From positions 1 to 64,000 of the forward strand of contig CAWFJJ010000005.1 in the NCBI GenBank assembly GCA_963816185.1: a DNA stretch of 64,000 nt, in the 5' to 3' direction. Numbering within the stretch: the first letter of the stretch is position 1; each line of letters opens with the position of its first letter. This DNA comes from Thermoanaerobaculia bacterium (lineage in GTDB: Bacteria > Acidobacteriota > Thermoanaerobaculia > UBA5066). A program made the position numbers and the translations under genes. Below, one piece after another: positions 1-64,000 of this stretch. A model generated the notes under the pieces. It did no database searches, was not told where the DNA came from, and saw nothing but the letters and a program-made list of their open reading frames with translations.

Positions 1-618
1 CGTGTGATCGACAATCGCGCGCGCCGAGTTGCCGACTTTGAAGTAGCCGCCCTTGAGCCGCCCCGCGGGAAGCGAGGCGAATCCCGGAACGGTGATGAGC
101 GTCCCGGTCGCATCGATCGCACTCACGGCGCCCGAGTAGGTGAAGAGCGCGAGATCGATCCCGCATCCCACGTCTCCGAAAATGTGGTTACAGAGCCCCT
201 GATAGATCTCTTTCGGGATCTTTCGGTTGAGCAGGTACTTGTCGGACCTGCAGGTGAGCTCGCACTCGTCAGTGAACGAACCCGAATAAACCGCGCCGCC
301 GAAAAATGCGAGGACGTCGGTGTCGGCGAAGTGCCCCACGAACGCGGTGAGCTGGACCGGCGCCGGCGGGAGTCCTGGGATGAAGAGCTGCGCGAGAGGA
401 TGCGAACTCGGGAGGAAGAGTTTGATCTGCCCCGAGTCGACTTCCGCGGTCTCTTCCATCTCGTCGCGCCGGAGCGTCGTCGGGACGTAAGTCTGTCCGA
501 GGTACGCGATCGGCACGTCGGCCGAGGTGAGAAAAAAAGTTTGTCCCGTCGTCACGAAGCGAAAGATCTCCCACGGTTGACCGGACGCTTGCGACTTCTC
601 GAGTGAATCGAAACTCAT
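1..618 (-). CDS. phage tail protein, BR0599/DUF2163-like (runs off left edge)
   Basis: Not in the ORF track. Manual translation from ATG at 618 gives MSFDSLEKSQASGQPWEIFRFVTTGQTFFLTSADVPI...YQGLCNHIFGDVGCGIDL, open to the window edge. The Q-x-x-C-x-H-x-x-x-D-x-x-C pattern is typical of this family. Confidence 0.7.
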   Translation of the reverse strand, partial: MSFDSLEKSQASGQPWEIFRFVTTGQTFFLTSADVPIAYLGQTYVPTTLRRDEMEETAEVDSGQIKLFLPSSHPLAQLFIPGLPPAPVQLTAFVGHFADTDVLAFFGGAVYSGSFTDECELTCRSDKYLLNRKIPKEIYQGLCNHIFGDVGCGIDLALFTYSGAVSAIDATGTLITVPGFASLPAGRLKGGYFKVGNSARAIVDHT

Positions 619-743
619 AAAATCCCCCGCAGATGCTTCCTGGAGTTGGGGAGATTCGCTTGGGCGAGATCCCTGCTCACCCGAGCGATCTCATTTTGTG
701 TGCGCTCGCTCGCGAGGCGCGGCGAGAGCGCGCTCCGCCGTTT

Positions 744-1920
744 TTACTTCTGGCACTGCGCGACGACGAAGGCCGGGGGATATTTCAGGACAGATTCCAT
801 CATGGCGAAGGTTCGTCAATTCGATCATGCCCTGCTTCTTCAGCGTGAACGGGTCGACGACGAGCTCGAACCCGCTTCCCCACATTCCGATCACCATCGT
901 CGCCCACACTCCGAGAATCAGAGCGTGATTGTCCGACGTGCCGCCGCGGACGCCCGTCTTCGGGACCTGATTCGAGGAGCGCGCCATGTAGCCGGAGACC
1001 GTGTCGTCATCCGACCAAACGGGAAGCCCGATCATGTTCGCGAGTCGCGCCGTGAGCTTCAAATCCGCCTTGACTCCGGGAGTCGTGAGCCAGCCAGGAT
1101 CGCCGAGTTGATCCGCGTTCACGTCTTCGAGGGCCTCGATCATCTTCAAGACATCGTCGTACGCGATCACGCCGCCGTCGCCGCTATCGGCCGCGAGGAC
1201 GAACGCCTGGACGCCGGTCGTGTGCATGGTCCCGACGGGGTTCGCTCCGCCAGTCGCGCCGGTGATCGCCGCGAGATCGGCCGCGAGGGCCATGTCGCGC
1301 GCGAGGTCCTGTCGCACGAGCGTGTCGACATCGATCGCGGACTGGGCGAGCAACTGTCGGGCGTAGCTCGTCGAGGACTGGTAGGTCTTCGGCGAGCTCG
1401 GAACTTGTCCGAGCGTGAGGGTTCGAGTCGGCAACGTCGGAGCCGGGATTTTCAGCGACCCAGGATCCGGTCGCCTTTCCGGTTTGCTTTCGAAAGCAAT
1501 TGTCTGCGAAGTCCCGAGACCGTCGTCGCGCCGAGTTCCTTCACCCGCATCGTATTGAAAAGAAATTCGAGGAAATCACCAGGCGCGGTGAACTTGAGTT
1601 CGTTGCCCTTCGTCGCGGTCGCGGTGTCGAGCCCCGCGCGTTTCTGGATGCTGTTCGGGGCCTTGCCGCGCGAACTCGCCGGCTCCGATATTCCAGGGGA
1701 TGAAGACTCCGCCGTACCGCTTGCCAGTGACGGTCTTCTCGATCGACTGCGAGACCTCGAGCTCGAAGCAGTTCCGCTCCGCTCGGTCCGACCCTTCTTG
1801 GTTGTCTGCCGAGACCAGGATCGCCCGCGCGAGAGAATATTTGTGGAGCTCGCGCTCGGTCAAAGAGAAGCGCGGCCGCTGCCGCTCCATCGCTTGCGTT
1901 GGTACCGTTGCCGTTGCCAT
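744..1920 (-). pseudogene. phage major capsid protein, HK97 family (several frameshifts)
   Basis: ORFs 1576..1920 and 691..1434 join: YSLARAI..CFELEVSQ..GVFIPW..SRQ-like ARQLLAQSAIDVDTLVRQDLA..LVVDPFT. RBS GGAGG precedes the ATG at 1920; the reconstructed stop is TAA at 744-746. Confidence 0.8.
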
Positions 1921-2351
1921 AGATCCTCCGTCGCGAGGAATCCGGCTTCAGCAGTCGGCCTCGGAGTATTTTCAAACTTCGTGGAGGTCGCGGGTCTGGA
2001 TCAGATCGTCCAGCCCGAAGAGCAACGTTGAGCACTGACCCCACTCTACTCGCACCTTGCAAAAACGCCGGCACCGCGGGGAGTTACTGCCGGTGCTGAT
2101 CCCGTCTTTTTCTCGTTGCGCTGCTTCTGCTCACAGGCGAGACAGGTGGAGAGAATTGGATTCCGATGTACTAGTGCGTTGGAATCTCGCCATAGTCCCA
2201 AACCGCGAATGGTGAAGCCACTGCTGGCATACGATGCACTGACGTTCGCATGCGCGGTGCTCGTCGAGGTCGAGATCGGGAATCCCCCCGCTGGGGCTTG
2301 CTGATTTCTTTTTCTGCTGAGTCCGAAGTGTTAGGCGAACACCGGACGCTC

Positions 2352-2379
2352 TGGTCACGGTTGGTCACAGTGTGGTCAC
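2352..2379. repeat. 3x TGGTCAC direct repeats, probable integrase arm-type sites
   Basis: Copies at 2352, 2362 and 2373 (10-11 bp period), about 90 bp from the att core. Confidence 0.55.
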
Positions 2380-2464
2380 AATTCCGAGGGGCATTTTTGC
2401 CACCTCGCGCGACCGCGTTTGTTGATTGCAGAGGGGTTTACGGCGTGAAAAGCGTGGGAGTGTC

Positions 2465-2514
2465 CAGCCCTGAAAAGGCTGGCGTCGGCGGTTCAATTCC
2501 GTCCCTGGCCACCA
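2465..2514 (+). other. att site: 3' half of tRNA-Phe(GAA)
   Basis: CAGCCCTGAAAAGGCTG anticodon arm, GGCGGTTCAATTCCGTC T arm, CCTGGCCACCA end. No D arm or 5' acceptor strand upstream. Confidence 0.8.
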
Positions 2515-2973
2515 TGTTTCAATGAGTTAGGAAAAATTCTTAAACCTCCATCGACAGCCAGAAAGCCCTCTATCGTGGGGGGAAAACAACGCACTCGGCG
2601 AAGGACGCCCGAGCTTCATCTCATTGAGTGTCATCGATTTGCTGCTATGCGACGCGTCGAAGAGCGCAGCCTTTCATCGATTTTTGCGCTCTAAGCTTCT
2701 AACCACCTCAATAAATAATGGTGTATCGGGAGAAGTTAATGCCAGGGGCTTGTGCGAGTCGATTGGACAAATTTGACGCAATGCAGATGTGTTTCGCGTC
2801 TGGATCGGCGGAGAAAAAGGCCGTGTTTGAGGAACTCGTTGAGGAGAAAATCTGATTTTGACTTCCTGTTGTCGGCGGAGCGCCGCCAGGTCACGGCACT
2901 TTCAGGAAGTTTGAGGAACGGACGGGAAGCCAGAAGAATACGTAGTAATCCAAGGAAAGCGGTTTTTCAAAGC

Positions 2974-3050
2974 GGGGGCGTAAATTCAGCTGGTTAGAGC
3001 GCCGGCCGTCACGCAGGAGGCTGCGGGTTCGAGTCCCCTCGCTCTCACCA
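2974..3050 (+). tRNA. degenerate tRNA-Asp(GTC), probably a pseudogene
   Basis: GGGGGCG..AGCTGGTTAGAGC..CCGGCCGTCACGCAGG..GGGTTCGAGTCCC..ACCA. U33 is missing and the D, anticodon and T stems have mismatches. Confidence 0.7.
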
Positions 3051-3232
3051 GCTTCCTCCTGAAGCAGCTTCTGTTACCCAGAGTGGCATCGCAGTGGCTT
3101 GCTAGCGACTGGACTGGCACATGACCAAGCATCGTTCTGGCCACTTTAGCGTGCCCAGCGAGCGGCTAGCAGTGTTCGTGCTTTGCTCAAATCATTCGCC
3201 TCGCGGTATCCTCAACCACCAATGGAGGATCT

Positions 3233-4300
3233 ATGCTTAGGTTTGTCGCTCGCACGTTTGCTTTATCCGGGATCTTTCTTTTAGTCCCACCGTTCGTCCA
3301 GGCACAGGCTCTATCTTTTTCTGTCGGCACTGCGACTGCCGCTCCGGGCCAAAAATCAACGGGCTATTTGGAAGTCCCCGCGGGTGTCGATGCCGCTACC
3401 AATATTCCCGTCATCATCATCAACGGCGAAAAACGCGGTCCGGTCCTAGCCCTTGTCTCTGGCGCCCACGGTACTGAATACACCTCCATCATCGCGATTG
3501 AAAAACTTATCAACCTACTTGATCCCTCTCAAATCGCCGGCACCGTTATCCTTGTGCCGCTCGTCAACGTTCAATCCTTCGAACAAAAGGTCCCTCATGT
3601 TAACCCCATCGATAACAAGAGCATGAACCGCTTCTACCCTGGGAAAGCCGATGGGACGCAAACTGAACGTGCTTCCTCTCTTATCACCAAACAAGTCGTC
3701 GATCGGTGTGATTATCTTATCGACTACCACGGCGGCGATCTCGACGAGAGCCTACGCCCTTACGCGTACTGGGCACCTACTGGCAAGGAAGCCCAAGACC
3801 GTATATCCAAAGAGATGGTTCTTGCTTTTGGACTCGACCACATCATCATATGGCGCGACCGTCCCACCGACCTCGGCGCCACTCACTATCTCGACAACAC
3901 CTCTACGGCTCGCGGCAAACCTTCCATCGTCGTCGAAGCTGGCTATGCCGGCATCGTCGAAGCGGATGACGTCACCCTCCTGGTCGACGGAACAATGAGC
4001 ACCATGCGCGCTCTCAAAATGCTTTCAGGAAACCCTCGGCGCATCGAGAATCCCGTCTGGCTCGACAAAGTCGTGGATGTCTTGTCGGATGGTCCCGGCA
4101 TTTGGTACCCGCTTGTGAAGCGTGGTACCTATGTTCAAGAGGGCATGAAAATCGGCTTTGTCACCGACTATTTCGGCAGAGTCATACTCGAGGCCCGCGC
4201 TCCCGTGTCTGGTGTCATCTTACACATCAACGCGGTCCCATCTCTCAAGAAAGGCGACAACATTGCAGACATCGGCACCATTGCTGCCCACGCGCCCTAG
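3233..4300 (+). CDS. succinylglutamate desuccinylase/aspartoacylase family (M14-like) metallohydrolase, secreted
   Basis: Signal peptide; GAHGTE, MNRFYPG and IDYHGG motifs; RBS GGAGG. Confidence 0.85.
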   Translation: MLRFVARTFALSGIFLLVPPFVQAQALSFSVGTATAAPGQKSTGYLEVPAGVDAATNIPVIIINGEKRGPVLALVSGAHGTEYTSIIAIEKLINLLDPSQIAGTVILVPLVNVQSFEQKVPHVNPIDNKSMNRFYPGKADGTQTERASSLITKQVVDRCDYLIDYHGGDLDESLRPYAYWAPTGKEAQDRISKEMVLAFGLDHIIIWRDRPTDLGATHYLDNTSTARGKPSIVVEAGYAGIVEADDVTLLVDGTMSTMRALKMLSGNPRRIENPVWLDKVVDVLSDGPGIWYPLVKRGTYVQEGMKIGFVTDYFGRVILEARAPVSGVILHINAVPSLKKGDNIADIGTIAAHAP

Positions 4301-4752
4301 ATCCAGTCTGATTTCGGAAATATATGCAGCCCGTTCTGCGGGCGTGAGTTTTCCAGGAGGATAAGCACCGCAAGCCATAATGCTTCCCCACGCTCGGCAC
4401 CTAATCCAGGATCGGTGCTGGTGTCGACCTGATCGAGACACCAAGTCTCGCTGCAGGTTTCGTGTCGCGAGCGAGCCGACTGGGCGACATTGATACACAG
4501 TCGTGTGGTGGTCGTCGCCAGGAATGCATATGGGTTCTCAACCACTCTCCGATTCGTAGACTGCCACAGCAACCAGACGTCTTGCACGATATCCTCGGCA
4601 TCCGCCGCATTTCTGAGCATGCGGTATGCGATGCCGAACAGACGCGAACGGATGGCTGCAAAGGCGGGAAGGCCATCGGCATGCGTCACGGCCTGTGTTT
4701 CAAAGGGAAAGGACGAAGCCGTTTGGGGAAGGCATTCTCCTGCGGTTGCCAT
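4297..4752 (-). pseudogene. truncated ECF sigma factor (SigJ/ECF41-like)
   Basis: RLFGIAYRML..DAEDIVQDVW region 2. Frameshifted KLTPAERAAYI, then cut off at the convergent gene. Confidence 0.7.
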
Positions 4753-4919
4753 TGTACTTATCCTTCTGGCCAGTTTGTTGGTTTGACAGTTTGACGCATT
4801 CGGCTTCAAAAACTGTTCACGATTTCGGACAGAAACGGTCTTACCTCTCTCGCTCCAATTCGTCGATCGCTTTTGATCTGGGTTGCTCGGGTGACAACAA
4901 CAGGGGCGGACTGCTGCAG

Positions 4920-5600
4920 TCACGCCAAGTGAATTGTCTGACGCGCGGGCCGGAGACTGGCAGCCATCCTGACCAAGTCGGCAAGGGAATTCGCCTTCAT
5001 TTTTCGCATGACCTGCCCGCGGTGCGCCTTTACGGTGATTTCGCTGATGCCCAACTCTGCGCCAACCTGCTTGTTTAACAGGCCGGAGACTACCAGTGCC
5101 ATAACTTGCCGTTCTCGATGAGTGAGTGAGAGGTAGCAGTTTCGAAGGGATCCCAACTCGACTTCGTGATCCAGGGCGACGCGGCTTCTGTCGAGACCTT
5201 CGCGGATTGCTCGCAGCAATACATCGTTGCCGAATGGTTTTACAAGGAAATCAACTGCCCCCGCCTTCATTGCCCTTACCGTAGTCGGAATATCTCCGCA
5301 AGCGGAAATAAAGATGATCGGCATCTCGGCGCGCTCTTGCGCGATTATCTTTTGCAGTTCGAGTCCATTCAGGTCCGGAAGTGCGAGATCGAGGATGAGG
5401 CAGCTCGGGGCGAGGGGTCGCGGTCGAGTGAGAAATTCTCGAGCCGACTGGAATGTCTCCGGTTGCCAACCCTCGCACCGAATCAATAGTTCGAGCGATT
5501 CCCGAACGGAGATGTCATCGTCAACGACGAAAATAACAGGCGATACGCTTGGAATAGAGGGATACACCATCCCATGATTGAATGTTTGCGCCAGATTCAT
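4920..5600 (-). CDS. FixJ/NodW-type response regulator
   Basis: VVDDD receiver, KAGAVDFLVKP, LuxR HTH LTHRERQV..LLNKQVG. Confidence 0.9.
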   Translation of the reverse strand: MNLAQTFNHGMVYPSIPSVSPVIFVVDDDISVRESLELLIRCEGWQPETFQSAREFLTRPRPLAPSCLILDLALPDLNGLELQKIIAQERAEMPIIFISACGDIPTTVRAMKAGAVDFLVKPFGNDVLLRAIREGLDRSRVALDHEVELGSLRNCYLSLTHRERQVMALVVSGLLNKQVGAELGISEITVKAHRGQVMRKMKANSLADLVRMAASLRPARQTIHLA

Positions 5601-5746
5601 ATCCTGCCTCCCTTGCATTTGCTTGTTCTAGGACGCAGTCTCGATCAACTCCCTGTGAGTCCACAACCCCAAATGCTCCAGTCGCAGACTCAATAAATGG
5701 TCCGCCATGGGAATCCGCCTTTCGGCGGAGAAAGCGGAGATTTGTT

Positions 5747-6112
5747 TCAGGTTGTAATGTGTTTTCGTCCGAAAAGACGGGCATCAATGGACCATGCTCC
5801 CGGTCCGATCATTGCGATGGTGGCACCGAGAATGGCAAGGACGATTGGAATCCATGGATCACTGCCGCTGACGAATGCGATCCACAGTTCCACCGCCACG
5901 ATCAAGCTTCCTACGACCGGGGTCCACAACCCAACAAGGAGAAGTATCCCGGCGCAGGCGGCAATCAACTGGGGAATCATCGATGGGGAAAAGGGTTTGC
6001 CCGCAGGCTCGATGATGCCGAAGCGAACGAGCAGAATCGCTGTCAGCATGCGTTGAAGGAGAAGACCTGCACCTGGCCAGCCGTTGGCGAATGTCGAAAA
6101 CAGTCGTTGCAA
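5747..6112 (-). CDS. small DoxX-like membrane protein
   Basis: Hydrophobic helices with a GPGAWSID motif; probable TTG start. Confidence 0.65.
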   Translation of the reverse strand: MQRLFSTFANGWPGAGLLLQRMLTAILLVRFGIIEPAGKPFSPSMIPQLIAACAGILLLVGLWTPVVGSLIVAVELWIAFVSGSDPWIPIVLAILGATIAMIGPGAWSIDARLFGRKHITT

Positions 6113-6157
6113 AAACTTTCTCCTGTGAAATCGTAAGAGAATTGCAACGAAATCGAA

Positions 6158-6198
6158 ACCCTTCAAAGTTGGAGGCGGCGATCCTACTTTTGGGGGAG
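6158..6198. promoter_or_regulatory. possible NarL-type regulator boxes
   Basis: Two imperfect palindromes, CCCTTCAAAGTTGGAGG and TCCTACTTTTGGGGGA, just downstream of the NarL-type gene. Confidence 0.3.
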
Positions 6199-6199
6199 A

Positions 6200-6832
6200 T
6201 CACAGATCAATGATGCCGCGCTTCAGTCCGATGGTCACGGCGTGGGATCGATCGTTGGCGCCAAGTTTGGACAATATATTTGAAACGTGGCTCTTGACGG
6301 TCGCTTCGCCGATCGAGAGTTGATCGGCAATCTGCTTATTTGCGTTGCCGGCAGCAACCAATTTCAATACGTCAATTTCGCGTTCTGTCAGCGCGTCATC
6401 GGTTGCATGTTCTGCCAGTTGCGCGGCAATCTCTGGTGGAATTCGTTTTTGTCCCGCGTGAACGGCACGGATCGCATCGAGCAGTTCCTTGTGCACGTGG
6501 CCCTTAAGTATGTAACCTCTGGCTCCCGCTTTAAGAGCCCGAAGGACTTGCGTGTCGCCACTATATGTTGTCAAAACGATGATCCGGGCGTCGGGAAATT
6601 CTCTGCGAATGCGATCGATCGCATCGATTCCATCCACTTCGGGCATCTGCAGATCCATCAACGTAACATCCGGCCGGTGAGATCGGAACGCGTCGATGGC
6701 CTCTTTGCCATTCGACGCCTCTGCGACCAACTTCAAGTCAGGTTCACCGTTGACTAAAGCAGCGATGCCTTTCCGCAACAGAGGATGATCATCGACGGTC
6801 AAGATGCGAATCAGGTTAGGAGGGTTCTGCAC
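6200..6832 (-). CDS. NarL/LuxR-family response regulator
   Basis: VDDHPLLR receiver and LTEREIDVL..TVKSHVSNILSKL HTH. Confidence 0.92.
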   Translation of the reverse strand: MQNPPNLIRILTVDDHPLLRKGIAALVNGEPDLKLVAEASNGKEAIDAFRSHRPDVTLMDLQMPEVDGIDAIDRIRREFPDARIIVLTTYSGDTQVLRALKAGARGYILKGHVHKELLDAIRAVHAGQKRIPPEIAAQLAEHATDDALTEREIDVLKLVAAGNANKQIADQLSIGEATVKSHVSNILSKLGANDRSHAVTIGLKRGIIDL

Positions 6833-9800
6833 GATTTCTTACCTTACGAAGCAATCTAGCCACTATACCTTCGCGTGAAGCCTCATAGGCGACGGCGGCG
6901 GGAACGGTGAGCTGAACCTCAGTGCCGGCACCAGATTCACTCCAAAAATCCACTTGCGATCCAATCCGCTCGGCGCGTTCACGGATACCCCGCAAACCCC
7001 AATGCCCGGGACGCCCGCCTTCCTTCAGCACCTTAGGATCTATACCTCTACCATTGTCACGGATTCGAAGACGGAGTATCTGCTTATCGTGCCGGATCTC
7101 CGCTTCAATCCGAGTGGCGTTTGAGTGTCGAAACGCATTTCTCAAGATTTCAAAAGCAACTCGACAGATCTCGTCTTTAGATCGCGGCAGACAGGGGTCG
7201 GCGTTCGCCTTCCTCGATCAAATCGAAAATTGGTGTCTTCCCATCCGCAGATGCTGTCAATTCCTGCATCGTGATTTTCAGCAACTCGACAAGATTGTCC
7301 TGCGCGATTGCCCCGGACCGTAAACCTTGAATCGCATCCCGACTCTCCGCGAGCGCTTTTTCAGTCTCTTCGATCGCATCGTCCAGAGATCGCGTTGCCT
7401 CATCAGGGCGTCGAGGCAGCAGGTTGCGAACTGCTTGAAACTGAAACATGAGGCCGTGAAGAGTTTGCAGCAGCGTATCGTGTAGATCTCGCGCGATTCG
7501 AGTTCTTTCGTTGACGCGGGCTTCCAGTCCAATGTTGAATTGCCGATGCAATTGTTGAACCCGTAGTTGATATACAGCTAGCGCGATAAGGACAAGGATC
7601 CCGACGCCCGCTGCCTGGAACCAGCGTGTTTGGAGTATAGAGGGCTCCACTTCAAACGCAATTGCAGCTCCACTGGAGTTCCACACACCATCTGGATTGC
7701 TCGCGGCGACCTGAAATTCAAACCGTCCGGGCGCAATGTTCGTAAAGTCAACCTCGCGCAAGGGGGTGGGCTCGCTCCACGAGGAATCGACATCAGCCAA
7801 TCTGTAGTGGTATCTCACTCCCTCGGGGTTTGAGACGTTAATGCCGGCATATTGGAAGGTCAAGCGGTGTCGGCCGGACGATATATGGATATGGTCGACG
7901 GGTGCGATGTATTTCCCGTCCACAAGCATTCCTTCGATTCGCATCGTGACGGGGAACGCTGGATCAGCAAACGCCGAAGCTGGTAAAAATGAAATTCCCT
8001 GTTTCAGAGAGAACCAGATGTTCCCACGACTATCCAACTCGACCGATCGACTACGCTTGACGCCCTCCACGCTCGGTAGGCCATCGGTGACGCCGAATTC
8101 ACGGTAGTCCCCGTCGGTGTACGCCTGTTTCAGCACAGCCGAAGATCTCACTCTCAGAATGTGATCCGAGGTGGCGATCCAGAGCCATCCATTTTTCTCC
8201 GCGATCCCGAGAATATCGCCATAGAGCGCGGTTGGCGCCCCTAACGGAACGTGCACGACGCCGGATCGCAAGAACGCAATTCCTTTTGATGTGCCGACCC
8301 ATAACGTATCGTCGCCATCCAGGAAGAGACTCTCTATCGCACCGGGCGGCAAACCATCGTGCGTGTTGTAGCGGGTCCACCTGTCATTCTTTGAACTCGG
8401 CGAGGCCGTCTGGCGTGCCGACAAAGATCAGCCCGGATTCATTCCCGGTGATTACCGAGATTCTGTTGGAGGGCAGCCCGTCTTTTGTAGTGAAGGTATG
8501 CCACTTGCCATTGCGTAAGCGGCGGAGCCCCTGGTGAAGTGTTCCGGCCCACACCGTGCCATTCGGTTCGCGATACACAGAGTAAACGGCATCCTGGATA
8601 GACTCAATTTGTTGCGTCGGCAATCGCACGGCGTCGCCCTCCACAATCAGCCGTGCGATGCCGCCATTTCTTCGCGCGACCCAAACTTCACCGGCCGCTC
8701 CGGCAATCGAATAGACTATGTCATTCTTCAGCCCCGCAATTTCAATCGACTGAACTCTGCCGTGCGAGATGTGAAATAGTCCACCATCTGGCGGAGCAAA
8801 CCACACATTCTGATCGGAGTCGGCGTAAACCGCACCACAATTACTGCACGGCAGACCGCCCGAGCTACGATAGGTGATGAAAGCACTGTCCTGGTAGCGC
8901 TCAATCGTCTCTGGTTCGCCAATCCAAAGATTACCGTCGCGATCCTCAAATAATGCGGTGACCGCGCGGTTGCCGTTGACCATCAACTGCTCGAGTGAAC
9001 GGATCTTGCCCCTGGCGTCGAAGTCTTTTGGGTCGACTTTAAAAACATGGCCTTCCGTGCCGATCCATATCCGACCCTTGAATCCGCTAGCCAGTGCCAG
9101 AATTTCATCATGTCCAGGCGTGGGACTAACTTCGCTAAATGAGTTGTTACCGTGGGAGATGAACAAGCCCTGCTTGGTTCCGACTAGCAGGGTTGTATTG
9201 GCGAGTGGGAGCAGGCAGTTGATCCTCTTGTTCTTTAGACTGGGTACCTGCAGCAGGGACGCTTCGCCTTTTTCAGGTCTGAACTGAAACAAACCCTTCT
9301 CTGCAGTGCCGATCCAGATTGTTCCGTCCGCAGTTTGCGTCACCGCTGTCGGCGGTCCTGGCACGGCGCGAGCTTCCAAGAGGACTTGACGTTGACCATG
9401 CTTGTATTCCACTATGCCCTGCAATTCAGATACAAACAATAACCAGCCGTCGAAGGTCTTGCTCACTGCACTGACTGCATAGGCATGTCTGCCGTTATCA
9501 GGGACCGGGCCTTTCAGCAGGCCTGCCTCGTAATTGAATAGGCGCGTGAAGTCGTCTGAGGCCCACAATTGGCCACTGGCGTCTACCAATACGTTTGGGA
9601 CGAACCCGAACGAGAGATCGTTGGAGTTCGCTTTACGAATGAATTCAAAGTTCAAGCCATCGTACCTAATGAGCCCATTGCTAGTTCCGAACCAGAGATA
9701 GCCATCCGCCGTCTGGGTCATGGAATAGACGTGGCCACCGGAAAAACCAGATGCATGGTCCCAGGTGTTGTGGCTGCGACTGGCCGAAATCGAGTTGTCG

Positions 9801-9862
9801 ACGGCACTCAACGATGCGCTGGCCGACAGAAGAAATAGGATGAGGCCTGGAAGCGTTTTCAT
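6816..9862 (-). CDS. sensor histidine kinase: beta-propeller repeats + Y_Y_Y + HisKA_3/HATPase (two frameshifts)
   Basis: Three ORFs (8384..9862, 7177..8424, 6816..7145) join: DGYLWFGT repeats, ERTRIARDLHDTLLQ, NAFRHS..DNGRG..GLRGIRERA. Confidence 0.85.
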
Positions 9863-9883
9863 GCCTATGGGAGCTCAGGTCAA

Positions 9884-10993
9884 CTAGGGCAAGAATTCAA
9901 AGTGATCCACGACAACCTCAGCACGATGTTGAATCGTCGGCAATTTACGATTCGGGTCGGAGTAGGCGAAAAGGGCCATCCGCACAGATTCATCCACCGG
10001 TCTGGGAACCTCGTCCGTAAAGACATGCCTGGAAATGAGGCGGGTTTCCTTCCCCGACAGTTGCTCGGTGAGCATGGTGACCCGTCCCTCTTCCCAGACG
10101 ATTGTGTGTCGCAGTTTGCCGCCCGGTGCCTTGAATCGCGACATGTTCAGCGGTAGAAAAGCCGGTTGGACTACATACTGCGCATTCTCGTTTACGTTCT
10201 GCGGGTCACCCCAACGACTGATATTGATATCGAACTCACCGTGACTTCCCTGATTTGACGAATGATCCCAGGTGAAGATTTCGAAAAAGGCTGCCGGGTC
10301 CAAATTCGAAGTATCTTCCACCGTGAACAGATAGGTGCCGTAACCCAAGCTACGCGTCACATTAACCTCGGAACAGGTCCATTGGTTGTTGCGGTTGACA
10401 ATCTGTAGATGAAGCGCTCCGGATTGATCGACATAAACGTTGTTGTGATCGTAAGGGTTCCTTGTTCCTCCTCGGTCGCTGGATACTTTTCGAACCCGCC
10501 ACTGGAATCCGCTGAAATTTACAAAAAAGGACGAGGATCGTTCCTGCCCGGGGCTGGCGGCGACCCTCTCTATCCCGTGCCCAACCTTCGGCAACTCGGT
10601 CAGTACTGCCGCTGGATGGTAGCTCGAATCCACCAGTAAAGCGGCGTAGTCGGTGGCAAGGTGCACCTCGTTTCGCCAGACACCGTCTGGCAAAATTGGT
10701 GTGAAAGGAGAATTCAATCGCGGTTGCAGCCACCACAAGCCTCCGGTCTTGGAATAAACGACCATATTCTGGCCCGGACGTGACCCACTCACGGTGCCCT
10801 CAATCACATCTTCCTGATTCAGATCCCCGAGATCCCATTGCGGCACTTGGGTAAACAAAATTGTCGATTCGATGGAGGGTTGCGCTGCCTTATGACAAGC
10901 CGTCAGCAACAATAACAATCCCGCGATCGTCAGAATCGCATTGGGACGCAGTCCTGTACCGTGCTCGAATTCACCCCAGACATTGTGGAGCAA
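9884..10993 (-). CDS. lipoprotein with a GH16/ConA-like C-terminal domain
   Basis: Lipobox LLTAC; LGYGTY..GEFDINISRWG. Confidence 0.6.
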   Translation of the reverse strand: MLHNVWGEFEHGTGLRPNAILTIAGLLLLLTACHKAAQPSIESTILFTQVPQWDLGDLNQEDVIEGTVSGSRPGQNMVVYSKTGGLWWLQPRLNSPFTPILPDGVWRNEVHLATDYAALLVDSSYHPAAVLTELPKVGHGIERVAASPGQERSSSFFVNFSGFQWRVRKVSSDRGGTRNPYDHNNVYVDQSGALHLQIVNRNNQWTCSEVNVTRSLGYGTYLFTVEDTSNLDPAAFFEIFTWDHSSNQGSHGEFDINISRWGDPQNVNENAQYVVQPAFLPLNMSRFKAPGGKLRHTIVWEEGRVTMLTEQLSGKETRLISRHVFTDEVPRPVDESVRMALFAYSDPNRKLPTIQHRAEVVVDHFEFLP

Positions 10994-11159
10994 TTGAATC
11001 CCTCCCGATCCCTTCCTGGCGGTATCAGTGCGTTCGGAACTAGCGCAGAGAGCGGTTGCAGTCAGAGAGCATAGCTGATCTGGCAGGATCGGGGCTAGCG
11101 GACGACCATTCCTGTCTCTTCGGTTGTGGCGACATCAATTGGCAGCGAACGCTCGGAAC

Positions 11160-11366
11160 CTATCTTTCTTTGACTTTCTGCGCCAGCTCGCGAAAGTCTT
11201 TGGCTTGTTGGTGACTGACCTTCGCTTGGATCTGCGCGAGCTGTCGAGATTTCTCATTGGGGAGGTGCGAAACCAAAGCTTCAAGTTCGGTCGCCGCCTC
11301 GTAGGCCTGGTCAGCCTCTTTGAGCATCAAATGTTCAAACTTCCGGACTGCCTCATTGTGATCCAT
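11160..11366 (-). CDS. small helical hypothetical protein
   Basis: RBS GAGGAGGG before MDHNEAVRKFEHL. Confidence 0.6.
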   Translation of the reverse strand: MDHNEAVRKFEHLMLKEADQAYEAATELEALVSHLPNEKSRQLAQIQAKVSHQQAKDFRELAQKVKER

Positions 11367-11875
11367 GTTTCCCTCCTCATGAAAGTTTGGCGGAGACGAA
11401 AAATGTAATATCGCGATTTGACCATCGCTGTCTTCCTCGTTCGAACATACTTCCACTAGTCGAAAGCTCCTCACAGACAATTGCAATTAGGCCAGAAGCG
11501 CGGCCAACGAGTCTATTAGACGAAGGTATCGATCGACAATTTTACACCGCAGGCGCGATCAGGTGCAGGCAAGCGGGAGAGCGTGCTTTTGCCGACGGGA
11601 TTTTTTACTATCAGACTGCACGGTCTGAAATAAATCGCCTATCTGACTGCTTGATACACCTTCCTAGGCATACAGGAACGGCCGCTCTCTGTGGCTTCTC
11701 CAGAAGTAGGCGAGGATGATCACACTTACAACTGCCGCGTACGTACACCATAACGAGGTGAACGCGTATCGCTTGACCTCCATTACAACCAGCAGTTCGC
11801 GGTGGCTGAGAAGCAGATCGTCGGTCTTTCGGAACGCAAAACAACGGACCAACCGATGTTGGGGGTAGGCGCGGT

Positions 11876-12499
11876 TCAACGCTTCTGGTAGGGGTGGAAG
11901 ATGTAGTCTTTCGCTTTCACTGCCGTGTGGCACGCGTGTCCGCAGTCCGAGAGGCTTTTGGGATCGGGCGTAAACTTGTCCGAGGCGGCATCGTAGTTGA
12001 ACACCGCGTATCCCCAGCCACCGCTGTTCGGAAATCTCTTGCTGTCCTTTTCAATGACGAAAGCCTCAGCGAAAGACGTCCGGCACATCCACAACAAAAG
12101 GGGCCTCCGTGCTCTTCTTCGGCTTCCACTGGAGCTTCACGATCATGGAGCCATCGGGGAATGCCTGGCCGTTGACGGGAATACCGGCTTTATACGCTTT
12201 GATCATCGTCGGATTGGCGACGATCACCTTGAGCCTTTCGTCGGTTCGGGAGGAAGAGACGACAGCCCAATCCTCGTATCCCCGGAAGTCGGAGAACGCG
12301 ATTCCGCCGGGCGATTTCAGCGAGTACTTATCATTGTCCTTGCCTTGCGCGTAAAGGGCCACGGCGCCAAGGACGGCGAGCGCTGCCGCGGCTGTTGCAA
12401 CGATGGTAAAGCCGGCGATACGCTGCACAGCGGTGCGGTTTTCTATCTTCTGTTCCTGTTGTTCTTGCGCGCACAACTTTCGTCACAAGCTCAGACATG
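11876..12499 (-). CDS. cytochrome P460-family protein (frameshift ~12070)
   Basis: FPDGSMIVKLQW, EKDSKRFP..GGWGYA..F, C-terminal CGHACHT..KDYIF. Confidence 0.8.
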
Positions 12500-12584
12500 G
12501 TGTGTTCTCCTTCACAAAGTTTCCCGATCCCGATCGACGTGCATCTCGAACGGCTGCCATTAGGCCAGACGTGGAGGAGCAAGA

Positions 12585-12746
12585 CAATTGGACGATGGTA
12601 TCGACGATACCTTCGTATCGGGAGGGTATGACGAGCCTTCCTTATTTTGGATCGATCTTCAGTGCTAATCGGATGGAGCTGCATGCCTCAGGCATGAAGA
12701 GCACTGCACTCGATACATAAGGGTGGGCAATACCATCGTCCAATTG
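12585..12746. promoter_or_regulatory. perfect 17-bp inverted pair of operator-like boxes in a divergent promoter region
   Basis: CAATTGGACGATGGTAT (12585-12601) and ATACCATCGTCCAATTG (12730-12746); a variant lies at 11513-11529. Confidence 0.6.
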
Positions 12747-12962
12747 CGCGACCCCATTGAGTTCTGGCTGAATGCTGACAGACTTTATTTCGTCGAGTGG
12801 TTTATAGCACGCGGGCGAGAATTTCGGATCGATGTTCTAAGTTGCTGAAATTGTCGGGCGTCCTGTGTGCATTTGCTGCGACGAATGAACGACAAACGGC
12901 AATGGCTATCGTCGGTTTTAATCAACCGGTTTTCGAGGCCAAGTAATACGGAGAAAAATCCC

Positions 12963-13868
12963 ATGGCAACTATGAGCGTACCTGCCAGTCTCACACAGAT
13001 GAACCCACCTACGAAACCGGCACAGATTCGCGTGGCCCGGCGGTCGCCCGCCTATTGGCGTGTCACGGTCGACAACCCGCCCATCAACGTCATGGGCCCG
13101 GAAATGGTCAAGCAGTTCCAAGAAGTCATCGCTGCACTCGAGGCCGACGAGGATGTCAGGGTCGTGGTCTTCGACAGCGCAGTCGATGACTACTTCCTGA
13201 ATCACTCCGACTTCACGGCCAAGCTTGAGGAACTGACCGCGCTGCCTCCGGGTCCCACAGGCTTGCCTCCTTGGCCGGACTTTCTCGTGCGTCTGACCCG
13301 ATTGCCAGTCGCATCCATCGCCCTCATCCGCGGCCGCGCGACCGGCAACGGCAGCGAGATCACGCTGGCCTGCGACATGAGTTTTGCCAGTCGCGAGAAG
13401 GCCATCATCTCGCAATGGGAGGTGGGCGTGGGGATGGTCGCCGGCGGCGGCCCAATGGCTCGCCTGCCCCGGCTCATCGGCCGAAACCGCGCGCTCGAGG
13501 TGCTCTTAAGTTCGGAAGACATCCGAGCAGACCAGGCCGAGGCCTACGGCTACATCAATCGCGCTCTGCCCGACGCCGACCTGGATGAGTTTGTAGAGGC
13601 GCTCGCGAGCCGGATTGCCAAGTTCGACAAATGGGCGATCGCGCAGACCAAGCGCCTCGTCAACACCAGCCTGCCGCCGGACGTTGAGCTCGGCGCCGGG
13701 TGGGATGCGTGCATCGCATCGCTCGGGCGACCCGCTGCTCAGGAGGGGATCAAGGAGCTGATGGCGCGCGGGCTTCCACAAGCCGGGGGATGTCGAAAAT
13801 CGGCTCGGATACTACCTGGGCCAAATCGCGCGCTAGGCGAGCGGGACTCGGGACATTCGTATTTGTAA
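12963..13868 (+). CDS. enoyl-CoA hydratase/isomerase family protein (C-terminal frameshift)
   Basis: DNPPIN, GRATGNGSEITLACDM, GRNRALE. Confidence 0.85.
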   Translation: MATMSVPASLTQMNPPTKPAQIRVARRSPAYWRVTVDNPPINVMGPEMVKQFQEVIAALEADEDVRVVVFDSAVDDYFLNHSDFTAKLEELTALPPGPTGLPPWPDFLVRLTRLPVASIALIRGRATGNGSEITLACDMSFASREKAIISQWEVGVGMVAGGGPMARLPRLIGRNRALEVLLSSEDIRADQAEAYGYINRALPDADLDEFVEALASRIAKFDKWAIAQTKRLVNTSLPPDVELGAGWDACIASLGRPAAQEGIKELMARGLPQAGGCRKSARILPGPNRALGERDSGHSYL

Positions 13869-13895
13869 TGAGCACTGTATCGAAAGGAGCCATCA

Positions 13896-14341
13896 ATGAA
13901 CGCCGTACAAGTCGAACAGAAGAGCTATGAGATGCCCCCGCGCGAGGGGATCAGCATCGCGCATTTTCTCACCGTCGCCGACGTCGAGCGATCGGCTCGC
14001 TACTACGAAAAGGTCTTCGGCGCTCGCATTCTGACCATGGGTGACGGCAACGCGCCTCCGTACCTTCAGCTTGCGAATATCTGGATGATTCTGAACGTTG
14101 GGGGCGGGCCGACCCCGGATAAGCCGACGGTAACGCTCAGCGTCCCCGACCCGAATCACATCAACAGCTTTATGAATTTCCGCGTTGCGGATATTCAAGC
14201 GTGCTACGAATTATGGAAAAGTCGAGGAGCGGAGTTCATCACGCAGCCGATACCCAAGTACGGCGAGATTCGCTGCTACATCCGCGATCCTGACGGTTAC
14301 ATTATCGAGGTCGGACAGAGCACCGATCTCAGTACGGTTAA
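13896..14341 (+). CDS. VOC/glyoxalase family protein
   Basis: LTVADVERSARYY..IRDPDGYIIEVGQ. The true stop is probably TAA ~14339 after a 1-nt indel. Confidence 0.85.
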
Positions 14342-14483
14342 CGCTTCGGCGCGGATGAGGATGCCGACTCTGCGCTTCAGATCGTCGCGGCTTCTGCCAA
14401 TCTTGCCTTGAACAGTCACTCGCTCTGACATCGAAAGGAGTACCAGATGGATCGGCACAAATGGACTGAAAGAGACCACGCGC

Positions 14484-15337
14484 GTGACCGCGCCTGTCGC
14501 GTCGAACACGCTGAGTGTGAACGTTTTTACGGCTCCGGGAAAGACTATGGTCGGCGAGCGGCCAAAGCCCTTCGGCGAAGCGCTCGGCTTTGACCCGATC
14601 ACGTCGACTTTAATCTTCGGCGAGTACGACGCGGTGCTGGTGGACGCAATGGGGACGGTGGCTGAGGCCGAGGCTCTCGCGGATTGGGTCGCTCTGCACA
14701 ACCGCAACCTGGAGACCATCTATATAACGCACGCCCATTTCGACCACTTCTACGGTCTGAGCATTCTGCTCGACCGTTTCCCGGGCGCTCGGGCGATAGC
14801 AACGCCCAAGGCGGTGAACGCCATGCAGATGTCTTTCACTCCCGCAGTGGAGCGGCTGGCCCGCCGGATGTTTCCTGGGCAAGTGGCCACCAAGTTGGTT
14901 CCACCTGAGCCCTATGAGCACGACACGTTCACTCTCGAGGGCCACGAATTGCGCATCATCGAGCAGGGCCGCACCGATAGTCCCGATTCGACGTCTCTCT
15001 ACGTTCCATCGATCGGCCTGATCGTCGCTGGCGACGTTGTGTACAACCAATGCCGCATGTACGTCGGCGACACCACCCCCGAGAGCCGAAAGAATTGGAT
15101 CGCGGCGCTGGACCGGTTAGCGGCGCTGAACCCGGCGATTGTTGTCGCCGGTCACAAGAAGCCTGGCGCGCCCGACTCTCCCTCGACGATCCAGGACACC
15201 AAGCGTTACCTCAGGACTTCGATCGGGTGCAGAAAACCGCGACGTCCGACCAGGAGCTGTTCGATCAGATGACGGAGCTGTACCCGCATTGGGTAGCCAA
15301 TCAGTCGTGGTTGATGTTCGGATTCCCCGGAGCATAA
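14484..15337 (+). CDS. MBL-fold metallohydrolase (frameshift ~15210)
   Basis: THAHFDH, AGDVVYN and AGH motifs. Confidence 0.85.
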
Positions 15338-15445
15338 CTCACATCAACCGCGGTAGCCGGTCCTTGCGCACTTTGGAGGAAGCCGCGGACGATGAGCTAG
15401 CTCATATTCAGGAGAACAGAATTCGATTTCAAAGAGGAGAACAAA

Positions 15446-16258
15446 ATGACAACAAAAGGAAAAGTCTTGGTGCTAGTCTCGAGCGGTCACGGCTTGCCCT
15501 TGAAAGATGGCAAGGTTTATGCCGGCGCTGGCTACTATCTCAACGAGCTGACGGTTCCGGTTCGCGCCCTGATGAAGGAGGGCTACGAAATCACTTTCGC
15601 CAACCCCAAAGGCAACACGCCGCAAATGGATGTCCATTCAGCTGTAGCCGATTTCTTCGGTGGGGACGAGGCTAAGCTTCAGGACTATCTAAAATTCCGC
15701 GACACCCTGACTGGGCTCAAAAATCCAACTCGTATCTCGGATGTCATCGCATCGGGCCTGGATCAATATGACGCTGTTTTCGTCCCCGGCGGCCATGGCC
15801 CGATGATGGATCTTCTCGATGATCCCGACGCGGGCACCGTGATGAGACACTTTCATGAAACATCCAAGCCTACGGCAGTGCTCTGCCATGGCCCGATTTC
15901 ACTTCTCTCGGCGCTTCCGAATTCGACGGAGGTGGTCGCCGCGCTGGCGGCGGGCGATGCCGCTGGAGCACACGCAAAGGCTCAAGGCTGGATCTATTCC
16001 GGATATAAGATGACCATCTTTTCGACAGCGGAAGAGCAGCAGCGGGAGCCGCTTGAGATTGGTGGTAAGGTTCTCTTCTACCCGGACTTCGCCTTGCGTA
16101 CTGCGGGCGGTGACGTAAGTGTGGTCGCTCCATGGAAGAGCTACGTCCTTCAAGATCGCGAGTTGATCTCAGGTCAGAACCCGTTCTCGGACGAAGCGCT
16201 TCTGAAACTTCTTCTACCGGCACTCGATGGGAAGAAGAAGTCGGTTTCAGCGGCATAA
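15446..16258 (+). CDS. DJ-1/PfpI (type 1 glutamine amidotransferase-like) protein
   Basis: GYYLNEL, PGGHGPM, LCHGP and SGQNPFS motifs. Confidence 0.88.
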   Translation: MTTKGKVLVLVSSGHGLPLKDGKVYAGAGYYLNELTVPVRALMKEGYEITFANPKGNTPQMDVHSAVADFFGGDEAKLQDYLKFRDTLTGLKNPTRISDVIASGLDQYDAVFVPGGHGPMMDLLDDPDAGTVMRHFHETSKPTAVLCHGPISLLSALPNSTEVVAALAAGDAAGAHAKAQGWIYSGYKMTIFSTAEEQQREPLEIGGKVLFYPDFALRTAGGDVSVVAPWKSYVLQDRELISGQNPFSDEALLKLLLPALDGKKKSVSAA

Positions 16259-16336
16259 GAATCGGGGACGCCCATCGTTTACACGACGCATGTTGCCATG
16301 CCTTCGCCAGTCGAAGTCCGAGAGAAGGAATTGCCG

Positions 16337-17223
16337 ATGAATCCCGTGGCATTATCGCACCATACAGGTCGATGGCCTGTCGATTTTCTATCGAGAGGCT
16401 GGGCCGAAAAATGCGGAAACACTTCTACTGCTGCACGGACTTCCATCGTCGTCGCGGATGTTCGAGCCGCTTTTCGCACGGCTATCGGATCGCTACCATC
16501 TGATAGCGCCTGATTATCCCGGATTCGGACACAGTGACTGGCCGGACCCGAAGAAATTCGCATATACGTTCGATCATTTCGCCGAGATCATGGACCATTT
16601 CACCGAGGCGCTGGGACTCTCGCGTTACACCGTTATATATGCAGGACTACGGTGGCCCCGTCGGCTTTCGCATGGCTCTGGCGCATCCGGAGCGAGTCGA
16701 GGCGCTGATCGTGCAGGACGCCGTCGCCCACAACGAAGGCCTGGGAGCAAATTGGAAAACACGCCGGGCATTCTGGGCTGATCGCGCTGCCAATGAGAGC
16801 GCATTGCGCACCAATCTCTTGTCGCTCGAGGCCGCGCGCGCGCGACACGTCGGAAACGATCCCGACGTGGAGCGCCACGATCCCGACCTCTGGACCGACG
16901 AGTTTTATTTTCTGAATCGGCCCGGCCAGGCCGAGATCCAGAGCGATCTTTTCTACGACTACCGAACCAATGTGGAGTCTTATCCGAAGTGGCAGGCCTG
17001 GATGCGCGAAAAACAACCGCGGCTGCTCGTGATCTGGGGCAAATACGAAACATCGTTTGACCCGAGCGAGCCGGAGAGCTATCGCAAGGATGTTCCGAAC
17101 GCCGAAGTCCACATTGTCGACGGTGGCCATTTCGCCCTGGACACGGCTGCCGATGAGATTGCTGCCTTGGTGAAAGGCTTTATGGCGTCTTCCCCGGAGG
17201 TGAGGGCTCGGCGTGCTGGTTGA
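16337..17223 (+). CDS. alpha/beta hydrolase (frameshifted)
   Basis: IFYREAG..LLHGLPSS..APDYPGFGHS..QDYGGPVG..GHFAL. Confidence 0.8.
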
Positions 17224-17308
17224 GATGATCGATCATGCGGAGACTGTTCAAGTTGTGCCGGGAGTCAGATTAATCGGTACGGTATCAACGGAATAGGAGC
17301 CGACATCA

Positions 17309-17575
17309 ATGAGCGGCATACAAATCGAACAAAACGAGCTATGAGATGCCCCCCGCGCGAAGGATTCACCATCACACTTTTTATCACCGTCGCCGACATC
17401 AACCGAGCGGCTGATTTCTATGAAAAGGTGTTCGGCGGCCGCATTCTGAGCAGAGGCGATAGCAAGGGCGCGTCCGGGCACATTCAGATCGCGAATACCT
17501 GGCTGATTGATCAACGTCGGGGTCGGGCCCACGCCGGACAAGCCGACGGTAACGCTCAGCGTCCCCGAACTTCGA
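17309..17575 (+). pseudogene. truncated paralog of the VOC gene at 13896
   Basis: Shares EMPPREG..YEKVFGGRIL..GPTPDKPTVTLSVP with the first copy, then stops. Confidence 0.7.
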
Positions 17576-17679
17576 AGGCATCTTCACAGATGTTTCCGAG
17601 CGCTGTCGATATACGATGCGGCCGGAAACGCCTGCGGTCTAAAGGAAGCGGTTCATCTGCTGCCTACCCTATAACGGGT

Positions 17680-18033
17680 CTAGTTTAGAAGCGATTCCCA
17701 GTTGGCCGGCACCCTGCCTGCGGGTCCAGGTGCGGGCTGACTTTCGGGATGCGCGTGCGGCGGAAGCAATTCCAGACCCTTGATCATCCCCTGCTTCTCG
17801 TAATCGAAGAACCAATCCTCACCCGGCTCAAAGCTGGTTATGATCGCGTGCCCTGTTTCCGCCGCATGCTTAGATGCATGCTGACTTGGAGAGCTGTCAC
17901 AGCATCCGATGTGGCCACACTCCGCACACCGGCGGAGATGAAACCACCAACCTTTCGGTGACGCCAGGCATTCAACACATCCGTTTCCGCTTGGTTTCGA
18001 AGCGGCGTTGATTCCGCGCCGGTCTCTTCTCAT
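17680..18033 (-). CDS. UBP-type zinc finger protein
   Basis: CVEC..HLRRCAECGHIGCCDSSPSQHASKH..SFEPGEDW. Confidence 0.85.
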   Translation of the reverse strand: MRRDRRGINAASKPSGNGCVECLASPKGWWFHLRRCAECGHIGCCDSSPSQHASKHAAETGHAIITSFEPGEDWFFDYEKQGMIKGLELLPPHAHPESQPAPGPAGRVPANWESLLN

Positions 18034-18071
18034 TTTCGATCTTCCTTTTGTTTCGCGTCCGCCAGAGAATC

Positions 18072-18780
18072 TCAAGCCACCAGCAAGATCTTCCCGACAG
18101 CACCCTTCTCTGCCTCTGCTTGAGCTTCGGCTGCTTCACTGAGCGGCAGTTTCTGGCTAATCGGGATTACCAACTTGCCATCTCGCACGGCCTCGGCCAT
18201 GAACTCGAGCGTTTTCCTGTCAAACTTCGAGAATACGAAAACCACCTTTACAGAGGGTACTGTGCCGGCGTTCTGCGGTGTCCCGACAACCGACGCATAG
18301 ACTCCTCCCGGCGTGACCTTGGCGATTAGCTTCTCGGCAGTTCTTCCGCCGACTGTATCCGCCACTGCATCGAGCGGCGGAAGATTCGCAATCGCGGAGT
18401 CGTCGTCGGTTGCGACGACCTGATCCGCGCCGACAGTGTTCGCGCTCTCGATCTGCTTGTTCAACACCCCCGCGATCACAGTCGCCCCGCGTTGTTTTGC
18501 AGTGAATACCGCTGAACGCCCGACGTTTCCAGCAGCGCCCACGACGAGAACCGTCTGGCCTGCTTTGATCCCGGTAGCGGACATGAGTTGGTTGCCGGTC
18601 ACCGTCACCAAGGGCAGCGCTGCCGCCTGGATCAAATCGAGTCCCTTGGGAACTTTCGCCAGAATGGCGGTGTTTACAGCGCAAAGTTCGGCGTAAGTAT
18701 TGTCCGCCATGGCGAATACCTGGTCGCCAACAGAAAAGCCTTCTACTCCGGGCCCAATCTTAATCACGGTTCCTGCGATG
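18072..18780 (-). pseudogene. NADP-dependent quinone oxidoreductase (MDR family), 5'-truncated
   Basis: AGTVIKIGPGV..AAALPLV..GAAGNVG..GKILL. The N-terminal part is replaced by the antisense of the rSAM gene. Confidence 0.8.
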
Positions 18781-18782
18781 GC

Positions 18783-20021
18783 GTCGTGGAAGGTTCGCGG
18801 CTCTTCTGTGTGGACCAGGATTTCTTCGCGAGGCTTCGGAGCGGCAATTCGGAGGCCGAATCGGAGATGACCACCGCCGCGGGAGAGGCGGCGCCGGCGG
18901 CGGAGTTCGCAGAGGGCTTGCCCGAACCCGCGGCCATTTCTCTCAACGTCGCCCAATCGTGCAACCTGTCGTGCTCGTACTGCTACGCCGACGAGGGACG
19001 TTTCGGGGGCAAACGGCGGCTGATGCCCCTGGATGTGGCTCTGCAGGCGATCGACCGTCTGATCGACGGCGCCGCGGGCCGGCGGGTGACGGTCGGCTTT
19101 ATCGGAGGCGAGCCGTTTCTGAACCGCGAGGTGCTTTACGAGAGCGTCGCGTACGCGGTCGAACGGGCGCGAGCGCGGGGCTGCACCGTCGGGTTCTCGG
19201 TGGCGACGAACGGGACCCTGCTCAACGCAAGCGACGTGCGCCTTCTGCGCAACGACGGCTTCGCGGTGTCGGTGAGCCTCGACGGGAATGCCCAAGTGAA
19301 CGACAGGCATCGCCGCGCGCCCGGGGGCGCCAGCGGATACGAATCGGCGCTTTCCCGCTTGCGCCCGCTCCTGGAAAGCCCGGGGAAAGCGCGCATCGCG
19401 GCGCGGATCACCGTGGCGCGAGACGACTTGCGAGTCGCCGAACGAGTGGAGGCGCTCGCCGGCGCCGGCTTCGCCGAGATCGGCGTGAGTCCCTTGCGCA
19501 CGAGCCCGGTTCCGGGCCTGGTCCTCAGAGACGAGGACTGGGCGGTATTCCTGGCGGAGATGGTGCGGGCCGCGGAACGCGAATGGCAGCGGCTGAACGA
19601 GGGCGAGGGCTTCCGCTTCTCGAATCTCGCGATCGCCGTGAAACAGCTCCACGCCGGGTTCGCCAAGCCCCTCCCGTGCGGCTCGGCAGCGAACTACGTG
19701 TCGGTGAGCGCGGAGGGCGGGTACTTCACGTGCCACCGCACGATCGACGATGCGTCGTTTTCTCTCGGAACGATCGCAGGAGGCTTGTCCACGACCCTGC
19801 GCGAGAGCTTCCTGAAGGAGAGGCACGTGGACCGGCAGGAGCCGTGCCGCAGCTGTTGGGCGCGGTACCTCTGCGGAGGCGGGTGTCACGCCGAGGTCCT
19901 TTCGGCCGGGCGCAGCGGATGCGACTACATCCGGGGGTGGCTGGAGTACTGCCTTCGGTTCTACGACCGCCTGTCGCGGGAGCGGCCGGACCTGCTCGGA
20001 GAAAGGCGGGAGGTGGCTTGA
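18783..20021 (+). CDS. radical SAM/SPASM-domain protein (thioether-forming QhpD/ranthipeptide-like); 5' end apparently truncated
   Basis: CNLSCSYC, GGEP, SLDG; SPASM motifs PCG..TCHR..CRSCWARYLCGGGCH..C. Confidence 0.88.
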   Translation, partial: VVEGSRLFCVDQDFFARLRSGNSEAESEMTTAAGEAAPAAEFAEGLPEPAAISLNVAQSCNLSCSYCYADEGRFGGKRRLMPLDVALQAIDRLIDGAAGRRVTVGFIGGEPFLNREVLYESVAYAVERARARGCTVGFSVATNGTLLNASDVRLLRNDGFAVSVSLDGNAQVNDRHRRAPGGASGYESALSRLRPLLESPGKARIAARITVARDDLRVAERVEALAGAGFAEIGVSPLRTSPVPGLVLRDEDWAVFLAEMVRAAEREWQRLNEGEGFRFSNLAIAVKQLHAGFAKPLPCGSAANYVSVSAEGGYFTCHRTIDDASFSLGTIAGGLSTTLRESFLKERHVDRQEPCRSCWARYLCGGGCHAEVLSAGRSGCDYIRGWLEYCLRFYDRLSRERPDLLGERREVA

Positions 20022-21711
20022 TGGAGAAGATCTTTCCGCTGAACCTGACGGCGCGGGCCGCCGCGATGGTGACAGGAAACCCGGCGACGACGCGCCTCGA
20101 GGGCGGAGTTGGCAATTGCTTCCCAGGCCTGGAGTACGACCACCGCAACCTCGACCGGCGCTTCTTCCCGGGGTTGGTATTCCAGTTCGGGTCCTCCCGG
20201 GGCGCGCCGCTCTTGAAAGTGGATCCGGACGATCCGGATCTCGACCCCAAGACCTTCGAGGGACTCCTGCGCGATGCTCCGGATCCCCAGGTCCAGAGCG
20301 CCTTGCGTATGGCGCTCAGCGGCGCGGACCCGGGGGTCCAGAGTGCCTTACGTGCGGCGCTCGGCGGCAATCCGGGCAAGATATTGCTGGAAGGATCGTG
20401 GTTTCTCGACTCGATCAAGCAGTCCGGCAGGACCATCGCGGTGCGTGACCTCGCCGGCCTGACGGTCTGGCGCCTCGTGCGATCTCTCGAGCCCGGGCCC
20501 CTGGAGATCGTGCTGACGCGAAGCGCCGGAACGCCGCGAAAGATCACGCTCGAGCGGCTGGCGGCGGAGATTCGTGAGCACGAAGACCGGCGTCATCAGC
20601 GAGGCCTTTCAGCCGGGAGAGCTGACGCAGAGTCTGTGCTCGCCGTGGATGCACGATTTCCGCGATTGCGCATGCACGTACTGGGCGTCGAACCACCCCG
20701 ACATCGTCCTGGTCGAGCAGCCGTCGGGAGCGGAACCGGATCCCGTGTGGGAGGAAACGCCGGTCGACTGGCTGCGCTCCGACCGCACGCTGGCCCGGAC
20801 CGCAGCGGCGGTCGGAACGGAATCGGGAAACCGCAACGCGCAGATGGATCACTACGAGATCAACGAGCGCTGGCAGGATCTTTCCGTCGTCCTTCTGGGA
20901 CACGAGATCTCCAGCGCCTTCCCGGCGCGGGAGTGCGGATGCCGCGAATCCGTTCGAGACTGCCGACGAGCTGGCGACGACGCTGGTGGGCTTGGCCACG
21001 CTCGAACACGCGGTGGCGCTCGAGTACCTGTACGCGATGTACTCCGTGATGGACCCGTCAAAGGCGGCGGGCCAGAGTCTCAAGGACGCGGTGACGTTCG
21101 TGCAGCACGAAATGCTGGTCATCGCGGTGAGCGAGATGCGGCACCTGCGCTGGGCGAACCAGCTCCTGTGGGAGCTCGAGCACGCCGGGCTCACGACGAA
21201 GCGTTTCGGGCCGTCTCTCGGCGTTGCCGCACAGGTGCCGGGCGTGAACGGGCCGCGGGCACCGCAGCTTCGAGTTCTCGATGCCGCGACGCTCGACGAC
21301 TTCATCGCGATCGAGAAGCCCAGCGGCACTCTCGACGGCGCTTACGCGCGGGTCCTGGCGACACTGAGGCGGCAACCCCCTTATCCCGCGCCTCTCGAAC
21401 AGCTGGCCGGCCGGATCCTGGCGGACGGCATGCAGCATTACACCCGGTTCCGGGAGATCAAGAGGGTCCTCGAGCCGTTCTCGGGCGGGAATCCGCCCGC
21501 ATACCTCCAGACCCTCACGAAGGCGAGCCGCACGGAGGCGAAGAAGGCAGTCGATCTCTACGCGGGGATCCTCGCGGATCTTCGGGGCGCCTACGAGTCC
21601 GGCGACATGGAAGACGCGGCGCTCATCGCCAGGGCGCGCACCGTCATGTTCGAGCTGGACGCCGCCGCCGATGCGCTTGCCACCGCCGGCAAGGGCGTAC
21701 CATTTTTCTAG
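20021..21711 (+). CDS. LodA/GoxA CTQ-motif domain fused to a ferritin-like domain (two frameshifts)
   Basis: TGATG overlap with the rSAM gene. Motifs NCFPGLE and PGELTQSLCSPWMHDFRDCACTYWASNHPD, then LEHAVALEYLYAMYS..EMRH..IEKP..DGMQH. Confidence 0.7.
20279..20368 (+). repeat. 45-bp in-frame tandem duplication
   Basis: PDPQVQSALRMALSG / ADPGVQSALRAALGG. Confidence 0.8.
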
Positions 21712-21727
21712 AGAGGAGGCCCTCCCC

Positions 21728-23242
21728 ATGAGCGCGAAGCACGGTCTTCCCTTACGCGGTCTGATGTCGACCGGGTTCTCCGCGGCCTTCGAAGGCCGAT
21801 TCGGGCGGATGTTCCGATCGCAGCGTCCCGCCGTCTTCGGAGCGACGGAGGCGGACAACCTCGCGAACCTCGCCAGACTCGGTGACGCGATGTCGAATGC
21901 GTTCGACCCCCCGAAGGACGGCAAGGACGACGAGGAAAGCGGCATCCCGGCGCTCTACACGTACTTCGGCCAGTTCGTCGATCACGACATCACGTTCGAC
22001 CCCGCCAGCAGTCTCCAGAAGCAGAACGACCCCGACGCGCTGGTGGACTTCCGTACCCCCGCGTTCGACCTGGACAACGTTTACGGGCGCGGGTCGGACG
22101 ATCAGCCCTACATGTACGACGGAGGGGACTCGTTTCTGCTCGGCGACCCCATCCAGGGCGGAGACGCGAGCGCGAGGGACCTGGCGCGCAACAGCGCCAC
22201 GCCCCGTCGCGCGCTCATCGGAGATCCGCGCAACGACGAGAACTCCATCGTCTCGCAGCTTCAGGGGCTCTTCCTGCGATTTCACAACCGCACACGAAAG
22301 GACAACCCCGGCCTCGACTTCGGCGAGGTCCAGAAGAAGGTCCGCTTCCACTATCAGTACGTCGTCCTGAACGACTTCCTGCCGCGAATCGTCGACTCCT
22401 CGGTGCTGAACGACCTGAAGTCGGCGAACCAGTACGACCGGGCCAAGATCAAATTCTTCCACTGGAAGCACCAGCCGTTCATGCCGGTCGAGTTCTCCGT
22501 CGCGGCCTACCGTCTGGGGCACTCGATGATCCGCCCCGGCTATCGCCTCAACGATTCCATCCTGCTTCCCATCTTCCCGGTCCCCTCTTCGGTCGCCCCC
22601 GGTTTCCCGGAGGGTCTCACGGGATTCCGCGCCATGAATCCCGCCTGGGGAATCGACTGGGGGCGGTTCATCGACATCGACATCCGCGACTACGACGGCA
22701 GCGACGCGGTCAAGGCCAAGCGGCTGCAGTTCGCGTACCGGATCGACACTTCGATCGTCAACCCGCTGAAGAACCTCCCGGCGGCCGTCGCGAGCAACCC
22801 GTCCTCCCTCGCGCAGCGAAATCTCGAGCGCAGCTGGCGCCTCGGCCTTCCCTCGGGGCAGGACGTCGCCCGCGCCATGGGCCTCAAGCCGCTCGATGAC
22901 AAGGACATTCTCATCGGTCAGGGCGTGGACAAGCCGGACGCACCGCTCCCGAACATCGTCGCGGCCGCCGGCCCGGTGTTCGCGAAGAACTGTCCGCTCT
23001 GGACCTACATCCTCGCGGAGGCGATGCACTTCAAGGCGCCCGTCAAGATCCCGGTCAAGAAGGCCGTCACCGTCAGCACGCCGAGGCTGGGCCCCGTCGG
23101 AGGGCGCCTCGTGGCCGAAGTCTTCCTCGGCCTCCTTTTCGGCGACAACAACTCCTTCCTGAGTCAGGCGCCGTTCTGGCAGCCCGAGAAGAAACCAGAC
23201 TATGCGCTGAAGGACTTCGTGAACTACGCCCTGGGAAGCTGA
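21728..23242 (+). CDS. heme peroxidase (peroxidase-cyclooxygenase superfamily, bacterial)
   Basis: YTYFGQFVDHDITFD, GDPRNDEN, AYRLGHSMIR, GLPSGQ, PLWTYILAEA, LGPVGGRLVAEV. Confidence 0.9.
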   Translation: MSAKHGLPLRGLMSTGFSAAFEGRFGRMFRSQRPAVFGATEADNLANLARLGDAMSNAFDPPKDGKDDEESGIPALYTYFGQFVDHDITFDPASSLQKQNDPDALVDFRTPAFDLDNVYGRGSDDQPYMYDGGDSFLLGDPIQGGDASARDLARNSATPRRALIGDPRNDENSIVSQLQGLFLRFHNRTRKDNPGLDFGEVQKKVRFHYQYVVLNDFLPRIVDSSVLNDLKSANQYDRAKIKFFHWKHQPFMPVEFSVAAYRLGHSMIRPGYRLNDSILLPIFPVPSSVAPGFPEGLTGFRAMNPAWGIDWGRFIDIDIRDYDGSDAVKAKRLQFAYRIDTSIVNPLKNLPAAVASNPSSLAQRNLERSWRLGLPSGQDVARAMGLKPLDDKDILIGQGVDKPDAPLPNIVAAAGPVFAKNCPLWTYILAEAMHFKAPVKIPVKKAVTVSTPRLGPVGGRLVAEVFLGLLFGDNNSFLSQAPFWQPEKKPDYALKDFVNYALGS

Positions 23243-23267
23243 AGGAGTCGTCCTGGGGCCAAAACGA

Positions 23268-23304
23268 AATACCGGACATCGGTCAGAACCCGATGTCCGG
23301 TATT
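23268..23304. terminator. hairpin between convergent genes, probably a bidirectional terminator
   Basis: 15-bp perfect stem AATACCGGACATCGG/CCGATGTCCGGTATT. Confidence 0.7.
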
Positions 23305-23326
23305 CAATGCACTCAGCCAGAACCGC

Positions 23327-24822
23327 TCAATGCGGCTTCAGGTGTCCGGGCGCAGACGGCTTGCCATGCCCATGCGGCTCCGACCCCGCGATCGCGGACG
23401 TGCCATCGCCCGGCGAGACGAGCTGGATCAGGTAATCGACGAGTCCGTCGGCCCTCGGGGAACCGAGACCCGTCGCGGCGTCCCAGCCCGGTCCGGCATT
23501 GAAGCCCAGCACATCAGGAAGAACGGAGTTATTGCCGCTCGTCACGTCGAAGAAAGAAGCTGTGTAGTGTTTCTGTGCCTGGCCGATATGGTAGGCCGCC
23601 TTGTTGATGAAGCCGAGGCCGTATCCGGCTTTCTGGTCGGCAATCGCCTGGATGGCCGCCCACTGCGGCGAGCCGGCGCTCGTGCCGCCGAAGAGATACA
23701 TACCGGCCGGGATTCCCGGGATGTTGAGGTACGTCAGCACACCATGGAGGACGGCGGCGCTGTACGACACATCCGGTTCTCCCCGATGCTTGCCGCCATG
23801 GATCGTTCCCTGCTGGTACGAGGGCTCGTCGTACAGGACACTGAATCCGCCCCCGGTGGCGCCGATGCCAAGGGATACTTCGTTCCACACAATCTCGCCC
23901 TGATAGGTTCCCGGAGCCGGGTTCGCGGTCGGATCGCAGCCAAGGGACGCCAGGCAATAGCGAGCCGCGTGCAGCTCGGTACCGCCCACGGCGGTGACCA
24001 GCGGGTCAGCTGGCAGGCGAGGAGGCGGCTTTGACGAGCGATGAGCCGTCGCACGACGGCTGGCCTGCGCCGTCATCACCGGCGGAGGCGAAGAGCGTGA
24101 TGTTCTTCCTGGTGGCGTCCGCGAACACCTGATGTTGCATCGCGAGCGTGTTCGGGTCCATGCAGCTCTCGTTCTCGCCGAAGCTCTGGGAGATGACGTT
24201 GCCGTTGACGTCGCCGAGGTTGTTATCCACCGCGTACTTCGTGGCGCTCAGGATGTCGGCGTCGATCGTTCGATTTTGCGAGGACGAGCACGATGTTGGC
24301 GCCGGGGGCGATCGCGTGCGCCCACAGGACGTCCAGCGAGATCTCCTCGGCCCACCCGGTCATGTTGGAATCACCGATGATAAACGGCGTCAGGCCGTCC
24401 GGCGCGATCTGCGTGAACGTGCCGAGGCTGGGGTTGGGCGGGCCGCCGAGCCCGTTCAGGCTGGGCAGACCGTAAAAGCTGTTGTAGAAATTCAGCTGCT
24501 GCACGATGTTCGGAGACTGGAAGGCGTCGACGATGACGATCGTCTTTCCCCTGCCGTCGAGGCCCGCGTTGACGAGCGTGTCGATGTTGTAGGCATGCCG
24601 CATCTGATAGGGGTCGTAACAGGTGGTACCTGGGTTGAGGCCGAGGACCTGGCAGGTGAACAGGCCATAGTCCGGGCTAGCGGCAGCGGCCGGGATTGCC
24701 TGCGGGCCAACCTTGAGGAACGGCGATACGGAGGAGCGCACGTTGGCTGCGCTGCCGGGCGTTGCCACGAGGCCGATCATCAAGGCGACTGCGAAAAGGG
24801 AGAGAACCTTACGGGTCTTCAT
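23327..24822 (-). CDS. S53 sedolisin-family peptidase, secreted (two frameshifts)
   Basis: Signal peptide; EISLDV, SQSFG, ASAGDDG, GGTSAGSP and WDAATGLGSP motifs. Confidence 0.85.
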
Positions 24823-25137
24823 GTGTACCCTTTCTTCTGGAGCAAGATGTTCGTCAATACTGTTGGTTTACGCGCGCGTGGATACCCTAGACAACGAAGA
24901 AAAGCTCGATTAGCACCTCCATAGAACGATAAGAACCGAATCTGACCCACAGGGTTCACGGGACTGCGACGAGGATGGGCACCTCGACCCGTCCGGGTGT
25001 TCCGGCCCGGAGTCTTAGTTGAGATCCGGTCTCTGTCAAGGGCGAGAGGCCCCTCAATGCCCCTCCAGAGAGGGCGAGGAATTCAGAATCCCCGCGCTCG
25101 CGGAGAGGAGCAGGTTCTTCTAGCATCCGGGGTCATC

Positions 25138-26001
25138 ATGAAAGAAGCGGTCGAAGTCCGTTTGATCGCCGTCGTCGGCGCCGGGGCGATGGGGAGCGGC
25201 ATCGCCCAGGTCGCGGCGACCTCCGGGTTCAGAGTCAATCTCTCCGACGTTTCCGCCGCCGTCCTCGAGAAGGCCCTCGCGTCGATCAAGAAGAGCCTCG
25301 CGCGCCTCGTGAAGGCCGGGACGCTCACGGAGGAGCAGGCCGCCGGCGCGCTCTCACGGATCGAGACGATGATCGACCCGGCCGATGCCGTGCGCGAGGC
25401 GCAGGCGGTCATCGAGGCGGTTCCGGAGGATCTCGCGCTCAAGCGGGAAGTCTTCCGCCGGCTCGACGAGACGGCGCCCGCGAACGCTCTCCTCCTCTCC
25501 AACACCTCGGAGCTCTCGATCGCCGAGCTCGCCTCCGCGACGAATCGAAAGGACCGTGTCGCGGGAATGCACTGGTTCAATCCGCCGCCCTTGATGAGGC
25601 TGATCGAGATCGTCCGGGCGGAGGAGACCTCGGACGAGACCGTCGCGGCGGTCGAGGAGCTCTCCCGCCGGATGGGAAAAGAGACCGTCGTCTGCCGCGA
25701 CTCCCGCGGCTTCATCACGTCGCGGGCGCTGGCGGCGCACGTCCTCGAGTGCTTCCGGATCGCCGAGGAGGGGATCGCGACCCCGAAGGACATCGACACG
25801 GCGATCCGCCTCGGCCTCAACTATCCGATGGGCCCGTTCGAGCTCGCGGACTACGTCGGGCTCGACGTCCTCGCCGCCGCCGCGCGCGGCCTGGCCGAGG
25901 CGCACGGCCCCCGCTTCGCGCCGCCGCGCATTCTCCTTTCGCGTGTCGAGAAGGGACACCTCGGCCGCAAGACGGGGAAGGGCTTCTACGACCATGGGTG
26001 A
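25138..26001 (+). CDS. 3-hydroxyacyl-CoA dehydrogenase
   Basis: GAGAMGSG, EAVPE, SNTS, GMHWFNP, PMGPFEL, LGRKTGKGFY. Confidence 0.92.
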   Translation: MKEAVEVRLIAVVGAGAMGSGIAQVAATSGFRVNLSDVSAAVLEKALASIKKSLARLVKAGTLTEEQAAGALSRIETMIDPADAVREAQAVIEAVPEDLALKREVFRRLDETAPANALLLSNTSELSIAELASATNRKDRVAGMHWFNPPPLMRLIEIVRAEETSDETVAAVEELSRRMGKETVVCRDSRGFITSRALAAHVLECFRIAEEGIATPKDIDTAIRLGLNYPMGPFELADYVGLDVLAAAARGLAEAHGPRFAPPRILLSRVEKGHLGRKTGKGFYDHG

Positions 26002-27190
26002 GACGGTTCTCCTGTCCTACGCGCGCACCGCGTTCGGAAAGTTCGGCGGCGCGCTCCGCGACGTCCCCGGCCTGGACCTGGCCGCGACCGCGATCGCGGG
26101 CGCCCTCCAGCGCGCGGGTCTCGACCCCAGGGAGGTGGACGAGGTCTTCGGAGGCTGCTGCGCGCCGGCCGAGGCCGGAGTCGTCGCGCCCGTCATCGCG
26201 CGGCGCGCACTGATGAAGGCGGGCCTCCCCGCCAGCGTCCCGTCCCTGACGCTGGACCGTGCGTGCTGCTCGTCGATCGCGGCTCTCCAGATGGCCGACC
26301 GTGCAATCCGCGCGGGAGACGTCCGCACAGCCGTCGTCTTCGGCGTCGAGAATCTCTCTCGCGTCCCTCTCGTCGCCTCGCCGCGCGTGAGGTGGGGAAC
26401 GAGCGTCGGCTCGGTGACTCTCGAGGACGCGCTCTACCGGATGGAGTACCCCGAGTTCGCGCCGGTGTCCGTGGATGCCGGCGAAGTGGCCGTGGAATTC
26501 GGCATCGGCCGCGAGGAGCAGGACGACTGGGCGCTCAGGTCGCAGCGGTCGTACGCCCGGGCGCTGGCGGAGGGGATCCCGAAGGAGGAGATCGTTCCGC
26601 TGACGCTGCCGGGCGGGAAGATCTTCGAGGCCGACGAGCTCCCGAGGCCGGGGACGACACGCGAGGCGCTCGCGAAGCTCCCGACGATCTACGGCTCGCC
26701 GACCGTCACCGCGGGAAACGCTCCCGGCCTCGACGCAGGCGCGGCGGCGCTCGTCGTCATGTCCGCGGCCGAGGCGCGCCGCCGAGGCGTGCGACCGCTC
26801 GCCCGGCTCCGTTCCTACGCCGCCGTGGCGCTCGCTCCGCGGCGGATGGCCGAGGCGCCGGCTGCGGCGGCAGAATGCGCGCTTCTGCGTACGGGCCTGC
26901 CTCTCGCCTCCCTCGACCGGGTCGAGATCAACGAGGCCTTTGCGGCGGTGCCGCTCGTCTCGACGAAAAAGCTCGCCCGAGATGACACGGCGGCGCTCGC
27001 CGTGCTGCGCGAGAAAACGAATGCCGACGGCGGCGCCATCGCGATCGGGCATCCCGTGGGAGCGTCGGGCGCACGGATCGTGGGGACGCTGGCGATGGCG
27101 CTCAGGCGGCGCGGCGGCGGGTACGGCCTCGCGGCGATCTGCGGAGGCCTCGCCCAGGGCGACGCCGCCGTGCTCGAGGCCGACGGGTGA
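25994..27190 (+). CDS. thiolase (acetyl-CoA acyltransferase)
   Basis: RACCSS, EINEAFA, GHPVGASGARI, AICGG. Confidence 0.92.
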   Translation: MGETVLLSYARTAFGKFGGALRDVPGLDLAATAIAGALQRAGLDPREVDEVFGGCCAPAEAGVVAPVIARRALMKAGLPASVPSLTLDRACCSSIAALQMADRAIRAGDVRTAVVFGVENLSRVPLVASPRVRWGTSVGSVTLEDALYRMEYPEFAPVSVDAGEVAVEFGIGREEQDDWALRSQRSYARALAEGIPKEEIVPLTLPGGKIFEADELPRPGTTREALAKLPTIYGSPTVTAGNAPGLDAGAAALVVMSAAEARRRGVRPLARLRSYAAVALAPRRMAEAPAAAAECALLRTGLPLASLDRVEINEAFAAVPLVSTKKLARDDTAALAVLREKTNADGGAIAIGHPVGASGARIVGTLAMALRRRGGGYGLAAICGGLAQGDAAVLEADG

Positions 27191-28230
27191 GGGCGAACTT
27201 CGGCCGTCCTCTCTCGGGAATCCGCGTGGTCGATCTGACGTCGCTCCTGCCTGGCGGCCTCGCGACGCGCCTCCTTGCCGACCTGGGCGCGGACGTCGTC
27301 AAGGTGGAACCGCCGGGGGGCGAGTCGGGACGCCGCTTTCCGCCGCTCGACGACGGACTCAGCGTCTACTACCGCCTCACAGCGGGCGGCAAGAAGGTGC
27401 GCTTTCTCGATCTGAAGACGCCGAAAGGCCGGGCCGAGCTGGTCCGCCTCGTGGCGCGCGCAGACGTGCTGATCCATTCGCTGAGACCCGGTGCCGTCCG
27501 GAGGCTCTCGCTCTCCGCGCGCGAGGTCGCCGCCTGGAATCCGCGTCTCGTGCAGGTGCGCATCGCGGGCTTTCGCCGGTCGGAAAAGGCCGGCCACGAC
27601 GCGAACTTTCTCGCTTCGTCTGGCCTCCTCGACCTGAACCGCGACGGGCGCGGCCGGCCGGTCATCCCTCGGTTTCAGATCCCGGACGTCGCGGGCGGAG
27701 CGTGGCCCGCGGTGGCGGCAGTCCTGACGGGCCTTCTCGAGCGGGAGCGGACGGGCCGGGCCACCGCGGCCACGGTGTCGCTGCACGAAGGAAGCCTCGC
27801 GCTCCTCTCGTTCGGCGCCGCCGAGTACCTCGCGACCGGGCGGGTGGCGAGCGGCGGTGCCCTCGTGACGGCCGAGCTCCACCCCTGCTACGGCCTCTAC
27901 CCGACGAAGGACGGACGCCTCCTCGCCGTCGCCTGCATCGAATCCAAGTTCTGGGCCGGCTTCTGCAACGCGATCGGCCTGCCGGATCTCGTCCCTCTCC
28001 AGTACGCGTCCGGCGCAGCGGGGCGGAAGGCGAGGCGGCAGCTCGCGGCGGCGACGCGGCGCCGGACGTTCGCGGAGTGGAAACGGCAGCTCGAGCCTCT
28101 CGACGTCTGCGTGACGCCTGTCGCGACGCTCGCCGAAGCCGTGCGTGAGGATCTCCGGCTGGAGAAGGGTCGCGGCGTCTTCCGCCGCGGCCGCGGCGGG
28201 CGGTACGAGATCATCCCGAGGATCCGCTGA
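27187..28230 (+). CDS. CaiB/BaiF family III CoA-transferase
   Basis: LPGG..LADLGADVVKVEPP..LDLK..GHD. Confidence 0.88.
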   Translation: MRANFGRPLSGIRVVDLTSLLPGGLATRLLADLGADVVKVEPPGGESGRRFPPLDDGLSVYYRLTAGGKKVRFLDLKTPKGRAELVRLVARADVLIHSLRPGAVRRLSLSAREVAAWNPRLVQVRIAGFRRSEKAGHDANFLASSGLLDLNRDGRGRPVIPRFQIPDVAGGAWPAVAAVLTGLLERERTGRATAATVSLHEGSLALLSFGAAEYLATGRVASGGALVTAELHPCYGLYPTKDGRLLAVACIESKFWAGFCNAIGLPDLVPLQYASGAAGRKARRQLAAATRRRTFAEWKRQLEPLDVCVTPVATLAEAVREDLRLEKGRGVFRRGRGGRYEIIPRIR

Positions 28231-29364
28231 ATGAAGCCGCTCTTCGAGGACCTCCGAACGGAGGAGCAACGGGCCCTCGCCGGGACGGTCCGCCGCTTCG
28301 TGAGCGCCGAGCTCAAGCCGTATCTCGCCTCCTCGCCGCCGGACGAGTTTCCGCGCGCGCTCTTCTCGCGGCTCTGCGCGATGGGCCTTGGCGGCATCCC
28401 GTTCCCGGCCGAATACGACGGGGGAGGCGCCGACTACACGACGTACGCCCTCGTCCTCGAGGAGCTGGCCGTCGCCGGCGGCGCTCTCGCCGGCACGCTT
28501 TCGGTTCACGGCCTGCCGCAGCTCGTCCTGAGCCGGTTCGGAACCGAAGAGCAGAAGCGCCTGTACCTGCCACGCCTCGCCGCGGGAGAGCTGCTCGGAG
28601 CTTTCGCCCTGACCGAGCCCGAGACGGGCTCCGATGCCGGGGCGATCGCGACGCGCGCGGCGGCGGATGGAGACGGATTCCTCATCAGCGGGAACAAGGC
28701 CTGGATCACGCATTCGGCCGTGGCGGATCTCTTCGTCCTGTTCGCGCGGACGGGCGAGGAGGAGATCTCGGCGTTTCTCGTCGAGAAAGACGCTCCCGGC
28801 CTCACGCCCCTTCCTCCCGAGAGAAAGATGGGGCTCCGGCGATCGCCCACCGGCGGACTCTCGCTCGCCGGCGTGCGCGTGCCGGCCGCCGCGCTCGTGG
28901 GACGGCCGGGGGACGGTTTAGGAATCGCGCTGACCGCCCTCGACTCGGGGCGTATCACGATCGGAGCCCTCGCGGTCGGCCTCTGCCGGGGCGCTCTCGA
29001 CGCCGCGCTCGGCTACGTGAGGACGCGGAAGGCCTTCGGCCGCCCGCTCGAGAAGAACGACGTCGTTAGGGCGCGCCTCGCGGAGATGGCCGCGCGTTTG
29101 GAGGCGGCGGCCGCCCTCGTGCGCGAGGCCGCGCGCCTTCGCGACTCGGAGCGGCCGTTCACGGCCGCGGCGGCGGCGGCGAAGCTCGTCGCCACCGACA
29201 CCGCTCTCTTCGTGACCTCCGAGGCTGTCCAGCTCTGCGGGGCGACCGGCGTTTCCGAGGAGTTCCCCGCCATCCACCTCTTCAACGACGCGAAGATCGC
29301 GCAGATCGTCGAGGGCGCCAACGACGTGCAACGGATGGTTCTGGCGCGGGCGATCCTCGCCTGA
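28231..29364 (+). CDS. acyl-CoA dehydrogenase
   Basis: FALTEPETGSDA, GNKAWIT, KMGLR, IVEGANDVQR. Confidence 0.92.
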   Translation: MKPLFEDLRTEEQRALAGTVRRFVSAELKPYLASSPPDEFPRALFSRLCAMGLGGIPFPAEYDGGGADYTTYALVLEELAVAGGALAGTLSVHGLPQLVLSRFGTEEQKRLYLPRLAAGELLGAFALTEPETGSDAGAIATRAAADGDGFLISGNKAWITHSAVADLFVLFARTGEEEISAFLVEKDAPGLTPLPPERKMGLRRSPTGGLSLAGVRVPAAALVGRPGDGLGIALTALDSGRITIGALAVGLCRGALDAALGYVRTRKAFGRPLEKNDVVRARLAEMAARLEAAAALVREAARLRDSERPFTAAAAAAKLVATDTALFVTSEAVQLCGATGVSEEFPAIHLFNDAKIAQIVEGANDVQRMVLARAILA

Positions 29365-29387
29365 GGAAGAGCCGGAAAGGAGTCGCG

Positions 29388-31001
29388 ATGCGCGGGCTCA
29401 TGCAGCACGATCCGCTCGTCGTCAACCGGATCCTCGAGCGCGCGGTGACGCTCTTCCCGTGGCAGGAGATCGTCACCCTCACGAAGAGCGGCGTTCACCG
29501 CGAGACGTTCGCGGCGTTCGGCGGGCGCGTCTCTCGCCTGGCCTCCGCGCTCGCGGCGCTCGGCGTGGGGCCGGGAGACCGCGTCGGCACGTTCGCCTTC
29601 AACACGTTCCGGCACCAGGAGCTCTACTGCGCGGTGCCGTGCATGGGGGCCGTTCTCCACACGCTGAACATCCGGCTCCACGCCGACCAGACGGCGTGGA
29701 TCGCGAACCACGCGGGGGACCGCGTCGTCTTCGTCGACGCGGCGCTCCTTCCGGCTTTCGCAGCGATCGCGCCGCAGCTCAGGTCGGTGGAGCAGGTCGT
29801 CGTCATGGGTGAAGCGGACCCGCGCGCCCTGCCCGCGAGCTTCGACTACGAGGAGCTCCTCGCCGCCGCAGCCCCGGACTTTTCCTGGCCGGAGCCGGAC
29901 GAGAACGACGCCGCCGCGATGTGCTACACGAGCGGCACGACGGGCAGCCCGAAAGGCGTCGTCTACTCGCATCGATCGACGGTCCTCCACGCCACGATGG
30001 TGAACCTCGCGAGCTGCCTCGGTCTGACCGACCGGGACGCCGTCCTCCCGGTCGTTCCGATGTTCCATGCGAACGCATGGGGCATCCCGTATGCAGCCCT
30101 GATGGCAGGCTCGAAGATCGTTCTCGCCGGCGCCGCGAGCGCCGACCCTGCGGCCCTCGTCGGCCTCATCCAGGGCGAACGCGTGACGGTGACGGCCGGC
30201 GTCCCGACGGTGTGGACCAGCCTTCTCCACCACCTCGAGGCGACGCGATGCGATCTGTCGTCTCTTCGGCTCGTCACCGTCGGCGGCTCCGCGACGCCCG
30301 TTTCGATGATCGAGCGGTTCAAGAGGCTGGCGGGCGTCGACGTCGTGCAGGGGTGGGGAATGACCGAAACCGGACCGGTCGCGTCGCTCTCTTTCCCGAC
30401 CGACGAGATGCGGGCGCTTCCCGAATCCGAGCAGGTCCGGATGCGCGCCCGGCAGGGCCGCGTCGTCCCGGGCGTGAGGTGCCGCGTCGTCTCGCCCGAA
30501 GGCCGGGTCGCGCCGTGGGACGACCGGACGAGGGGAGAGCTCGAGGTGAAGGGAAACTGGGTCGCGGCGTCGTACTACAACGACGAGAAATCGGCGGAGC
30601 GATTCGACGACGGCTGGCTTCGGACCGGAGACATCGCCGTGGTGGACGCCCGGGGGTCGATCCGCATCCTCGATCGCGCGAAGGACCTCGTGAAGTCCGG
30701 AGGCGAGTGGATCTCGAGCGTCGATCTCGAGCTGGAGCTGGCCGGACACCCTTCGATTCTCGAGGCGGCGGTAATCGGCATTCCCGACGAGAAGTGGGAC
30801 GAGCGTCCTCTGGCCTGCGTCGTCGTGAAGCCGGGGACGCAAGTTTCGCCGGACGAGTTGCGTACTTTCCTCTCCTCGAGGGTGCCGAAGTGGTGGCTGC
30901 CCGACGAGATCGTCTTCCTGGCCGAGCTGCCGAAGACGAGCGTCGGCAAGCTGGACAAGAAGGTGCTGCGTCAGCGATTCCGGGAGCGCCGCCCCGGATG
31001 A
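29388..31001 (+). CDS. medium/long-chain fatty-acid--CoA ligase
   Basis: YTSGTTGSPKG, GWGMTET, RTGD, KSGGEWISS, PKTSVGK. Confidence 0.92.
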   Translation: MRGLMQHDPLVVNRILERAVTLFPWQEIVTLTKSGVHRETFAAFGGRVSRLASALAALGVGPGDRVGTFAFNTFRHQELYCAVPCMGAVLHTLNIRLHADQTAWIANHAGDRVVFVDAALLPAFAAIAPQLRSVEQVVVMGEADPRALPASFDYEELLAAAAPDFSWPEPDENDAAAMCYTSGTTGSPKGVVYSHRSTVLHATMVNLASCLGLTDRDAVLPVVPMFHANAWGIPYAALMAGSKIVLAGAASADPAALVGLIQGERVTVTAGVPTVWTSLLHHLEATRCDLSSLRLVTVGGSATPVSMIERFKRLAGVDVVQGWGMTETGPVASLSFPTDEMRALPESEQVRMRARQGRVVPGVRCRVVSPEGRVAPWDDRTRGELEVKGNWVAASYYNDEKSAERFDDGWLRTGDIAVVDARGSIRILDRAKDLVKSGGEWISSVDLELELAGHPSILEAAVIGIPDEKWDERPLACVVVKPGTQVSPDELRTFLSSRVPKWWLPDEIVFLAELPKTSVGKLDKKVLRQRFRERRPG

Positions 31002-31014
31002 GTCAGCGACCAGC

Positions 31015-31518
31015 CTACTTGCCGGGCTCCGCCTTCTTCCCTTCAGCCGGAATGAGGTCGAATTTTCCGTTCACCACCGCGAAGATGACGCACCCGCCGG
31101 CACTCGCGGCGTCGCACCCGGTCACGTGCTTCACCGTGTGGGGTTCGTACTCGTAGGAGCCGGGCGGGAGCTTCTTCTCCGGCCCGCCCTCCGTCGACGC
31201 GATGATCGTCCCCGAGATGACCGCGAAGCGGATGTCGGACGAGTGCGTGTGGAGCGGGGCCGTGAATCCCGGCTTGAACTTGTGGAAGGCTCCATGGGGT
31301 CCCTTGGCCGGATCGCCCCAGACAACCGCCATCATGACGTCGGCGTTCGCCGGGTTGGGGACCCACTTCAGCTCGTCGGGCGTGACGGTCACGAGCTTGG
31401 CGGGCCTGGCGGCATGTTTCGCCTTTGTCGGACCTGCCTTCGCCTCCTCCGCGAGAGCTCCGGGAGCGAAGAGGACAATTGCGGAGGCCACCAGAATGCC
31501 TTTCAAGAGAGTTTTCAT
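31015..31518 (-). CDS. secreted cupin-domain protein (DUF4437-like)
   Basis: Signal peptide; WGDP, PLHTHS..ISG, PGSY. Confidence 0.75.
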   Translation of the reverse strand: MKTLLKGILVASAIVLFAPGALAEEAKAGPTKAKHAARPAKLVTVTPDELKWVPNPANADVMMAVVWGDPAKGPHGAFHKFKPGFTAPLHTHSSDIRFAVISGTIIASTEGGPEKKLPPGSYEYEPHTVKHVTGCDAASAGGCVIFAVVNGKFDLIPAEGKKAEPGK

Positions 31519-31790
31519 GGCACGTCTCCTTTTGAGACTGAATATCACATGCGCACGTGATCCGCTACTCCAGCAGTGACGCCCGTTCCTTCCGAACCTC
31601 GTCCATCTTCACGTTGTGGTCCCCGGGTCGTCGAGGTAGAGGATCCCTCGGGGCACGACGCCTGAGATTTCAGTGACGCAACTCACGTCGCGAGGTGCGT
31701 GATTCGCCGCAGAATCCGCCCCAATCCGGCGAACCTGCTGGTTCGCAAGATCGCCGCGCTAGAAGAGAACACTACAGCCCGGGAGGGACC

Positions 31791-33632
31791 ATGTTCGGAC
31801 GCGCCAGAGTCCTCGTCCTCGCGATGGGTCTTCTCGCCTGCGGGCGCGCCCACGGGGGCGACTGGCTCCAGTGGGGCTTCGACTCTCGTCACAGCGGGGT
31901 GAACGACCAGGAGACGACGATCCACGCCGGCAACGTCGCGTCCCTCCTTCTCCACTACCGCATCACGCTTCCCGACGTCGCCGACGGCGCGCCCGCATTT
32001 CTCTCGGGCGTCACGACTCCGCAGGGACTCAAGGACGTCCTCTTCCTGACGACGAGGAGCGGCATTCTCCTCGCCGTCGACGCCGCGACCGGCGGGATCG
32101 TCTGGTCGAAGCAGGCGGCGACGGGGCCGAAATTCACGACGTCCTCGCCGGCGATCGACCCGGGTCGGCAGTACGTCTACTCGTACGGGCTCGACGGGAA
32201 AGCGCACAAATATCGGGTCGGAGATGGCACCGAAATCACGACGGGCGGCTGGCCGCAGCGCACGACGGCGAAGCCGGACGTCGAAAAGGGCTCCTCCGCG
32301 CTCGGGTTTGCGACGGCGAAGAGCGGCGCGACTTACCTTTACGTCGCGAACGGGGGCTACCCGGGGGACGCGGGGGATTACCAAGGACACGTGACCGCGA
32401 TCGACCTCGCGACGGGCGCACAAAAGGTCTTCAACACCCAGTGCAGCAACCAGACCGTCCACTTCGTCATCCAGCCGGGATTTCCGGACTGCAGTGAGGT
32501 GCAGACCGCGATCTGGGCCCGCCCGGGCGTCGTCTACGACTCCGACAATGACCGAATTCTCATGGCGACGGGAAACGGAACGTTCGCCCCCACGAGCTTC
32601 GGTTGGGGCGACACGGTCTTCTCCCTTCACCCCGACGGCACGGGTGCGGGCGGCGGGCTGCCGGTCGACAGCTACACGCCGGTGAATTTCCTGGCTCTGC
32701 AGAACCTGGATGCCGACATCGGAAGTACGGCGCCGGCGATCCTCCCCCTGGTGCCGACGAGCGTCCCTCCGCGCCTCGCGGTCCAGTCGGGGAAGGACGG
32801 CGAGGTGAGACTGCTGGACCGGGACGACCTGAGCCGGCAGGGCGGCCCTTCGCACACGGGCGGCGAGCTGCAGCTTCTGAACCTCCCGCAGGCCGGTGGG
32901 GTCCTGACGCAGCCGGCGGTGTGGGTGAACCCTGCGAATCAGGGCGTCTGGACATTCATCGCGAACGACAGCGGAATCTCGGCCTTCGAGCTTGTCGTCA
33001 GCCCGGGTGGCACGCCGTTTCTCGTCTCGAGGTGGACGAACCCGGCCGGCGGGACCTCTCCCGTCGTCGCGAACGGGATCCTCTATTACGCGGGATCCGG
33101 AGGACTCCGCGCCCTCGATCCGACGACCGGCAACTCCCTGTGGTCAGACACGACGAACGTCGGGGGCATCCATTGGGAGAGCCCGATCGTCGTTCAGGGA
33201 CGCGTCTATCTCACAGATGAAGCCTCCCATCTCATCGCGTGGGTTCCGATCCCCGGGAACACGTCATACAGAACGCTGCCGCCTTGCCGGGTCCTCGACA
33301 CGCGCGGCCCCACGGGACCTCTCGGCGGGCCGGCGCTGCCGGCGAACGGCACGCGCGTTTTCCCCGTGGCCGGGACGTGCGGCGTGCCCGCGGACGCCGT
33401 CTCGGTCTCGGCCAACGTCACGGTCGTGAGCCCCGGCGCCACCGGGTCTCTTCAGGTCGGGCCCGCCGGCGTCGCTCTGCCCGTCTCGCTGCTGCCGTTC
33501 GATGCGGGCCGGACGCGCGCGATCGGGACCCTCCTTCTCGTCGCCGGGGCGCCGGCCGGCAGCGTTCAGCTGACGAACCTCTCCGCGGCCCCCCTCGACG
33601 TGGTCCTCGACGTCTCGGGCTATTTCCGGTAA
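31791..33632 (+). CDS. secreted PQQ-like beta-propeller protein with a C-terminal PCRxxDTR domain
   Basis: Signal peptide; AVDAATGGIVW repeats; PCRVLDTR..VVLDVSGYF. Confidence 0.75.
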   Translation: MFGRARVLVLAMGLLACGRAHGGDWLQWGFDSRHSGVNDQETTIHAGNVASLLLHYRITLPDVADGAPAFLSGVTTPQGLKDVLFLTTRSGILLAVDAATGGIVWSKQAATGPKFTTSSPAIDPGRQYVYSYGLDGKAHKYRVGDGTEITTGGWPQRTTAKPDVEKGSSALGFATAKSGATYLYVANGGYPGDAGDYQGHVTAIDLATGAQKVFNTQCSNQTVHFVIQPGFPDCSEVQTAIWARPGVVYDSDNDRILMATGNGTFAPTSFGWGDTVFSLHPDGTGAGGGLPVDSYTPVNFLALQNLDADIGSTAPAILPLVPTSVPPRLAVQSGKDGEVRLLDRDDLSRQGGPSHTGGELQLLNLPQAGGVLTQPAVWVNPANQGVWTFIANDSGISAFELVVSPGGTPFLVSRWTNPAGGTSPVVANGILYYAGSGGLRALDPTTGNSLWSDTTNVGGIHWESPIVVQGRVYLTDEASHLIAWVPIPGNTSYRTLPPCRVLDTRGPTGPLGGPALPANGTRVFPVAGTCGVPADAVSVSANVTVVSPGATGSLQVGPAGVALPVSLLPFDAGRTRAIGTLLLVAGAPAGSVQLTNLSAAPLDVVLDVSGYFR

Positions 33633-33726
33633 GACAGAAGAGAGGAAATCGCCTAGCAGCGGTCTTCGACCCTTGACATCGGGCATTCGGGTATACGGGC
33701 GATAGAATCGCGGAAAAGGTGGACAG

Positions 33727-34602
33727 ATGTCGCTTTTCGTTAAGTTCAACCTGATACTGATTCTCGTTTTCGCGGTCGCGCTCGTTCCGGCGGGCTACAT
33801 CTCGAACGGCCTGCTCCAGAAAAACGCACGAACGCAGATCGTTCAGAACGCGCGGATCATGATGGAGACGGCGATGGCCACGCGCGGCTACACGGTCAAA
33901 CAGATCAAGCCGCTTCTGGCGCCGCGCCTCGCAGACGAGTTCCTGCCGCAGTCGGTCCCCGCGTACTCAGCGACGGAGATCTTCAATTACCTGCGCGAGA
34001 GCAACCCCGAATACACCTACAAGGAGGCCACCCTCAACCCGACGAACCCGCGCGATCGGACGGTCGACTGGGAAGCCGACATCGTGAACGCGTTCCGCGC
34101 GAACGAAAAGCTCCCGGAGCTCATCGGCGAGCGCTCGACGTCTCTCGGGCGCGCGCTCTACCTCGCGCACCCCATCAAGATCACCGATGCGGGCTGCCTT
34201 TCGTGTCACACGACGCCGGCGATGGCGCCGGCATCGGTGGTGAAAGCTTACGGAACGAGCGGCGGATACGGCTGGAAGCTGAACGAGACCGTCGGGGCGC
34301 AAATCGTCTCGGTGCCCATGACGGTGCCGATCGGCCTCGCGAACACCGCGTTCAAGACGCTCCTGGGCTCCTTGATCGCGGTCTTCGCGAGCATCCTGGT
34401 CGTTCTCAACATCCTCCTCACGCTCGTGGTGATCCGGCCCATCAGGCGCCTCTCGCGGATGGCGGACCAGGTATCGACCGGCAATCTCGACGTCCCCGAG
34501 GAGACCGTGAAAGGCTCGGACGAGGTCGCGGTACTGTCGGGATCCTTCAACCGGATGCGGATCAGCCTGACGAAGGCCCTCAAGATGCTCGAGGGCGAGT
34601 AA
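33727..34602 (+). CDS. DUF3365 (Tll0287-like) c-type heme sensor domain + HAMP
   Basis: TM, NPTNPRD, CLSCH, GAQIVSVP, TM, HAMP; no output domain. Confidence 0.8.
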   Translation: MSLFVKFNLILILVFAVALVPAGYISNGLLQKNARTQIVQNARIMMETAMATRGYTVKQIKPLLAPRLADEFLPQSVPAYSATEIFNYLRESNPEYTYKEATLNPTNPRDRTVDWEADIVNAFRANEKLPELIGERSTSLGRALYLAHPIKITDAGCLSCHTTPAMAPASVVKAYGTSGGYGWKLNETVGAQIVSVPMTVPIGLANTAFKTLLGSLIAVFASILVVLNILLTLVVIRPIRRLSRMADQVSTGNLDVPEETVKGSDEVAVLSGSFNRMRISLTKALKMLEGE

Positions 34603-34615
34603 GGGGACGTCCCGG

Positions 34616-36097
34616 ATGGCGGACACGATCCCCCCCGGCTCCCATTTCGGCGACTACGAGATCCTGGAGGAGCTCGGCGCCGGAGGCATGGGGAAGGTCT
34701 ACCGCGCGCGGGATCTCACGCTCGACCGGCTCGTCGCGCTCAAGACGCTCGCCCACCAGCTCTCTCAGGACACGGGCTACGTGCAGCGCTTTCTCAAGGA
34801 AGCGCGCGCAGCCGCGCGGCTGAACCACCCGAACATCGTCCAGATCTACGACTTCGGCTGCGTGGATTCGATCTATTACCTCGCGATGGAGTTCGTGGAC
34901 GGGCATTCGCTCGGGACGTACCTCAAGCGCGGCCACTTCAGCGAGTCGGAATCCATCCAGATCATCCGGCACGCATGCCGCGCTCTGTCGGTCGCGCACG
35001 CCGACGGGATCGTTCATCGCGACATCAAGCCCGACAACCTGATGCTGACGAGCCGGGGCGACGTGAAGCTCGTGGACCTCGGCATCGCTAAGCGCCTCGA
35101 CGAAGAGGCATCGCTCACGCAGACGGGCCAGGCGATCGGAACTCCCCATTACATCTCGCCCGAGCAGATTCGCGGGCAGAGGGATGTGGATTCCCGCGCC
35201 GACATCTACTCGCTCGGCGCGACGCTCTACCACCTCCTGACCGGGCACACGCCTTACTCAGGATCGTCCGGCCCCATCGTCATGTCGATGCATCTCGTCG
35301 AGCCGCTGCCCGACCCGCGCCGCTTCGAGGCCTCCCTCACGGACGGGGTTTGTCGCGTCGTGCGGAAAATGATGGCGAAGAACCGCGACGAGAGGTACCC
35401 GGACGTTTACGCGCTCGACCTGGACCTGTATCGCCTGCAGTGCGGGGAGACGCCGCAGCCGGACGAGGAGGCTGCGGCGGCCGCCGCGGCGTACGCGGCG
35501 TCGCCTGCCTCTCCGGCTTACGTCCCCGCGACGGCCGGCGCATTCGATTCGGGAATCCTGAACCGCATCGAGGACAGCCTCGCGGCCGCGGTCGGTCCGA
35601 TGGCGAGGGTCCTCGTCCGCAGGACGGCACGGACCGCACCGACTTACGAGGCCCTCTGCGGCGAGCTCGCGGGACAGGTCTCCGACCCGCGCGCGCGCGA
35701 TGCCTTCCTGTCGAGCTGTCTCCGCGCGGCGCGCACACCCACGGGTCCGCGGGGGCCCGGCCGCCTGACACCCGCGCCCGCTCAGGGGAGCGAGGCGCCG
35801 ACCGAGCTCCGGGGCGGAGGTCGACCCGCGGCCTCGGGCCCTTCGCGCCACTTCTCTCAGGAGGCCTACTACGGATCCGCCCCCGCCGGAAGGTCGCTCG
35901 CCCTCTCCGAGCAGGACCTCGCCTTCGTGGAGACCGAGCTCGCGCGGCAGATCGGCCCGCTCGCGCGGATCGTCGTGAAACGGGCGGCGAAGACCACCGG
36001 CGTCCTCGCGGACCTCATCTCCAAGCTCGAGCTCGAGATCCCGACGGATGACAGCCGCCGCGCGTTCCGCGAGGCGATGCGGAAGCGGTTCCGCTGA
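34616..36097 (+). CDS. Ser/Thr protein kinase
   Basis: LGAGGMG, HRDIKPDN, DLGIA, GTPHYISPE. Confidence 0.93.
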   Translation: MADTIPPGSHFGDYEILEELGAGGMGKVYRARDLTLDRLVALKTLAHQLSQDTGYVQRFLKEARAAARLNHPNIVQIYDFGCVDSIYYLAMEFVDGHSLGTYLKRGHFSESESIQIIRHACRALSVAHADGIVHRDIKPDNLMLTSRGDVKLVDLGIAKRLDEEASLTQTGQAIGTPHYISPEQIRGQRDVDSRADIYSLGATLYHLLTGHTPYSGSSGPIVMSMHLVEPLPDPRRFEASLTDGVCRVVRKMMAKNRDERYPDVYALDLDLYRLQCGETPQPDEEAAAAAAAYAASPASPAYVPATAGAFDSGILNRIEDSLAAAVGPMARVLVRRTARTAPTYEALCGELAGQVSDPRARDAFLSSCLRAARTPTGPRGPGRLTPAPAQGSEAPTELRGGGRPAASGPSRHFSQEAYYGSAPAGRSLALSEQDLAFVETELARQIGPLARIVVKRAAKTTGVLADLISKLELEIPTDDSRRAFREAMRKRFR

Positions 36098-36108
36098 GCG
36101 CCTCGAAG

Positions 36109-36996
36109 TCAGCCGTTTGGCGGTTTTCGGGGCAGATGGACGGTCGCGGTCGTGCCGCGGCCAGGGGTGCTGTCAAGCCACAGGTAGCCGCGGCTGTTCT
36201 TGACGATCCCGTACGCGGTCGACAGGCCCAGTCCGCTTCGCTCCTCGGCCGCCTTCGTCGTGAAGAAGGGCTCGAAGGCGCGGGAGAGCGTGGCCGTGTC
36301 CATTCCGAGCCCGGTGTCGGTGATCGTGATCTCGGCGTACTCGCCCTCGACGACCGGAACCCCCGAGATGCGCATGCCGGCGCTCACCGAGCGCGTCGCG
36401 GTGCGCAAGGCGAGGACGCCCCCTTGAGGCATGGCCTCCGAGGCGTTCAGGACGAGATTCAGGATGACCTGCTCGAGCTGGGTTTCGTCCGCCGCGACGG
36501 AGATCGGGTCCTTCGCGAGCTCAACGACGAAGACGACCTCCTCTCCGACGAGCTTGCGCAGCAAGGGTTCGAGATCGCCCAGAAACGCATGAAGATCGAG
36601 AACGTGAGGCTTGATGACCTCTCCGCGTCCGATCGAGAGCAGCCGAGCGCTGAGCACGGCCGCCCTCTCGCTGGCCTTGACGATCTCCTGCGCGCTTGCG
36701 CGGGCGCCGGCGTCGCCGGCTTTTTCCAGGACGAGCGTCGAGAAGCCGAGGAGGGCGGTGAGCACGTTGCGCAGGTCGTGCGCGACCTCCGCCGCGTGGC
36801 GCCCGACCGCTTCCATCCGCCGCCCCTCCGCGGCCTCCGCCTCCAGCTCGGAGAGCCGCCTCTCCGCGGCGCGCAGGCGTCTCTCGGTCGCGTGGCGGCG
36901 GCGGACCTCCCTCAGGAAGAGGAGGAACGGAGCGAGGCCAGCCGCCGCGCACGCAATCGAGAAGACGAGGATGATTTCGGAAGCCTGGGTGGTCAG
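36109..36996 (-). CDS. histidine kinase with one TM helix and no obvious sensor domain
   Basis: AHDLRN H-box, QVILNLVLNA, DTGLGM, EPFFTTK, GLGL. The frame extends upstream to a CTG behind GAAAGGAAAAGG. Confidence 0.8.
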   Translation of the reverse strand: MTTQASEIILVFSIACAAAGLAPFLLFLREVRRRHATERRLRAAERRLSELEAEAAEGRRMEAVGRHAAEVAHDLRNVLTALLGFSTLVLEKAGDAGARASAQEIVKASERAAVLSARLLSIGRGEVIKPHVLDLHAFLGDLEPLLRKLVGEEVVFVVELAKDPISVAADETQLEQVILNLVLNASEAMPQGGVLALRTATRSVSAGMRISGVPVVEGEYAEITITDTGLGMDTATLSRAFEPFFTTKAAEERSGLGLSTAYGIVKNSRGYLWLDSTPGRGTTATVHLPRKPPNG

Positions 36997-37017
36997 GGAC
37001 CTTTTCCTTTCTGGCGT

Positions 37018-37131
37018 TCAACCGCCGATGGGTTTGATGCTTCGGTCGGTCCCGTCGGTGGGATCGGTGGTGTCGGTGGTCGTCAGCCCGAGCAGAGACA
37101 GAGCGAGATCGATGAGGGTCGTGGCGTCCAT
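37018..37131 (-). CDS. unannotated 37-aa peptide MDATTLIDLALSLLGLTTTDTTDPTDGTDRSIKPIGG
   Basis: Strong RBS AGGAGG 6 nt before the ATG; GC-rich third codon positions; sits between the TPR and kinase genes. Confidence 0.7.
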   Translation of the reverse strand: MDATTLIDLALSLLGLTTTDTTDPTDGTDRSIKPIGG

Positions 37132-37275
37132 GGGTTTCCTCCTGTTGCCGCCCGTCCGGGGCGGCTCGGGAGGCGGAACTCACGAGCGCTCGGTCATCAC
37201 CGCCTTACATCCTTGGAGACGGATTGGCGGGGCGGTTTTCGCCCGCCCTGAAAAAGAAATGTGAAAGATTCTGGA

Positions 37276-38641
37276 TCAGGCCCGGCGGCGTTCGGGGCGG
37301 ACGGAGACGTGGAATCCGCCCGAGAGGGCCCCGAGGCAGGCCTGAACTCGGTCGAGGAGCCCGTCCTTGACGTCGCCGCTATCGAGGTGCGCGGCCAGCT
37401 CGGCCCACGCCGGGACTCCCGCGAGCGTCGCGACGGTCACGAAAGACCGCAGCTCCTTGAGGCGGGCCACCATCTCGTCGGTCCTCGACATCCGGCCGAG
37501 ACACTCCGCGGCGTGGAGCCGGGCGAAGACGGAATCCTCTTCGAGCTGCTTCTCGTCCGCCTCGGCGGCCAGCGCGTCGAAAGCGGCGAGCGCTCGTGCC
37601 ATCTCGCCCCTCAGGAAATCCAGCTCGGCGAGCCCAATCCGGATTCCAAAGACGAGATACGCGAGGTCGTGACGCCTCGCGTCCGCGAGTGCCTGCGCGA
37701 AGACGGACCGCGATTTTCCGAAAGCCCCGGAGTGGGCCAGCGTGACAGCGAGGTTGATCTCGATGGCAGTCGCGGGCATGCGCATCTTTCTCTTCGCCCA
37801 TCCGCTCGAGCGCGCTTTCGAGGAACGGAATCGCACGGTCGAGATTCCCTCTTTGCGAATAGAGCGATCCCAACGCGGCTTCAGCCCTCGCGGTCCAGGT
37901 CTCCTGCTCGAATGCGGCGAAGACCCGCGCGGCGCGCTTGAGCTCGCGCTCGGCGAACGGGAATTCTCCCTGAAAAGCCGCCACCGTCCCCTCGAAATAC
38001 CCACAGAGCGCTCCGTCGAACGGGTCGTTGCCGCGAGAGGCGAATGCAGTGCGGGCGTCGCGGGCGGCCGTGCGCGCCTCCTCGAGCCGTCCGATGTTGA
38101 GGAGCGCCTGTGATGCGAGGAGCGACGCTTCCGCCTCGAGGCGCCACGACGGGACGACACCCGACGCCGGAAGCATCCTGGCGCGCGCCGAGAGGGCGTG
38201 TGAGAGGGCGAGCGCGCGATGCGGTTCCGCGGCCGCGAGACGCGCTCCGGTCTGGGCCGCATACAGGAGGCCGAGATGGTCGGCGTCGGCGTCGCCGGAT
38301 TCCGCCAGCCGCGCGGCGAGAGCGCTGTCCGACTCGCGAGCCGCTTCGACGAGGCATCGCGCCTTCTCGTCTGCCTCATCGGCGGCGGACACGAGCGCCT
38401 GAAGGTCTTTGTATTTCTTCGAGGACGTCCGGGACGGAAACGGCAGCACGTCCGCCGAAGGAGAGAGCATCGTCTCGAGGGAGGAGGCTTCCTCGATGGC
38501 GGCGTAAAGACGCCCGAGCGCTTTCTGGCGGCGCGCGCACGTGCGGCAGCCGGCGACGTGCAGGGCCGCCGCGGCCGAGCCGGGCTCGTTCCGGCCCATC
38601 GCGAGGGCGAGGAGCTCGGCTTCCTCGGGGTGCCTTGTCAC
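37276..38641 (-). CDS. zinc-finger (ZAS) anti-sigma domain fused to a TPR-like helical region (frameshift ~37780)
   Basis: GTG start overlaps the sigma stop; HVAGCRTC (HxxxCxxC); AxAxLG helical repeats; no TM seen. Confidence 0.75.
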
Positions 38642-39219
38642 GCGAGGCATCCGCGCATCCTCTTCATGCATTGATTCAGCCGCTTCCACACGGCATTGAC
38701 CGTGCACCCGCTATCGGCGGCCGTCTCGGCGAGCGATCGGCGCAAGACGCAATACGCCTGGATGAGGTGGCGGCACCGGGGCGTCAAGAGGCGGAATGCC
38801 GATCGCACGTGGAGGCCGTCCACGAGACGCGTCGCGGTGCGCACGTCGGGAAGGTCCACGGAAATGTCGATTTCCCGCCCGCTCTGCTGAAGGCGCTTCT
38901 CGAGGCGGTCACGGCAGCGGTTGAAGAAAGAGCCGACGAGGTAGCCCTTCATGTTGTGGACGCGCGGCCGTCTCGCGAACACGGCCTCGAACGTGTCCTG
39001 CAGGACGTCCTCCGCCTCTTCCGCGGTCAAGCCGAAGCGCCGCTGGGCCACGGTCAGGAGGCGTGGGCGGAGGTAGGCGTCGAGGCGGTCCCAATCCCAG
39101 GACGCCGGCTCCTGCTCGGGCGAGGAAACGAGCTCCTCGCGCTCGGCGGGCGCAGAGAAAGCGGGCGCGTCCGCACCAAAGGCCTCGGTCCCGGCCGATG
39201 AAGATCGCCCGCCGTTCAT
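38638..39219 (-). CDS. ECF RNA polymerase sigma factor
   Basis: EAEDVLQDTF..NRCRD; region 4 LTPRCR..SLAETA..VWKRLNQC. Confidence 0.88.
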   Translation of the reverse strand: MNGGRSSSAGTEAFGADAPAFSAPAEREELVSSPEQEPASWDWDRLDAYLRPRLLTVAQRRFGLTAEEAEDVLQDTFEAVFARRPRVHNMKGYLVGSFFNRCRDRLEKRLQQSGREIDISVDLPDVRTATRLVDGLHVRSAFRLLTPRCRHLIQAYCVLRRSLAETAADSGCTVNAVWKRLNQCMKRMRGCLA

Positions 39220-39264
39220 GCCTCCCCTTCCGTGCAGAAGAAGAGTACCTCAACGAGAGAGAAG

Positions 39265-39594
39265 CTAGCCCTGGACCTCGACGTCGGGATCGAGTTTCAT
39301 CTCGTGCTTGCCCAGCGTGAGAAGAACGTTGTACGGGTATTTCCCTTTCTCGGCGTCGGGTCGTACCGGGGTCGAAAGGGCCTGGCCATGGGACGGCGAA
39401 GAAAAATGGTCGTCGGCGAAGGGGCTGCCTCGCCTCTTCTTGAAGAAGATCCGGATCTTTGCGTCGCGGACGATCGTCACCCACCTGACGACGTTCCCTC
39501 TCCGGACTTTCACGGAATCGGGCTCGACGCTCAGCGAGCCGTCCGGCTGGAGCGAAATACAGACGATCCTTTCCTTCCTCGGTTTCCTTGCCAT
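39265..39594 (-). CDS. small beta-sandwich hypothetical protein
   Basis: RBS AGGAGG; VEPDSV..VRW..SPF..YPYNV..LDPDVEV. Confidence 0.65.
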   Translation of the reverse strand: MARKPRKERIVCISLQPDGSLSVEPDSVKVRRGNVVRWVTIVRDAKIRIFFKKRRGSPFADDHFSSPSHGQALSTPVRPDAEKGKYPYNVLLTLGKHEMKLDPDVEVQG

Positions 39595-39616
39595 CGAATC
39601 CTCCTTTTGTCACGCG

Positions 39617-42196
39617 TCAACGCGCGGCGGATGGCGGCGTGATCAGCTTCTGGAACGCCGCATTGTCCTTCAGATCCACGAATTCCGGCTCCCGGGCGAT
39701 CTGGGTCGTGCCGAGGCCTTCCTCCACAGCTCTCTGGAGCAGGTCGAGCGCCTCCTTCTTCCTTCCGAGGGTGTTCTGGACGATCGCGGCGCGGAAGAGC
39801 ACGTTGCGGTCGTTCGGATCCAGCACCACGGCCTGGTTCACGGTCGCAAGCGCCTGCTCCGCCCGGCCCGTCCGGGCCTCGGCTTTCGCGACGTAGGTAA
39901 GCGTGGCCGCTTCGAGGGCGTGCACCTTGCGCTCCGTCTCGGCGAGCTCGAGCGCCTTCTCGTAGCTCGCCTTAGCCCGGTCCGCGAGGCCGGGCGCGAA
40001 CGTGTACGCGTCCCCGAGGTTGACGCGATAGCGCAGCTCGAACGGCGCGAGGTCCACGGCCTTTGCGAACGCGGCCGCGGCTTCGCCGGACTGTCCGAGC
40101 AGATACTCGCAGGTTCCGAGGTTCGACCAGGCGTTCGCGTCCGGGGGAGGAAGCGCCACGGCGCGCCGAAGAGCGGCCTCGGCTTCCGGGAGATTTCCGA
40201 GGCGCAGGAGCACCGCTCCCGCGTTGCTCTGGGCGCGCGCGCTCGTCGGGTTCTTGTCCACCGACAAACGGAAATACTCGAGCGACTTCGCGAGGTCCTT
40301 GCGCTCGAAGTAGAGCACGCCGAGCTTGTTGTACGAGGACCAGTACTCCGGGTTCATCCGGATCGCGTCGCGGTATGCAGCTTCGGCCTCCGCTTTTTCT
40401 CCCGCCTTCGAAAGCGCTTCTCCGAGGGCATTCGTCGTGTCCGCGGAAGGCGCCTGCCTCTCGATCGCGCGCCGGATCTCGACGACCGCCTCCTTCGGCT
40501 TGTTCATCGCCGTGAGAAGCTCGCCGAACGCGAGGTGGGCCTCGGGCGACCGATCGTCCAGCGCGATTGCGCGTTCGACGGCTGCGCGGGCCGCGTCGGC
40601 GGCGACAGGATCCTTCGTGGAGCGGTAGCGCTCGATCCAGGCCCGCCCGAGCGCGGACTGCACGAGAGCCGAGCGATCGCCGCCCGCGATCCCCTTCAGC
40701 AGGTCGATGGCCTGAAGCAGCGAGCGCGAATCGTCGTATCGGCGAAGGAGCCCGAGCGCCTTGTAGTACGGCTCGCCTTCGGACGGCCGGTTCGACGCCA
40801 CCGCGCCCGAGGTGGCCGCGCTGTCGAGGTGAACGCGGAGAGAGGCCACGATGCTCTCGACGAGGCGGTCCTCGACCGCGAACTGGTCGGACGCGGAGCC
40901 CTCGACTTCGTCGCCCGCGAGACGGTCGGGGGAGCCTGTGGCGAGGAGGCTGTACGTGAGGCGCACCCGGTCGCCCTGAATCCGGTAGACGCCCTGGAGC
41001 AGCAGGTTCGCGCCGCGGTCGCGCGCGTAGCGGGCGAGCTCCGAGTCGGGTGCTGCGGATCCCCCCGCGGTCATGACCATGATCTTCTGAACCTTCGTGA
41101 GCCGGGCCGCGACGCTCTCGGTGAGGCCGTCAACCAGGAGCTGTCCGTCGGGTCGGCCGGAGAGATCCTTGAAAGGCATGAGCGCGAGGAATTTTTCTTT
41201 CGGGAGAGCCCCGTCGCCCGCGCGCGTGCGAAGAAGGAATGCGATCGCGAGGGCGGCGGCCACGGCGCCGGCCGCGGCCAGCCAGCGCAGCGGGCGGCGG
41301 GTCGTTTGAACGGGCGCCATGGTCTGGACGGTGGAGCGGCTGGCGAACGCGCCGTCGAGCGCCGCCTTCACGTCGCCCACGTCCCGAAAGCGGCGCTCGA
41401 GGTCCTTCTCGAGAAGGCCGTGCAGGAGATCGCGCACGGAGGGTGGGGTCTCTGAGGGCAGGGCCTCCCAGTTCGGATCGTGGTCGAGGATCGCGACGAG
41501 AATGTCCGAAAGCGTCTCGCCGTCGAAGGCTTTCCGGCCGGCGAGCATTTCATACAGGAGGCATCCGAACGACCAGACGTCGCTCCGCACGTCGAGGGCG
41601 CGTCCGCGCGCCTGCTCGGGGCTCATGTAGCTGGCGGTCCCCAGAATGATGCCTTGGCGCGTGCCGTCCGCCGCGGCCGTGGGCGACTGCGAGATCTCGG
41701 GCGAGGCGTTCGAGCCGGCGAAGGCTTTCGCGAGGCCGAAGTCGAGGAGCTTCACTCGTCCCTCGGGCGTCACCTTGACGTTCGCGGGCTTGAGATCGCG
41801 ATGGAGGACGCCCTTGCCGTGCGCGGCCCCGAGAGCCTCGGCGATCTGACGGGCGATCGCGAGCGCTTCGGCGGCGGGAATCTGCCCACGGGCGATGCGT
41901 TGCTTGAGCGTCTCGCCGGCCACGAGCTCGAGGCAAAGGAAGTGTGTGCCGTCGACCTCCTCGAAGCTGTAGATCGCGCCGATGCCCGGGTGGTTCAGGG
42001 ACGCGAGGACGTGGGCCTCGCGCGTGAAGCGCGACAGGCGTTCGGCGTCGCTCGCGAACGCTTCGGGCAGGATCTTCAGGGCGACCTCGCGCTGGAGGCG
42101 CGTGTCGCGCGCGCGCCAGACCTCGCCCATGCCACCGGCTCCGAGAGGGCCGAGAATCTCGTAGGCCCCGAGGCGCGAGCCGGGTGAGACGCGCAT
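39617..42196 (-). CDS. membrane Ser/Thr kinase with TolB-N-like and TPR extracellular domains
   Basis: HRDLKPAN, DFGLAK, TM helix, LMPFKDLS, TPR repeats. Confidence 0.92.
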   Translation of the reverse strand: MRVSPGSRLGAYEILGPLGAGGMGEVWRARDTRLQREVALKILPEAFASDAERLSRFTREAHVLASLNHPGIGAIYSFEEVDGTHFLCLELVAGETLKQRIARGQIPAAEALAIARQIAEALGAAHGKGVLHRDLKPANVKVTPEGRVKLLDFGLAKAFAGSNASPEISQSPTAAADGTRQGIILGTASYMSPEQARGRALDVRSDVWSFGCLLYEMLAGRKAFDGETLSDILVAILDHDPNWEALPSETPPSVRDLLHGLLEKDLERRFRDVGDVKAALDGAFASRSTVQTMAPVQTTRRPLRWLAAAGAVAAALAIAFLLRTRAGDGALPKEKFLALMPFKDLSGRPDGQLLVDGLTESVAARLTKVQKIMVMTAGGSAAPDSELARYARDRGANLLLQGVYRIQGDRVRLTYSLLATGSPDRLAGDEVEGSASDQFAVEDRLVESIVASLRVHLDSAATSGAVASNRPSEGEPYYKALGLLRRYDDSRSLLQAIDLLKGIAGGDRSALVQSALGRAWIERYRSTKDPVAADAARAAVERAIALDDRSPEAHLAFGELLTAMNKPKEAVVEIRRAIERQAPSADTTNALGEALSKAGEKAEAEAAYRDAIRMNPEYWSSYNKLGVLYFERKDLAKSLEYFRLSVDKNPTSARAQSNAGAVLLRLGNLPEAEAALRRAVALPPPDANAWSNLGTCEYLLGQSGEAAAAFAKAVDLAPFELRYRVNLGDAYTFAPGLADRAKASYEKALELAETERKVHALEAATLTYVAKAEARTGRAEQALATVNQAVVLDPNDRNVLFRAAIVQNTLGRKKEALDLLQRAVEEGLGTTQIAREPEFVDLKDNAAFQKLITPPSAAR

Positions 42197-42229
42197 GATG
42201 CTGTCCCCGATTATCTACAATCAGGGCTC

Positions 42230-43678
42230 ATGTTCGTTCGCTGGACGCACGCCGCTCGTTCGCGCCTTTTCGTTCTCGGGGTTTCCGTCCTTTGCCAGGC
42301 TCTTTTCGCGCGGACCGCTCGCGGCTCCGGCACGGAGGCGTCGGCGCTGTGGGAGGCGTGGCCGCACACGGTCGAGATCTCGCCGTTCGCTCTCAAGCAC
42401 GAGGAGCTGCGCGCCCGGCTCGCCGCGATCGCCACGCGATATCCCGGGCTCTTCTCGATCGCGGAGGAAGGCGTTTCGGCCGAGGGACGGAAGATCCCGC
42501 TTCTTCTCGTCGGCTCCGGTCCGACGACGGTCCTCCTCTGGTCGCAGATGCACGGCGACGAGCCCACGGCGACCGTCGCGCTTCTCGACGTCCTCGAGCA
42601 GCTCGGAAAGACGAGAAAGACGCCCGAGACGGAGCGCCTTCTCTCGCGGCTCACGCTCGCGATCATCCCGATGCTCAATCCGGACGGGGCCGCGCGGACG
42701 CGCCGCACGAACGCGCAGGGCATCGACATCAACCGTGACGCGCTGCGCCTTCAAACGCCCGAAGGGCGCTTTCTCAAGGCCGTGCGCGACCGGCTGAAGC
42801 CCGCCGTCGGGTACAACCTCCACAACCACAGCCCGAATGTGACGGCGGGGAAGCACGGCAAGCAGGTCGCGATCTCGCTCCTGTCCGTTCCCTTCGACGA
42901 CGCGTTCACCGTGAACGAAGGGCGGAGGACGACCATGCGGATGGCCGTTCTCGTGCGGCGGCTTCTCGAGCCGTGGGCGAAGGATCGCGTGGCCCGCTAC
43001 GACATGGACTACACCGCGCGCGCCTTCGGCGATTCGATGACGCGCTGGGGCACGCCGACGCTTCTCATCGAGTCGGGAGGCTTCTTCGGGCCCGACGAGG
43101 CGAATACGCTCGTGCGCCTCAATTTCGTCGCGCTTCTCGGCACCCTTCACGCGCTCGCCGACGGCTCGCTCGCGAACGTGGACGCCAAGGCGTACGACTC
43201 GATTCCGCTGAACGCGCGGGACCGCCTTTTTGACGTCCTCGTGCGCAACGCGCGCGTCATCGGAGGCGGCGGCCTCCCGCCCTATCTCGCGGACGTAGGC
43301 CTGAACGTCGCGTCCACGCGCCCCGGCTTCTCGGGTCCCTCTCCACGCGGGATGCGCGCAGGCGTCCTCGAGGTGGGCGACCTCACGGACTTTCTCGGCA
43401 AGACCGAGGTCGATCTCGACGGCCGGCTTCTCGTCGTCGCCCCGCCGGGCGGCAGGGAAGGCTGGAAGAGGACGCTCGATGACCTGGCCCGGCGCGGCCT
43501 CGTGACGGCGGACGGTCTCCTCGCGCTTTCCGAGTCCGACCTGTCCACCGAGGCGAAGGCGTGGCTCGGCGGTACCGCGCCCCTCGCGCCGGGCTACGGC
43601 GGGGACTTCCTGGTCCTTCAGCCGGCGGCCCCGGGTCGCTTCCGCGTCGAGCGCCGGATTTCGCCTGTCGAGCCCTGA
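42230..43678 (+). CDS. M14 zinc carboxypeptidase
   Basis: SQMHGDE, PMLNPDG, DINRD, NLH, LIESG. Confidence 0.88.
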   Translation: MFVRWTHAARSRLFVLGVSVLCQALFARTARGSGTEASALWEAWPHTVEISPFALKHEELRARLAAIATRYPGLFSIAEEGVSAEGRKIPLLLVGSGPTTVLLWSQMHGDEPTATVALLDVLEQLGKTRKTPETERLLSRLTLAIIPMLNPDGAARTRRTNAQGIDINRDALRLQTPEGRFLKAVRDRLKPAVGYNLHNHSPNVTAGKHGKQVAISLLSVPFDDAFTVNEGRRTTMRMAVLVRRLLEPWAKDRVARYDMDYTARAFGDSMTRWGTPTLLIESGGFFGPDEANTLVRLNFVALLGTLHALADGSLANVDAKAYDSIPLNARDRLFDVLVRNARVIGGGGLPPYLADVGLNVASTRPGFSGPSPRGMRAGVLEVGDLTDFLGKTEVDLDGRLLVVAPPGGREGWKRTLDDLARRGLVTADGLLALSESDLSTEAKAWLGGTAPLAPGYGGDFLVLQPAAPGRFRVERRISPVEP

Positions 43679-43711
43679 GCCGCTCGCCGTGTCGCGACAG
43701 ACGTTCTTTCC

Positions 43712-44197
43712 TCAGCTTCCGACGAGGGCGGCCGCACGCGATGCGGCGCTGGCCTTCACCGGCGCACGGTCGCAGTAGCGCGCCCAGATCGTCGCGGCCG
43801 CAAGCAGGATGACACCCGCGGTCGTTGCGAGGAATACCGCCACCGGGCGCGTCTTCCGCACGGGCGCGACGGAGAGCGAGGAGATCAGGCGCTCGGCGCT
43901 CGTCGTCTCGCGTGACTCGGTCTCGAAGACGGCGTCGACCTCTCCGAACCGCACGGCCGTCCCCGCGGCGAGCGGCGCCTCCTTCACGCGGATGCCGCCG
44001 ACGCTCGTGCCGTTCGCGCTGCCGAGGTCGCGCACGACCCAGCCCTTCGGCGTCTTCTCCACGAGGGCGTGACGGCGGGAAACCGAGCGGCTCGCGAGGG
44101 AGACGTCGCAGTCCGGGTCGCGCCCGACGACCGCCTGCTGCTCGAAAACGTATCGGCGCGCCGTGCCCTCGTCGCGGACGGTCAGGACACCGGGCAT
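43712..44197 (-). CDS. FHA-domain membrane protein
   Basis: VGR, VSRRHA, DLGSANGT; C-terminal TM. Confidence 0.88.
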   Translation of the reverse strand: MPGVLTVRDEGTARRYVFEQQAVVGRDPDCDVSLASRSVSRRHALVEKTPKGWVVRDLGSANGTSVGGIRVKEAPLAAGTAVRFGEVDAVFETESRETTSAERLISSLSVAPVRKTRPVAVFLATTAGVILLAAATIWARYCDRAPVKASAASRAAALVGS

Positions 44198-44221
44198 GGA
44201 TCCTCTTCTCCTCGCGGAATC

Positions 44222-45601
44222 TTATGCCGGCCGCGGGACGGCGGGCGAATCGTCCTCGGCGACGGGGGGGCCGAGGACGAACGCGACGTCTCCGACGTTC
44301 GTGCCGGTCGGCCCCGGGGAGAACGCATCGCCGAGCGCCTCGAAGAACGGGCCGGTGTCGTTGTCGAGGAGCGCGTGCGCGGGATCGAGCCCCAACGCCT
44401 CGGCGCGCGCAAGCGTCGTGCCGTCGACGAAGGCGCCGGCGGCGTCCGGCTCGTTATCGACGCCGTCCGTCCCCGCGCAGAGGATCGCGATGCCGGGAAC
44501 CTCCGCGATCTCGCGCGCCGCGGCGAGCGCGACCTCGCGGTTTCGGCCGCCGTGGCCGCGACCCTTCACCGTGACGGTCGTCTCGCCTCCGAGGATCGTC
44601 ACGTGGCGCCTCGGGGTGAGCGCGGATCTCTGGCGTCTCAGGTTCCCTGCGGTCGCGCCCGCGTAGGCGAGATGGCCGCCCACGGCGCGCGCCTCGCCCG
44701 AGAGAAGCTCGTGCACGACGCGCGGCTCGATGCCGAGGCGCAGCGCCTCGGCGCGCGCGCCTTCGAGCGCCGTGCGGACGTCCGCGAGGAGCACGCTCCA
44801 GCGCGGCCCGCCCGGCCGCGTCGGCGCGGGCTCGTGCCCGTACGAGAGGTGGGCGCGCACGGACGGAGGCACGAGCGATGCGATCCGGTACCGCTCGAGC
44901 AGCGCGCGCGCCTCGAACGGCCGCGTCGGCCAGCCGAGCGTCGGACCCGACGCGACGAGATGCCAGCCGGCGTCGCCGAGGTCGGAAAGCACGAGCGTCA
45001 GGACGTCGGCGGCGCCCGCGGCAGCCGCGAGACGACCGCCCTTGACGCGCGACAGCGCGGCGCGAACGGCGTTCACGTCGGCGATCGGCGCGCCCGCCGC
45101 CAGGAGCAGCGCCGACGTCTTCGATTTGTCCTCGAGCGAGATTCCCGGCGCGGGCGCGCACAGAAGGCTCGAGCCCCCTCCCGATAGGAGGACGACGAAG
45201 AGATCGTCCTTGCCGAGGGAGAGGGCGAGCGAAAGGGCTGCCCTTCCCGCGACGAGGCTGCCCGCGTCGGGAAGGGGATGGCGCGCCGCGATCGTGCGCG
45301 CCGAGGGAGGCAGCGTCCGGAAGGGAGCGTCCTGAGGCGCGACGACGAGCATCTCGTCGATGCGCGAGCCGAGCGTCGTGTGCGCGGCGGCCGCCATCGG
45401 GACCGCAGCCTTGCCGACGGCCAGCACGGCCACGCGCGAGGGCGCGAAGACGAACTCGCGACGCGCGCGCGACGACACGGAGCGGACGAAGACGCCGGCC
45501 CCGCGGCGTCCGAGCGCCTCGGAAACGAGGACCGCCGGATCGACGGCCGCAACCGCAGCGCGATAGAGCTGCATGAGGATTTCGCGTGATTCCACGAGCA
45601 A
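44222..45601 (-). CDS. glycerate 2-kinase, DUF4147/MOFRL family
   Basis: GKAA, HPLPD, SGGGS, KGGRL, GGETTV, GGRN, GTDGVD, TGTNVGD. Confidence 0.9.
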   Translation of the reverse strand: MLVESREILMQLYRAAVAAVDPAVLVSEALGRRGAGVFVRSVSSRARREFVFAPSRVAVLAVGKAAVPMAAAAHTTLGSRIDEMLVVAPQDAPFRTLPPSARTIAARHPLPDAGSLVAGRAALSLALSLGKDDLFVVLLSGGGSSLLCAPAPGISLEDKSKTSALLLAAGAPIADVNAVRAALSRVKGGRLAAAAGAADVLTLVLSDLGDAGWHLVASGPTLGWPTRPFEARALLERYRIASLVPPSVRAHLSYGHEPAPTRPGGPRWSVLLADVRTALEGARAEALRLGIEPRVVHELLSGEARAVGGHLAYAGATAGNLRRQRSALTPRRHVTILGGETTVTVKGRGHGGRNREVALAAAREIAEVPGIAILCAGTDGVDNEPDAAGAFVDGTTLARAEALGLDPAHALLDNDTGPFFEALGDAFSPGPTGTNVGDVAFVLGPPVAEDDSPAVPRPA

Positions 45602-45675
45602 CGCAGTCTATCGAAGGTGCTTCGCGGGAGTAAGATTGTTCCTATGCCGCGTCCGGCGGCGCAGGGAGACTCATC

Positions 45676-45951
45676 ATGGCACGTACACGGGTTGGCGACA
45701 TTCTCGGGTCGATGCGCGAAGGCCTCTCCGATGCCGGCGAGAAGGGGCAGGATCTCGCGCGGGACGTGGCGGAGCGCGTGGAAGACGTCCTCGACGAAGC
45801 GGGAGTTCAGGGAAAGCGCATTCGCAAGGAGCTCGCGCGCCGGTGGAGGACGGTCGATCGCGTCGGCCGCGAGAACGCCTTCGTCATGGCGATCGCCGCG
45901 CTCGGGGTCGGGATCGTCGTCGGCTACCTCCTCACGCGCGACGACGACTAA
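45676..45951 (+). CDS. small tail-anchored membrane protein (DUF883/ElaB-like)
   Basis: Helical body with a C-terminal AIAALGVGIVVGYLL. Confidence 0.55.
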   Translation: MARTRVGDILGSMREGLSDAGEKGQDLARDVAERVEDVLDEAGVQGKRIRKELARRWRTVDRVGRENAFVMAIAALGVGIVVGYLLTRDDD

Positions 45952-45977
45952 CGGAACCGACGTTTCCTTCGCAGACG

Positions 45978-46238
45978 CTAGGCGAAGTGGTCGGCGTTGA
46001 TCTGCTGGTAGTGCTTCCACTTCTCCGGGATGGTCTCTTCCGTGAAGATGGCCTTGACGGGGCACACCGGCTCGCAGTTCCCGCACTGAATGCACGTGTT
46101 CGGGTCGATGTAGAGCATCGTCGCCTCGGCGAACCCGTCCTCGTCCTTCTTCGGGTGGATGCAGTCCACGGGGCAGACCTCGACGCAGGCGGTGTCCTTC
46201 GTCCCGATGCACGGCTCGGCGATGATGTACATGCCCAT
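45978..46238 (-). CDS. ferredoxin (7Fe/8Fe type)
   Basis: CIGTKDTACVEVCPVDC and CIQCGNCEPVCP. Confidence 0.92.
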   Translation of the reverse strand: MGMYIIAEPCIGTKDTACVEVCPVDCIHPKKDEDGFAEATMLYIDPNTCIQCGNCEPVCPVKAIFTEETIPEKWKHYQQINADHFA

Positions 46239-46334
46239 GCGGAGGATCCTCCCCGGCGCGCGAGATTAGCACCGGGCGGTTGACGCGAGGCGGGCGCGCC
46301 ACGGAAGATCCGCGGACCGCCGACAGGAGGACTC

Positions 46335-47732
46335 GTGGATCTCGCCGAACGACTTCGGGTTCTCCGGACCGGATTCACCCGGTCCTTCTGGGTTGCAAAT
46401 TTCCTGGAGCTCTTCGAGCGCCTCGCGTACTACGGCAGCAAGGCCGTTCTCTCGATCTACATCTCCGACCACGTGGGTCTCGGCCCGGCGATGGCGACGG
46501 TACTGGCGGGGAGCGTCTTCAACACGCTCCTCTATCTCCTCCCGCCGCTCGCCGGCACGGTCGTGGACCGCTGGGGATTCCGGAAGAGCCTCGCGCTCTG
46601 CTTCGCGATCTTCTGCGTGGGCTACCTGCTGATCGGCCTCGCCGGTCTCCCGGCGGGCAGGCCCCTCGTCGCGGCCCTCGGCGGACCGAAGATCTATACG
46701 CTCTTCGCGCTCGTCGTCACCGCGATCGGCGGCTCGCTCATCAAGCCGAGCGTCGTCGGCACCGTCGCGCGGACGACGGCGCAGGACACGAAGGCCCTCG
46801 GCTACTCGATCTATTACATGCTCGTGAACATCGGCGGCGCGATCGGCCCGTTCCTCGCGGTGCCGGTCCGCGAGAACCTCGGCATCTCGTACGTCCTCGT
46901 CATGTCCTCGGCGACGACGTTTCTCCTGCTCGTCGGAACGCTCCTGTTCTTCAAGGAGCCGCCGCGGCCCGCCGACGCGCCGGAGCCGACCTCGTTCCGC
47001 AAGGTCCTCGGGGACATGGTGAAGGTCTTCGCGAACGCGCGCTTCATCACGTTCCTCGTCATCTTCTCCGGATTCTGGGTGATGTTCTGGCAGGTCTTCT
47101 ACTCGCTGCCGTTCTACGTGCGCGACGTCCTCCATTTCGCGCGCTTCGAGATCATCGAGACGGTGGACGCCTGGACCATCATCCTGATCACCGTGGCCGC
47201 CACGGCGATCGCGCAGAAGCTCAAACCGGTCGTCGCGATGACGATCGGGTTCGCGCTCGCGGCATCCTCGTGGTTCGTGATGGTCTATACGCCTCCCGCG
47301 CTCGCGCAGGTCCTTTCGTGGCCCGTCGTCTTCGTGATGAACCTCGTCCTTCGGCTCCTCGCGCTCGTCGGTCTGCCCGTGACCGTGGTCGACCTCACGC
47401 CGTCCATCGCGCCGACGGCGCTCGGCCTCATGGTGTTCGCGATCGGGGAAGGGCTGCAGGCGCCGCGCTACTACGAGTACGTCGCGGACCTCGCGCCGAA
47501 GGACCAGGTCGGCACGTACATGGGTTTCGCCTTCCTGCCGGTTGCGATCGGGACGTTCTTCGCGGGTCTGGTCGCCGGGCCTCTCGTCGAGCACTTCGTC
47601 GAGGGCTACAAAAGAGGCACGGTCGCGCATCCCGAAGGGATGTGGCTCGTCGTCGGGGGCATCGGCATCGTGGCCACGATCCTCATGCTCCTCTACGACC
47701 GGATCTTCGCGCCCAGGAGGGCGGCCGCCTGA
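46335..47732 (+). CDS. MFS transporter, POT-like
   Basis: ELFERLAYYG, KP, YMLVNIGG; many TM helices. Confidence 0.88.
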   Translation: MDLAERLRVLRTGFTRSFWVANFLELFERLAYYGSKAVLSIYISDHVGLGPAMATVLAGSVFNTLLYLLPPLAGTVVDRWGFRKSLALCFAIFCVGYLLIGLAGLPAGRPLVAALGGPKIYTLFALVVTAIGGSLIKPSVVGTVARTTAQDTKALGYSIYYMLVNIGGAIGPFLAVPVRENLGISYVLVMSSATTFLLLVGTLLFFKEPPRPADAPEPTSFRKVLGDMVKVFANARFITFLVIFSGFWVMFWQVFYSLPFYVRDVLHFARFEIIETVDAWTIILITVAATAIAQKLKPVVAMTIGFALAASSWFVMVYTPPALAQVLSWPVVFVMNLVLRLLALVGLPVTVVDLTPSIAPTALGLMVFAIGEGLQAPRYYEYVADLAPKDQVGTYMGFAFLPVAIGTFFAGLVAGPLVEHFVEGYKRGTVAHPEGMWLVVGGIGIVATILMLLYDRIFAPRRAAA

Positions 47733-47747
47733 CGCGGCCCTGACGCC

Positions 47748-50740
47748 GTGTTTCTGCTCGCGCTCCTGGCGGGACTCGCGGCGCTCGGCCTCGGCGCTTG
47801 GCTTCGCGAGCGCGTCGCGCGCGACGCGGAGCGGTCGCACGGCTGGAATGGGAAGTCAGGTCTCTCAGAGAAGAAGTCCGGAAGATTTCTGCTCCCTCTC
47901 AGGCCGCACCGGTTGCCTCGTCCCCTGCTGACACATCGCAACGGGAATCGTCCGGAATTTCTTCGAAGGGGGAAGAGGGGCTCGAGCAGGCCGCGGCCGC
48001 CTCGCCCGCGAGTGACGTTGCCGAGCAGGCCGCGCCTCCGGTCGCATTCCCGATCCCCCTGGTCGCATTCACTCCGCCAAATATACCCCCTTCTAAGAAA
48101 TCACCGACGCGGCTGCTGCGGCGCCGCCCATCGACTCCGCCCTTCCGCTGCGAGAGGGAGCAGAAAAACCCCGTCGCCCCTGCGGCGCGCGTCGACTGGG
48201 AGAGCTTCGTCGGCGTGAAGCTCTTCTCGTGGGTCGCCGGAGTCTTCCTGACGATCGGGGCGGTCCTTTTCCTGCGCTACTCGATCGACCACGGGTGGCT
48301 GTCCCCGCCGGTCCAGATGGCGATCGGCCTTCTCGCGGGGACTGTCCTCCTCGTCGTCTGCGAGCTCAGGGCCGCGCGCCGTTACGCCGTCACGGCGAAC
48401 GCTCTCGACGCGGCGGGCCTCGCGATTCTCTTCGCCACGGTCTTCGCCGGGCACACGCGGTGGAACCTCATCGGCGTCGTCCCCGCCTTCCTCCTGATGG
48501 CCGTCATCGCGGCGCTCGGCGTCGCCCTCGCGCTGCGGCGCGACTCGCTTTTCATCGCGGCGCTCGGGCTCCTCGGCGGGTTCGCGACGCCCGCGCTTCT
48601 GTCGACTGGCGAGAACCGCGCGGTCGAGCTCTTCTCGTACCTCCTGATCCTGAATGCGGGGCTCGCCTGGGTGGCGCTCCGGAAGCGGTGGGCTCTTCTC
48701 TCGGTCGCGAGCCTGGTCTTGACGACGTGCTACCAGTGGGGCTGGGTCGTCCGCTTTCTCGCGGGCGAGAACCTGGGCCTTGCGGCCGGGATCTTCCTCG
48801 TGTTTCCGCTCGTCTTCGCCGCGGCCCCGGCCCTCGCGAGCCGCGAGCCGGGCTCGGGCGAAGACGTCTTCGGAAGGACGGCGGCCGTGGCGGCGGCGCT
48901 GCCCTCGCTCTTTGCGCTCTACGTCGCCGGCGTCGGCGCATACGGAGAGCACTGGGGGCTCCTGTTCGGCTTCCTCGCCCTTCTCGACGCGGGGCTCTTC
49001 GCGCTCGCCGTGTTTCGCGGACCGGCTCTCCTGCACGCGGTCTCGGGGATCGCGACGCTCGCCGTCCTCGGCGCGTGGTTCGTGAGGTCGATGACGCCGG
49101 ATCTCATGGAGCCGGGCCTGACCGCGGCCGTGGGTTTCTCTCTCTTCTACCTCTTCGCGCCCGCCCTGGCCGGATCCCTCAGGGAGAATCCGCCGCTCGC
49201 GGCGCGTCTCGCGGTGCTCGGCCTCCTCGGGCACGTCCTGCTCCTCTTCGTCGCGACGCAAAGGAGCCTGTCTGTTCCACCTGACCCGCGAGCCGCGGGC
49301 GCCCTCGCGCTCGTCACCGTCGCTGCGGGGCTCGCGGCGCGGCGCGGCGGAGCGTCGGAGGTGCACGCGGGCGCTCTCGCGCTCGGCCAGGGCGCCGTCC
49401 TCGCGTTCGCCCTCGTCGCGACACGCGCGCCGTGGCCCACGGCCGCGGTCGCGGCGGCAGTCGCGCTCGCTCTGTGGGGCGTGGGGGTCTGGGTCCTGGA
49501 CGGCCGGCGGGAATTCGCGCGGGCGGCGGTCGTCGGTCTCCTGCTCGCCGAGGTCGCGGCGATCACGGCGTCGCTCGCACGCGGCGCGCCGTCGGTCCCG
49601 GTCCATCTCACCGCGCTCGCGCTCTTCCTCGTGGCCCTCTTCTCGGTGGCGGCCGCGTCCGAGATGCCGAACGTGTCTCTCCTCGGCGGAGCGCTCGCGG
49701 TCCTGGCCGCCTACGTCTTCAGGCTCGGGCCGCCGCGCCACGACAGCTGGGATCAGGCGCTCGTCCTGGGAGCAGGCGTCTGGGTCCTCTGCCTGGCCCA
49801 TCCCGTTGCCCTCGGCAGGCGCGCCGCGCGCTCGTCGGAGCCTTATCTCCTGGCGGTTCTCGTGAGCGTGGCGCTCTTCCCTCTCTTTCGAGTTGGGCTC
49901 GAGGACGGCGGCTTCCACCGCGTCATCGGCCTCCTTCCGCTCGCTCTCGCGCTCGGGCTGTCGGCGCTCCTCGCGCGCCTCCTGACGCTCGGCGTGCCGC
50001 CGGAGGAGAATCGCGGGCGTCTCGCTCTCGTCGCCGGGGCGGCGCTCGCGTTCGTGACCGTCGCGATCCCGCTCCAGTTCGAGCGCGAATGGCTGACGCT
50101 GGGCTGGGCGCTTCTCGGCGCGGCCCTCGCGTGGCTGTGGGGACGCATCCCGCACCGCGCGCTCGTCCCCTGGTCTCTGGCGCTCTTCGGAGCCGCGTTC
50201 GTACGTCTCGCGTTGAACCCCGCCGTCCTGACCTATCACGCGCGCACGCCGACGCCGATCTGGAACTGGTACCTCGCCGTTTACGGCGTGGCGGCCGCGG
50301 CGTTCTTCGTCGCCTTCCGGCTCTTCGGCCGGACGGGTCCGGTTCCGTACCGTGCCGCCGTCCGCCTGCTGCCGGCGGGCGGCACGGCGCTCCTCTTCGT
50401 CCTCTTGAACCTCGAGATCGCCGACTTCTTCGCCGAGGGCCGCGTCCCGTCGTTCAACGTCCTCTCGTCGTCCTTGTCCGAGGGGCTCGCATACACGCTT
50501 TCGTGGGCGCTCTTCGCGATCGCGCTCCTCGTCGCGGGTCTCCTCGCCAGGAGCCGCCCGACCCGCATCGCGGCGATCGTCCTCCTCGTGGTCACGATCC
50601 TGAAGTGCTTCCTTTTCGACCTCGCGCAGCTCGGGGGCCTGTACCGCGTCGCCTCGTTCGTGGGCCTCGCGGCGTGCCTTGCGGCCGTCGCGCTGCTGCT
50701 TCAACGTTTCGTCCTCGCGCGGAGCGAATCGAGCCCGTGA
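47748..50740 (+). CDS. DUF2339-type large membrane protein (frameshift near 5' end)
   Basis: WESFVG..LRYSIDHGWL..GGFATPALLSTG..KCFLFDL..LYRVASFVGL. Confidence 0.82.
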
Positions 50741-50750
50741 ACGTCCTCGG

Positions 50751-53597
50751 TCAGGGCCTCGCGGCGAGCTCCGCCGCCACGTACATCGGGTCGTTCGTGC
50801 CGTTGTCGATGACCGTCGCGTAGGCCGCCACGAGACCTCCCGACGGCGAGATCCGGAGAAGCCCCGCGGGGGGGCCGTCGCCGAGACCGCGCCCGTGGAA
50901 GAGGTCGTCGATCTGGACGCCGCCCGTGAGCGGGAGAGGCGTTTCGAATTCGTCCTCGAGGTCGCCGCGCTCGTCGAAGACCTCGACTTTGACGCTCAAC
51001 GGCGGGCCGGTTACGAACGAGGTCGTGAGGTCGACGAGCCCGAGATTCGTCCGGAAGCCGCTTCCTCCCGCAGGCAGGAGGACCTCGAGCGACTCGCCGC
51101 CGCCCGCGGATTGAAAGGAGTTCAGGGCGGGGATGAGAAGGCCGTAGGTGCCTCCCGAAGGCTCCGCCGTGTAGGTACGCGACGTTACGCGTACGCCGCC
51201 TGACACGTCCGCTCCGCCGTCCGTCTGAAAGCGCAGGCGCGCGACGCCCGTTCGGCCGAACGCCGTAAGGAGCGCGTCGCGAATCGTCTTCGATTCGCGG
51301 GGAAGAAGAGTGAGGAGCAGCGTCTGCTCGGACTCGTTCGAGCTCCAGCTCTTGACGAGAAGGCGCACGGTCCGGACGCCGTCCGCCGGATTGAAGAGAA
51401 ACAAATCGCTTCGGTAGGCGGCTCCGTGCGCTCCGTCCGCGTGGACGATCGCGGGAATGGTCCGCACGACCGTGGCCGGGATGTCCGGAGGGAAGTACGT
51501 GGGATCGTTCGTCGCGTTGTCGATCGCGATGGCACCCACGACGGTCTCGCCGGACTGCGGCGTCACGAGGACGGATCCCGTCCGCCAGAACGGCGCCCCG
51601 AGCCTGGAGGCGAGATCGTCGAGCTGCGTTTGCCCCCAGGCAGGCGCGACGAGGTATCCGGCGCCTGCCGTGGGATCGGCCGGGTCCGGCGAAAGCGTGA
51701 GCGTTGCCTGCGCGCCGCGCCCGCTCACATCGGTGGCGATCACGTTCGTGCGAAAGCCGGGACCGAGGAGGCCCGCCGCGAACGAAACCGGGAAGCCAGC
51801 GCCGATCCCCGCGAAGACGTCCACCGCGCCGACCGACATTCCGTACGAACCGGCAGGCGTCGTCGTGTACGTGTGGCTCGTGGCTTCGATCGAGCGGCCG
51901 CTTTCGGGCGTGAGGAGAAGCGCCCCGGAGCCGGACTCGAGATGGAACAGCGACGAGAGGACGTCTCTCTCCGTGAGGATCGCGCCGCCGGCGAGCGTCA
52001 CGGCCGCGTCGGGCGGCACGGGAGCCGCATCGGGGTTCGGAAGGAACCGCACCGCCACGGACACGGGGTCTGCGTCCGGATTTCGCAGCACGAGGTCCGT
52101 GCGCCATCGGCTCTTGTTCATTCCGTCGGTCCGGGCGGTTCCGGGAATGACGAGGCGCTGATTCAACGAGCCGCGCACGACCCCCCACTCCTGGATGACG
52201 TCGGCGCCGCCGCTCGCGCCCGAGGGTCCGGGGGGAAGGAAGACCGGCGGCGGACTTCCCGAGTCGAAGAGGAAAAGCGAGCCGGCAGACACCGTGTCGG
52301 GATCTACGTGGACGAAGGCCTTCGTGGTCTGCTCGTTCACGAAGAGCTCGTCGTACGCGGCGGGCGCGGGCTTTCCGAGCTCCCAGACAGCGAGAGCAGG
52401 GTCCTTGAACACCCGCTGGTCGACTTGCGGACGCGGGCGGTGCACCTGCACGAGCAGGCGTTTCCCCGACGCGCCGGTGTGCAGCGCTTCGACCTCGGGG
52501 CGCGTGACGTCGCTCCAGGCCTCGACGAGGCCGGCGGCCGGAGTGTGGAGCGAGAGCACGGTGGGCCCCGTGCCGCGCTGGAGAATCCATGCGCCCGATT
52601 GGTCGGCCGTCGGGACCGCGAAGAGGTCGGTCGGATTCGGGTTCACGGCCGACGCGATCTCGAGGCGTCCACCATTTGCGGCCAGAAGCACGGCGTGCCT
52701 CGTGCCGGAGGAGCCGTACGTGTCGGCCTCGACGTATGCGCGGCCGTCGGGCGTGATCCACCCATCGCGGAACGACATGTCGGCCGGCTTGTCGGAGAGC
52801 GCCAGCACGGTGCCATCGGGGTTGACGCCGTAAAGGCCGGGCGGAGCCCATTCGCCCTCCGGACCGGCGGCCTGGTGCGGGAGCGGAGCTCCCGAAAGCA
52901 GCGCACGCCTTCCCTCCGCGTCCGTGCCGATGAGCGAGCTGTCGTTCGAGGCGAAGATCCGGCGCGCGACGCTGCCGTTCGCGAAGACGTCCCAAAGACC
53001 GAGGCGCTGCGTGTCCGATTCGAATAGAGCGAGGAGAAAAGGAGACCCGGCAGTGCCGATGCGAATGGCCGAGTCACGCGCACGCACGTAGGGGCCGCCG
53101 ATGTCCACGGACGACGGCAGATAGGCGCCAGCGGGAGGGAGGGGAAGAACCGACCACGTCGCGCCGCCGTCGGCGCTGAAGAGGAATCGGAATTGGCTGG
53201 TCGGATTCTCGCCGGCGAAGAGGCTCGCGCTCGTGTGCGCGAGAAGAACCGGGGGGAATCCCGCCTCTTCCCGCGCTGCCGCGAAGTCGATACCCGCGTC
53301 GACGCCACCGGGCGTCACGTCGCGGGGCTCCTCCAGGCCGAGGCTGTCGTGAAGGACGAGGCGCGAGGGCGAAGCCCATCCGCACGAAAGGCACGTGGGG
53401 ATGCCGCCGACGAACGTCTGAACGCCCGTCTGCTCGATGAGGAGGGCGTGCCGGTTCGTCCGTCTCTGAACCGCCGGAGTGCACGTTCTGCTGCTGAGGG
53501 GGGCGTACGAAATGACGCGAGCCGCCGCCGGGCCGGCGGACGCAAGAAGGACGAGCGATGCGAGAGCCGCGACGCGGCCGGGCGGGGAAATCGCCAT
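50751..53597 (-). CDS. large secreted protein with two C-terminal repeats of an Acidobacteria-type beta-rich module
   Basis: Signal peptide; IPGTARTDG..WRTDL / IPAIVHADG..YRSDL; DNATNDP / DNGTNDP. Confidence 0.7.
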   Translation of the reverse strand: MAISPPGRVAALASLVLLASAGPAAARVISYAPLSSRTCTPAVQRRTNRHALLIEQTGVQTFVGGIPTCLSCGWASPSRLVLHDSLGLEEPRDVTPGGVDAGIDFAAAREEAGFPPVLLAHTSASLFAGENPTSQFRFLFSADGGATWSVLPLPPAGAYLPSSVDIGGPYVRARDSAIRIGTAGSPFLLALFESDTQRLGLWDVFANGSVARRIFASNDSSLIGTDAEGRRALLSGAPLPHQAAGPEGEWAPPGLYGVNPDGTVLALSDKPADMSFRDGWITPDGRAYVEADTYGSSGTRHAVLLAANGGRLEIASAVNPNPTDLFAVPTADQSGAWILQRGTGPTVLSLHTPAAGLVEAWSDVTRPEVEALHTGASGKRLLVQVHRPRPQVDQRVFKDPALAVWELGKPAPAAYDELFVNEQTTKAFVHVDPDTVSAGSLFLFDSGSPPPVFLPPGPSGASGGADVIQEWGVVRGSLNQRLVIPGTARTDGMNKSRWRTDLVLRNPDADPVSVAVRFLPNPDAAPVPPDAAVTLAGGAILTERDVLSSLFHLESGSGALLLTPESGRSIEATSHTYTTTPAGSYGMSVGAVDVFAGIGAGFPVSFAAGLLGPGFRTNVIATDVSGRGAQATLTLSPDPADPTAGAGYLVAPAWGQTQLDDLASRLGAPFWRTGSVLVTPQSGETVVGAIAIDNATNDPTYFPPDIPATVVRTIPAIVHADGAHGAAYRSDLFLFNPADGVRTVRLLVKSWSSNESEQTLLLTLLPRESKTIRDALLTAFGRTGVARLRFQTDGGADVSGGVRVTSRTYTAEPSGGTYGLLIPALNSFQSAGGGESLEVLLPAGGSGFRTNLGLVDLTTSFVTGPPLSVKVEVFDERGDLEDEFETPLPLTGGVQIDDLFHGRGLGDGPPAGLLRISPSGGLVAAYATVIDNGTNDPMYVAAELAARP

Positions 53598-53680
53598 CGA
53601 AGACTCCTTCGAAGCCGCTCCGTCAGCGGGGGTCGGTTCTGCTGGAAGTGTCGTCCCGCGGAACGACCTTTCCCGCCTCG

Positions 53681-56600
53681 TCAGTACTCGGCCGCCGGGA
53701 GCATTCTCAGGACGCTGCCGTCGGACGTCTTCGCGTCGTTCAGGACGCCGTAGGCGAGCCAGGTATCGTCGCCGGCAATGCGCGTGATGACCGCGTAAGC
53801 CGCCGTCGTGCCGGCGGGCACGCCCGCGATGTCGAAGATGGAGGACCACTGCGTCCAGTCGCCCGGCCGAAGCGTCACGGTGATCGCGTTCCCCACGGCC
53901 AGGGAGGTCGTGGCGTCGTAGAGACGCACGGAGAGCGAGAGAGGGATCTCCGACCCGCCGCCCAGGTGGACGACGGCGAGATTCGAGCGCACGGACGCAT
54001 CGCGCGCGAGGCCCGGCACGAGCGCCGAGACGCGCGCGCCGCCCCCTTTCACGGCGGCGGCGTATGCGACGCCGAACGCGCCGCCCGTGGCCGTGTCGGT
54101 GTTCGGCGTCGTCGTGCGCGCGAGCGCCACCGTCCTCGGTGCGTCGAGGTTGCCGAGATTCCGGAACGACACGGAGAGAGAGCCGGCCTGGGCGCCCGTC
54201 GAGGGGTCCGGGATGTCGACGCCCTTCGATCTCAGGTACGCGAGGATGTCAGGAATCGTCGTCTGCTGGTGCGCGGCGAGCGTGAAGGTGACGACCGGGA
54301 CGCCCGTCGAGGATCCGAAGTTCGGCGCGGGCTTGTAGACGAGGTCCACCGGCGTCGAAAAATCGCCGTCGTTCGCGACCGTGAGCTCGGTCGTGTAGTG
54401 CGACCCGGCGGCGCCGAACACGTCGAGAACGACGGGCACGACGAGTGTCCGCCCGGCCGCGATGCCGCCCGGCCGGTAGAGCGGCAGGATCGAGCCGTCG
54501 GAGGTCTTCGCGTCGTTCACGACGCCGTAGCCCGTCCAGGCGGCGCTGCCGCTCGTCCGCGTGATCCTCGCGTAGCCGTACGCGCCGTCGGGGAGTCCCG
54601 CGAGGCCGAGAATTCCGTTGAACTGTCTCCACTCCCCCGGATTCAGCGACGTGACGATCGGTGCGCCCGAGGCTGCGCCGCTCTGGTCGTACACTTGGAT
54701 GGAAAGCGTCACCGTTTCCGAACCGCGGCCCGGAACGCACCCGACGGCGAGATTCGATCGAGACGTGCCGGAGATGCTTCGGAGCCCGTAGATCGAGCCC
54801 TCGTCCTCGGCGGCCTCGAGGTCGGACGGCGCGTCGAGGAACGTGCCGAAGCTGCCGGCGGCGCCGGCCGTGTATGCCCGGGAGAACGCGTAAACGGAAT
54901 CGGTCGCGGCCGCGGGAGACGCCTGCGGGTCGGCCGCGATCCAGACCGAGCCCGCCGTGCCGGAGGCTCCGGGCGTGATCGCGAGACCGCGGTCGCGAAA
55001 GAACTGGAGGGCGTCCGGCGCGCGCAGCTCCGAGGAGGGCGTAAGCACGACGGAGATGGTGGCTCCGCCCGCGGGCAGACCGAAGTCGGGCGCGGGGACG
55101 AAGCCCACCGTGACCGTCACAGGCGAGGTGGAGCGGTTTCCGAGCGTGAGGTCGGATCGGAAGCGCGCTCCGGTGGCCCCGACGACGTCGAGGATGACGG
55201 GGAGGTATTTCGCGGACGAATATGCGGGCGCGACGTAGAGCCCGCTGCCCGCGGTGCCCGCGTACAGGGCGGAGCCGTCGCCGCTCTTCCTCACGACGCG
55301 GACGTCCGCCCCCGCGGGAAGGCCGGCGTTCTCCGGCTGCCAGCCGCCGGCGGTCCGGCGGAGGACTCCTGCCGTGCCGCCGGCCGCGAACGCCGTCCCG
55401 CTGCCTACGTCGAGCGATGAGACGAAGGCCGTGCTCGCGCCGAAGTCGTCCTCGCGCCATGGGCCCGTCGAAGAGAAGATTCCGCCCGACACCGGCGCCG
55501 CGAAAAGCACGTTCGAGTCGCCGGCAAGGGCCTGAGCGGACGTCGGCGCCCCGGAGAGGGCCTGCCAGGCGCTCTGTGCGCGGACAAAGAGGCTTCCTCC
55601 GACGGAAGCGTAGAGCTTTCCGGCCACCCCGCGCGTCGTCAGCACGGCTCCGTTCGCGGGCAGCCCCGCGTTGTCGGACGACCACGTGCTGGCGACGAGC
55701 CGCCACATTCCCGCATTCGATGTGCCGCCCGCGACGCTGCCGTCAGAGACTTGCGCGAGCGACGTGATCGCGACGCCGAGCGGCAGGCCGGCCTCGACGA
55801 TCGAGGGTGGCGCAGAGAGACCCGGCCCGAGCGTCCACGCGTAAAGGTGGCAGTTCGTCGCGGCGAAAAGGCTCAGGGAGCTGGCTTCGATCGCGCTCAC
55901 GTCACCGCAGTTGTCGGGGGCGATATTCGCTCCGGGCTGCGAAGCCGACGCGAGGCCTGCTCCGTGCGCGGCCGCGAGCGTCGTGCCCGGGATGATGACG
56001 ACGTCGGAGATGGAGGCCGCATAGAGCCCGGTTCCCGCGGCGCTCCACGAGCTACCGGAGAGCCTGTAAACCGGGGCGCCGGCCGTGCCGACGTAGAGAT
56101 CGCTTCCCAGCGTTCCGAAGCTCTTGGCCGACGCGACGAGGAGGCCCGTGTTCGTGGCGAGCCAGGAGCCCACGAGCGAGAGAATCCCCGCGTCTGCGGT
56201 CGCCGCGCGCAGCGTGCCGCCTGCGCCCGTGACGGCACGCACGTCGTGCAGTCCGAAGCCGGGGACCGCGTTCCACGCCCCCGCGAAGGAGTAAAGAGTC
56301 TGGTCGGTGCCCGCGTACAGCGTGCCGTTCGCGACACCGAGCGCCTGGACGGTGGACGTCACCGAAAGTCCGGTCGAGATCGACGTGACCGCGGCGCCCG
56401 CGTATTGCGCCGCACCGCCGCGAAGGCCGACGACGAGGTCGCCGGATACGACGGCCGCGGCCGTCACGAATCCGCCCGGATTGGCCAGCAGAGTCCAGGC
56501 CCCCGAGGAGCGCTTCGCGACGCCGAGGCCCGCGGCCCACACGGCGGTACCGTCCGTCGCGAGGAGACGTGGGAAAGACGAGCCCGCCGGGAAGGGTCTC

Positions 56601-56927
56601 CGGGCTCCACGTTCCGTCGGCGCCTCGGCGCCACACGTTCTCTCCGTCGGCGGCGTAAACGGAATCGGCAACCGCGATCGAGGTGATCCTCTGCGCCGAG
56701 AGGCCGTCGAGAGTCCAGATGCCGGCGTCCAGGCGCCAGACGCCGCGCGGCGTGGCGGCCCAGAGGGTCGCGCCGCTTCCGACGAGCGCGGCCGCGTCGG
56801 CTCCGGGAAGGACCGGGACCTGGGAGAACCTGAGGCCCGCACGCACGGGCAAGGCCGCCAGAATCGTGACGAACGCCACCGTCATGACGCGGGCGGGCAA
56901 ACCTCGGACCTCGAAAAGTCGTCTCAT
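53681..56927 (-). CDS. large secreted beta-propeller protein with two copies of the same module (frameshift ~56570)
   Basis: LYAGT..W..N.GL repeats; LPVILDVVG / VPVVLDVFG; NDAKTSDGS twice. Confidence 0.7.
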
Positions 56928-57026
56928 GTGGCGTGCCTCGGGCGCTGAGAGCGCCTTTTTGCAGTGTACATGGCACGACATGTGCGACGACTTCCCCGGG
57001 GGACGGATTTCCAGAAGGAGACGATC

Positions 57027-57350
57027 ATGAATCCAAAGTCCTCTTTCCGTAGGTGCTTTCCCGCGGCCGCGGCTTTCGCGGCTTTTTTCTCCACGGCATG
57101 CGTCGTCGCGCCTCCACCGGGGGCCGTCTACGTCCGCACGGCGCCGCCGGCTGCCATCGTCGAGGTCAGGGGCGTCGCCCCGGGACCCGGCTTCGTCTGG
57201 ATCTCGGGCTACCACGCGTGGCGCGGCGGTGCGTATGTCTGGGTGCCTGGCCGTTGGGCCGCTCGCCCCCACGTGCACGCCGTGTGGATTGCAGGAAGAT
57301 GGAGACATCACCGCAACGGCTGGTACTGGGTCGAAGGGCGCTGGAGATAA
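57027..57350 (+). CDS. YXWGXW-repeat lipoprotein
   Basis: Lipobox STAC; VWISGYHAW, VWVPGRW, WVEGRW. Confidence 0.85.
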   Translation: MNPKSSFRRCFPAAAAFAAFFSTACVVAPPPGAVYVRTAPPAAIVEVRGVAPGPGFVWISGYHAWRGGAYVWVPGRWAARPHVHAVWIAGRWRHHRNGWYWVEGRWR

Positions 57351-57422
57351 TGTCGCGCTATTCGGTTCGATCCTGATCGCCTCTTCGCCGACCCTCGCTA
57401 CGCCTCATATGCCGCGGGCGGG

Positions 57423-58616
57423 GTGGGGGCCGTCGAGGCGGGCAGCGTCGCGTCGATTTCAGAGGCCCTGGAAGACGATTCTTCGAAGGGTAAAGAGGAG
57501 ATCGCCGCCTTCGCGATTTCGACGCAGGGGCTCTCGGCGCTGGTGGCGAGGTGCGCCGGAATCGGGGCGCTCCCTGCGCCCCTCTCCCAATTTCTATTCG
57601 AAGAAGTTTCCCGGGCCGGCGCGCGCGCGCGCCGCCTCCGAGCGACTCTGGAAGAGACCGTTCACGCTCTGAGGGCGTCCGGGGTCGAGGTCGTCGCGCT
57701 CAAAGGCGCGGCGCTCGCGTTCTTCCACTACCCCGACCCGGCGCTCAGGCCTATGGGCGACCTCGATCTTCTCCTCGAGGAGCCGCGCGACCTCGAACGG
57801 GCGACGGCGGCGCTCGTCGGAGCCGGTTGGATCGCGCTTTTCGACACGCCTCGCCACCGTGTCTTCGCCCGGTCCGACGAGCGCGTCGCGCGGCCCGCGT
57901 CGGAGGATCCGGACAACCCGATCCGTATCGAGCTCCACACGTCGTTCCGCCTGCCGGTGCTCGGGCGAATCTACGACGCGAGCGCGGAGCTCCGGGCGCA
58001 GGCGGAAACGCGCGACCTCGGAGGCACGCCCGTCGCGATCGCGGCGGGGCCTGCGCTCCTCCGCCACCTCCTCTTCCATGCGGCGGAGGATTTCGCCGGA
58101 AACGGGATCCGAGGAATACAGGCTCACGACTTCAGGCTCCTCGCGCGCGAGAGGGGAGCGAAGAGCGGCGCATTCGCGCCGCCGGGGGATTCTTCGAAAG
58201 GTGAAGAGGGAGGGTCTCGGGCGTTGGCGTTTGTGCCCGATCTGTCCGGCGCCGCGCCGGGACCGGTCCTTTACGCTCTAGACGCGATCGAGCGACTGTT
58301 CCCTCACTCATTCGAAGAATCTCTCTTCGAATGTCTCTCCTTGAGCGTCGACCCCTCGTTGCGGGCGCGCGCGGCGGCACTTCCCGCTCTTCGCTACACC
58401 CGCCCGACGCGGGGCTGGACGCGCACGCTCCTCACGCTCGTCGAGGGACCGACTCTGAAGGCTCGTTTCGTCCTCCGCGTCCTGTTTCCGAGTCCCGGCG
58501 AGGTGCGCGCGAACGCGGCACCGGAGCACTCCGGCCTCTCGCTCGCGGGGGCGTACGCGCGAATACTGATTCGACGGATCGGCTCCCTGTTTCGCGGGAC
58601 GGGCGACCCGCTGTGA
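57423..58616 (+). CDS. nucleotidyltransferase family protein (NTP_transf_5-like)
   Basis: LKGAALA..Y..RPMGDLDLL..IELH. Confidence 0.8.
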   Translation: MGAVEAGSVASISEALEDDSSKGKEEIAAFAISTQGLSALVARCAGIGALPAPLSQFLFEEVSRAGARARRLRATLEETVHALRASGVEVVALKGAALAFFHYPDPALRPMGDLDLLLEEPRDLERATAALVGAGWIALFDTPRHRVFARSDERVARPASEDPDNPIRIELHTSFRLPVLGRIYDASAELRAQAETRDLGGTPVAIAAGPALLRHLLFHAAEDFAGNGIRGIQAHDFRLLARERGAKSGAFAPPGDSSKGEEGGSRALAFVPDLSGAAPGPVLYALDAIERLFPHSFEESLFECLSLSVDPSLRARAAALPALRYTRPTRGWTRTLLTLVEGPTLKARFVLRVLFPSPGEVRANAAPEHSGLSLAGAYARILIRRIGSLFRGTGDPL

Positions 58617-59805
58617 CCGAGGCGATCCTTCGCAAAGGGGAGTTCCACGCGCACGAGCGTTTCGGCCCGGAAACGGTCAATCGCGGTGCCGTTCTCTGGG
58701 AATGCGAATGGGACGGCGGCGTCTTCGAGTCGGGCGTGATGCTCGGCGGCATCTTCCGCGCGGGCGAGTTTCGCGACGGAGTGGTCTGGGCCGCCTGGTG
58801 GAAGGGCGGCGTCTGGAAGGGCGGTTTCTGGCATCACGGCTTCGCGGACGACGGCACGTATCGGCCGCGCGGGGCCTTCCCGGGATGCGCTCTTTCGGGC
58901 GCCGTCGTTCCCGAGAGCCCGATCGAGGAGAGTACGGGTCCGCGTGTGACCGTGTTCACGGCGTCCGTGTTCGAAGACGTTCCGCGGATCTGGCTCGCCT
59001 GCCTCCGGCGGTCCCTGCCGCCCGACGACGCGAGTTCGAGATCTTCGACGACTCCGCGGACGGAGCTCTGGACGAAAAGCTCTTGCCGGACGCCACGCTG
59101 CTTCGGCGGTCGGAAGAGCGCCCGGACTTCCAGGTCGCGTACGGCGACGCCTTGAGACGCGCCACGACGCCGTTTCTCGCCTTCGTCGACACCGACGTCT
59201 TCTGGCTCTCCCGCGACGTCTGGCCGCGCGTCCTGAAGGAGCTCGAGAGCCCGCGCGTCGCCGGCGTCTCCTGCGTTTCGCGCGCATCCGCCGCGAGCCC
59301 TGGCACGTTCGCCGTCGTCATGAGGACGGCGGTCTATCGCGACATCGTGAGGAACGTGCCGGGCGCTTTCACGCCCTTCGTCGAGGCGGAGATGGCCGGG
59401 GGGCTGCCCGGGCGGTGTCGCGGAGACGACACGGGAGATCGGGTCGCGCGCGCGGTGAAGGAGGCCGGATTCGAGGTGCCGCTCCTGAATCTCGCGGAGG
59501 GCGGCGGGTTCGTGAGGTTCGATGCGATCACCATGACCCGGTTGCTGGCGACATGGGTGGGCGAGAAGACGCTCGTGAGGATGGCCGCGACGAACCCGTA
59601 TTTCCGGCGCGGGTGTCTCGGAGGATTCGCGCTCGCCCGCGTCCACGACGAGCTCTTCGCGGACGGGCCACGCTTCGACCGGCCGCTTCCCGCGCCGCTC
59701 CTGTGGAGAACCCTGCTCCCTCACCCGCGCACGTTCTCGCGCGCAGCGCGGGATTTCATGGAGTTCCACGAGGGCGCGAAGAGAATCCGCCGATTCCTCC
59801 GATGA
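58613..59805 (+). CDS. pentad-repeat domain fused to a GT-A-like glycosyltransferase (frameshift ~59030)
   Basis: WDGGVFESGV..WKGGVWKGG repeats, then IFDDS and FVDTDVF (DxD). Confidence 0.55.
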
Positions 59806-59815
59806 CGGAGGCGAC

Positions 59816-61114
59816 TCAGCGAAGCACGCCTCGCTCCGTGAGGAAGCGGGCCGCGACCCGGCCTTCGAGAAGGGCTCCTGCGGCGTTCACGTGGATCTCG
59901 TCCAGGAAGAGCGTGCCGTCGGGGGGAATCTCCCGCTCGAGATCGAGGAGGGGCACGCGCTCCTCGGCGGCAAGGGTCCTCGTCTTCTCGTTCAGGAGCG
60001 GCATCTGGATCGCGAACCACCGGAAAGACGGCAGCGGAGCCCCGTTCGCGAAGTTTCGGAGCGCCATCTCGCCCTTCCGGCGCGCCTCCTCCGGCACGTC
60101 CATCCGGAATCGGTGCGGCTGCGTGCAGAGAACGGGCTTCTGACCCCGGCTGCGGGCGAGCGTGACGATCTCGGCGAGGTTCCGGAGCATGGGCCGCGTG
60201 TCGGGGACGATGCCCTCGACGGCGAGCGTCGGGGGCGTGCGGAAGTCCGAAAAGAGCACGTACCTCGAGAAGAACCCGAGCGCGTCGAGAACGTGCGTGC
60301 GGTCCCGAAAAGATCCCGGGCGTGCGTTCGCGAGCCCTCGCTGGTGGCCGTAGTCCGTCCGGAAGGCCTCGTGATTCTCGATCGTGGCGTAGAGGTCGTT
60401 GACGGCGTGCATGACGAGAACGGCGTCCGCGTCGAGATCGATCGCGTCGGTCGCGTATCGGATGAGACTGTGCGCCGAGTTGTAGCCGGGGACAGCGGCG
60501 ACCTGGACGTCGACCGTTCGCCCGGGGAGGAGCGCGGCGAGCTCGAGCCGGAGCCTCTCGCCGTACGACTTCTCGAACGGGAGCGCCGGATCGAAGGTCG
60601 TCGAGCCGCCGAGGAGGACCACCCGCGTCATGCTCGGCGGCTTCGGGACGACGACGTCGCCGCCGCGGAACCCGCGCGCGTTCACGCCGTCGGCAGGGGC
60701 GGGCGCCGGCACGGCCTGGAGAGAGGGATGCGGAAGGTAGGCGATGCGTCTGTGCTCCGGAAAGAGACGTCGGGGCAGGAGTTGGGCGACGGCGAAGACG
60801 AAGAGCGCCGAGCCGACGAGAAGAATCGTTTTCGAGGCCGGCGCGATCGTGACGGACGTGCCGTCGCGGCGGGTCACGACCGTCGGAGAAAGCACCGACC
60901 GGACGAGGGCGAACACGGCCGGAGTCATGGCGGCGAGCGCCGCGAGGCCCCACGCGTACGCCTTCGAGAACCGCGCGAGGACGACGGGCTCTGCCGAGTG
61001 GTGAAAAAAGAGACCGGCGAGGAGAACGCCCCAGAGGAGGACGGCGAGCCACGCTCCCGCGTGCGCTCCCGCGGGGCGCGCTCCGGATTCCGGCGGCGTG
61101 CGCGAAATCGTCAC
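59816..61114 (-). CDS. membrane-anchored SGNH/GDSL hydrolase
   Basis: N-terminal TMs; NARGFRG, LGGSTT, AVND, DEIH. Confidence 0.8.
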   Translation of the reverse strand: MTISRTPPESGARPAGAHAGAWLAVLLWGVLLAGLFFHHSAEPVVLARFSKAYAWGLAALAAMTPAVFALVRSVLSPTVVTRRDGTSVTIAPASKTILLVGSALFVFAVAQLLPRRLFPEHRRIAYLPHPSLQAVPAPAPADGVNARGFRGGDVVVPKPPSMTRVVLLGGSTTFDPALPFEKSYGERLRLELAALLPGRTVDVQVAAVPGYNSAHSLIRYATDAIDLDADAVLVMHAVNDLYATIENHEAFRTDYGHQRGLANARPGSFRDRTHVLDALGFFSRYVLFSDFRTPPTLAVEGIVPDTRPMLRNLAEIVTLARSRGQKPVLCTQPHRFRMDVPEEARRKGEMALRNFANGAPLPSFRWFAIQMPLLNEKTRTLAAEERVPLLDLEREIPPDGTLFLDEIHVNAAGALLEGRVAARFLTERGVLR

Positions 61115-61137
61115 CGAGGCCTCGAAACAAGCGGAGT

Positions 61138-62274
61138 CTAGTTCTTCGGGTCGCCGCGGCCGGCCGCGAGCAGGTCGGCGTAGATCCGCTCGAAGGCGGA
61201 AGCGGTGGCGTCCGCGTCGTGGGCCCTCGCCCAGGCCCGCGCCGCTTCTCCCATCGCCCGCCGCCGGGACTCGTCGCCGAGCAGGGCGAGAATCCCTGCT
61301 GCGAGCGCGGCGTCGTCGCCGACCGGCACCGAAAGCGCGCCCACGGGGGCGAGGTCGCGGATGTGCCCGACGGCGGTCCCGACCGTCGGCACGCCGCACG
61401 CGGCAGCCTCGAGGGCGACGAGCGGACCCGCCTCGTGCCGCGAGGAATGGACGAGGAGATCCGCGTGCCGGTAGAACGGAAGGAGCGCATCGCCCGGCAG
61501 GAATCCGTGGAAGGTGACGCTCTCCGACAGGCCGAGCGCAGAGGCCGCGCGCTGGACCTCGCCGCCGAGCACGTCCTCTCCGACGACGTCGAGGTGCGCC
61601 GCCGGTCGCGCATCGACGACGCGGCGGAAAGCGCGGAGGGCCGCCGGAACGTCCTTGACGCGGTTCAGGCTGCCGACGAGGAGGAGCCGGGGCGTCGCGT
61701 CGCGCGGGAGAGGCTCCGCGAAGGACTCGCGTGGAACGCCGAGCGGGACGAGGGCCGCGTCGACCCCGTGTGCGAGCGCCGCCTCGCGCATCGGCGTGCT
61801 CGCCGCCGTGACGAGCGTGGCCCGCCGCAACGCCCGGGCGGTCTTGATGCGCTCCTTGAGGTGCAGCTGGCCGCCGTAGGCGATGTCCGGCAGCCCCGTC
61901 AGCTCGCCGCCGGCGAGGCTCACGACGGCCGGGACCCCGAGGGCACGCGCCGCACGCGTGGCGAGGAAGCCGGGGTTGTTCGCCCAGAACGCGTGAATCA
62001 CGTCGAAAGGCCCGTGAGCCGAAAGCCCGCGCGTGAGACGCCGCCCTGCGGCGAAGAGAGCCTCGCCCGGCCAGCGCGAGCGCGACGCGAGCCCGAGGTT
62101 GTGGACGGCCGCGCCGCGCAGCATCCAGTCGCCCGGACGGGGCTCCTGCGCGAGCGCGAAGACGTGGACCTCGTGCCGCCGCGCAAGCCGCTCGATCAGC
62201 CAGAGGAGAGCGGGAATGACGCGCTCCCGTCCGCTTCGGTCGACGCCGCCCGGGACGACGATTGCGAGGCGCAT
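61138..62274 (-). CDS. glycosyltransferase family 4
   Basis: VGSLNRVK, SRHEAGPLVALEAAACG. Confidence 0.88.
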   Translation of the reverse strand: MRLAIVVPGGVDRSGRERVIPALLWLIERLARRHEVHVFALAQEPRPGDWMLRGAAVHNLGLASRSRWPGEALFAAGRRLTRGLSAHGPFDVIHAFWANNPGFLATRAARALGVPAVVSLAGGELTGLPDIAYGGQLHLKERIKTARALRRATLVTAASTPMREAALAHGVDAALVPLGVPRESFAEPLPRDATPRLLLVGSLNRVKDVPAALRAFRRVVDARPAAHLDVVGEDVLGGEVQRAASALGLSESVTFHGFLPGDALLPFYRHADLLVHSSRHEAGPLVALEAAACGVPTVGTAVGHIRDLAPVGALSVPVGDDAALAAGILALLGDESRRRAMGEAARAWARAHDADATASAFERIYADLLAAGRGDPKN

Positions 62275-62308
62275 GCGCCATGCTAACCGCCCGACGTAGC
62301 ATCGCGCG

Positions 62309-63364
62309 GTGAGCGCGGCGTCGCCGGTCCCGCCGTTCACGCCCGACGGCGTTCTCGCGGAGCCTCTCGCTCCCGGGGCGGAGCTCCGCCGCCTCGTCGT
62401 CATCCGCCTGCACGCGTTCGGGGACACGGCCATCACGTTTCCGCTTCTCGCCGCGTTGAAGAGACGTCGCCCGTCCCTTCGCCTCGACGTCGTGACGGAC
62501 GTGAGGTCGAAGGAGCTCTTCGAGGCCCATCGTGACGTCGACGGCGTTTACGCGTTCGAGACGCGCCGGCGGCGCCTTCCGAAGGGGCTCGCGATCCTCC
62601 GGACCGCGGCCGCGCTCCGGAGGCACGCCGTCCCCGCGGTGCTCGACCTTCAGAGGAACCGCTGGTCGCGTTTCCTGACGCGGCTCGTCGCCCCGGGCGC
62701 GTGGGCCGGCTTCGACCGGCACGCGCCACGGACCGCCCTCACGCGCTATCGCGACGCGGCAGAGGCGCTCGGCCTCGGGCGCCCCGAGCCCGTCTTCGCG
62801 CCGCATGCGCGAGAGGAGCTGCTGAGCGCCGCACGCACACGGCTCGGCTCCCTGGGATGGAACGGAAGTCGCCCGCTCGTCTGTCTGAATCCCGCGGGCG
62901 GCTGGGAGACGAAGCAGTGGCCGCTCGAGCGCTGGGTCGACCTGGGACGACGCCTCGAAGGGCGGGGCTGCCAGCTCGTGACTCTCGCCGCCGCGCCCGT
63001 GCCGCCGCGTTTTACCGCCCTCTGCGCGGCGCTCGGCGCGAGCCTTTTCGATCTCGCCGGAGCCACGACGCCCGGCGAGGCGCTCGCGCTCGTCGCGCTC
63101 GCCTCCCTCGTCGTGAGCGAGGACTCCGGACTCATGCACCTCGCGTGGGTCCAGGGAATTCCGACGCTCGCCCTCTTCGGCTCGTCGCGCTCGACGTGGA
63201 GCCGGCCGGAAGGCCCGGGCACGGACGGGTTCTACAGCGAAGACCTCTCCTGCGGGGCGTGCATGCAGCCGGCCTGTGCCCGCGGGGACCTGCTTTGTCT
63301 GATGCGCGTCTCGGTCGAAGAGGTCGACGCGCACGCCGCATCGCTGATGCGCGCCACCCCGTGA
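62309..63364 (+). CDS. glycosyltransferase family 9 (heptosyltransferase-like)
   Basis: RLHAFGD, NPAGGWETKQWP, EDSGLMHLA, LFGS, CGAC..C. Confidence 0.88.
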   Translation: MSAASPVPPFTPDGVLAEPLAPGAELRRLVVIRLHAFGDTAITFPLLAALKRRRPSLRLDVVTDVRSKELFEAHRDVDGVYAFETRRRRLPKGLAILRTAAALRRHAVPAVLDLQRNRWSRFLTRLVAPGAWAGFDRHAPRTALTRYRDAAEALGLGRPEPVFAPHAREELLSAARTRLGSLGWNGSRPLVCLNPAGGWETKQWPLERWVDLGRRLEGRGCQLVTLAAAPVPPRFTALCAALGASLFDLAGATTPGEALALVALASLVVSEDSGLMHLAWVQGIPTLALFGSSRSTWSRPEGPGTDGFYSEDLSCGACMQPACARGDLLCLMRVSVEEVDAHAASLMRATP

Positions 63365-63377
63365 TGAACGACTCTTC

Positions 63378-64000
63378 CTAGCCCCTTCCGGCGAGCCGTC
63401 TTGCCGCGGCCCGGACCCGTGCCCCGAGGGTGCGAGCGCGCGGGAGGACGCGCGGGATATGCAGCGAGCCCCGCGTGAGCCCTTCCCGCGCGAGAAGGTC
63501 CGCGACCACACGGTCTGACCTTTCGAGGGACGCGGCGAGCCGTTGGAACGCCTTCCGATCGCCGATCGCCGCGAGCGCCGTGCGGAGCTCCTCGGGGGTC
63601 GCGCTTCCCGTGAGGTGCGTGTCGCCGTAAGGTGCCGCGAAAAGCGCCGGGTCGCGCGCCACCGCGTAGGGTGCTCCGAAGACGGCGCGGAAGAGCGCGC
63701 CGAGCAGGATGTTGTCGTACGCGCCCGCGGCGAAGTCCGGCTTCTCCGCGAGAAGCGTCTCGAAGCGCGGGCCGAGGACGCCGCCGGACACTTCGCGCGC
63801 GATCCGGATCGCCGTGGCGAAGCTGAAGTCCGCGAGGCGCGGGGCCGAAGACGCGGGAGACACGTCGACGATTCTCTTGCCGCGCGCGCGCACGGCTATC
63901 GCGGCGCGCTCTCCCGGCTGGCGGTAGACGGCGTGCGGCCATCTCTCGAGCGCCTCGAACGACGGCGCGAGGACGGGTGCGGTCAGCGTCCGATACACCT
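63378..64000 (-). CDS. hypothetical protein, 3' part (starts beyond the window)
   Basis: Open frame with host-like codon usage; no motif recognised. Confidence 0.5.
   Translation of the reverse strand, partial: VYRTLTAPVLAPSFEALERWPHAVYRQPGERAAIAVRARGKRIVDVSPASSAPRLADFSFATAIRIAREVSGGVLGPRFETLLAEKPDFAAGAYDNILLGALFRAVFGAPYAVARDPALFAAPYGDTHLTGSATPEELRTALAAIGDRKAFQRLAASLERSDRVVADLLAREGLTRGSLHIPRVLPRARTLGARVRAAARRLAGRG

Follow-up and report, generated by a model that had tools for sequence, protein, structure and literature searches.

The locus that we analysed in the window, by which we mean the whole stretch of 64,000 nucleotides, consists of three co-oriented genes that encode a radical SAM/SPASM (rSAM) protein, a protein joining a LodA_C-like cofactor domain to a ferritin-like domain (FUS), and a heme peroxidase. 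The three genes are present as an earlier note on this DNA had described them, but they make up the 3' portion of a locus of five genes in which a divergent flavoprotein gene is followed by A556, rSAM, FUS and the peroxidase gene, the window holding the last three. Their spacing agrees with the earlier description: the rSAM stop codon (TGA, 20019-20021) overlaps the FUS start codon (ATG, 20021-20023) by one base in TGATG, and the FUS stop codon (TAG, 21709-21711) is separated by 16 nt from the peroxidase ATG at 21728, with a GAGGAGG ribosome-binding site readable in between. The strong hairpin reported to follow the unit also held up, with equally good folds in 0/200 shuffles; it lacks a T tract and is absent from the list of the consensus terminator scan. 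We found no precursor peptide gene in the tightly packed operon, and the target of the rSAM is likely the middle protein itself, for which a separate precursor peptide would be unneeded.

Table 1. Features of the locus and its surroundings (positions of the window unless another contig is named).
Feature	Position	Strand	Evidence
Foreign DNA joined by misassembly, outside the locus	1..18782	.	GC, public contigs
rSAM/SPASM gene, QhpD-like, minus first 29 codons	18783..20021	+	motifs, Pfam, NCBIfam
Missing first 29 rSAM codons	G000 contig C6, 87->1		C6 end continues into 18783
FUS, LodA_C-like cofactor domain and ferritin-like domain, one gene	20021..21711	+	tblastn, public contigs, Pfam
First frameshift, 1 extra base	20552..20554	+	"left out 1" at 20552 (X1), 20554 (X2, X5)
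Predicted cofactor loop, C206-x5-D212-x3-C216-x-C218-xx-W221-x5-D227 (P0001 numbering)	20637..20702	+	invariance, alignments
Second frameshift, 1 extra base	20933..20934	+	"left out 1" at 20933 (X2), 20934 (X1, X5)
Ferritin-like domain (PF12902), candidate di-iron ligands	20938..21708	+	Pfam 50.0 bits (cut-off 22.3)
Ribosome-binding site GAGGAGG of the peroxidase gene	21713..21719	+	read from sequence
Heme peroxidase gene, peroxidase-cyclooxygenase superfamily	21728..23242	+	Pfam An_peroxidase 56.7-56.9 bits
Perfect 15-bp hairpin, between the peroxidase gene and a gene converging on it from the minus strand	23268..23304	+	-31.9 kcal/mol, z -3.9

The assignment of the first gene to the QhpD type of rSAM/SPASM enzymes was borne out by its best family match. 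A CxxxCxxC motif and C-terminal Cys-rich SPASM motifs are directly readable in the open reading frame, Pfam Radical_SAM scored 58.8 bits, and the NCBIfam ranking was led by QhpD with 244.6 bits (cut-off 453), followed by PapB (226.4) and the SCIFF maturase (214.2), maturases that form thioethers. The protein is 58% identical, from residue 34 onward, to the product of an intact gene of 446 aa at the related locus L002, and 30-31% identical to the products of annotated QhpD/PeaB genes. As neither QH_alpha nor QhpC had a match in the source genome (G000), the rSAM does not serve a classical quinohemoprotein amine dehydrogenase (QHNDH).

Position 18783, which had been given as the start of the unit, is an assembly junction instead of a gene start. 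The sequence at window 1-18782 has a GC content of 55-58% versus 67% for the genome (64-73% for the rest of contig C5 and 62-69% for all 30 contigs), and it also differs in depth. The last gene of this sequence, which is on the minus strand, encodes a Zn-dependent dehydrogenase that has lost its N-terminus (18072 to ~18800; Pfam ADH_zinc_N_2, ADH_zinc_N and ADH_N). Left-hand public contigs diverge from the window at 18761 or 18779 and enter other sequence, and none of the public contigs bridges 18779-18782. From 18782 on, record 1 of X1 and record 23 of X5 agree with the window, and the bases just 5' of this position are, in X1, those with which contig C6 of the source genome ends and, in X5, nearly identical to them (X1 and X2 contigs show at least 99% identity, while X5 is a 95-99% relative). 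The C6 end runs on into 18783; it codes for rSAM residues 1-29, for A556 (556 aa, LodA-N-like) and for the divergent flavoprotein. The left part of the window is a chimeric join, and the truncated rSAM start, the absent flavoprotein and the broken frames are assembly errors. In FUS, which tblastn with the intact L002 protein recovered in three frames (20021-20515, 20556-20930 and 20938-21705), both 1-nt insertions are missing from all covering public contigs (3/3 runs with cover, X1, X2 and X5, from two studies; X4 had zero cover), and FUS, for which the earlier note had called for a repair of the frameshifts, is one gene that these insertions break in the window. The window as written does read like the decaying remnant of a pseudogene, in which the rSAM gene would be truncated and FUS truly frameshifted twice, and further window genes are likewise divided between frames; with X1 and X2 contigs that do not have the extra bases and that link 18782 to C6, and with a left flank deviating in both GC and depth, we regard such decay as extremely unlikely.

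FUS is a cytoplasmic-looking protein of 560 aa, whose family comprises 649 representative clusters at E<=1e-3. Pfam and alignments with GoxA and LodA-like proteins support the earlier view of it as a protein in which a cofactor site of the LodA/GoxA type is joined to a ferritin-like domain. LodA_C scored 22.9-23.9 bits, just below its cut-off of 25, and LodA_N gave no match; profile alignment by hhalign with LodA-like proteins (probability only 85.5%, E 5.7e-6) placed D212 and C216 on their invariant D-x3-C (D512-x3-C516 in LodA) and W221 on an invariant Trp. The predicted loop also aligns with D678/C682 of GoxA, and its six named residues are invariant in 53/53 aligned homologues and 81/81 loci. 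The same spacings C-x5-D, D-x3-C and W-x5-D recur in QhpC (C27/D33/C37/C41/W43/D49), where C27-D33 is a modified pair. The modified residues given in the excerpted text of PMC7876137 are C37/W43 and C41-D49. Because an HMM of four QhpC sequences misses FUS (5.3 bits for P0001 and 10.4 bits for the best family member, with a different open reading frame as its top match in G000), we treat this likeness as a motif resemblance with homology unproven; a search with the loop pattern, which was designed after both sequences had been seen, found FUS as the sole match in 10.2 million residues. In the ferritin-like domain, the candidate di-iron ligands E334, E377, H380, E438 and H479 are invariant, and among PDB entries the profile of the FUS family matches bacterioferritins (9viw, E 3.3e-5).

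A556, which shares 57.7% identity with the corresponding protein of L002 and carries an invariant Cys inside a VDDTCD motif, belongs to a family that hhalign aligned with the N-terminal half of LodA-like proteins (probability 96.7%, E 3.1e-10, 272 columns). Natural A556-FUS fusions of 1110-1201 aa were found among 4/13 long proteins examined and at loci L020 and L063, and a single-chain form of ~720 aa in G424, which does not have the ferritin part, is collinear with GoxA at 315-383 and at 663-689, the latter stretch including D678 and C682. As judged by these alignments, A556 and FUS are shown to be homologous to two halves of LodA-like proteins; on the reading that we favor with moderate confidence, A556 would be the N-terminal half and FUS residues 1-~300 the C-terminal, cofactor-bearing half.

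From the window genes it had been suggested that a tryptophylquinone or cross-linked protein is made there by a different route that dispenses with a flavoprotein and relies on the rSAM, the heme peroxidase and the di-iron domain inside the middle protein. This suggestion fails because a flavoprotein gene exists on C6, two genes upstream of the rSAM gene and next to A556, as well as in intact related loci. Its top three NCBIfam matches are QhpG (93.2 bits), GoxB (47.7) and LodB (39.9), and its sole PDB match is QhpG (7CTQ, E 3.5e-7). We collected 81 related loci, 21 of them well flanked (by 3.5 kb or more on each side), and found A556 in 21/21 of these, the rSAM in 19/21, a flavoprotein of the same family in 18/21, and all three together in 18/21, so the expected co-occurrence of the rSAM and middle genes in other genomes was observed in 19. 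The earlier note had itself named a LodB in intact homologous loci as evidence against its proposal, and a flavoprotein of this kind is what 18/21 of these loci contain. The third gene is indeed a heme peroxidase, with lactoperoxidase 8S6C (E 7.4e-7) as its sole PDB match at E<=0.001 in addition to An_peroxidase; however, a homologue adjoins only 6/81 loci, and 2/21 of the well-flanked ones, and it accompanies the locus only occasionally and is not a conserved partner. A flavoprotein-independent route would fit the lack of a flavoprotein gene at window 18783-23242, di-iron and heme proteins as plausible oxidants, and the well-flanked loci L068 and L077, which have A556, FUS and the extra cysteines with neither rSAM nor flavoprotein within 8-10 kb, but the gene that adjoins A556 on C6, the public contigs connecting C6 to 18782, and the prevalence of the flavoprotein over the peroxidase (18/21 vs 2/21) make it very unlikely.

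The two extra Cys of FUS, C206 and C218, were shown to be linked to the presence of the rSAM gene, which occurred in 0/10 LodA-like regions without them, while a flavoprotein gene occurred in 9/10. Loci L068 and L077, with these Cys and no rSAM gene nearby, speak against the reading that we favor. A ferritin-like part, fused or as a separate gene, was present in most loci checked for one, and at locus L109 genes for a peroxidase, a ferritin-like protein, a LodA-like protein and a flavoprotein lie together with no rSAM gene. Plasmids of cultured Nostoc, Bradyrhizobium, Mycetohabitans and Streptomyces also carry the parts of the conserved set. In keeping with the earlier impression that the gene combination is uncharacterised, no description of it was found in the literature searched, and the locus probably belongs to a large, widespread and uncharacterised family of split LodA/GoxA-like quinoproteins.

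We suggest that the five-part set probably builds a quinone cofactor in a LodA-like enzyme with the help of both the rSAM and the flavoprotein, and we consider it reasonably likely, on the strength of the alignments and gene neighborhoods, that the product is a quinoprotein of the CTQ type, split in two and stapled by thioethers that the rSAM makes. The QhpD-like rSAM would introduce Cys-to-Asp thioether staples into FUS in the way that QhpD acts on QhpC; C206-D212 and C218-D227 are the likeliest staples, the Cys/Asp pairing being a guess. The QhpG/LodB-like flavoprotein would hydroxylate W221, and a link between C216 and W221 would then yield cysteine tryptophylquinone (CTQ) beside the conserved D212, upon which the mature A556-FUS enzyme would oxidize an amine or amino acid. 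The di-iron domain, and in few genomes including the source genome also the heme peroxidase, would take part in the oxygen or peroxide chemistry, where they may act as an electron sink, as an oxidant, or in H2O2 removal.

It is rather unlikely that the locus encodes no quinoprotein and serves instead to produce or modify a different product, such as a small molecule derived from tryptophan, with the flavoprotein as a halogenase or monooxygenase, the ferritin-like part as a di-iron oxygenase, the rSAM acting on another target, and the Cys residues binding metal or forming a disulfide. Flavoproteins at loci with a second gene order have Trp_halogenase as their best Pfam score (70 bits) and carry the annotation tryptophan 7-halogenase, BBE-type FAD oxidases adjoin 12 loci, the ferritin-like domain shows a weak VioB match (E 0.0056), and the similarities to LodA and QhpC all fall under curated cut-offs. 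Yet the LodB-type maturases are halogenase-like themselves, QhpG and GoxB being structurally similar to CmlS in the excerpted text of PMC7876137, and the G000 flavoprotein has all three known CTQ maturases as its three top matches. The Asp-x3-Cys and the Trp moreover align with LodA/GoxA cofactor residues, and in the regions examined the rSAM occurred only beside Cys-bearing forms.

We also think it unlikely that the protein is a CTQ enzyme that differs in its details, with W290 as the quinone Trp (a far type, as in LodA C516-W581) and with an rSAM that makes a different link, for instance one that involves W221 or is the Cys-Trp bond itself, or that acts on A556, whose invariant Cys could be read in this way. 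W290 is invariant in 53/53 homologues and lies 74 residues past C216, compared with a distance of 65 for LodA in the excerpted PMC4417212, and the LodA alignments end short of W581, to which either conserved FUS Trp may correspond. On the other hand, hhalign sets W221 on a Trp conserved in 10/10 LodA-like proteins, within the block that QhpC shares around W43, the short LodA-like protein L105 has a His at the W290-equivalent position as judged by eye, and the enzymes to which the rSAM is most similar form Cys-Asp/Glu thioethers. The GoxA residues C551/W566, presumably its cofactor pair, fit the near Trp and count against W290.

The stapled, split quinoprotein that we favor shares features with several known systems. 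As in the MauG/TTQ system of methylamine dehydrogenase, a heme protein adjoins a tryptophylquinone-type site, but here it belongs to the peroxidase-cyclooxygenase family, is no di-heme MauG and occurs at only 6/81 loci, and the partner position in FUS is a Cys and not a second Trp. The PapB and SCIFF maturases, the second and third NCBIfam matches of the rSAM (226 and 214 bits), have the SPASM Cys motifs in common with it, but act on short leader-bearing peptides, while the operon described here has no precursor peptide gene. QHNDH maturation by QhpC/QhpD/QhpG is closer, with QhpD and QhpG as the top family matches of rSAM and flavoprotein and with the loop spacings C-x5-D-x3-C...C..W-x5-D in QhpC, and it likewise pairs an rSAM with a flavin monooxygenase (PMC7876137, as excerpted). 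It differs in its small leader-bearing gamma subunit, absent here, and its di-heme alpha subunit, which had no match; the motif here lies within a protein of 560 aa that the QhpC HMM misses, scores fall far under the equivalog cut-offs, and there are two candidate staples in FUS as opposed to three in QhpC. Campillo-Brocal et al. 2015 (PMC4417212, as excerpted) described lodA-like loci with a PF12902 ferritin-like neighbour, in which a LodA-like gene is found with a divergent lodB-like gene and a ferritin-like gene as at the present locus, and proteins in which LodA is fused to catalase-like or PF14518 iron domains, a coupling to heme or iron redox domains that parallels the peroxidase and di-iron parts here; in these excerpts the proteins are described as ordinary single-chain LodA-like proteins, with the rSAM unmentioned. 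With LodA/GoxA and LodB/GoxB, finally, the locus shares the N-terminal half (A556), a cofactor site of the form PW-x2-D-x3-C followed by a conserved Trp, and an adjacent flavoprotein gene of the same kind. In contrast to LodA/GoxA, whose curated models A556 and FUS do not reach, the enzyme here is divided between two genes (or, in some genomes, re-fused in another arrangement), the distance from Cys to Trp is 5 residues instead of 14-65, and the locus adds two invariant Cys, an rSAM gene and a ferritin-like part.

The first 18,782 positions of the window have almost certainly been brought next to the locus by a chimeric join, and with the same near-certainty FUS, the middle gene that encodes a LodA_C-like cofactor domain and a ferritin-like domain, is unbroken in nature. 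The 30 contigs of the source genome (G000) each have a GC content of 62-69%, and the first 18.8 kb of the window's contig has 55-58%; at ~18780, a minus-strand dehydrogenase gene and the radical SAM/SPASM gene (rSAM) both lack their N-terminus. Using as queries against G000 the proteins of L002, an intact related locus from a Terriglobia metagenome-assembled genome, we located on a second contig, C6, the genes for a LodA-N-like protein (A556) and for a flavoprotein. The terminal 87 bases of C6 code for 29 residues, which run straight into window position 18783 and correspond to the N-terminus of the rSAM in L002. Comparing window 18300-21800 with the public contigs of four runs (X1, X2 and X4 from one study, X5 from another), we found none that bridges the junction at 18779-18782. 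Record 1 of X1 and record 23 of X5 agree with the window from 18782 on, and upstream of that position the former has exactly the letters of the C6 end and the latter, a 95-99% relative, nearly so; record 17 of X4 and record 22 of X5 enter from the left and diverge at 18779 and 18761, respectively. Depth in run X5 is ~25-30 over window 1-18782 versus 5-7 to the right of the junction, and the left part probably derives from another organism in the sample. Three reading frames are needed to read FUS in the window (20021-20515, 20556-20930 and 20938-21705), and at both frameshifts every covering contig (X1, X2 and X5, with X4 giving no cover) has one base fewer than the window; segments lacking contig cover in a given run were excluded from the evidence. 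As the best-matching runs may be the source samples of G000 itself, they count as independent evidence with regard to the assembly and not with regard to the organism.

In its true order, the locus comprises a divergent flavoprotein gene followed by those for A556, the rSAM, FUS and the peroxidase. The layout described in the earlier note is borne out on the window side: three genes of the same direction can be read between 18783 and 23242, the first two coupled through a TGATG in which the rSAM stop overlaps the FUS ATG by one base, and the peroxidase gene follows after a 16-nt gap with a GAGGAGG. The hairpin that it placed behind the unit is present as well; it has no T tract and was not among the sites listed by a simple terminator scan. 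Two further genes of the window are read in pieces (see the table): the split hydrolase gene looks like the same type of indel error as FUS, and the putative serine peptidase gene is probably another one broken by indel errors.

Features of the window, of contig C6 and of related loci, with the evidence for each
Feature	Position	Strand	Evidence or remark
Alpha/beta hydrolase gene, two overlapping ORFs in different frames	window 16458-17223	+	Abhydrolase_1 positions 16-74 and 76-243
rSAM/SPASM gene	window, stop TGA 20019-20021	+	Pfam Radical_SAM 58.8 bits (cut-off 29.5)
FUS gene	window 20021 to TAG 21709-21711	+	LodA_C 23.9 bits (cut-off 25); Ferritin-like PF12902 50.0 bits (cut-off 22.3)
Heme peroxidase gene	window, from 21728	+	Pfam An_peroxidase 56.9 bits; lactoperoxidase 8S6C
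Hairpin, perfect, 15 bp, 3' of the peroxidase gene	window 23268-23304		-31.9 kcal/mol, z -3.9
Putative serine peptidase gene, three overlapping ORFs in different frames	window 23327-24822	-	reads as one secreted protein, GTSAGSP-type motif by eye; convergent to the peroxidase gene; zero Pfam matches at E<=0.001
Strongly negative AT skew, down to -0.39	window 46335-50740		ordinary; coincides with two large Leu/Ala/Val-rich membrane-protein genes
A556 gene	C6:1754->87	-	556 aa, 57.7% identity to L002 counterpart
Flavoprotein gene	C6:1814-2980	divergent from A556	found via L002 proteins
Prolyl-oligopeptidase-like gene, beyond the flavoprotein gene	C6 (L003) 4209-6458	-	read from translation
Large ABC exporter gene	C6 (L003) 8407-11589	+	reads with cyclic-nucleotide-binding and peptidase domains (translation by eye)
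Terminase observation at L002	L002, entries 641-2425 and 9353-10602		phage terminase large-subunit gene (Terminase_6N/6C) on one side of the locus
BBE-type oxidase neighbour	L072:3619-5202		A556-FUS-rSAM locus
BBE-type oxidase neighbour	L077:4442-6136		A556-FUS locus without rSAM
Further entry among the regulator and BBE-type oxidase neighbours	L036:281-3613
Genes for a peroxidase homologue, then ferritin-like, short-loop LodA-like and flavoprotein	L109 (G073:C59) 4710-10423		peroxidase homologue 241.8 bits; rSAM absent

We found the core of this locus to recur widely. HMMs for its five proteins, made from the first tblastn hits themselves, were run on 81 loci, namely the best 80 of 476 metagenome-contig relatives plus L002; they replaced a clustering of all ORFs of these loci, in which separate families had been lumped together through spurious ORFs that overlap one another in GC-rich DNA. 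Among the 21 of 81 loci that are well flanked (at least 3.5 kb on either side of FUS), the family HMMs found A556 in all 21, the rSAM in 19, the flavoprotein in 18, these three jointly in 18, and the peroxidase in two. The exceptions are L061, where the flavoprotein match is weak, and L068 and L077, which have neither rSAM nor flavoprotein. Of the two neighbours that the earlier note had proposed to look for, the rSAM is thus conserved and the peroxidase is not, the latter occurring in 6 of all 81 loci (L005, L006, L016, L023, L035 and L054). Its central premise, a maturation route free of flavoprotein, has to be given up: the flavoprotein gene lies on C6 and in most well-flanked loci, which is the outcome that the note itself had set against its proposal, and it is "missing" from the window because of the contig chimera and indel errors.

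The genes come in two orders, with the rSAM 5' of FUS in 33 loci and 3' of it in 27, and the order is unreadable in 21 fragments without rSAM. Relatives of FUS fall into 649 representative clusters at E<=1e-3, including 185 at E<=1e-30; at 90% identity there are at least 1421 clusters for FUS (among 8000 candidates scored) and at least 1439 for A556. Where they are named at all, these proteins are called 'hypothetical', 'ferritin-like' or, once, 'rubrerythrin', and none of the A556 proteins has a Pfam domain. The locus is rare in the lineage of G000: none of 40 relatives has it, and a phylum sample of 401 genomes yielded 4 matches, G000 included. It is plasmid-borne in cultured Nostoc, Bradyrhizobium, Rhizobium, Microvirga, Mesorhizobium, Mycetohabitans, Streptomyces and Embleya. 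Overall, we hold it to be very likely that these genes form a conserved set and belong to a wider LodA-like superfamily.

As to the surroundings, large SAM-domain/adenylate-cyclase/AAA regulators adjoin 18 of the 81 loci and BBE-type FAD-linked oxidases 12. At L002, minus-strand ORFs on the side opposite the terminase gene read like a terminase piece and have no Pfam match; these flanks hint at a mobile or prophage setting.

Both maturase candidates score closest to enzymes of quinohemoprotein amine dehydrogenase (QHNDH), whose subunit QhpC carries cysteine tryptophylquinone (CTQ). A CxxxCxxC cluster motif and a C-terminal Cys-rich SPASM motif define radical SAM/SPASM maturases, and both are readable in the rSAM. 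Its top NCBIfam models are QhpD (244.6 bits), PapB (226.4 bits) and the SCIFF maturase (214.2 bits), all below their cut-offs, with 243.3-244.6 bits against the 453-bit cut-off of the QhpD equivalog TIGR03906. For the G000 flavoprotein, the top three models, again all below cut-off, are QhpG (93.2 bits), GoxB (47.7 bits) and LodB (39.9 bits), which are the three known CTQ-maturing flavoproteins; the QhpG equivalog NF049967 asks for 240 bits, and the L002 flavoprotein reaches 53.8. The sole PDB match of the flavoprotein at E<=0.01 is QhpG (7CTQ, E 3.5e-7). No matches to the QhpC gamma subunit (PF08992) or the di-heme alpha subunit (TIGR03908) occur in G000, which is 94.9% complete, and a search at E<=1e-10 returned no second QhpD-like gene. 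Across NCBIfam release 20, no model reaches its cut-off for any of the four core proteins.

Several lines indicate, at the level of gene and protein architecture, that A556 and FUS act as one unit. They are fused in 4 of 13 long representatives examined (1110-1201 aa), fused ORFs also occur at L020 and L063, and genome G424 encodes a single chain of ~720 aa in which A556 is followed by the FUS cofactor domain without the ferritin part, with a separate ferritin-like gene upstream and rSAM and flavoprotein genes downstream. A separate cofactor protein of ~260-300 aa is found in G380, Bradyrhizobium and Mycetohabitans.

The relation of this unit to LodA emerges from profile comparison. In single-model searches, A556 has zero Pfam matches even at E<=10, LodA_N included, and LodA_N (PF17990) matches nothing across G000 at E<=1; LodA_C (PF18417, cut-off 25 bits) gives 23.9 bits for the window piece, 22.9 in the genome search and 14.2 for the intact L002 FUS, and exceeds its cut-off in 9 of 401 same-phylum genomes. 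Searched singly against the PDB, the A556 and FUS sequences have no hits at E<=1; with family profiles, FUS finds neither GoxA nor LodA there at E<=10, and A556 matches GoxA weakly (E 0.03). A match of the 76-residue motif region of FUS to a haloalkane dehalogenase in a PDB search was set aside as chance (E 1.4), and the Atlas entry for the stored full protein finds only its own family, with a poor predicted model (pLDDT 0.55). The language-model neighbours of A556 are LodA clusters, one of which, with LodA_N in 26% of its members, scores 0.98. Upon aligning the families by hhalign with ten LodA-like proteins from same-phylum genomes, we obtained a match of A556 to the N-terminal half (96.7%, E 3.1e-10, 272 columns) and of FUS to the C-terminal cofactor region (85.5%, E 5.7e-6), and the A556-family HMM matches 5 of 8 canonical LodA-like proteins at E<=4e-6.

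The cofactor loop of FUS (in the numbering of P0001) reads C206-S-P-W209-x-x-D212-x-x-x-C216-x-C218-x-x-W221-x5-D227 and is invariant in 53/53 aligned sequences and 81/81 loci. The G424 protein is collinear with GoxA (6BYW) at 315-383 and then at 663-689, where D212 falls on GoxA D678, described as an Asp near the cofactor (PMC7876137), and C216 on GoxA C682; LodA has D512-x3-C516 aligned with D212/C216, and C516 is given as the CTQ cysteine (PMC4417212). Downstream of this Cys, 11 of 11 LodA-like proteins have an [FW]-W-[PA]-x-x-x-P block at a varying distance, its conserved Trp lying 5 to 37 residues past the Cys. By hhalign, W221 falls on this invariant Trp; the PDB alignment to LodA ends at 548, before W581. 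FUS differs from GoxA in its two extra cysteines, C206 and C218, at whose positions GoxA has Gly and Ala. Both extra Cys are present in 81/81 FUS genes and the rSAM adjoins most of these, whereas among ten regions (7-19 kb) around LodA-like genes without the extra Cys (seven with eight canonical genes, three with short-loop genes), rSAM occurs in none and a flavoprotein in nine. L068 and L077, with the extra Cys and without rSAM, are counter-examples.

The QhpC sequence (from a Paracoccus plasmid) reads C27-x5-D33-x3-C37-x3-C41-W-W43-x5-D49, and in this protein further links join C27 to D33 and C7 to E16. Its CTQ is formed from C37 and W43, and a thioether connects C41 with D49 (PMC7876137). 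FUS has three spacings identical to these (C-x5-D, D-x3-C and W-x5-D), and its C206 and C218 sit where QhpC has its thioether cysteines; a pattern that was written after both sequences had been seen matches FUS alone in 10.2 million translated residues. Scored with an HMM made from four QhpC sequences, P0001 reaches 5.3 bits and the best member of the FUS family 10.4 bits, and the top G000 hit of this HMM lies elsewhere; as the HMM and Pfam PF08992 both miss FUS, we do not claim homology of FUS to QhpC. We therefore treat the likeness as a motif resemblance, behind which a common origin may lie. On three short-loop LodA-like proteins, the QhpC HMM does hit the correct site, with 7-15 bits, though the set searched comprised just 11 sequences. 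Such LodA_C-bearing proteins (L103, L104 and L105, also L108-L110, and P0391) have the conserved Trp only 5-9 residues past the Cys, where it belongs to a block WWP[AT]Q-x-P-[DN] that is nearly identical to the QhpC block WWPAQV-x-D; the version WWP[AT]Q-x-P-D is common to QhpC and the short-loop proteins. QhpC and the LodA cofactor loop may be related.

The ferritin-like part, fused or as a separate gene, is present in most loci checked and absent from the stretch of G380 that was read; its candidate metal ligands E334, E377, H380, E438 and H479 are invariant in 53/53 aligned FUS sequences. The peroxidase is a predicted heme protein (PF03098, 56.7-56.9 bits against a cut-off of 25), with lactoperoxidase 8S6C as its sole relative in the PDB (E 7.4e-7). 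According to Campillo-Brocal et al. (PMC4417212), LodA occurs fused to catalase-like domains and to iron domains, and in fungi ferritin-like genes adjoin lodA-like ones. The gene set of L109 shows that an association with peroxidase and ferritin recurs outside the rSAM-linked family.

Taken as a whole, we favour, with moderate confidence, a reading in which A556 and FUS make up a LodA-like CTQ enzyme matured by the rSAM and the flavoprotein. The rSAM would staple C206 to D212 and C218 to D227, the flavoprotein would hydroxylate W221, and a C216-W221 link would then yield CTQ beside D212. A556 and FUS would jointly oxidise an amine or amino acid, while the di-iron domain, plus the peroxidase where encoded, would handle the oxygen side of the reaction. 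This prediction is directly testable, because cultured strains of Nostoc, Bradyrhizobium, Rhizobium, Mycetohabitans and Streptomyces carry members on plasmids. If it is true, the enzymes with protein-derived cofactors would gain a new class, a peptide maturase of the rSAM type would be seen to modify a full-size protein, and QhpC and LodA would be linked in evolution.

Within the main texts of the openly readable literature on LodA/CTQ/rSAM, on QhpD/QhpG with ferritin-like proteins and on PF12902, we found no description of the FUS/A556 family. According to a 2025 review, CTQ occurs in three enzymes only, QHNDH, LodA and GoxA (PMC11951088). Their maturation routes are treated as separate, with rSAM and flavoprotein for QHNDH and a flavoprotein alone for LodA/GoxA. 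Judged from its genes and motifs, the FUS/A556 family appears to unite both routes on a LodA-like scaffold, with an iron domain in addition. More tentatively, and as a possibility that we rate below even chances, it may stand between the two known kinds of CTQ enzyme as a third, with a LodA/GoxA-type fold split in two, a QhpC-like thioether-stapled loop built by rSAM and flavoprotein, and a di-iron redox partner. If so, the cofactor loops of QhpC and LodA_C would be of one origin, and the di-iron ferritin-like module would stand in the place that the hemes hold in QHNDH and free O2 in LodA.

Follow-up and report, generated by a model that had tools for sequence, protein, structure and literature searches.

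Organization of the locus and state of its assembly

The window, by which we mean the whole 64,000-nucleotide stretch of Thermoanaerobaculia contig C5 that was analysed, carries on its plus strand a truncated gene for a QhpD-like radical-SAM/SPASM enzyme (rSAM), a gene that we call FAM2, and a gene for a protein resembling animal haem peroxidases (Table 1). The rSAM stop codon overlaps the FAM2 start codon by one base. The original prediction had treated 20021..21711 as one stretch encoding a minimal LodA-like CTQ site fused to a ferritin-like domain; an ORF and translation check finds three reading frames there and not one, split by two single-base insertions that the prediction did not mention. 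The peptides it quoted are all present in the window's translations, spread over these three frames, with NCFPGLE at 20114-20134 in frame A and PGELTQSLCSPWMHDFRDCACTYWASNHPD at 20613-20702 in frame B.

Table 1. Features of the cassette region, in window coordinates
Feature	Position	Strand	Remarks
Assembly misjoin	18762..18782	.	Foreign DNA of lower G+C on the left, cassette on the right
Radical-SAM/SPASM maturase, QhpD-like	18783..20021	+	Codons 1-31 missing through contig misjoin
FAM2 part 1	20021..20553	+	Frame A, residues 1 to ~178; N-terminal segment with NCFPGLE and PDZ-like insert
Frameshift site 1	20552..20554	+	One surplus base in the window; absent from X1, X2 and X3 contigs
FAM2 part 2	20555..20932	+	Frame B; candidate quinone-site motif PGELTQSLCSPWMHDFRDCACTYWASNHPD, then conserved DWLRSDR and HYEINxRW
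Frameshift site 2	20933..20934	+	One surplus base in the window; absent from X1, X2 and X3 contigs
FAM2 part 3	20934..21711	+	Frame C; ferritin-like helical bundle, putative ligands E, ExxH, E, (D/E)xxxH
Animal-haem-peroxidase-like gene	21671..23242	+	Pfam An_peroxidase, E 2.2e-15

Contigs nearly identical to the window exist in three public runs (X1, X2 and X3, one contig each per frameshift site; a fourth run, X4, has no cover at either). They hold one base fewer both at 20552/20554 and at 20933/20934, and apart from this the two X1 contigs over the sites show 0 and 1 letters of difference from the window. Since both surplus bases are missing from the contigs of these runs, the two frame breaks were most likely introduced by this assembly, and the gene in nature is most likely whole. 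Intact FAM2 homologues are single ORFs of 546-600 amino acids that read ...L[SDKN]GWRRRF... without interruption at the first site; the 547-residue homologue P0001 is 91% identical over the fragment queried. Two frame changes within 1.7 kb, neither of them in a homopolymer, might also be expected of a true pseudogene or of a gene that uses programmed frameshifting. We consider either quite unlikely in view of the public contigs, of the adjoining minus-strand ORF set, which carries surplus bases of the same kind, and of the conserved residues, every one of which is intact across the three frames.

The truncation of the rSAM gene has a different origin. To the left of position 18782 an alcohol-dehydrogenase gene on the minus strand lacks its 5' end, and the G+C content is 0.563 on that side and 0.690 on the right (0.62-0.69 for whole contigs of this genome). 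The X2 and X3 contigs match the window solely from 18782 onward. Homology to the rSAM of a second locus, L003, begins at window position 18783 with L003 residue 32 (77% identity over 406 amino acids), and the start of another contig of the same genome, C6, encodes rSAM residues 1-31 together with FAM1, a LodA-like protein, and a flavoprotein. The upstream continuation of the X3 contig resembles the start of C6, with 27 of 29 letters alike after a one-letter slide. Contig C5 is misjoined near 18782, and C6 carries the missing half of the cassette.

A conserved four-gene cassette

Counts of loci rest on 80 listed loci out of 227 stretches that encode a FAM2 relative. Of the 80, 67 contain the full set of FAM1, FAM2, a QhpD-like rSAM and a QhpG/LodB-like flavoprotein; nine of the remaining 13 loci hold less than 11 kb, and several of those nine end at a contig edge. 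In many cassette loci successive genes overlap by 1 or 4 bases at their start and stop codons. An rSAM of this kind adjoins the family gene in 77 loci. That of the window finds its best NCBIfam match in quino_hemo_SAM (QhpD), at 243.6 bits and below the cut-off of 453, followed by the thioether maturases PapB and SCIFF; the rSAM of the Bradyrhizobium locus L035 reaches 309.1 bits, also below 453. A flavoprotein gene was found in 67-68 of the loci and on contig C6. At E<=1e-5 all 68 flavoproteins match QhpG, 62 match LodB and 61 match GoxB; the L035 protein scores 298.3 bits, above the QhpG cut-off of 240, and that of L003, which has the window's type of cassette, scores 95 bits, far below it.

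A SPASM rSAM, a flavoprotein and the BBE-type oxidase that proteobacterial loci also hold together have the look of a RiPP cluster. FAM2 might on this ground be a scaffold or precursor rather than an enzyme subunit, its modified Cys/Trp loop being excised to give a small quinone product in the manner of PQQ or a RiPP. We regard this reading as very improbable: no conserved protease or exporter was found among the 80 loci, where ABC-transporter genes are merely sporadic, and some 1100 residues of strongly conserved, enzyme-related fold would make an odd precursor.

Other neighbours in the window were considered as parts of the system and set aside. The peroxidase gene has a homologue in just 4 of the 80 loci and is a lineage-specific neighbour outside the conserved core, and the minus-strand ORF set, peptidase-like as judged by eye alone, has a match in 1 of 80. 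Two minus-strand fragments gave no Pfam match at E<=0.1.

FAM1, a separate LodA-like body

The original prediction called the LodA-like site minimal and the large N-terminal region of LodA absent. That region is in fact encoded by a separate neighbouring gene, FAM1, which is present in 73 of the 80 loci and lies here at the start of C6. The FAM1 profile, searched against all PDB chains, retrieved 9 GoxA sequences (E 0.0045-0.0059), 2 LodA sequences (E ~1.1) and nothing else, and among the top Foldseek matches listed for the FAM1 model, which start at E 2.9e-8, every one is GoxA or LodA. Against an alignment of 25 canonical LodA/GoxA proteins, hhalign gave Prob 94.5 and E 7.6e-8 over 239 columns. 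With LodA and GoxA (PDB 2ymw, 3weu, 6byw) FAM1 shares both the fold and the N-terminal motifs 'PP.a.aR.G' and 'DD.CD...PPD[FY]AP'. Pfam LodA_N recognizes FAM1 weakly (E<=1 for 20 of the 42 members, with a best value of 2.3e-4), and NCBIfam GoxA (NF038173) gives it 18.5 bits against a cut-off of 750.

LodA and GoxA are single chains, whereas the corresponding parts are encoded here by two genes, which are naturally fused in some genomes. In one such fusion, P0128 (1197 amino acids), FAM1 occupies residues 13-576 (Prob 100, E 1.5e-135), and further along the chain come the site motif (799-923) and the ferritin-like domain (944-1062). FAM1 and FAM2 are two halves of one unit. When FAM1 was modelled together with FAM2 residues 1-300, the predicted complex scored 0.87 and the best control 0.00; of 80 solved complexes 58 attained that mark, and of 110 mismatched pairs 2 did. 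Separate runs agreed in at least 69% of their contacts, with a partner pLDDT of at least 70, and the FAM2 segments that are unfolded in the AF2 monomer (1-38 and 187-288) fall at the predicted FAM1 interface. Resemblance to LodA and GoxA, whose single-chain structures are solved, may account for this score, which would then not be independent evidence of binding.

A compressed, putative quinone-site motif in FAM2

Among 50 aligned FAM2 sequences, whose overall identity is as low as 38%, the site motif is invariant: every one of the 50 has C33, C191, W194, H196, D197, D200, C201, C203, Y205, W206, H210, P211, D212, W235 and W269. Judged from this alignment, such conservation is far beyond chance. 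The original prediction held that the catalytic-type Asp, Cys and Trp are retained, and D197, C201 and W206 are unchanged in all 50 sequences. FAM2 shares with LodA/GoxA the site motifs PW..D...C and [FY]W....P, and differs from them in having two extra invariant cysteines, a PDZ-like insert and a C-terminal ferritin-like domain. It had also been noted that Cys and Trp stand only 5 residues apart; C201 and W206 do, against 16 in the canonical LodA/GoxA alignment. The conserved Asp of the LodA site we take to be Asp512. The cofactor residues of LodA itself, C516 and W581, are 65 apart (PMC4417212, section 7).

The direct sequence signal from FAM2 to LodA is weak. Pfam LodA_C (PF18417) gives 24.1 bits to the window fragment, over profile positions 110-144 and just below its cut-off of 25, and 21.3 bits to P0001; it matches all 42 FAM2 members scanned at E<=1 (best 3.3e-5), and one of them, from Sulfitobacter, exceeds the cut-off with 25.8 bits over profile positions 62-145. 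Of the two profile matches that the original prediction proposed as a check, the one to Ferritin-like was clear (49.7 bits against a cut-off of 22.3) and the one to LodA_C thus fell narrowly short. NCBIfam LodA (NF038172) gives the FAM2 fragment 11.9 bits against 600, and the window's copy lies below the curated LodA, GoxA and Pfam cut-offs. When FAM2 was aligned by hhalign with the 25 canonical proteins, the D-x3-C elements coincided and W206 was placed on the invariant Trp across an 11-residue gap, in a match that is itself weak (E 0.0073, Prob 5.3, 38 columns). Kinship with the Asp-x3-Cys ... Trp site of LodA/GoxA is in agreement with this placement, in which D197, C201 and W206 align with canonical D482, C486 and W502 at low statistical support. 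This alignment-against-alignment run supersedes one of the FAM2 profile against a single canonical LodA-like sequence (Prob 1.7, E 0.028), which had no gap at the Trp. NCFPGLE, originally read as a match to the LodA motif FxPGxE, was aligned with it by none of the profile methods.

In the PDB the full FAM2 profile found no LodA or GoxA chain and only bacterioferritin (E 0.023) and the IL-16 PDZ domain (E 1.7), and phmmer searches of PDB sequences with P0001 and with the window's frame-B fragment gave no match at E<=10. In the AF2 monomer residues 40-180 are modelled confidently, their nearest fold being a PDZ domain (weakly: 6bxg_A, E 0.096, TM 0.56 on the target), and pLDDT is below 50 at residues 1-38 and 187-288, which leaves the site without a confident model. 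No signal peptide is evident on FAM2 by eye.

Four invariant cysteines and two invariant histidines in a region that AF2 cannot fold alone, together with the weak profile link to the LodA site, would also suit a protein in which C33, C191, C201 and C203 ligate a metal ion or an iron-sulfur cluster, possibly with help from H196 or H210, the quinone having been lost and the rSAM and flavoprotein serving another task. We think this unlikely. In alignment the D-x3-C ... [FY]W..x.P motif falls on the canonical quinone site, the adjoining flavoproteins match known Trp-hydroxylating maturases in the proportions given above, and P0245, a single-chain relative that lacks the ferritin-like domain, keeps C191, C201 and C203 and has Ala in place of C33.

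The fused ferritin-like domain

The original prediction of a ferritin-like helical bundle is borne out by the Pfam model (PF12902, the bit score quoted above), by fold and by a full set of putative ligands. Foldseek matches the C-terminal domain of FAM2 to 3hl1_B, the ferritin-like protein CC_0557 (E 8.8e-5). All 50 sequences have E313, E356, H359, E419 and H459, with D (41) or E (9) at residue 455, and in the window the ligand motifs are LEHAVALEYLY from 21001, AVSEMRHLRW at 21124-21153, FIAIEKPSG at 21301-21327 and ILADGMQHYTRF at 21415-21450. The fused domain probably binds two metal ions. The C-terminal 260 residues of FAM2 are like the PF12902 family represented by CC_0557 (PDB 3hl1) in both Pfam model and fold, and FAM2 differs from that family in the fusion of the domain to a LodA-like quinone-site module. 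VioB, which holds a stretch related to PF12902, is weakly matched by 21 of 50 FAM2 members. We know of no function for the PF12902 family, and membership in it therefore leaves the role of the domain unexplained.

Combinations of this general kind have precedents. Catalase-like (pfam00199) and iron-redox (pfam14518) domains have been described as fusions to LodA-like proteins, and PF12902 genes as neighbours of fungal lodA/lodB-like genes (PMC4417212, sections 6 and 7, with the fungal genes in section 6); like the present family, both cases pair a LodA-like oxidase with a metal or haem redox module. Unlike FAM2, those are single-chain canonical LodA-like proteins with an N-terminal fusion or a separate ferritin-like gene.

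The fungal neighbours, and the fusion of the ferritin-like domain in nearly all members with its ligands invariant, lend some weight to the idea that FAM2 is a self-contained minimal CTQ module, with no LodA-like body, whose own diiron domain acts in cis on the Trp, by hydroxylation or oxidation. This is improbable in our estimate, given that FAM1 is present in most loci, forms a single protein with FAM2 in some genomes and is its predicted binding partner, and that P0245 has the same site without any ferritin-like domain. Trp oxidation in cis by the diiron domain, as originally suggested, is also less needed, because a flavoprotein of a known Trp-hydroxylating maturase type is encoded in nearly all the loci (67-68 of 80). 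The metal domain may still have a part in the last oxidation step.

Likeness to QHNDH and a proposed route of maturation

To our knowledge only two CTQ systems have been characterised. QHNDH is periplasmic and is matured by a radical-SAM enzyme and QhpG, LodA/GoxA by a flavoprotein alone. The present cassette joins features of both and adds a ferritin-like metal domain and split genes. As beside LodA and GoxA, the gene next to the family is that of a LodB/GoxB-related flavoprotein; unlike in those systems, a radical-SAM/SPASM partner is nearly always adjacent. Canonical LodA/GoxA proteins need no rSAM so far as we know, and the rSAM could for that reason have a role here other than thioether maturation. 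The main text of PMC4417212 makes no mention of a radical-SAM partner, and the word 'radical' is absent from it.

The same pair of maturase types is co-encoded with QHNDH, and the best matches here point to that system: QhpG for the flavoprotein in all three copies shown in detail, and QhpD, among named families, for the rSAM. Two of the cross-links in QhpC are Cys27-Asp33 and Cys7-Glu16. QhpD makes three Cys-to-Asp/Glu thioethers in QhpC and QhpG dihydroxylates its Trp43; the CTQ is formed by Cys37 and Trp43, a thioether joins Cys41 to Asp49, and Asp33 is the conserved Asp (PMC7876137). The QhpC spacings D33-C37 (+4) and W43-D49 (+6), taken from the same source, recur in FAM2 as D197-C201 (+4) and W206-D212 (+6). 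Both proteins have a loop rich in Cys and Asp in which Trp follows Cys at a distance of 5-6 residues, and the FAM2 loop, which AF2 leaves unfolded without partners, is in this respect much like the mostly-coil QhpC. QhpC is a peptide of ~80 residues with a leader, whereas the FAM2 site lies inside a protein of ~550. Homology to QhpC by sequence was considered and rejected, as QH_gamma matches are not significant (E 0.07 for the fragment from the window, and E 0.27 for the one full-length member out of 50 that matches), and we keep the likeness as an analogy of residue spacing alone. Within the clusters of conserved neighbours that were surveyed, no gene for QhpA (haem), QhpB, the QhpE protease or the QhpF exporter was seen. 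The suggestion that the extra cysteines might be thioether donors for an rSAM sits well with the thioether-type radical-SAM/SPASM gene that adjoins the family in 77 of 80 loci.

We think it likely that FAM2 is the C-terminal subunit of a split LodA/GoxA-like tryptophylquinone enzyme with a hybrid, QHNDH-like maturation, the frameshifts in the window being assembly errors. FAM2 would then begin with LodA C-terminal active-site segments, continue with an inserted PDZ-like domain and a compressed quinone site (Asp197-x3-Cys201, with Trp206 five residues after the Cys, and the clade-specific Cys191 and Cys203 plus Asp212) and end in the fused ferritin-like domain, with FAM1 predicted to wrap around the otherwise unfolded parts. 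In maturation, Cys-to-Asp/Glu thioethers around the site would be the work of the QhpD-like enzyme and the hydroxylation of Trp206 that of the QhpG/LodB-like flavoprotein; a link between Trp206 and Cys201 would then complete CTQ. We infer that the mature enzyme would most likely oxidise primary amines, and that the ferritin-like domain is likelier to handle O2, H2O2 or electrons, or to complete cofactor oxidation, than to be the sole Trp hydroxylase. We put forward only tentatively, as possible and somewhat doubtful in its entirety, a fuller picture in which CTQ would sit in an rSAM-installed thioether cage within the two-subunit LodA-like enzyme and be wired to the fused diiron site, which might take up its electrons or complete its oxidation.

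The cassette points to a new route for building a protein-derived quinone cofactor, and to a predicted new family of amine-oxidising enzymes. If our reading is true, this would be a third tryptophylquinone-enzyme architecture, in which the LodA and QHNDH routes of biogenesis are combined, and a rare SPASM radical-SAM enzyme acting on a full-size protein. It would also offer a case for the evolution of quinone sites, the Cys-Trp spacing having shrunk from 16-65 residues to 5. The cassette bears on whether SPASM enzymes cross-link large proteins, a subject for which experimental validation has been called limited (PMC13692751).

Distribution of the family

A full-text literature search, with subscription journals mostly outside its reach, returned no paper describing the cassette. 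The frame-B fragment has no copy in 40 relatives of this genome, so the gene is patchy in its lineage. The family itself is large: 996 of 1339 candidate proteins reach E<=0.01, phmmer found 327 representatives (50% clustering) at E<=0.001, and the 227 stretches that encode relatives come from 280 candidates in a collection of one genome per species. Besides many metagenome-assembled genomes, the 80 listed loci include cultivable Paraburkholderia, Bradyrhizobium, Sulfitobacter and Amazonocrinis.

A probable subunit of a split LodA-like enzyme

The gene FAM2 had been put forward in the original prediction as encoding a minimal LodA-like site fused to a ferritin-like domain. This core idea proved largely right, but the gene does not stand alone; its product is a subunit of a larger LodA-like enzyme that is split between genes and accompanied by a conserved maturation cassette of hybrid type, and whose cofactor chemistry we infer. 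The enzyme is homologous to LodA and GoxA, its site is invariant, its genes form a four-gene cassette, and natural fusions of its two halves exist. On FAM2, Pfam's Ferritin-like profile scores 49.7 bits (cut-off 22.3) and LodA_C scores 24.1 bits (cut-off 25; profile positions 110-144); a Sulfitobacter FAM2 exceeds the LodA_C cut-off (25.8 bits, positions 62-145), and 42/42 members of a FAM2 alignment match both profiles at E<=1. The AF2 model of the homologue P0001 (mean pLDDT 75.7) is confident at residues 40-180 and 290-547, and its most conserved parts, residues 1-38 and 187-288, have pLDDT below 50. In Foldseek searches the FAM2 C-terminal domain matches the ferritin-like protein 3hl1 (E 8.8e-5) and the middle domain matches PDZ domains weakly (E about 0.1); the P0001 model gave no LodA or GoxA match, as expected because the site is not modelled.

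The large N-terminal region of LodA, which had been thought absent, is encoded separately by FAM1. In a search of all PDB sequences, the sole matches of the FAM1 profile are to GoxA (9 distinct sequences, E 0.0045-0.0059) and to LodA (2 sequences, E about 1.1), aligning flPPmaiaRlG with IYPPLGIARVG and VDDtCD...PPDFAPDrRP with FDDICDG...PPDYAPQIEP. The FAM1 AF2 model (mean pLDDT 77.8) has 50 Foldseek matches at E<=0.001, and GoxA and LodA account for all 18 top entries listed, the best at E 2.9e-8. Against a canonical set of 25 proteins named LodA/GoxA family CTQ-dependent oxidase by NCBI, hhalign gives Prob 94.5 and E 7.6e-8 over 239 columns. The two halves are joined in the natural fusion P0128 (1197 aa), whose residues 13-576 match FAM1 (Prob 100) and which has the motif at 799-923 and then PF12902 at 944-1062. 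P0162, P0171 and P0200 resemble it in length (all four 1110-1201 aa) and carry the C-terminal motif and ferritin-like domain, the comparison with the FAM1 profile covering P0128 among these four. The ferritin-like domain is missing from P0245, a single chain of 723 aa, which retains ...SLCAPWQNDYRECACFYWAANRPD... and the short Cys-x-Cys-x2-Trp site.

When FAM1 and residues 1-300 of FAM2 are modelled as a complex, the score is 0.87 (best control 0.00), a level reached by 58/80 solved complexes and 2/110 mismatched pairs; the runs share at least 69% of contacts, with partner pLDDT of at least 70. The predicted interface includes FAM2 residues 16-42, 183-194, 208-214 and 248-287, segments that are unfolded in the monomer. 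Since LodA and GoxA were solved as single chains, the score may rest on likeness to them; the model shows the proteins behaving as halves of one fold, and says nothing of binding in the cell.

The putative cofactor site

Conservation was counted in a 50-sequence alignment with identities down to 38%. Kept in all 50 are C33, P35, G36, E38 and D40; C191, W194, H196, D197, D200, C201, C203, Y205, W206, H210, P211 and D212; W235 and W269; and the ferritin ligands E313, E356, H359, E419 and H459, while position 455 is D in 41 and E in 9. The expected retention of the Asp, Cys and Trp is thereby borne out by D197, C201 and W206, as is the Cys-Trp distance of 5 residues (C201 to W206), and the Pfam score, the 3hl1 match and the kept ligands uphold the ferritin-like helical bundle. 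In the canonical set D482-x3-C486 and W502 are invariant, with a Cys-Trp spacing of 16 residues. When FAM2 is aligned with that set by hhalign, PGELTQSLCSPW.HDFRDC.C.Y falls on pGGITRWMAvPWQTDTASCRSGY and, past an 11-residue gap, WASNHPDIV falls on WPARVPNqV (E 0.0073, Prob 5.3, 38 columns). By itself this sequence alignment is no more than suggestive; it becomes convincing in combination with the FAM1-LodA evidence.

FAM2 differs from the canonical proteins in C191, C203 and D212, to which they have no counterpart (the aligned positions are Ala, a gap and Asn); these three residues accompany the clade that has the QhpD-like radical-SAM/SPASM gene (rSAM). In QhpC, as described in sections of PMC7876137, CTQ is formed by Cys37 and Trp43, Cys41 and Asp49 are joined by a thioether, and Asp33 is the conserved Asp. 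By those positions the D-to-C (+4) and W-to-D (+6) offsets are identical in QhpC and FAM2, whereas C-to-W is +5 in FAM2 and +6 in QhpC and inner-Cys-to-Asp is +9 and +8, respectively. The QH_gamma profile match to FAM2 is not significant.

A widespread four-gene cassette

With a fragment of FAM2 (frame B) as query, 996 longer proteins at E<=0.01 were found among 1339 candidates, and most of the listed matches are 546-600 aa long with PF12902; among 50%-clustered representatives 327 match at E<=0.001, 152 of them reaching 1e-10. In a species-genome collection 227/280 candidate stretches were confirmed, spread over Acidobacteriota, Cyanobacteria, Alpha-, Beta- and Gammaproteobacteria, Actinomycetota, Myxococcota, Planctomycetota and others; no copy of the fragment was found in 40 relatives of the window's genome. 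The only labels that family members bear in the source databases are "ferritin-like domain-containing protein", "Ferritin-like" and "hypothetical protein".

By tblastn with the window's rSAM, a homologue adjoins the family gene in 77/80 loci, and the remaining three are cut by contig ends. Clustering of all ORFs of these loci followed by profile searches yielded a core of FAM1 (about 540-600 aa), FAM2, rSAM and a QhpG/LodB-like flavoprotein gene; all four are present in 67/80 loci, and 9 of the 13 others are under 11 kb, several ending at a contig end. The genes come in two arrangements. One, seen in Acidobacteriota, Cyanobacteria and some others, runs flavoprotein (minus strand), FAM1, rSAM, FAM2; the other, that of most Proteobacteria, runs BBE-type oxidase, FAM1, FAM2, rSAM, flavoprotein and then a minus-strand cyclase/AAA regulator. 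Start/stop overlaps of 1 or 4 bases are frequent among cassette genes. The top NCBIfam match of rSAM is QhpD (243.6 and 309.1 bits, below the cut-off of 453). QhpG is matched at E<=1e-5 by 68/68 flavoproteins, the window genome's own copy included, of which 62 also match LodB and 61 GoxB; a Bradyrhizobium flavoprotein lies above the QhpG cut-off and a Terriglobia one below it.

The copy in the window

Translation of window 20018-21732 in three plus-strand frames recovered every peptide that had been reported for FAM2, but spread over all three frames, so that the single ORF proposed at 20021-21711 does not exist as such. Both frame junctions are uninterrupted in intact homologues such as P0001 (547 aa, 91% identity over the queried fragment), and the DNA at neither is a homopolymer. 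We aligned contigs of four public runs (X1-X4) to window 18000-24900; X4 covers neither frameshift site. The X1, X2 and X3 contigs, a single one from each of these runs at either site, lack one window base at 20552/20554 and one at 20933/20934, and the two X1 contigs over these sites otherwise differ from the window by 0 and 1 letters. The frameshifts are therefore read as errors of this assembly, most likely the sole cause of the break in the window's copy. The same kind of extra base occurs in a minus-strand ORF set further downstream, where public contigs lack one base at 23289, 24010 and 24264/5, which suggests that single-base insertions are scattered through this assembly.

Features of the window, of contig C6 of the same genome and of related loci
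Feature	Sequence	Position	Strand	Remark
MEKIFPL...NCFPGLE...TPRKITLE	window	frame of 20021	+	FAM2 translation
...GWRRRFVSTKTGVISEAFQPGELTQSLCSPWMHDFRDCACTYWASNHPD...SAFPARE	window	next frame after that of 20021	+	FAM2 translation
...ADAANPFETADELATTLVGLATLEHAVALEYLY...GVPFF*	window	third frame	+	FAM2 translation
Misjoin	window	18762-18782		5'-truncated alcohol-dehydrogenase gene (-) abuts 5'-truncated rSAM gene
FAM1	C6	159-1754	-	
Flavoprotein gene	C6	1832-2968	+	
Small zf-UBP zinc-finger protein gene	window	17680-18075	-	Pfam E 5.5e-12
Animal-haem-peroxidase-like gene	window	21671-23242		Pfam E 2.2e-15; directly after FAM2, nominally overlapping its end
Secreted-looking ORF set	window	23327-24822	-	three frames; peptidase-like by eye only
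BBE/FAD_binding_4 oxidase gene	L048	4666-6219		example
Large regulator gene	L067	7629-10910		example
Canonical oxidase and LodB-like genes	L024 / L085	about 1-3521 / 41-3006		Paraburkholderia fungorum

The window's rSAM ORF matches the rSAM of the related locus L003 only from L003 residue 32, at window 18783, and the start of C6, read in reverse, encodes the missing residues, ending ...LVEGERPLVF. The X2 and X3 contigs agree with the window only from 18782 onward; upstream of it the X3 contig is C6-like (27/29 letters agree after a shift of one position). The DNA to the left of the junction has a G+C of 0.563 and that to the right 0.690, with 0.62-0.69 in whole contigs of the genome. The window's contig is thus chimeric, its left 18.8 kb (1-18782) being foreign to this place, and the true gene order, which runs from C6 into the window, is flavoprotein (minus strand), FAM1, rSAM, FAM2. 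The zinc-finger gene listed in the table lies within the foreign part.

Possible maturation and role

By analogy with QhpD acting on QhpC, rSAM would cross-link Cys191 and Cys203 to Asp/Glu side chains. The flavoprotein would hydroxylate Trp206, Cys201 would add to the Trp206 ring to give CTQ, and FAM1 and FAM2 together would make an amine-oxidising enzyme. Trp hydroxylation need not involve the ferritin-like domain. According to a 2015 LodA-like gene survey (PMC4417212), fusions of LodA-like proteins with catalase-like or iron-redox domains are frequent, and in fungi PF12902 genes lie next to lodA-like genes; because of these parallels, handling of peroxide, O2 or electrons by the ferritin-like domain appears about as likely as a part in finishing cofactor oxidation. 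Our full-text literature search turned up neither a LodA-like protein described as having a radical-SAM partner nor a split, ferritin-fused form; radical-SAM enzymes go unmentioned in the main text of the survey (PMC4417212), and few thioether cross-links have been validated on large proteins, according to the abstract of PMC13692751.

Other neighbours

Among the 80 loci, tblastn found the minus-strand ORF set in 1 and a homologue of the window's peroxidase near the cassette in 4, three of these from Acidobacteriota. Neither of two fragments scanned from the ORF set has a Pfam match at E<=0.1. In 31 loci, mostly proteobacterial (L035-L079 type), a BBE/FAD_binding_4 oxidase gene flanks the cassette; 31 loci contain a gene for a large regulator that combines SAM-domain, adenylate-cyclase and AAA_16 parts. 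In L052, L032, L049 and L066 the FAM genes or the rSAM gene are split over several ORFs, possibly as decayed copies or through further assembly errors. In Paraburkholderia fungorum, the split-LodA cassette has immediately upstream of it the genes for a canonical LodA/GoxA-family oxidase (625 aa) and its LodB-like protein (363 aa).
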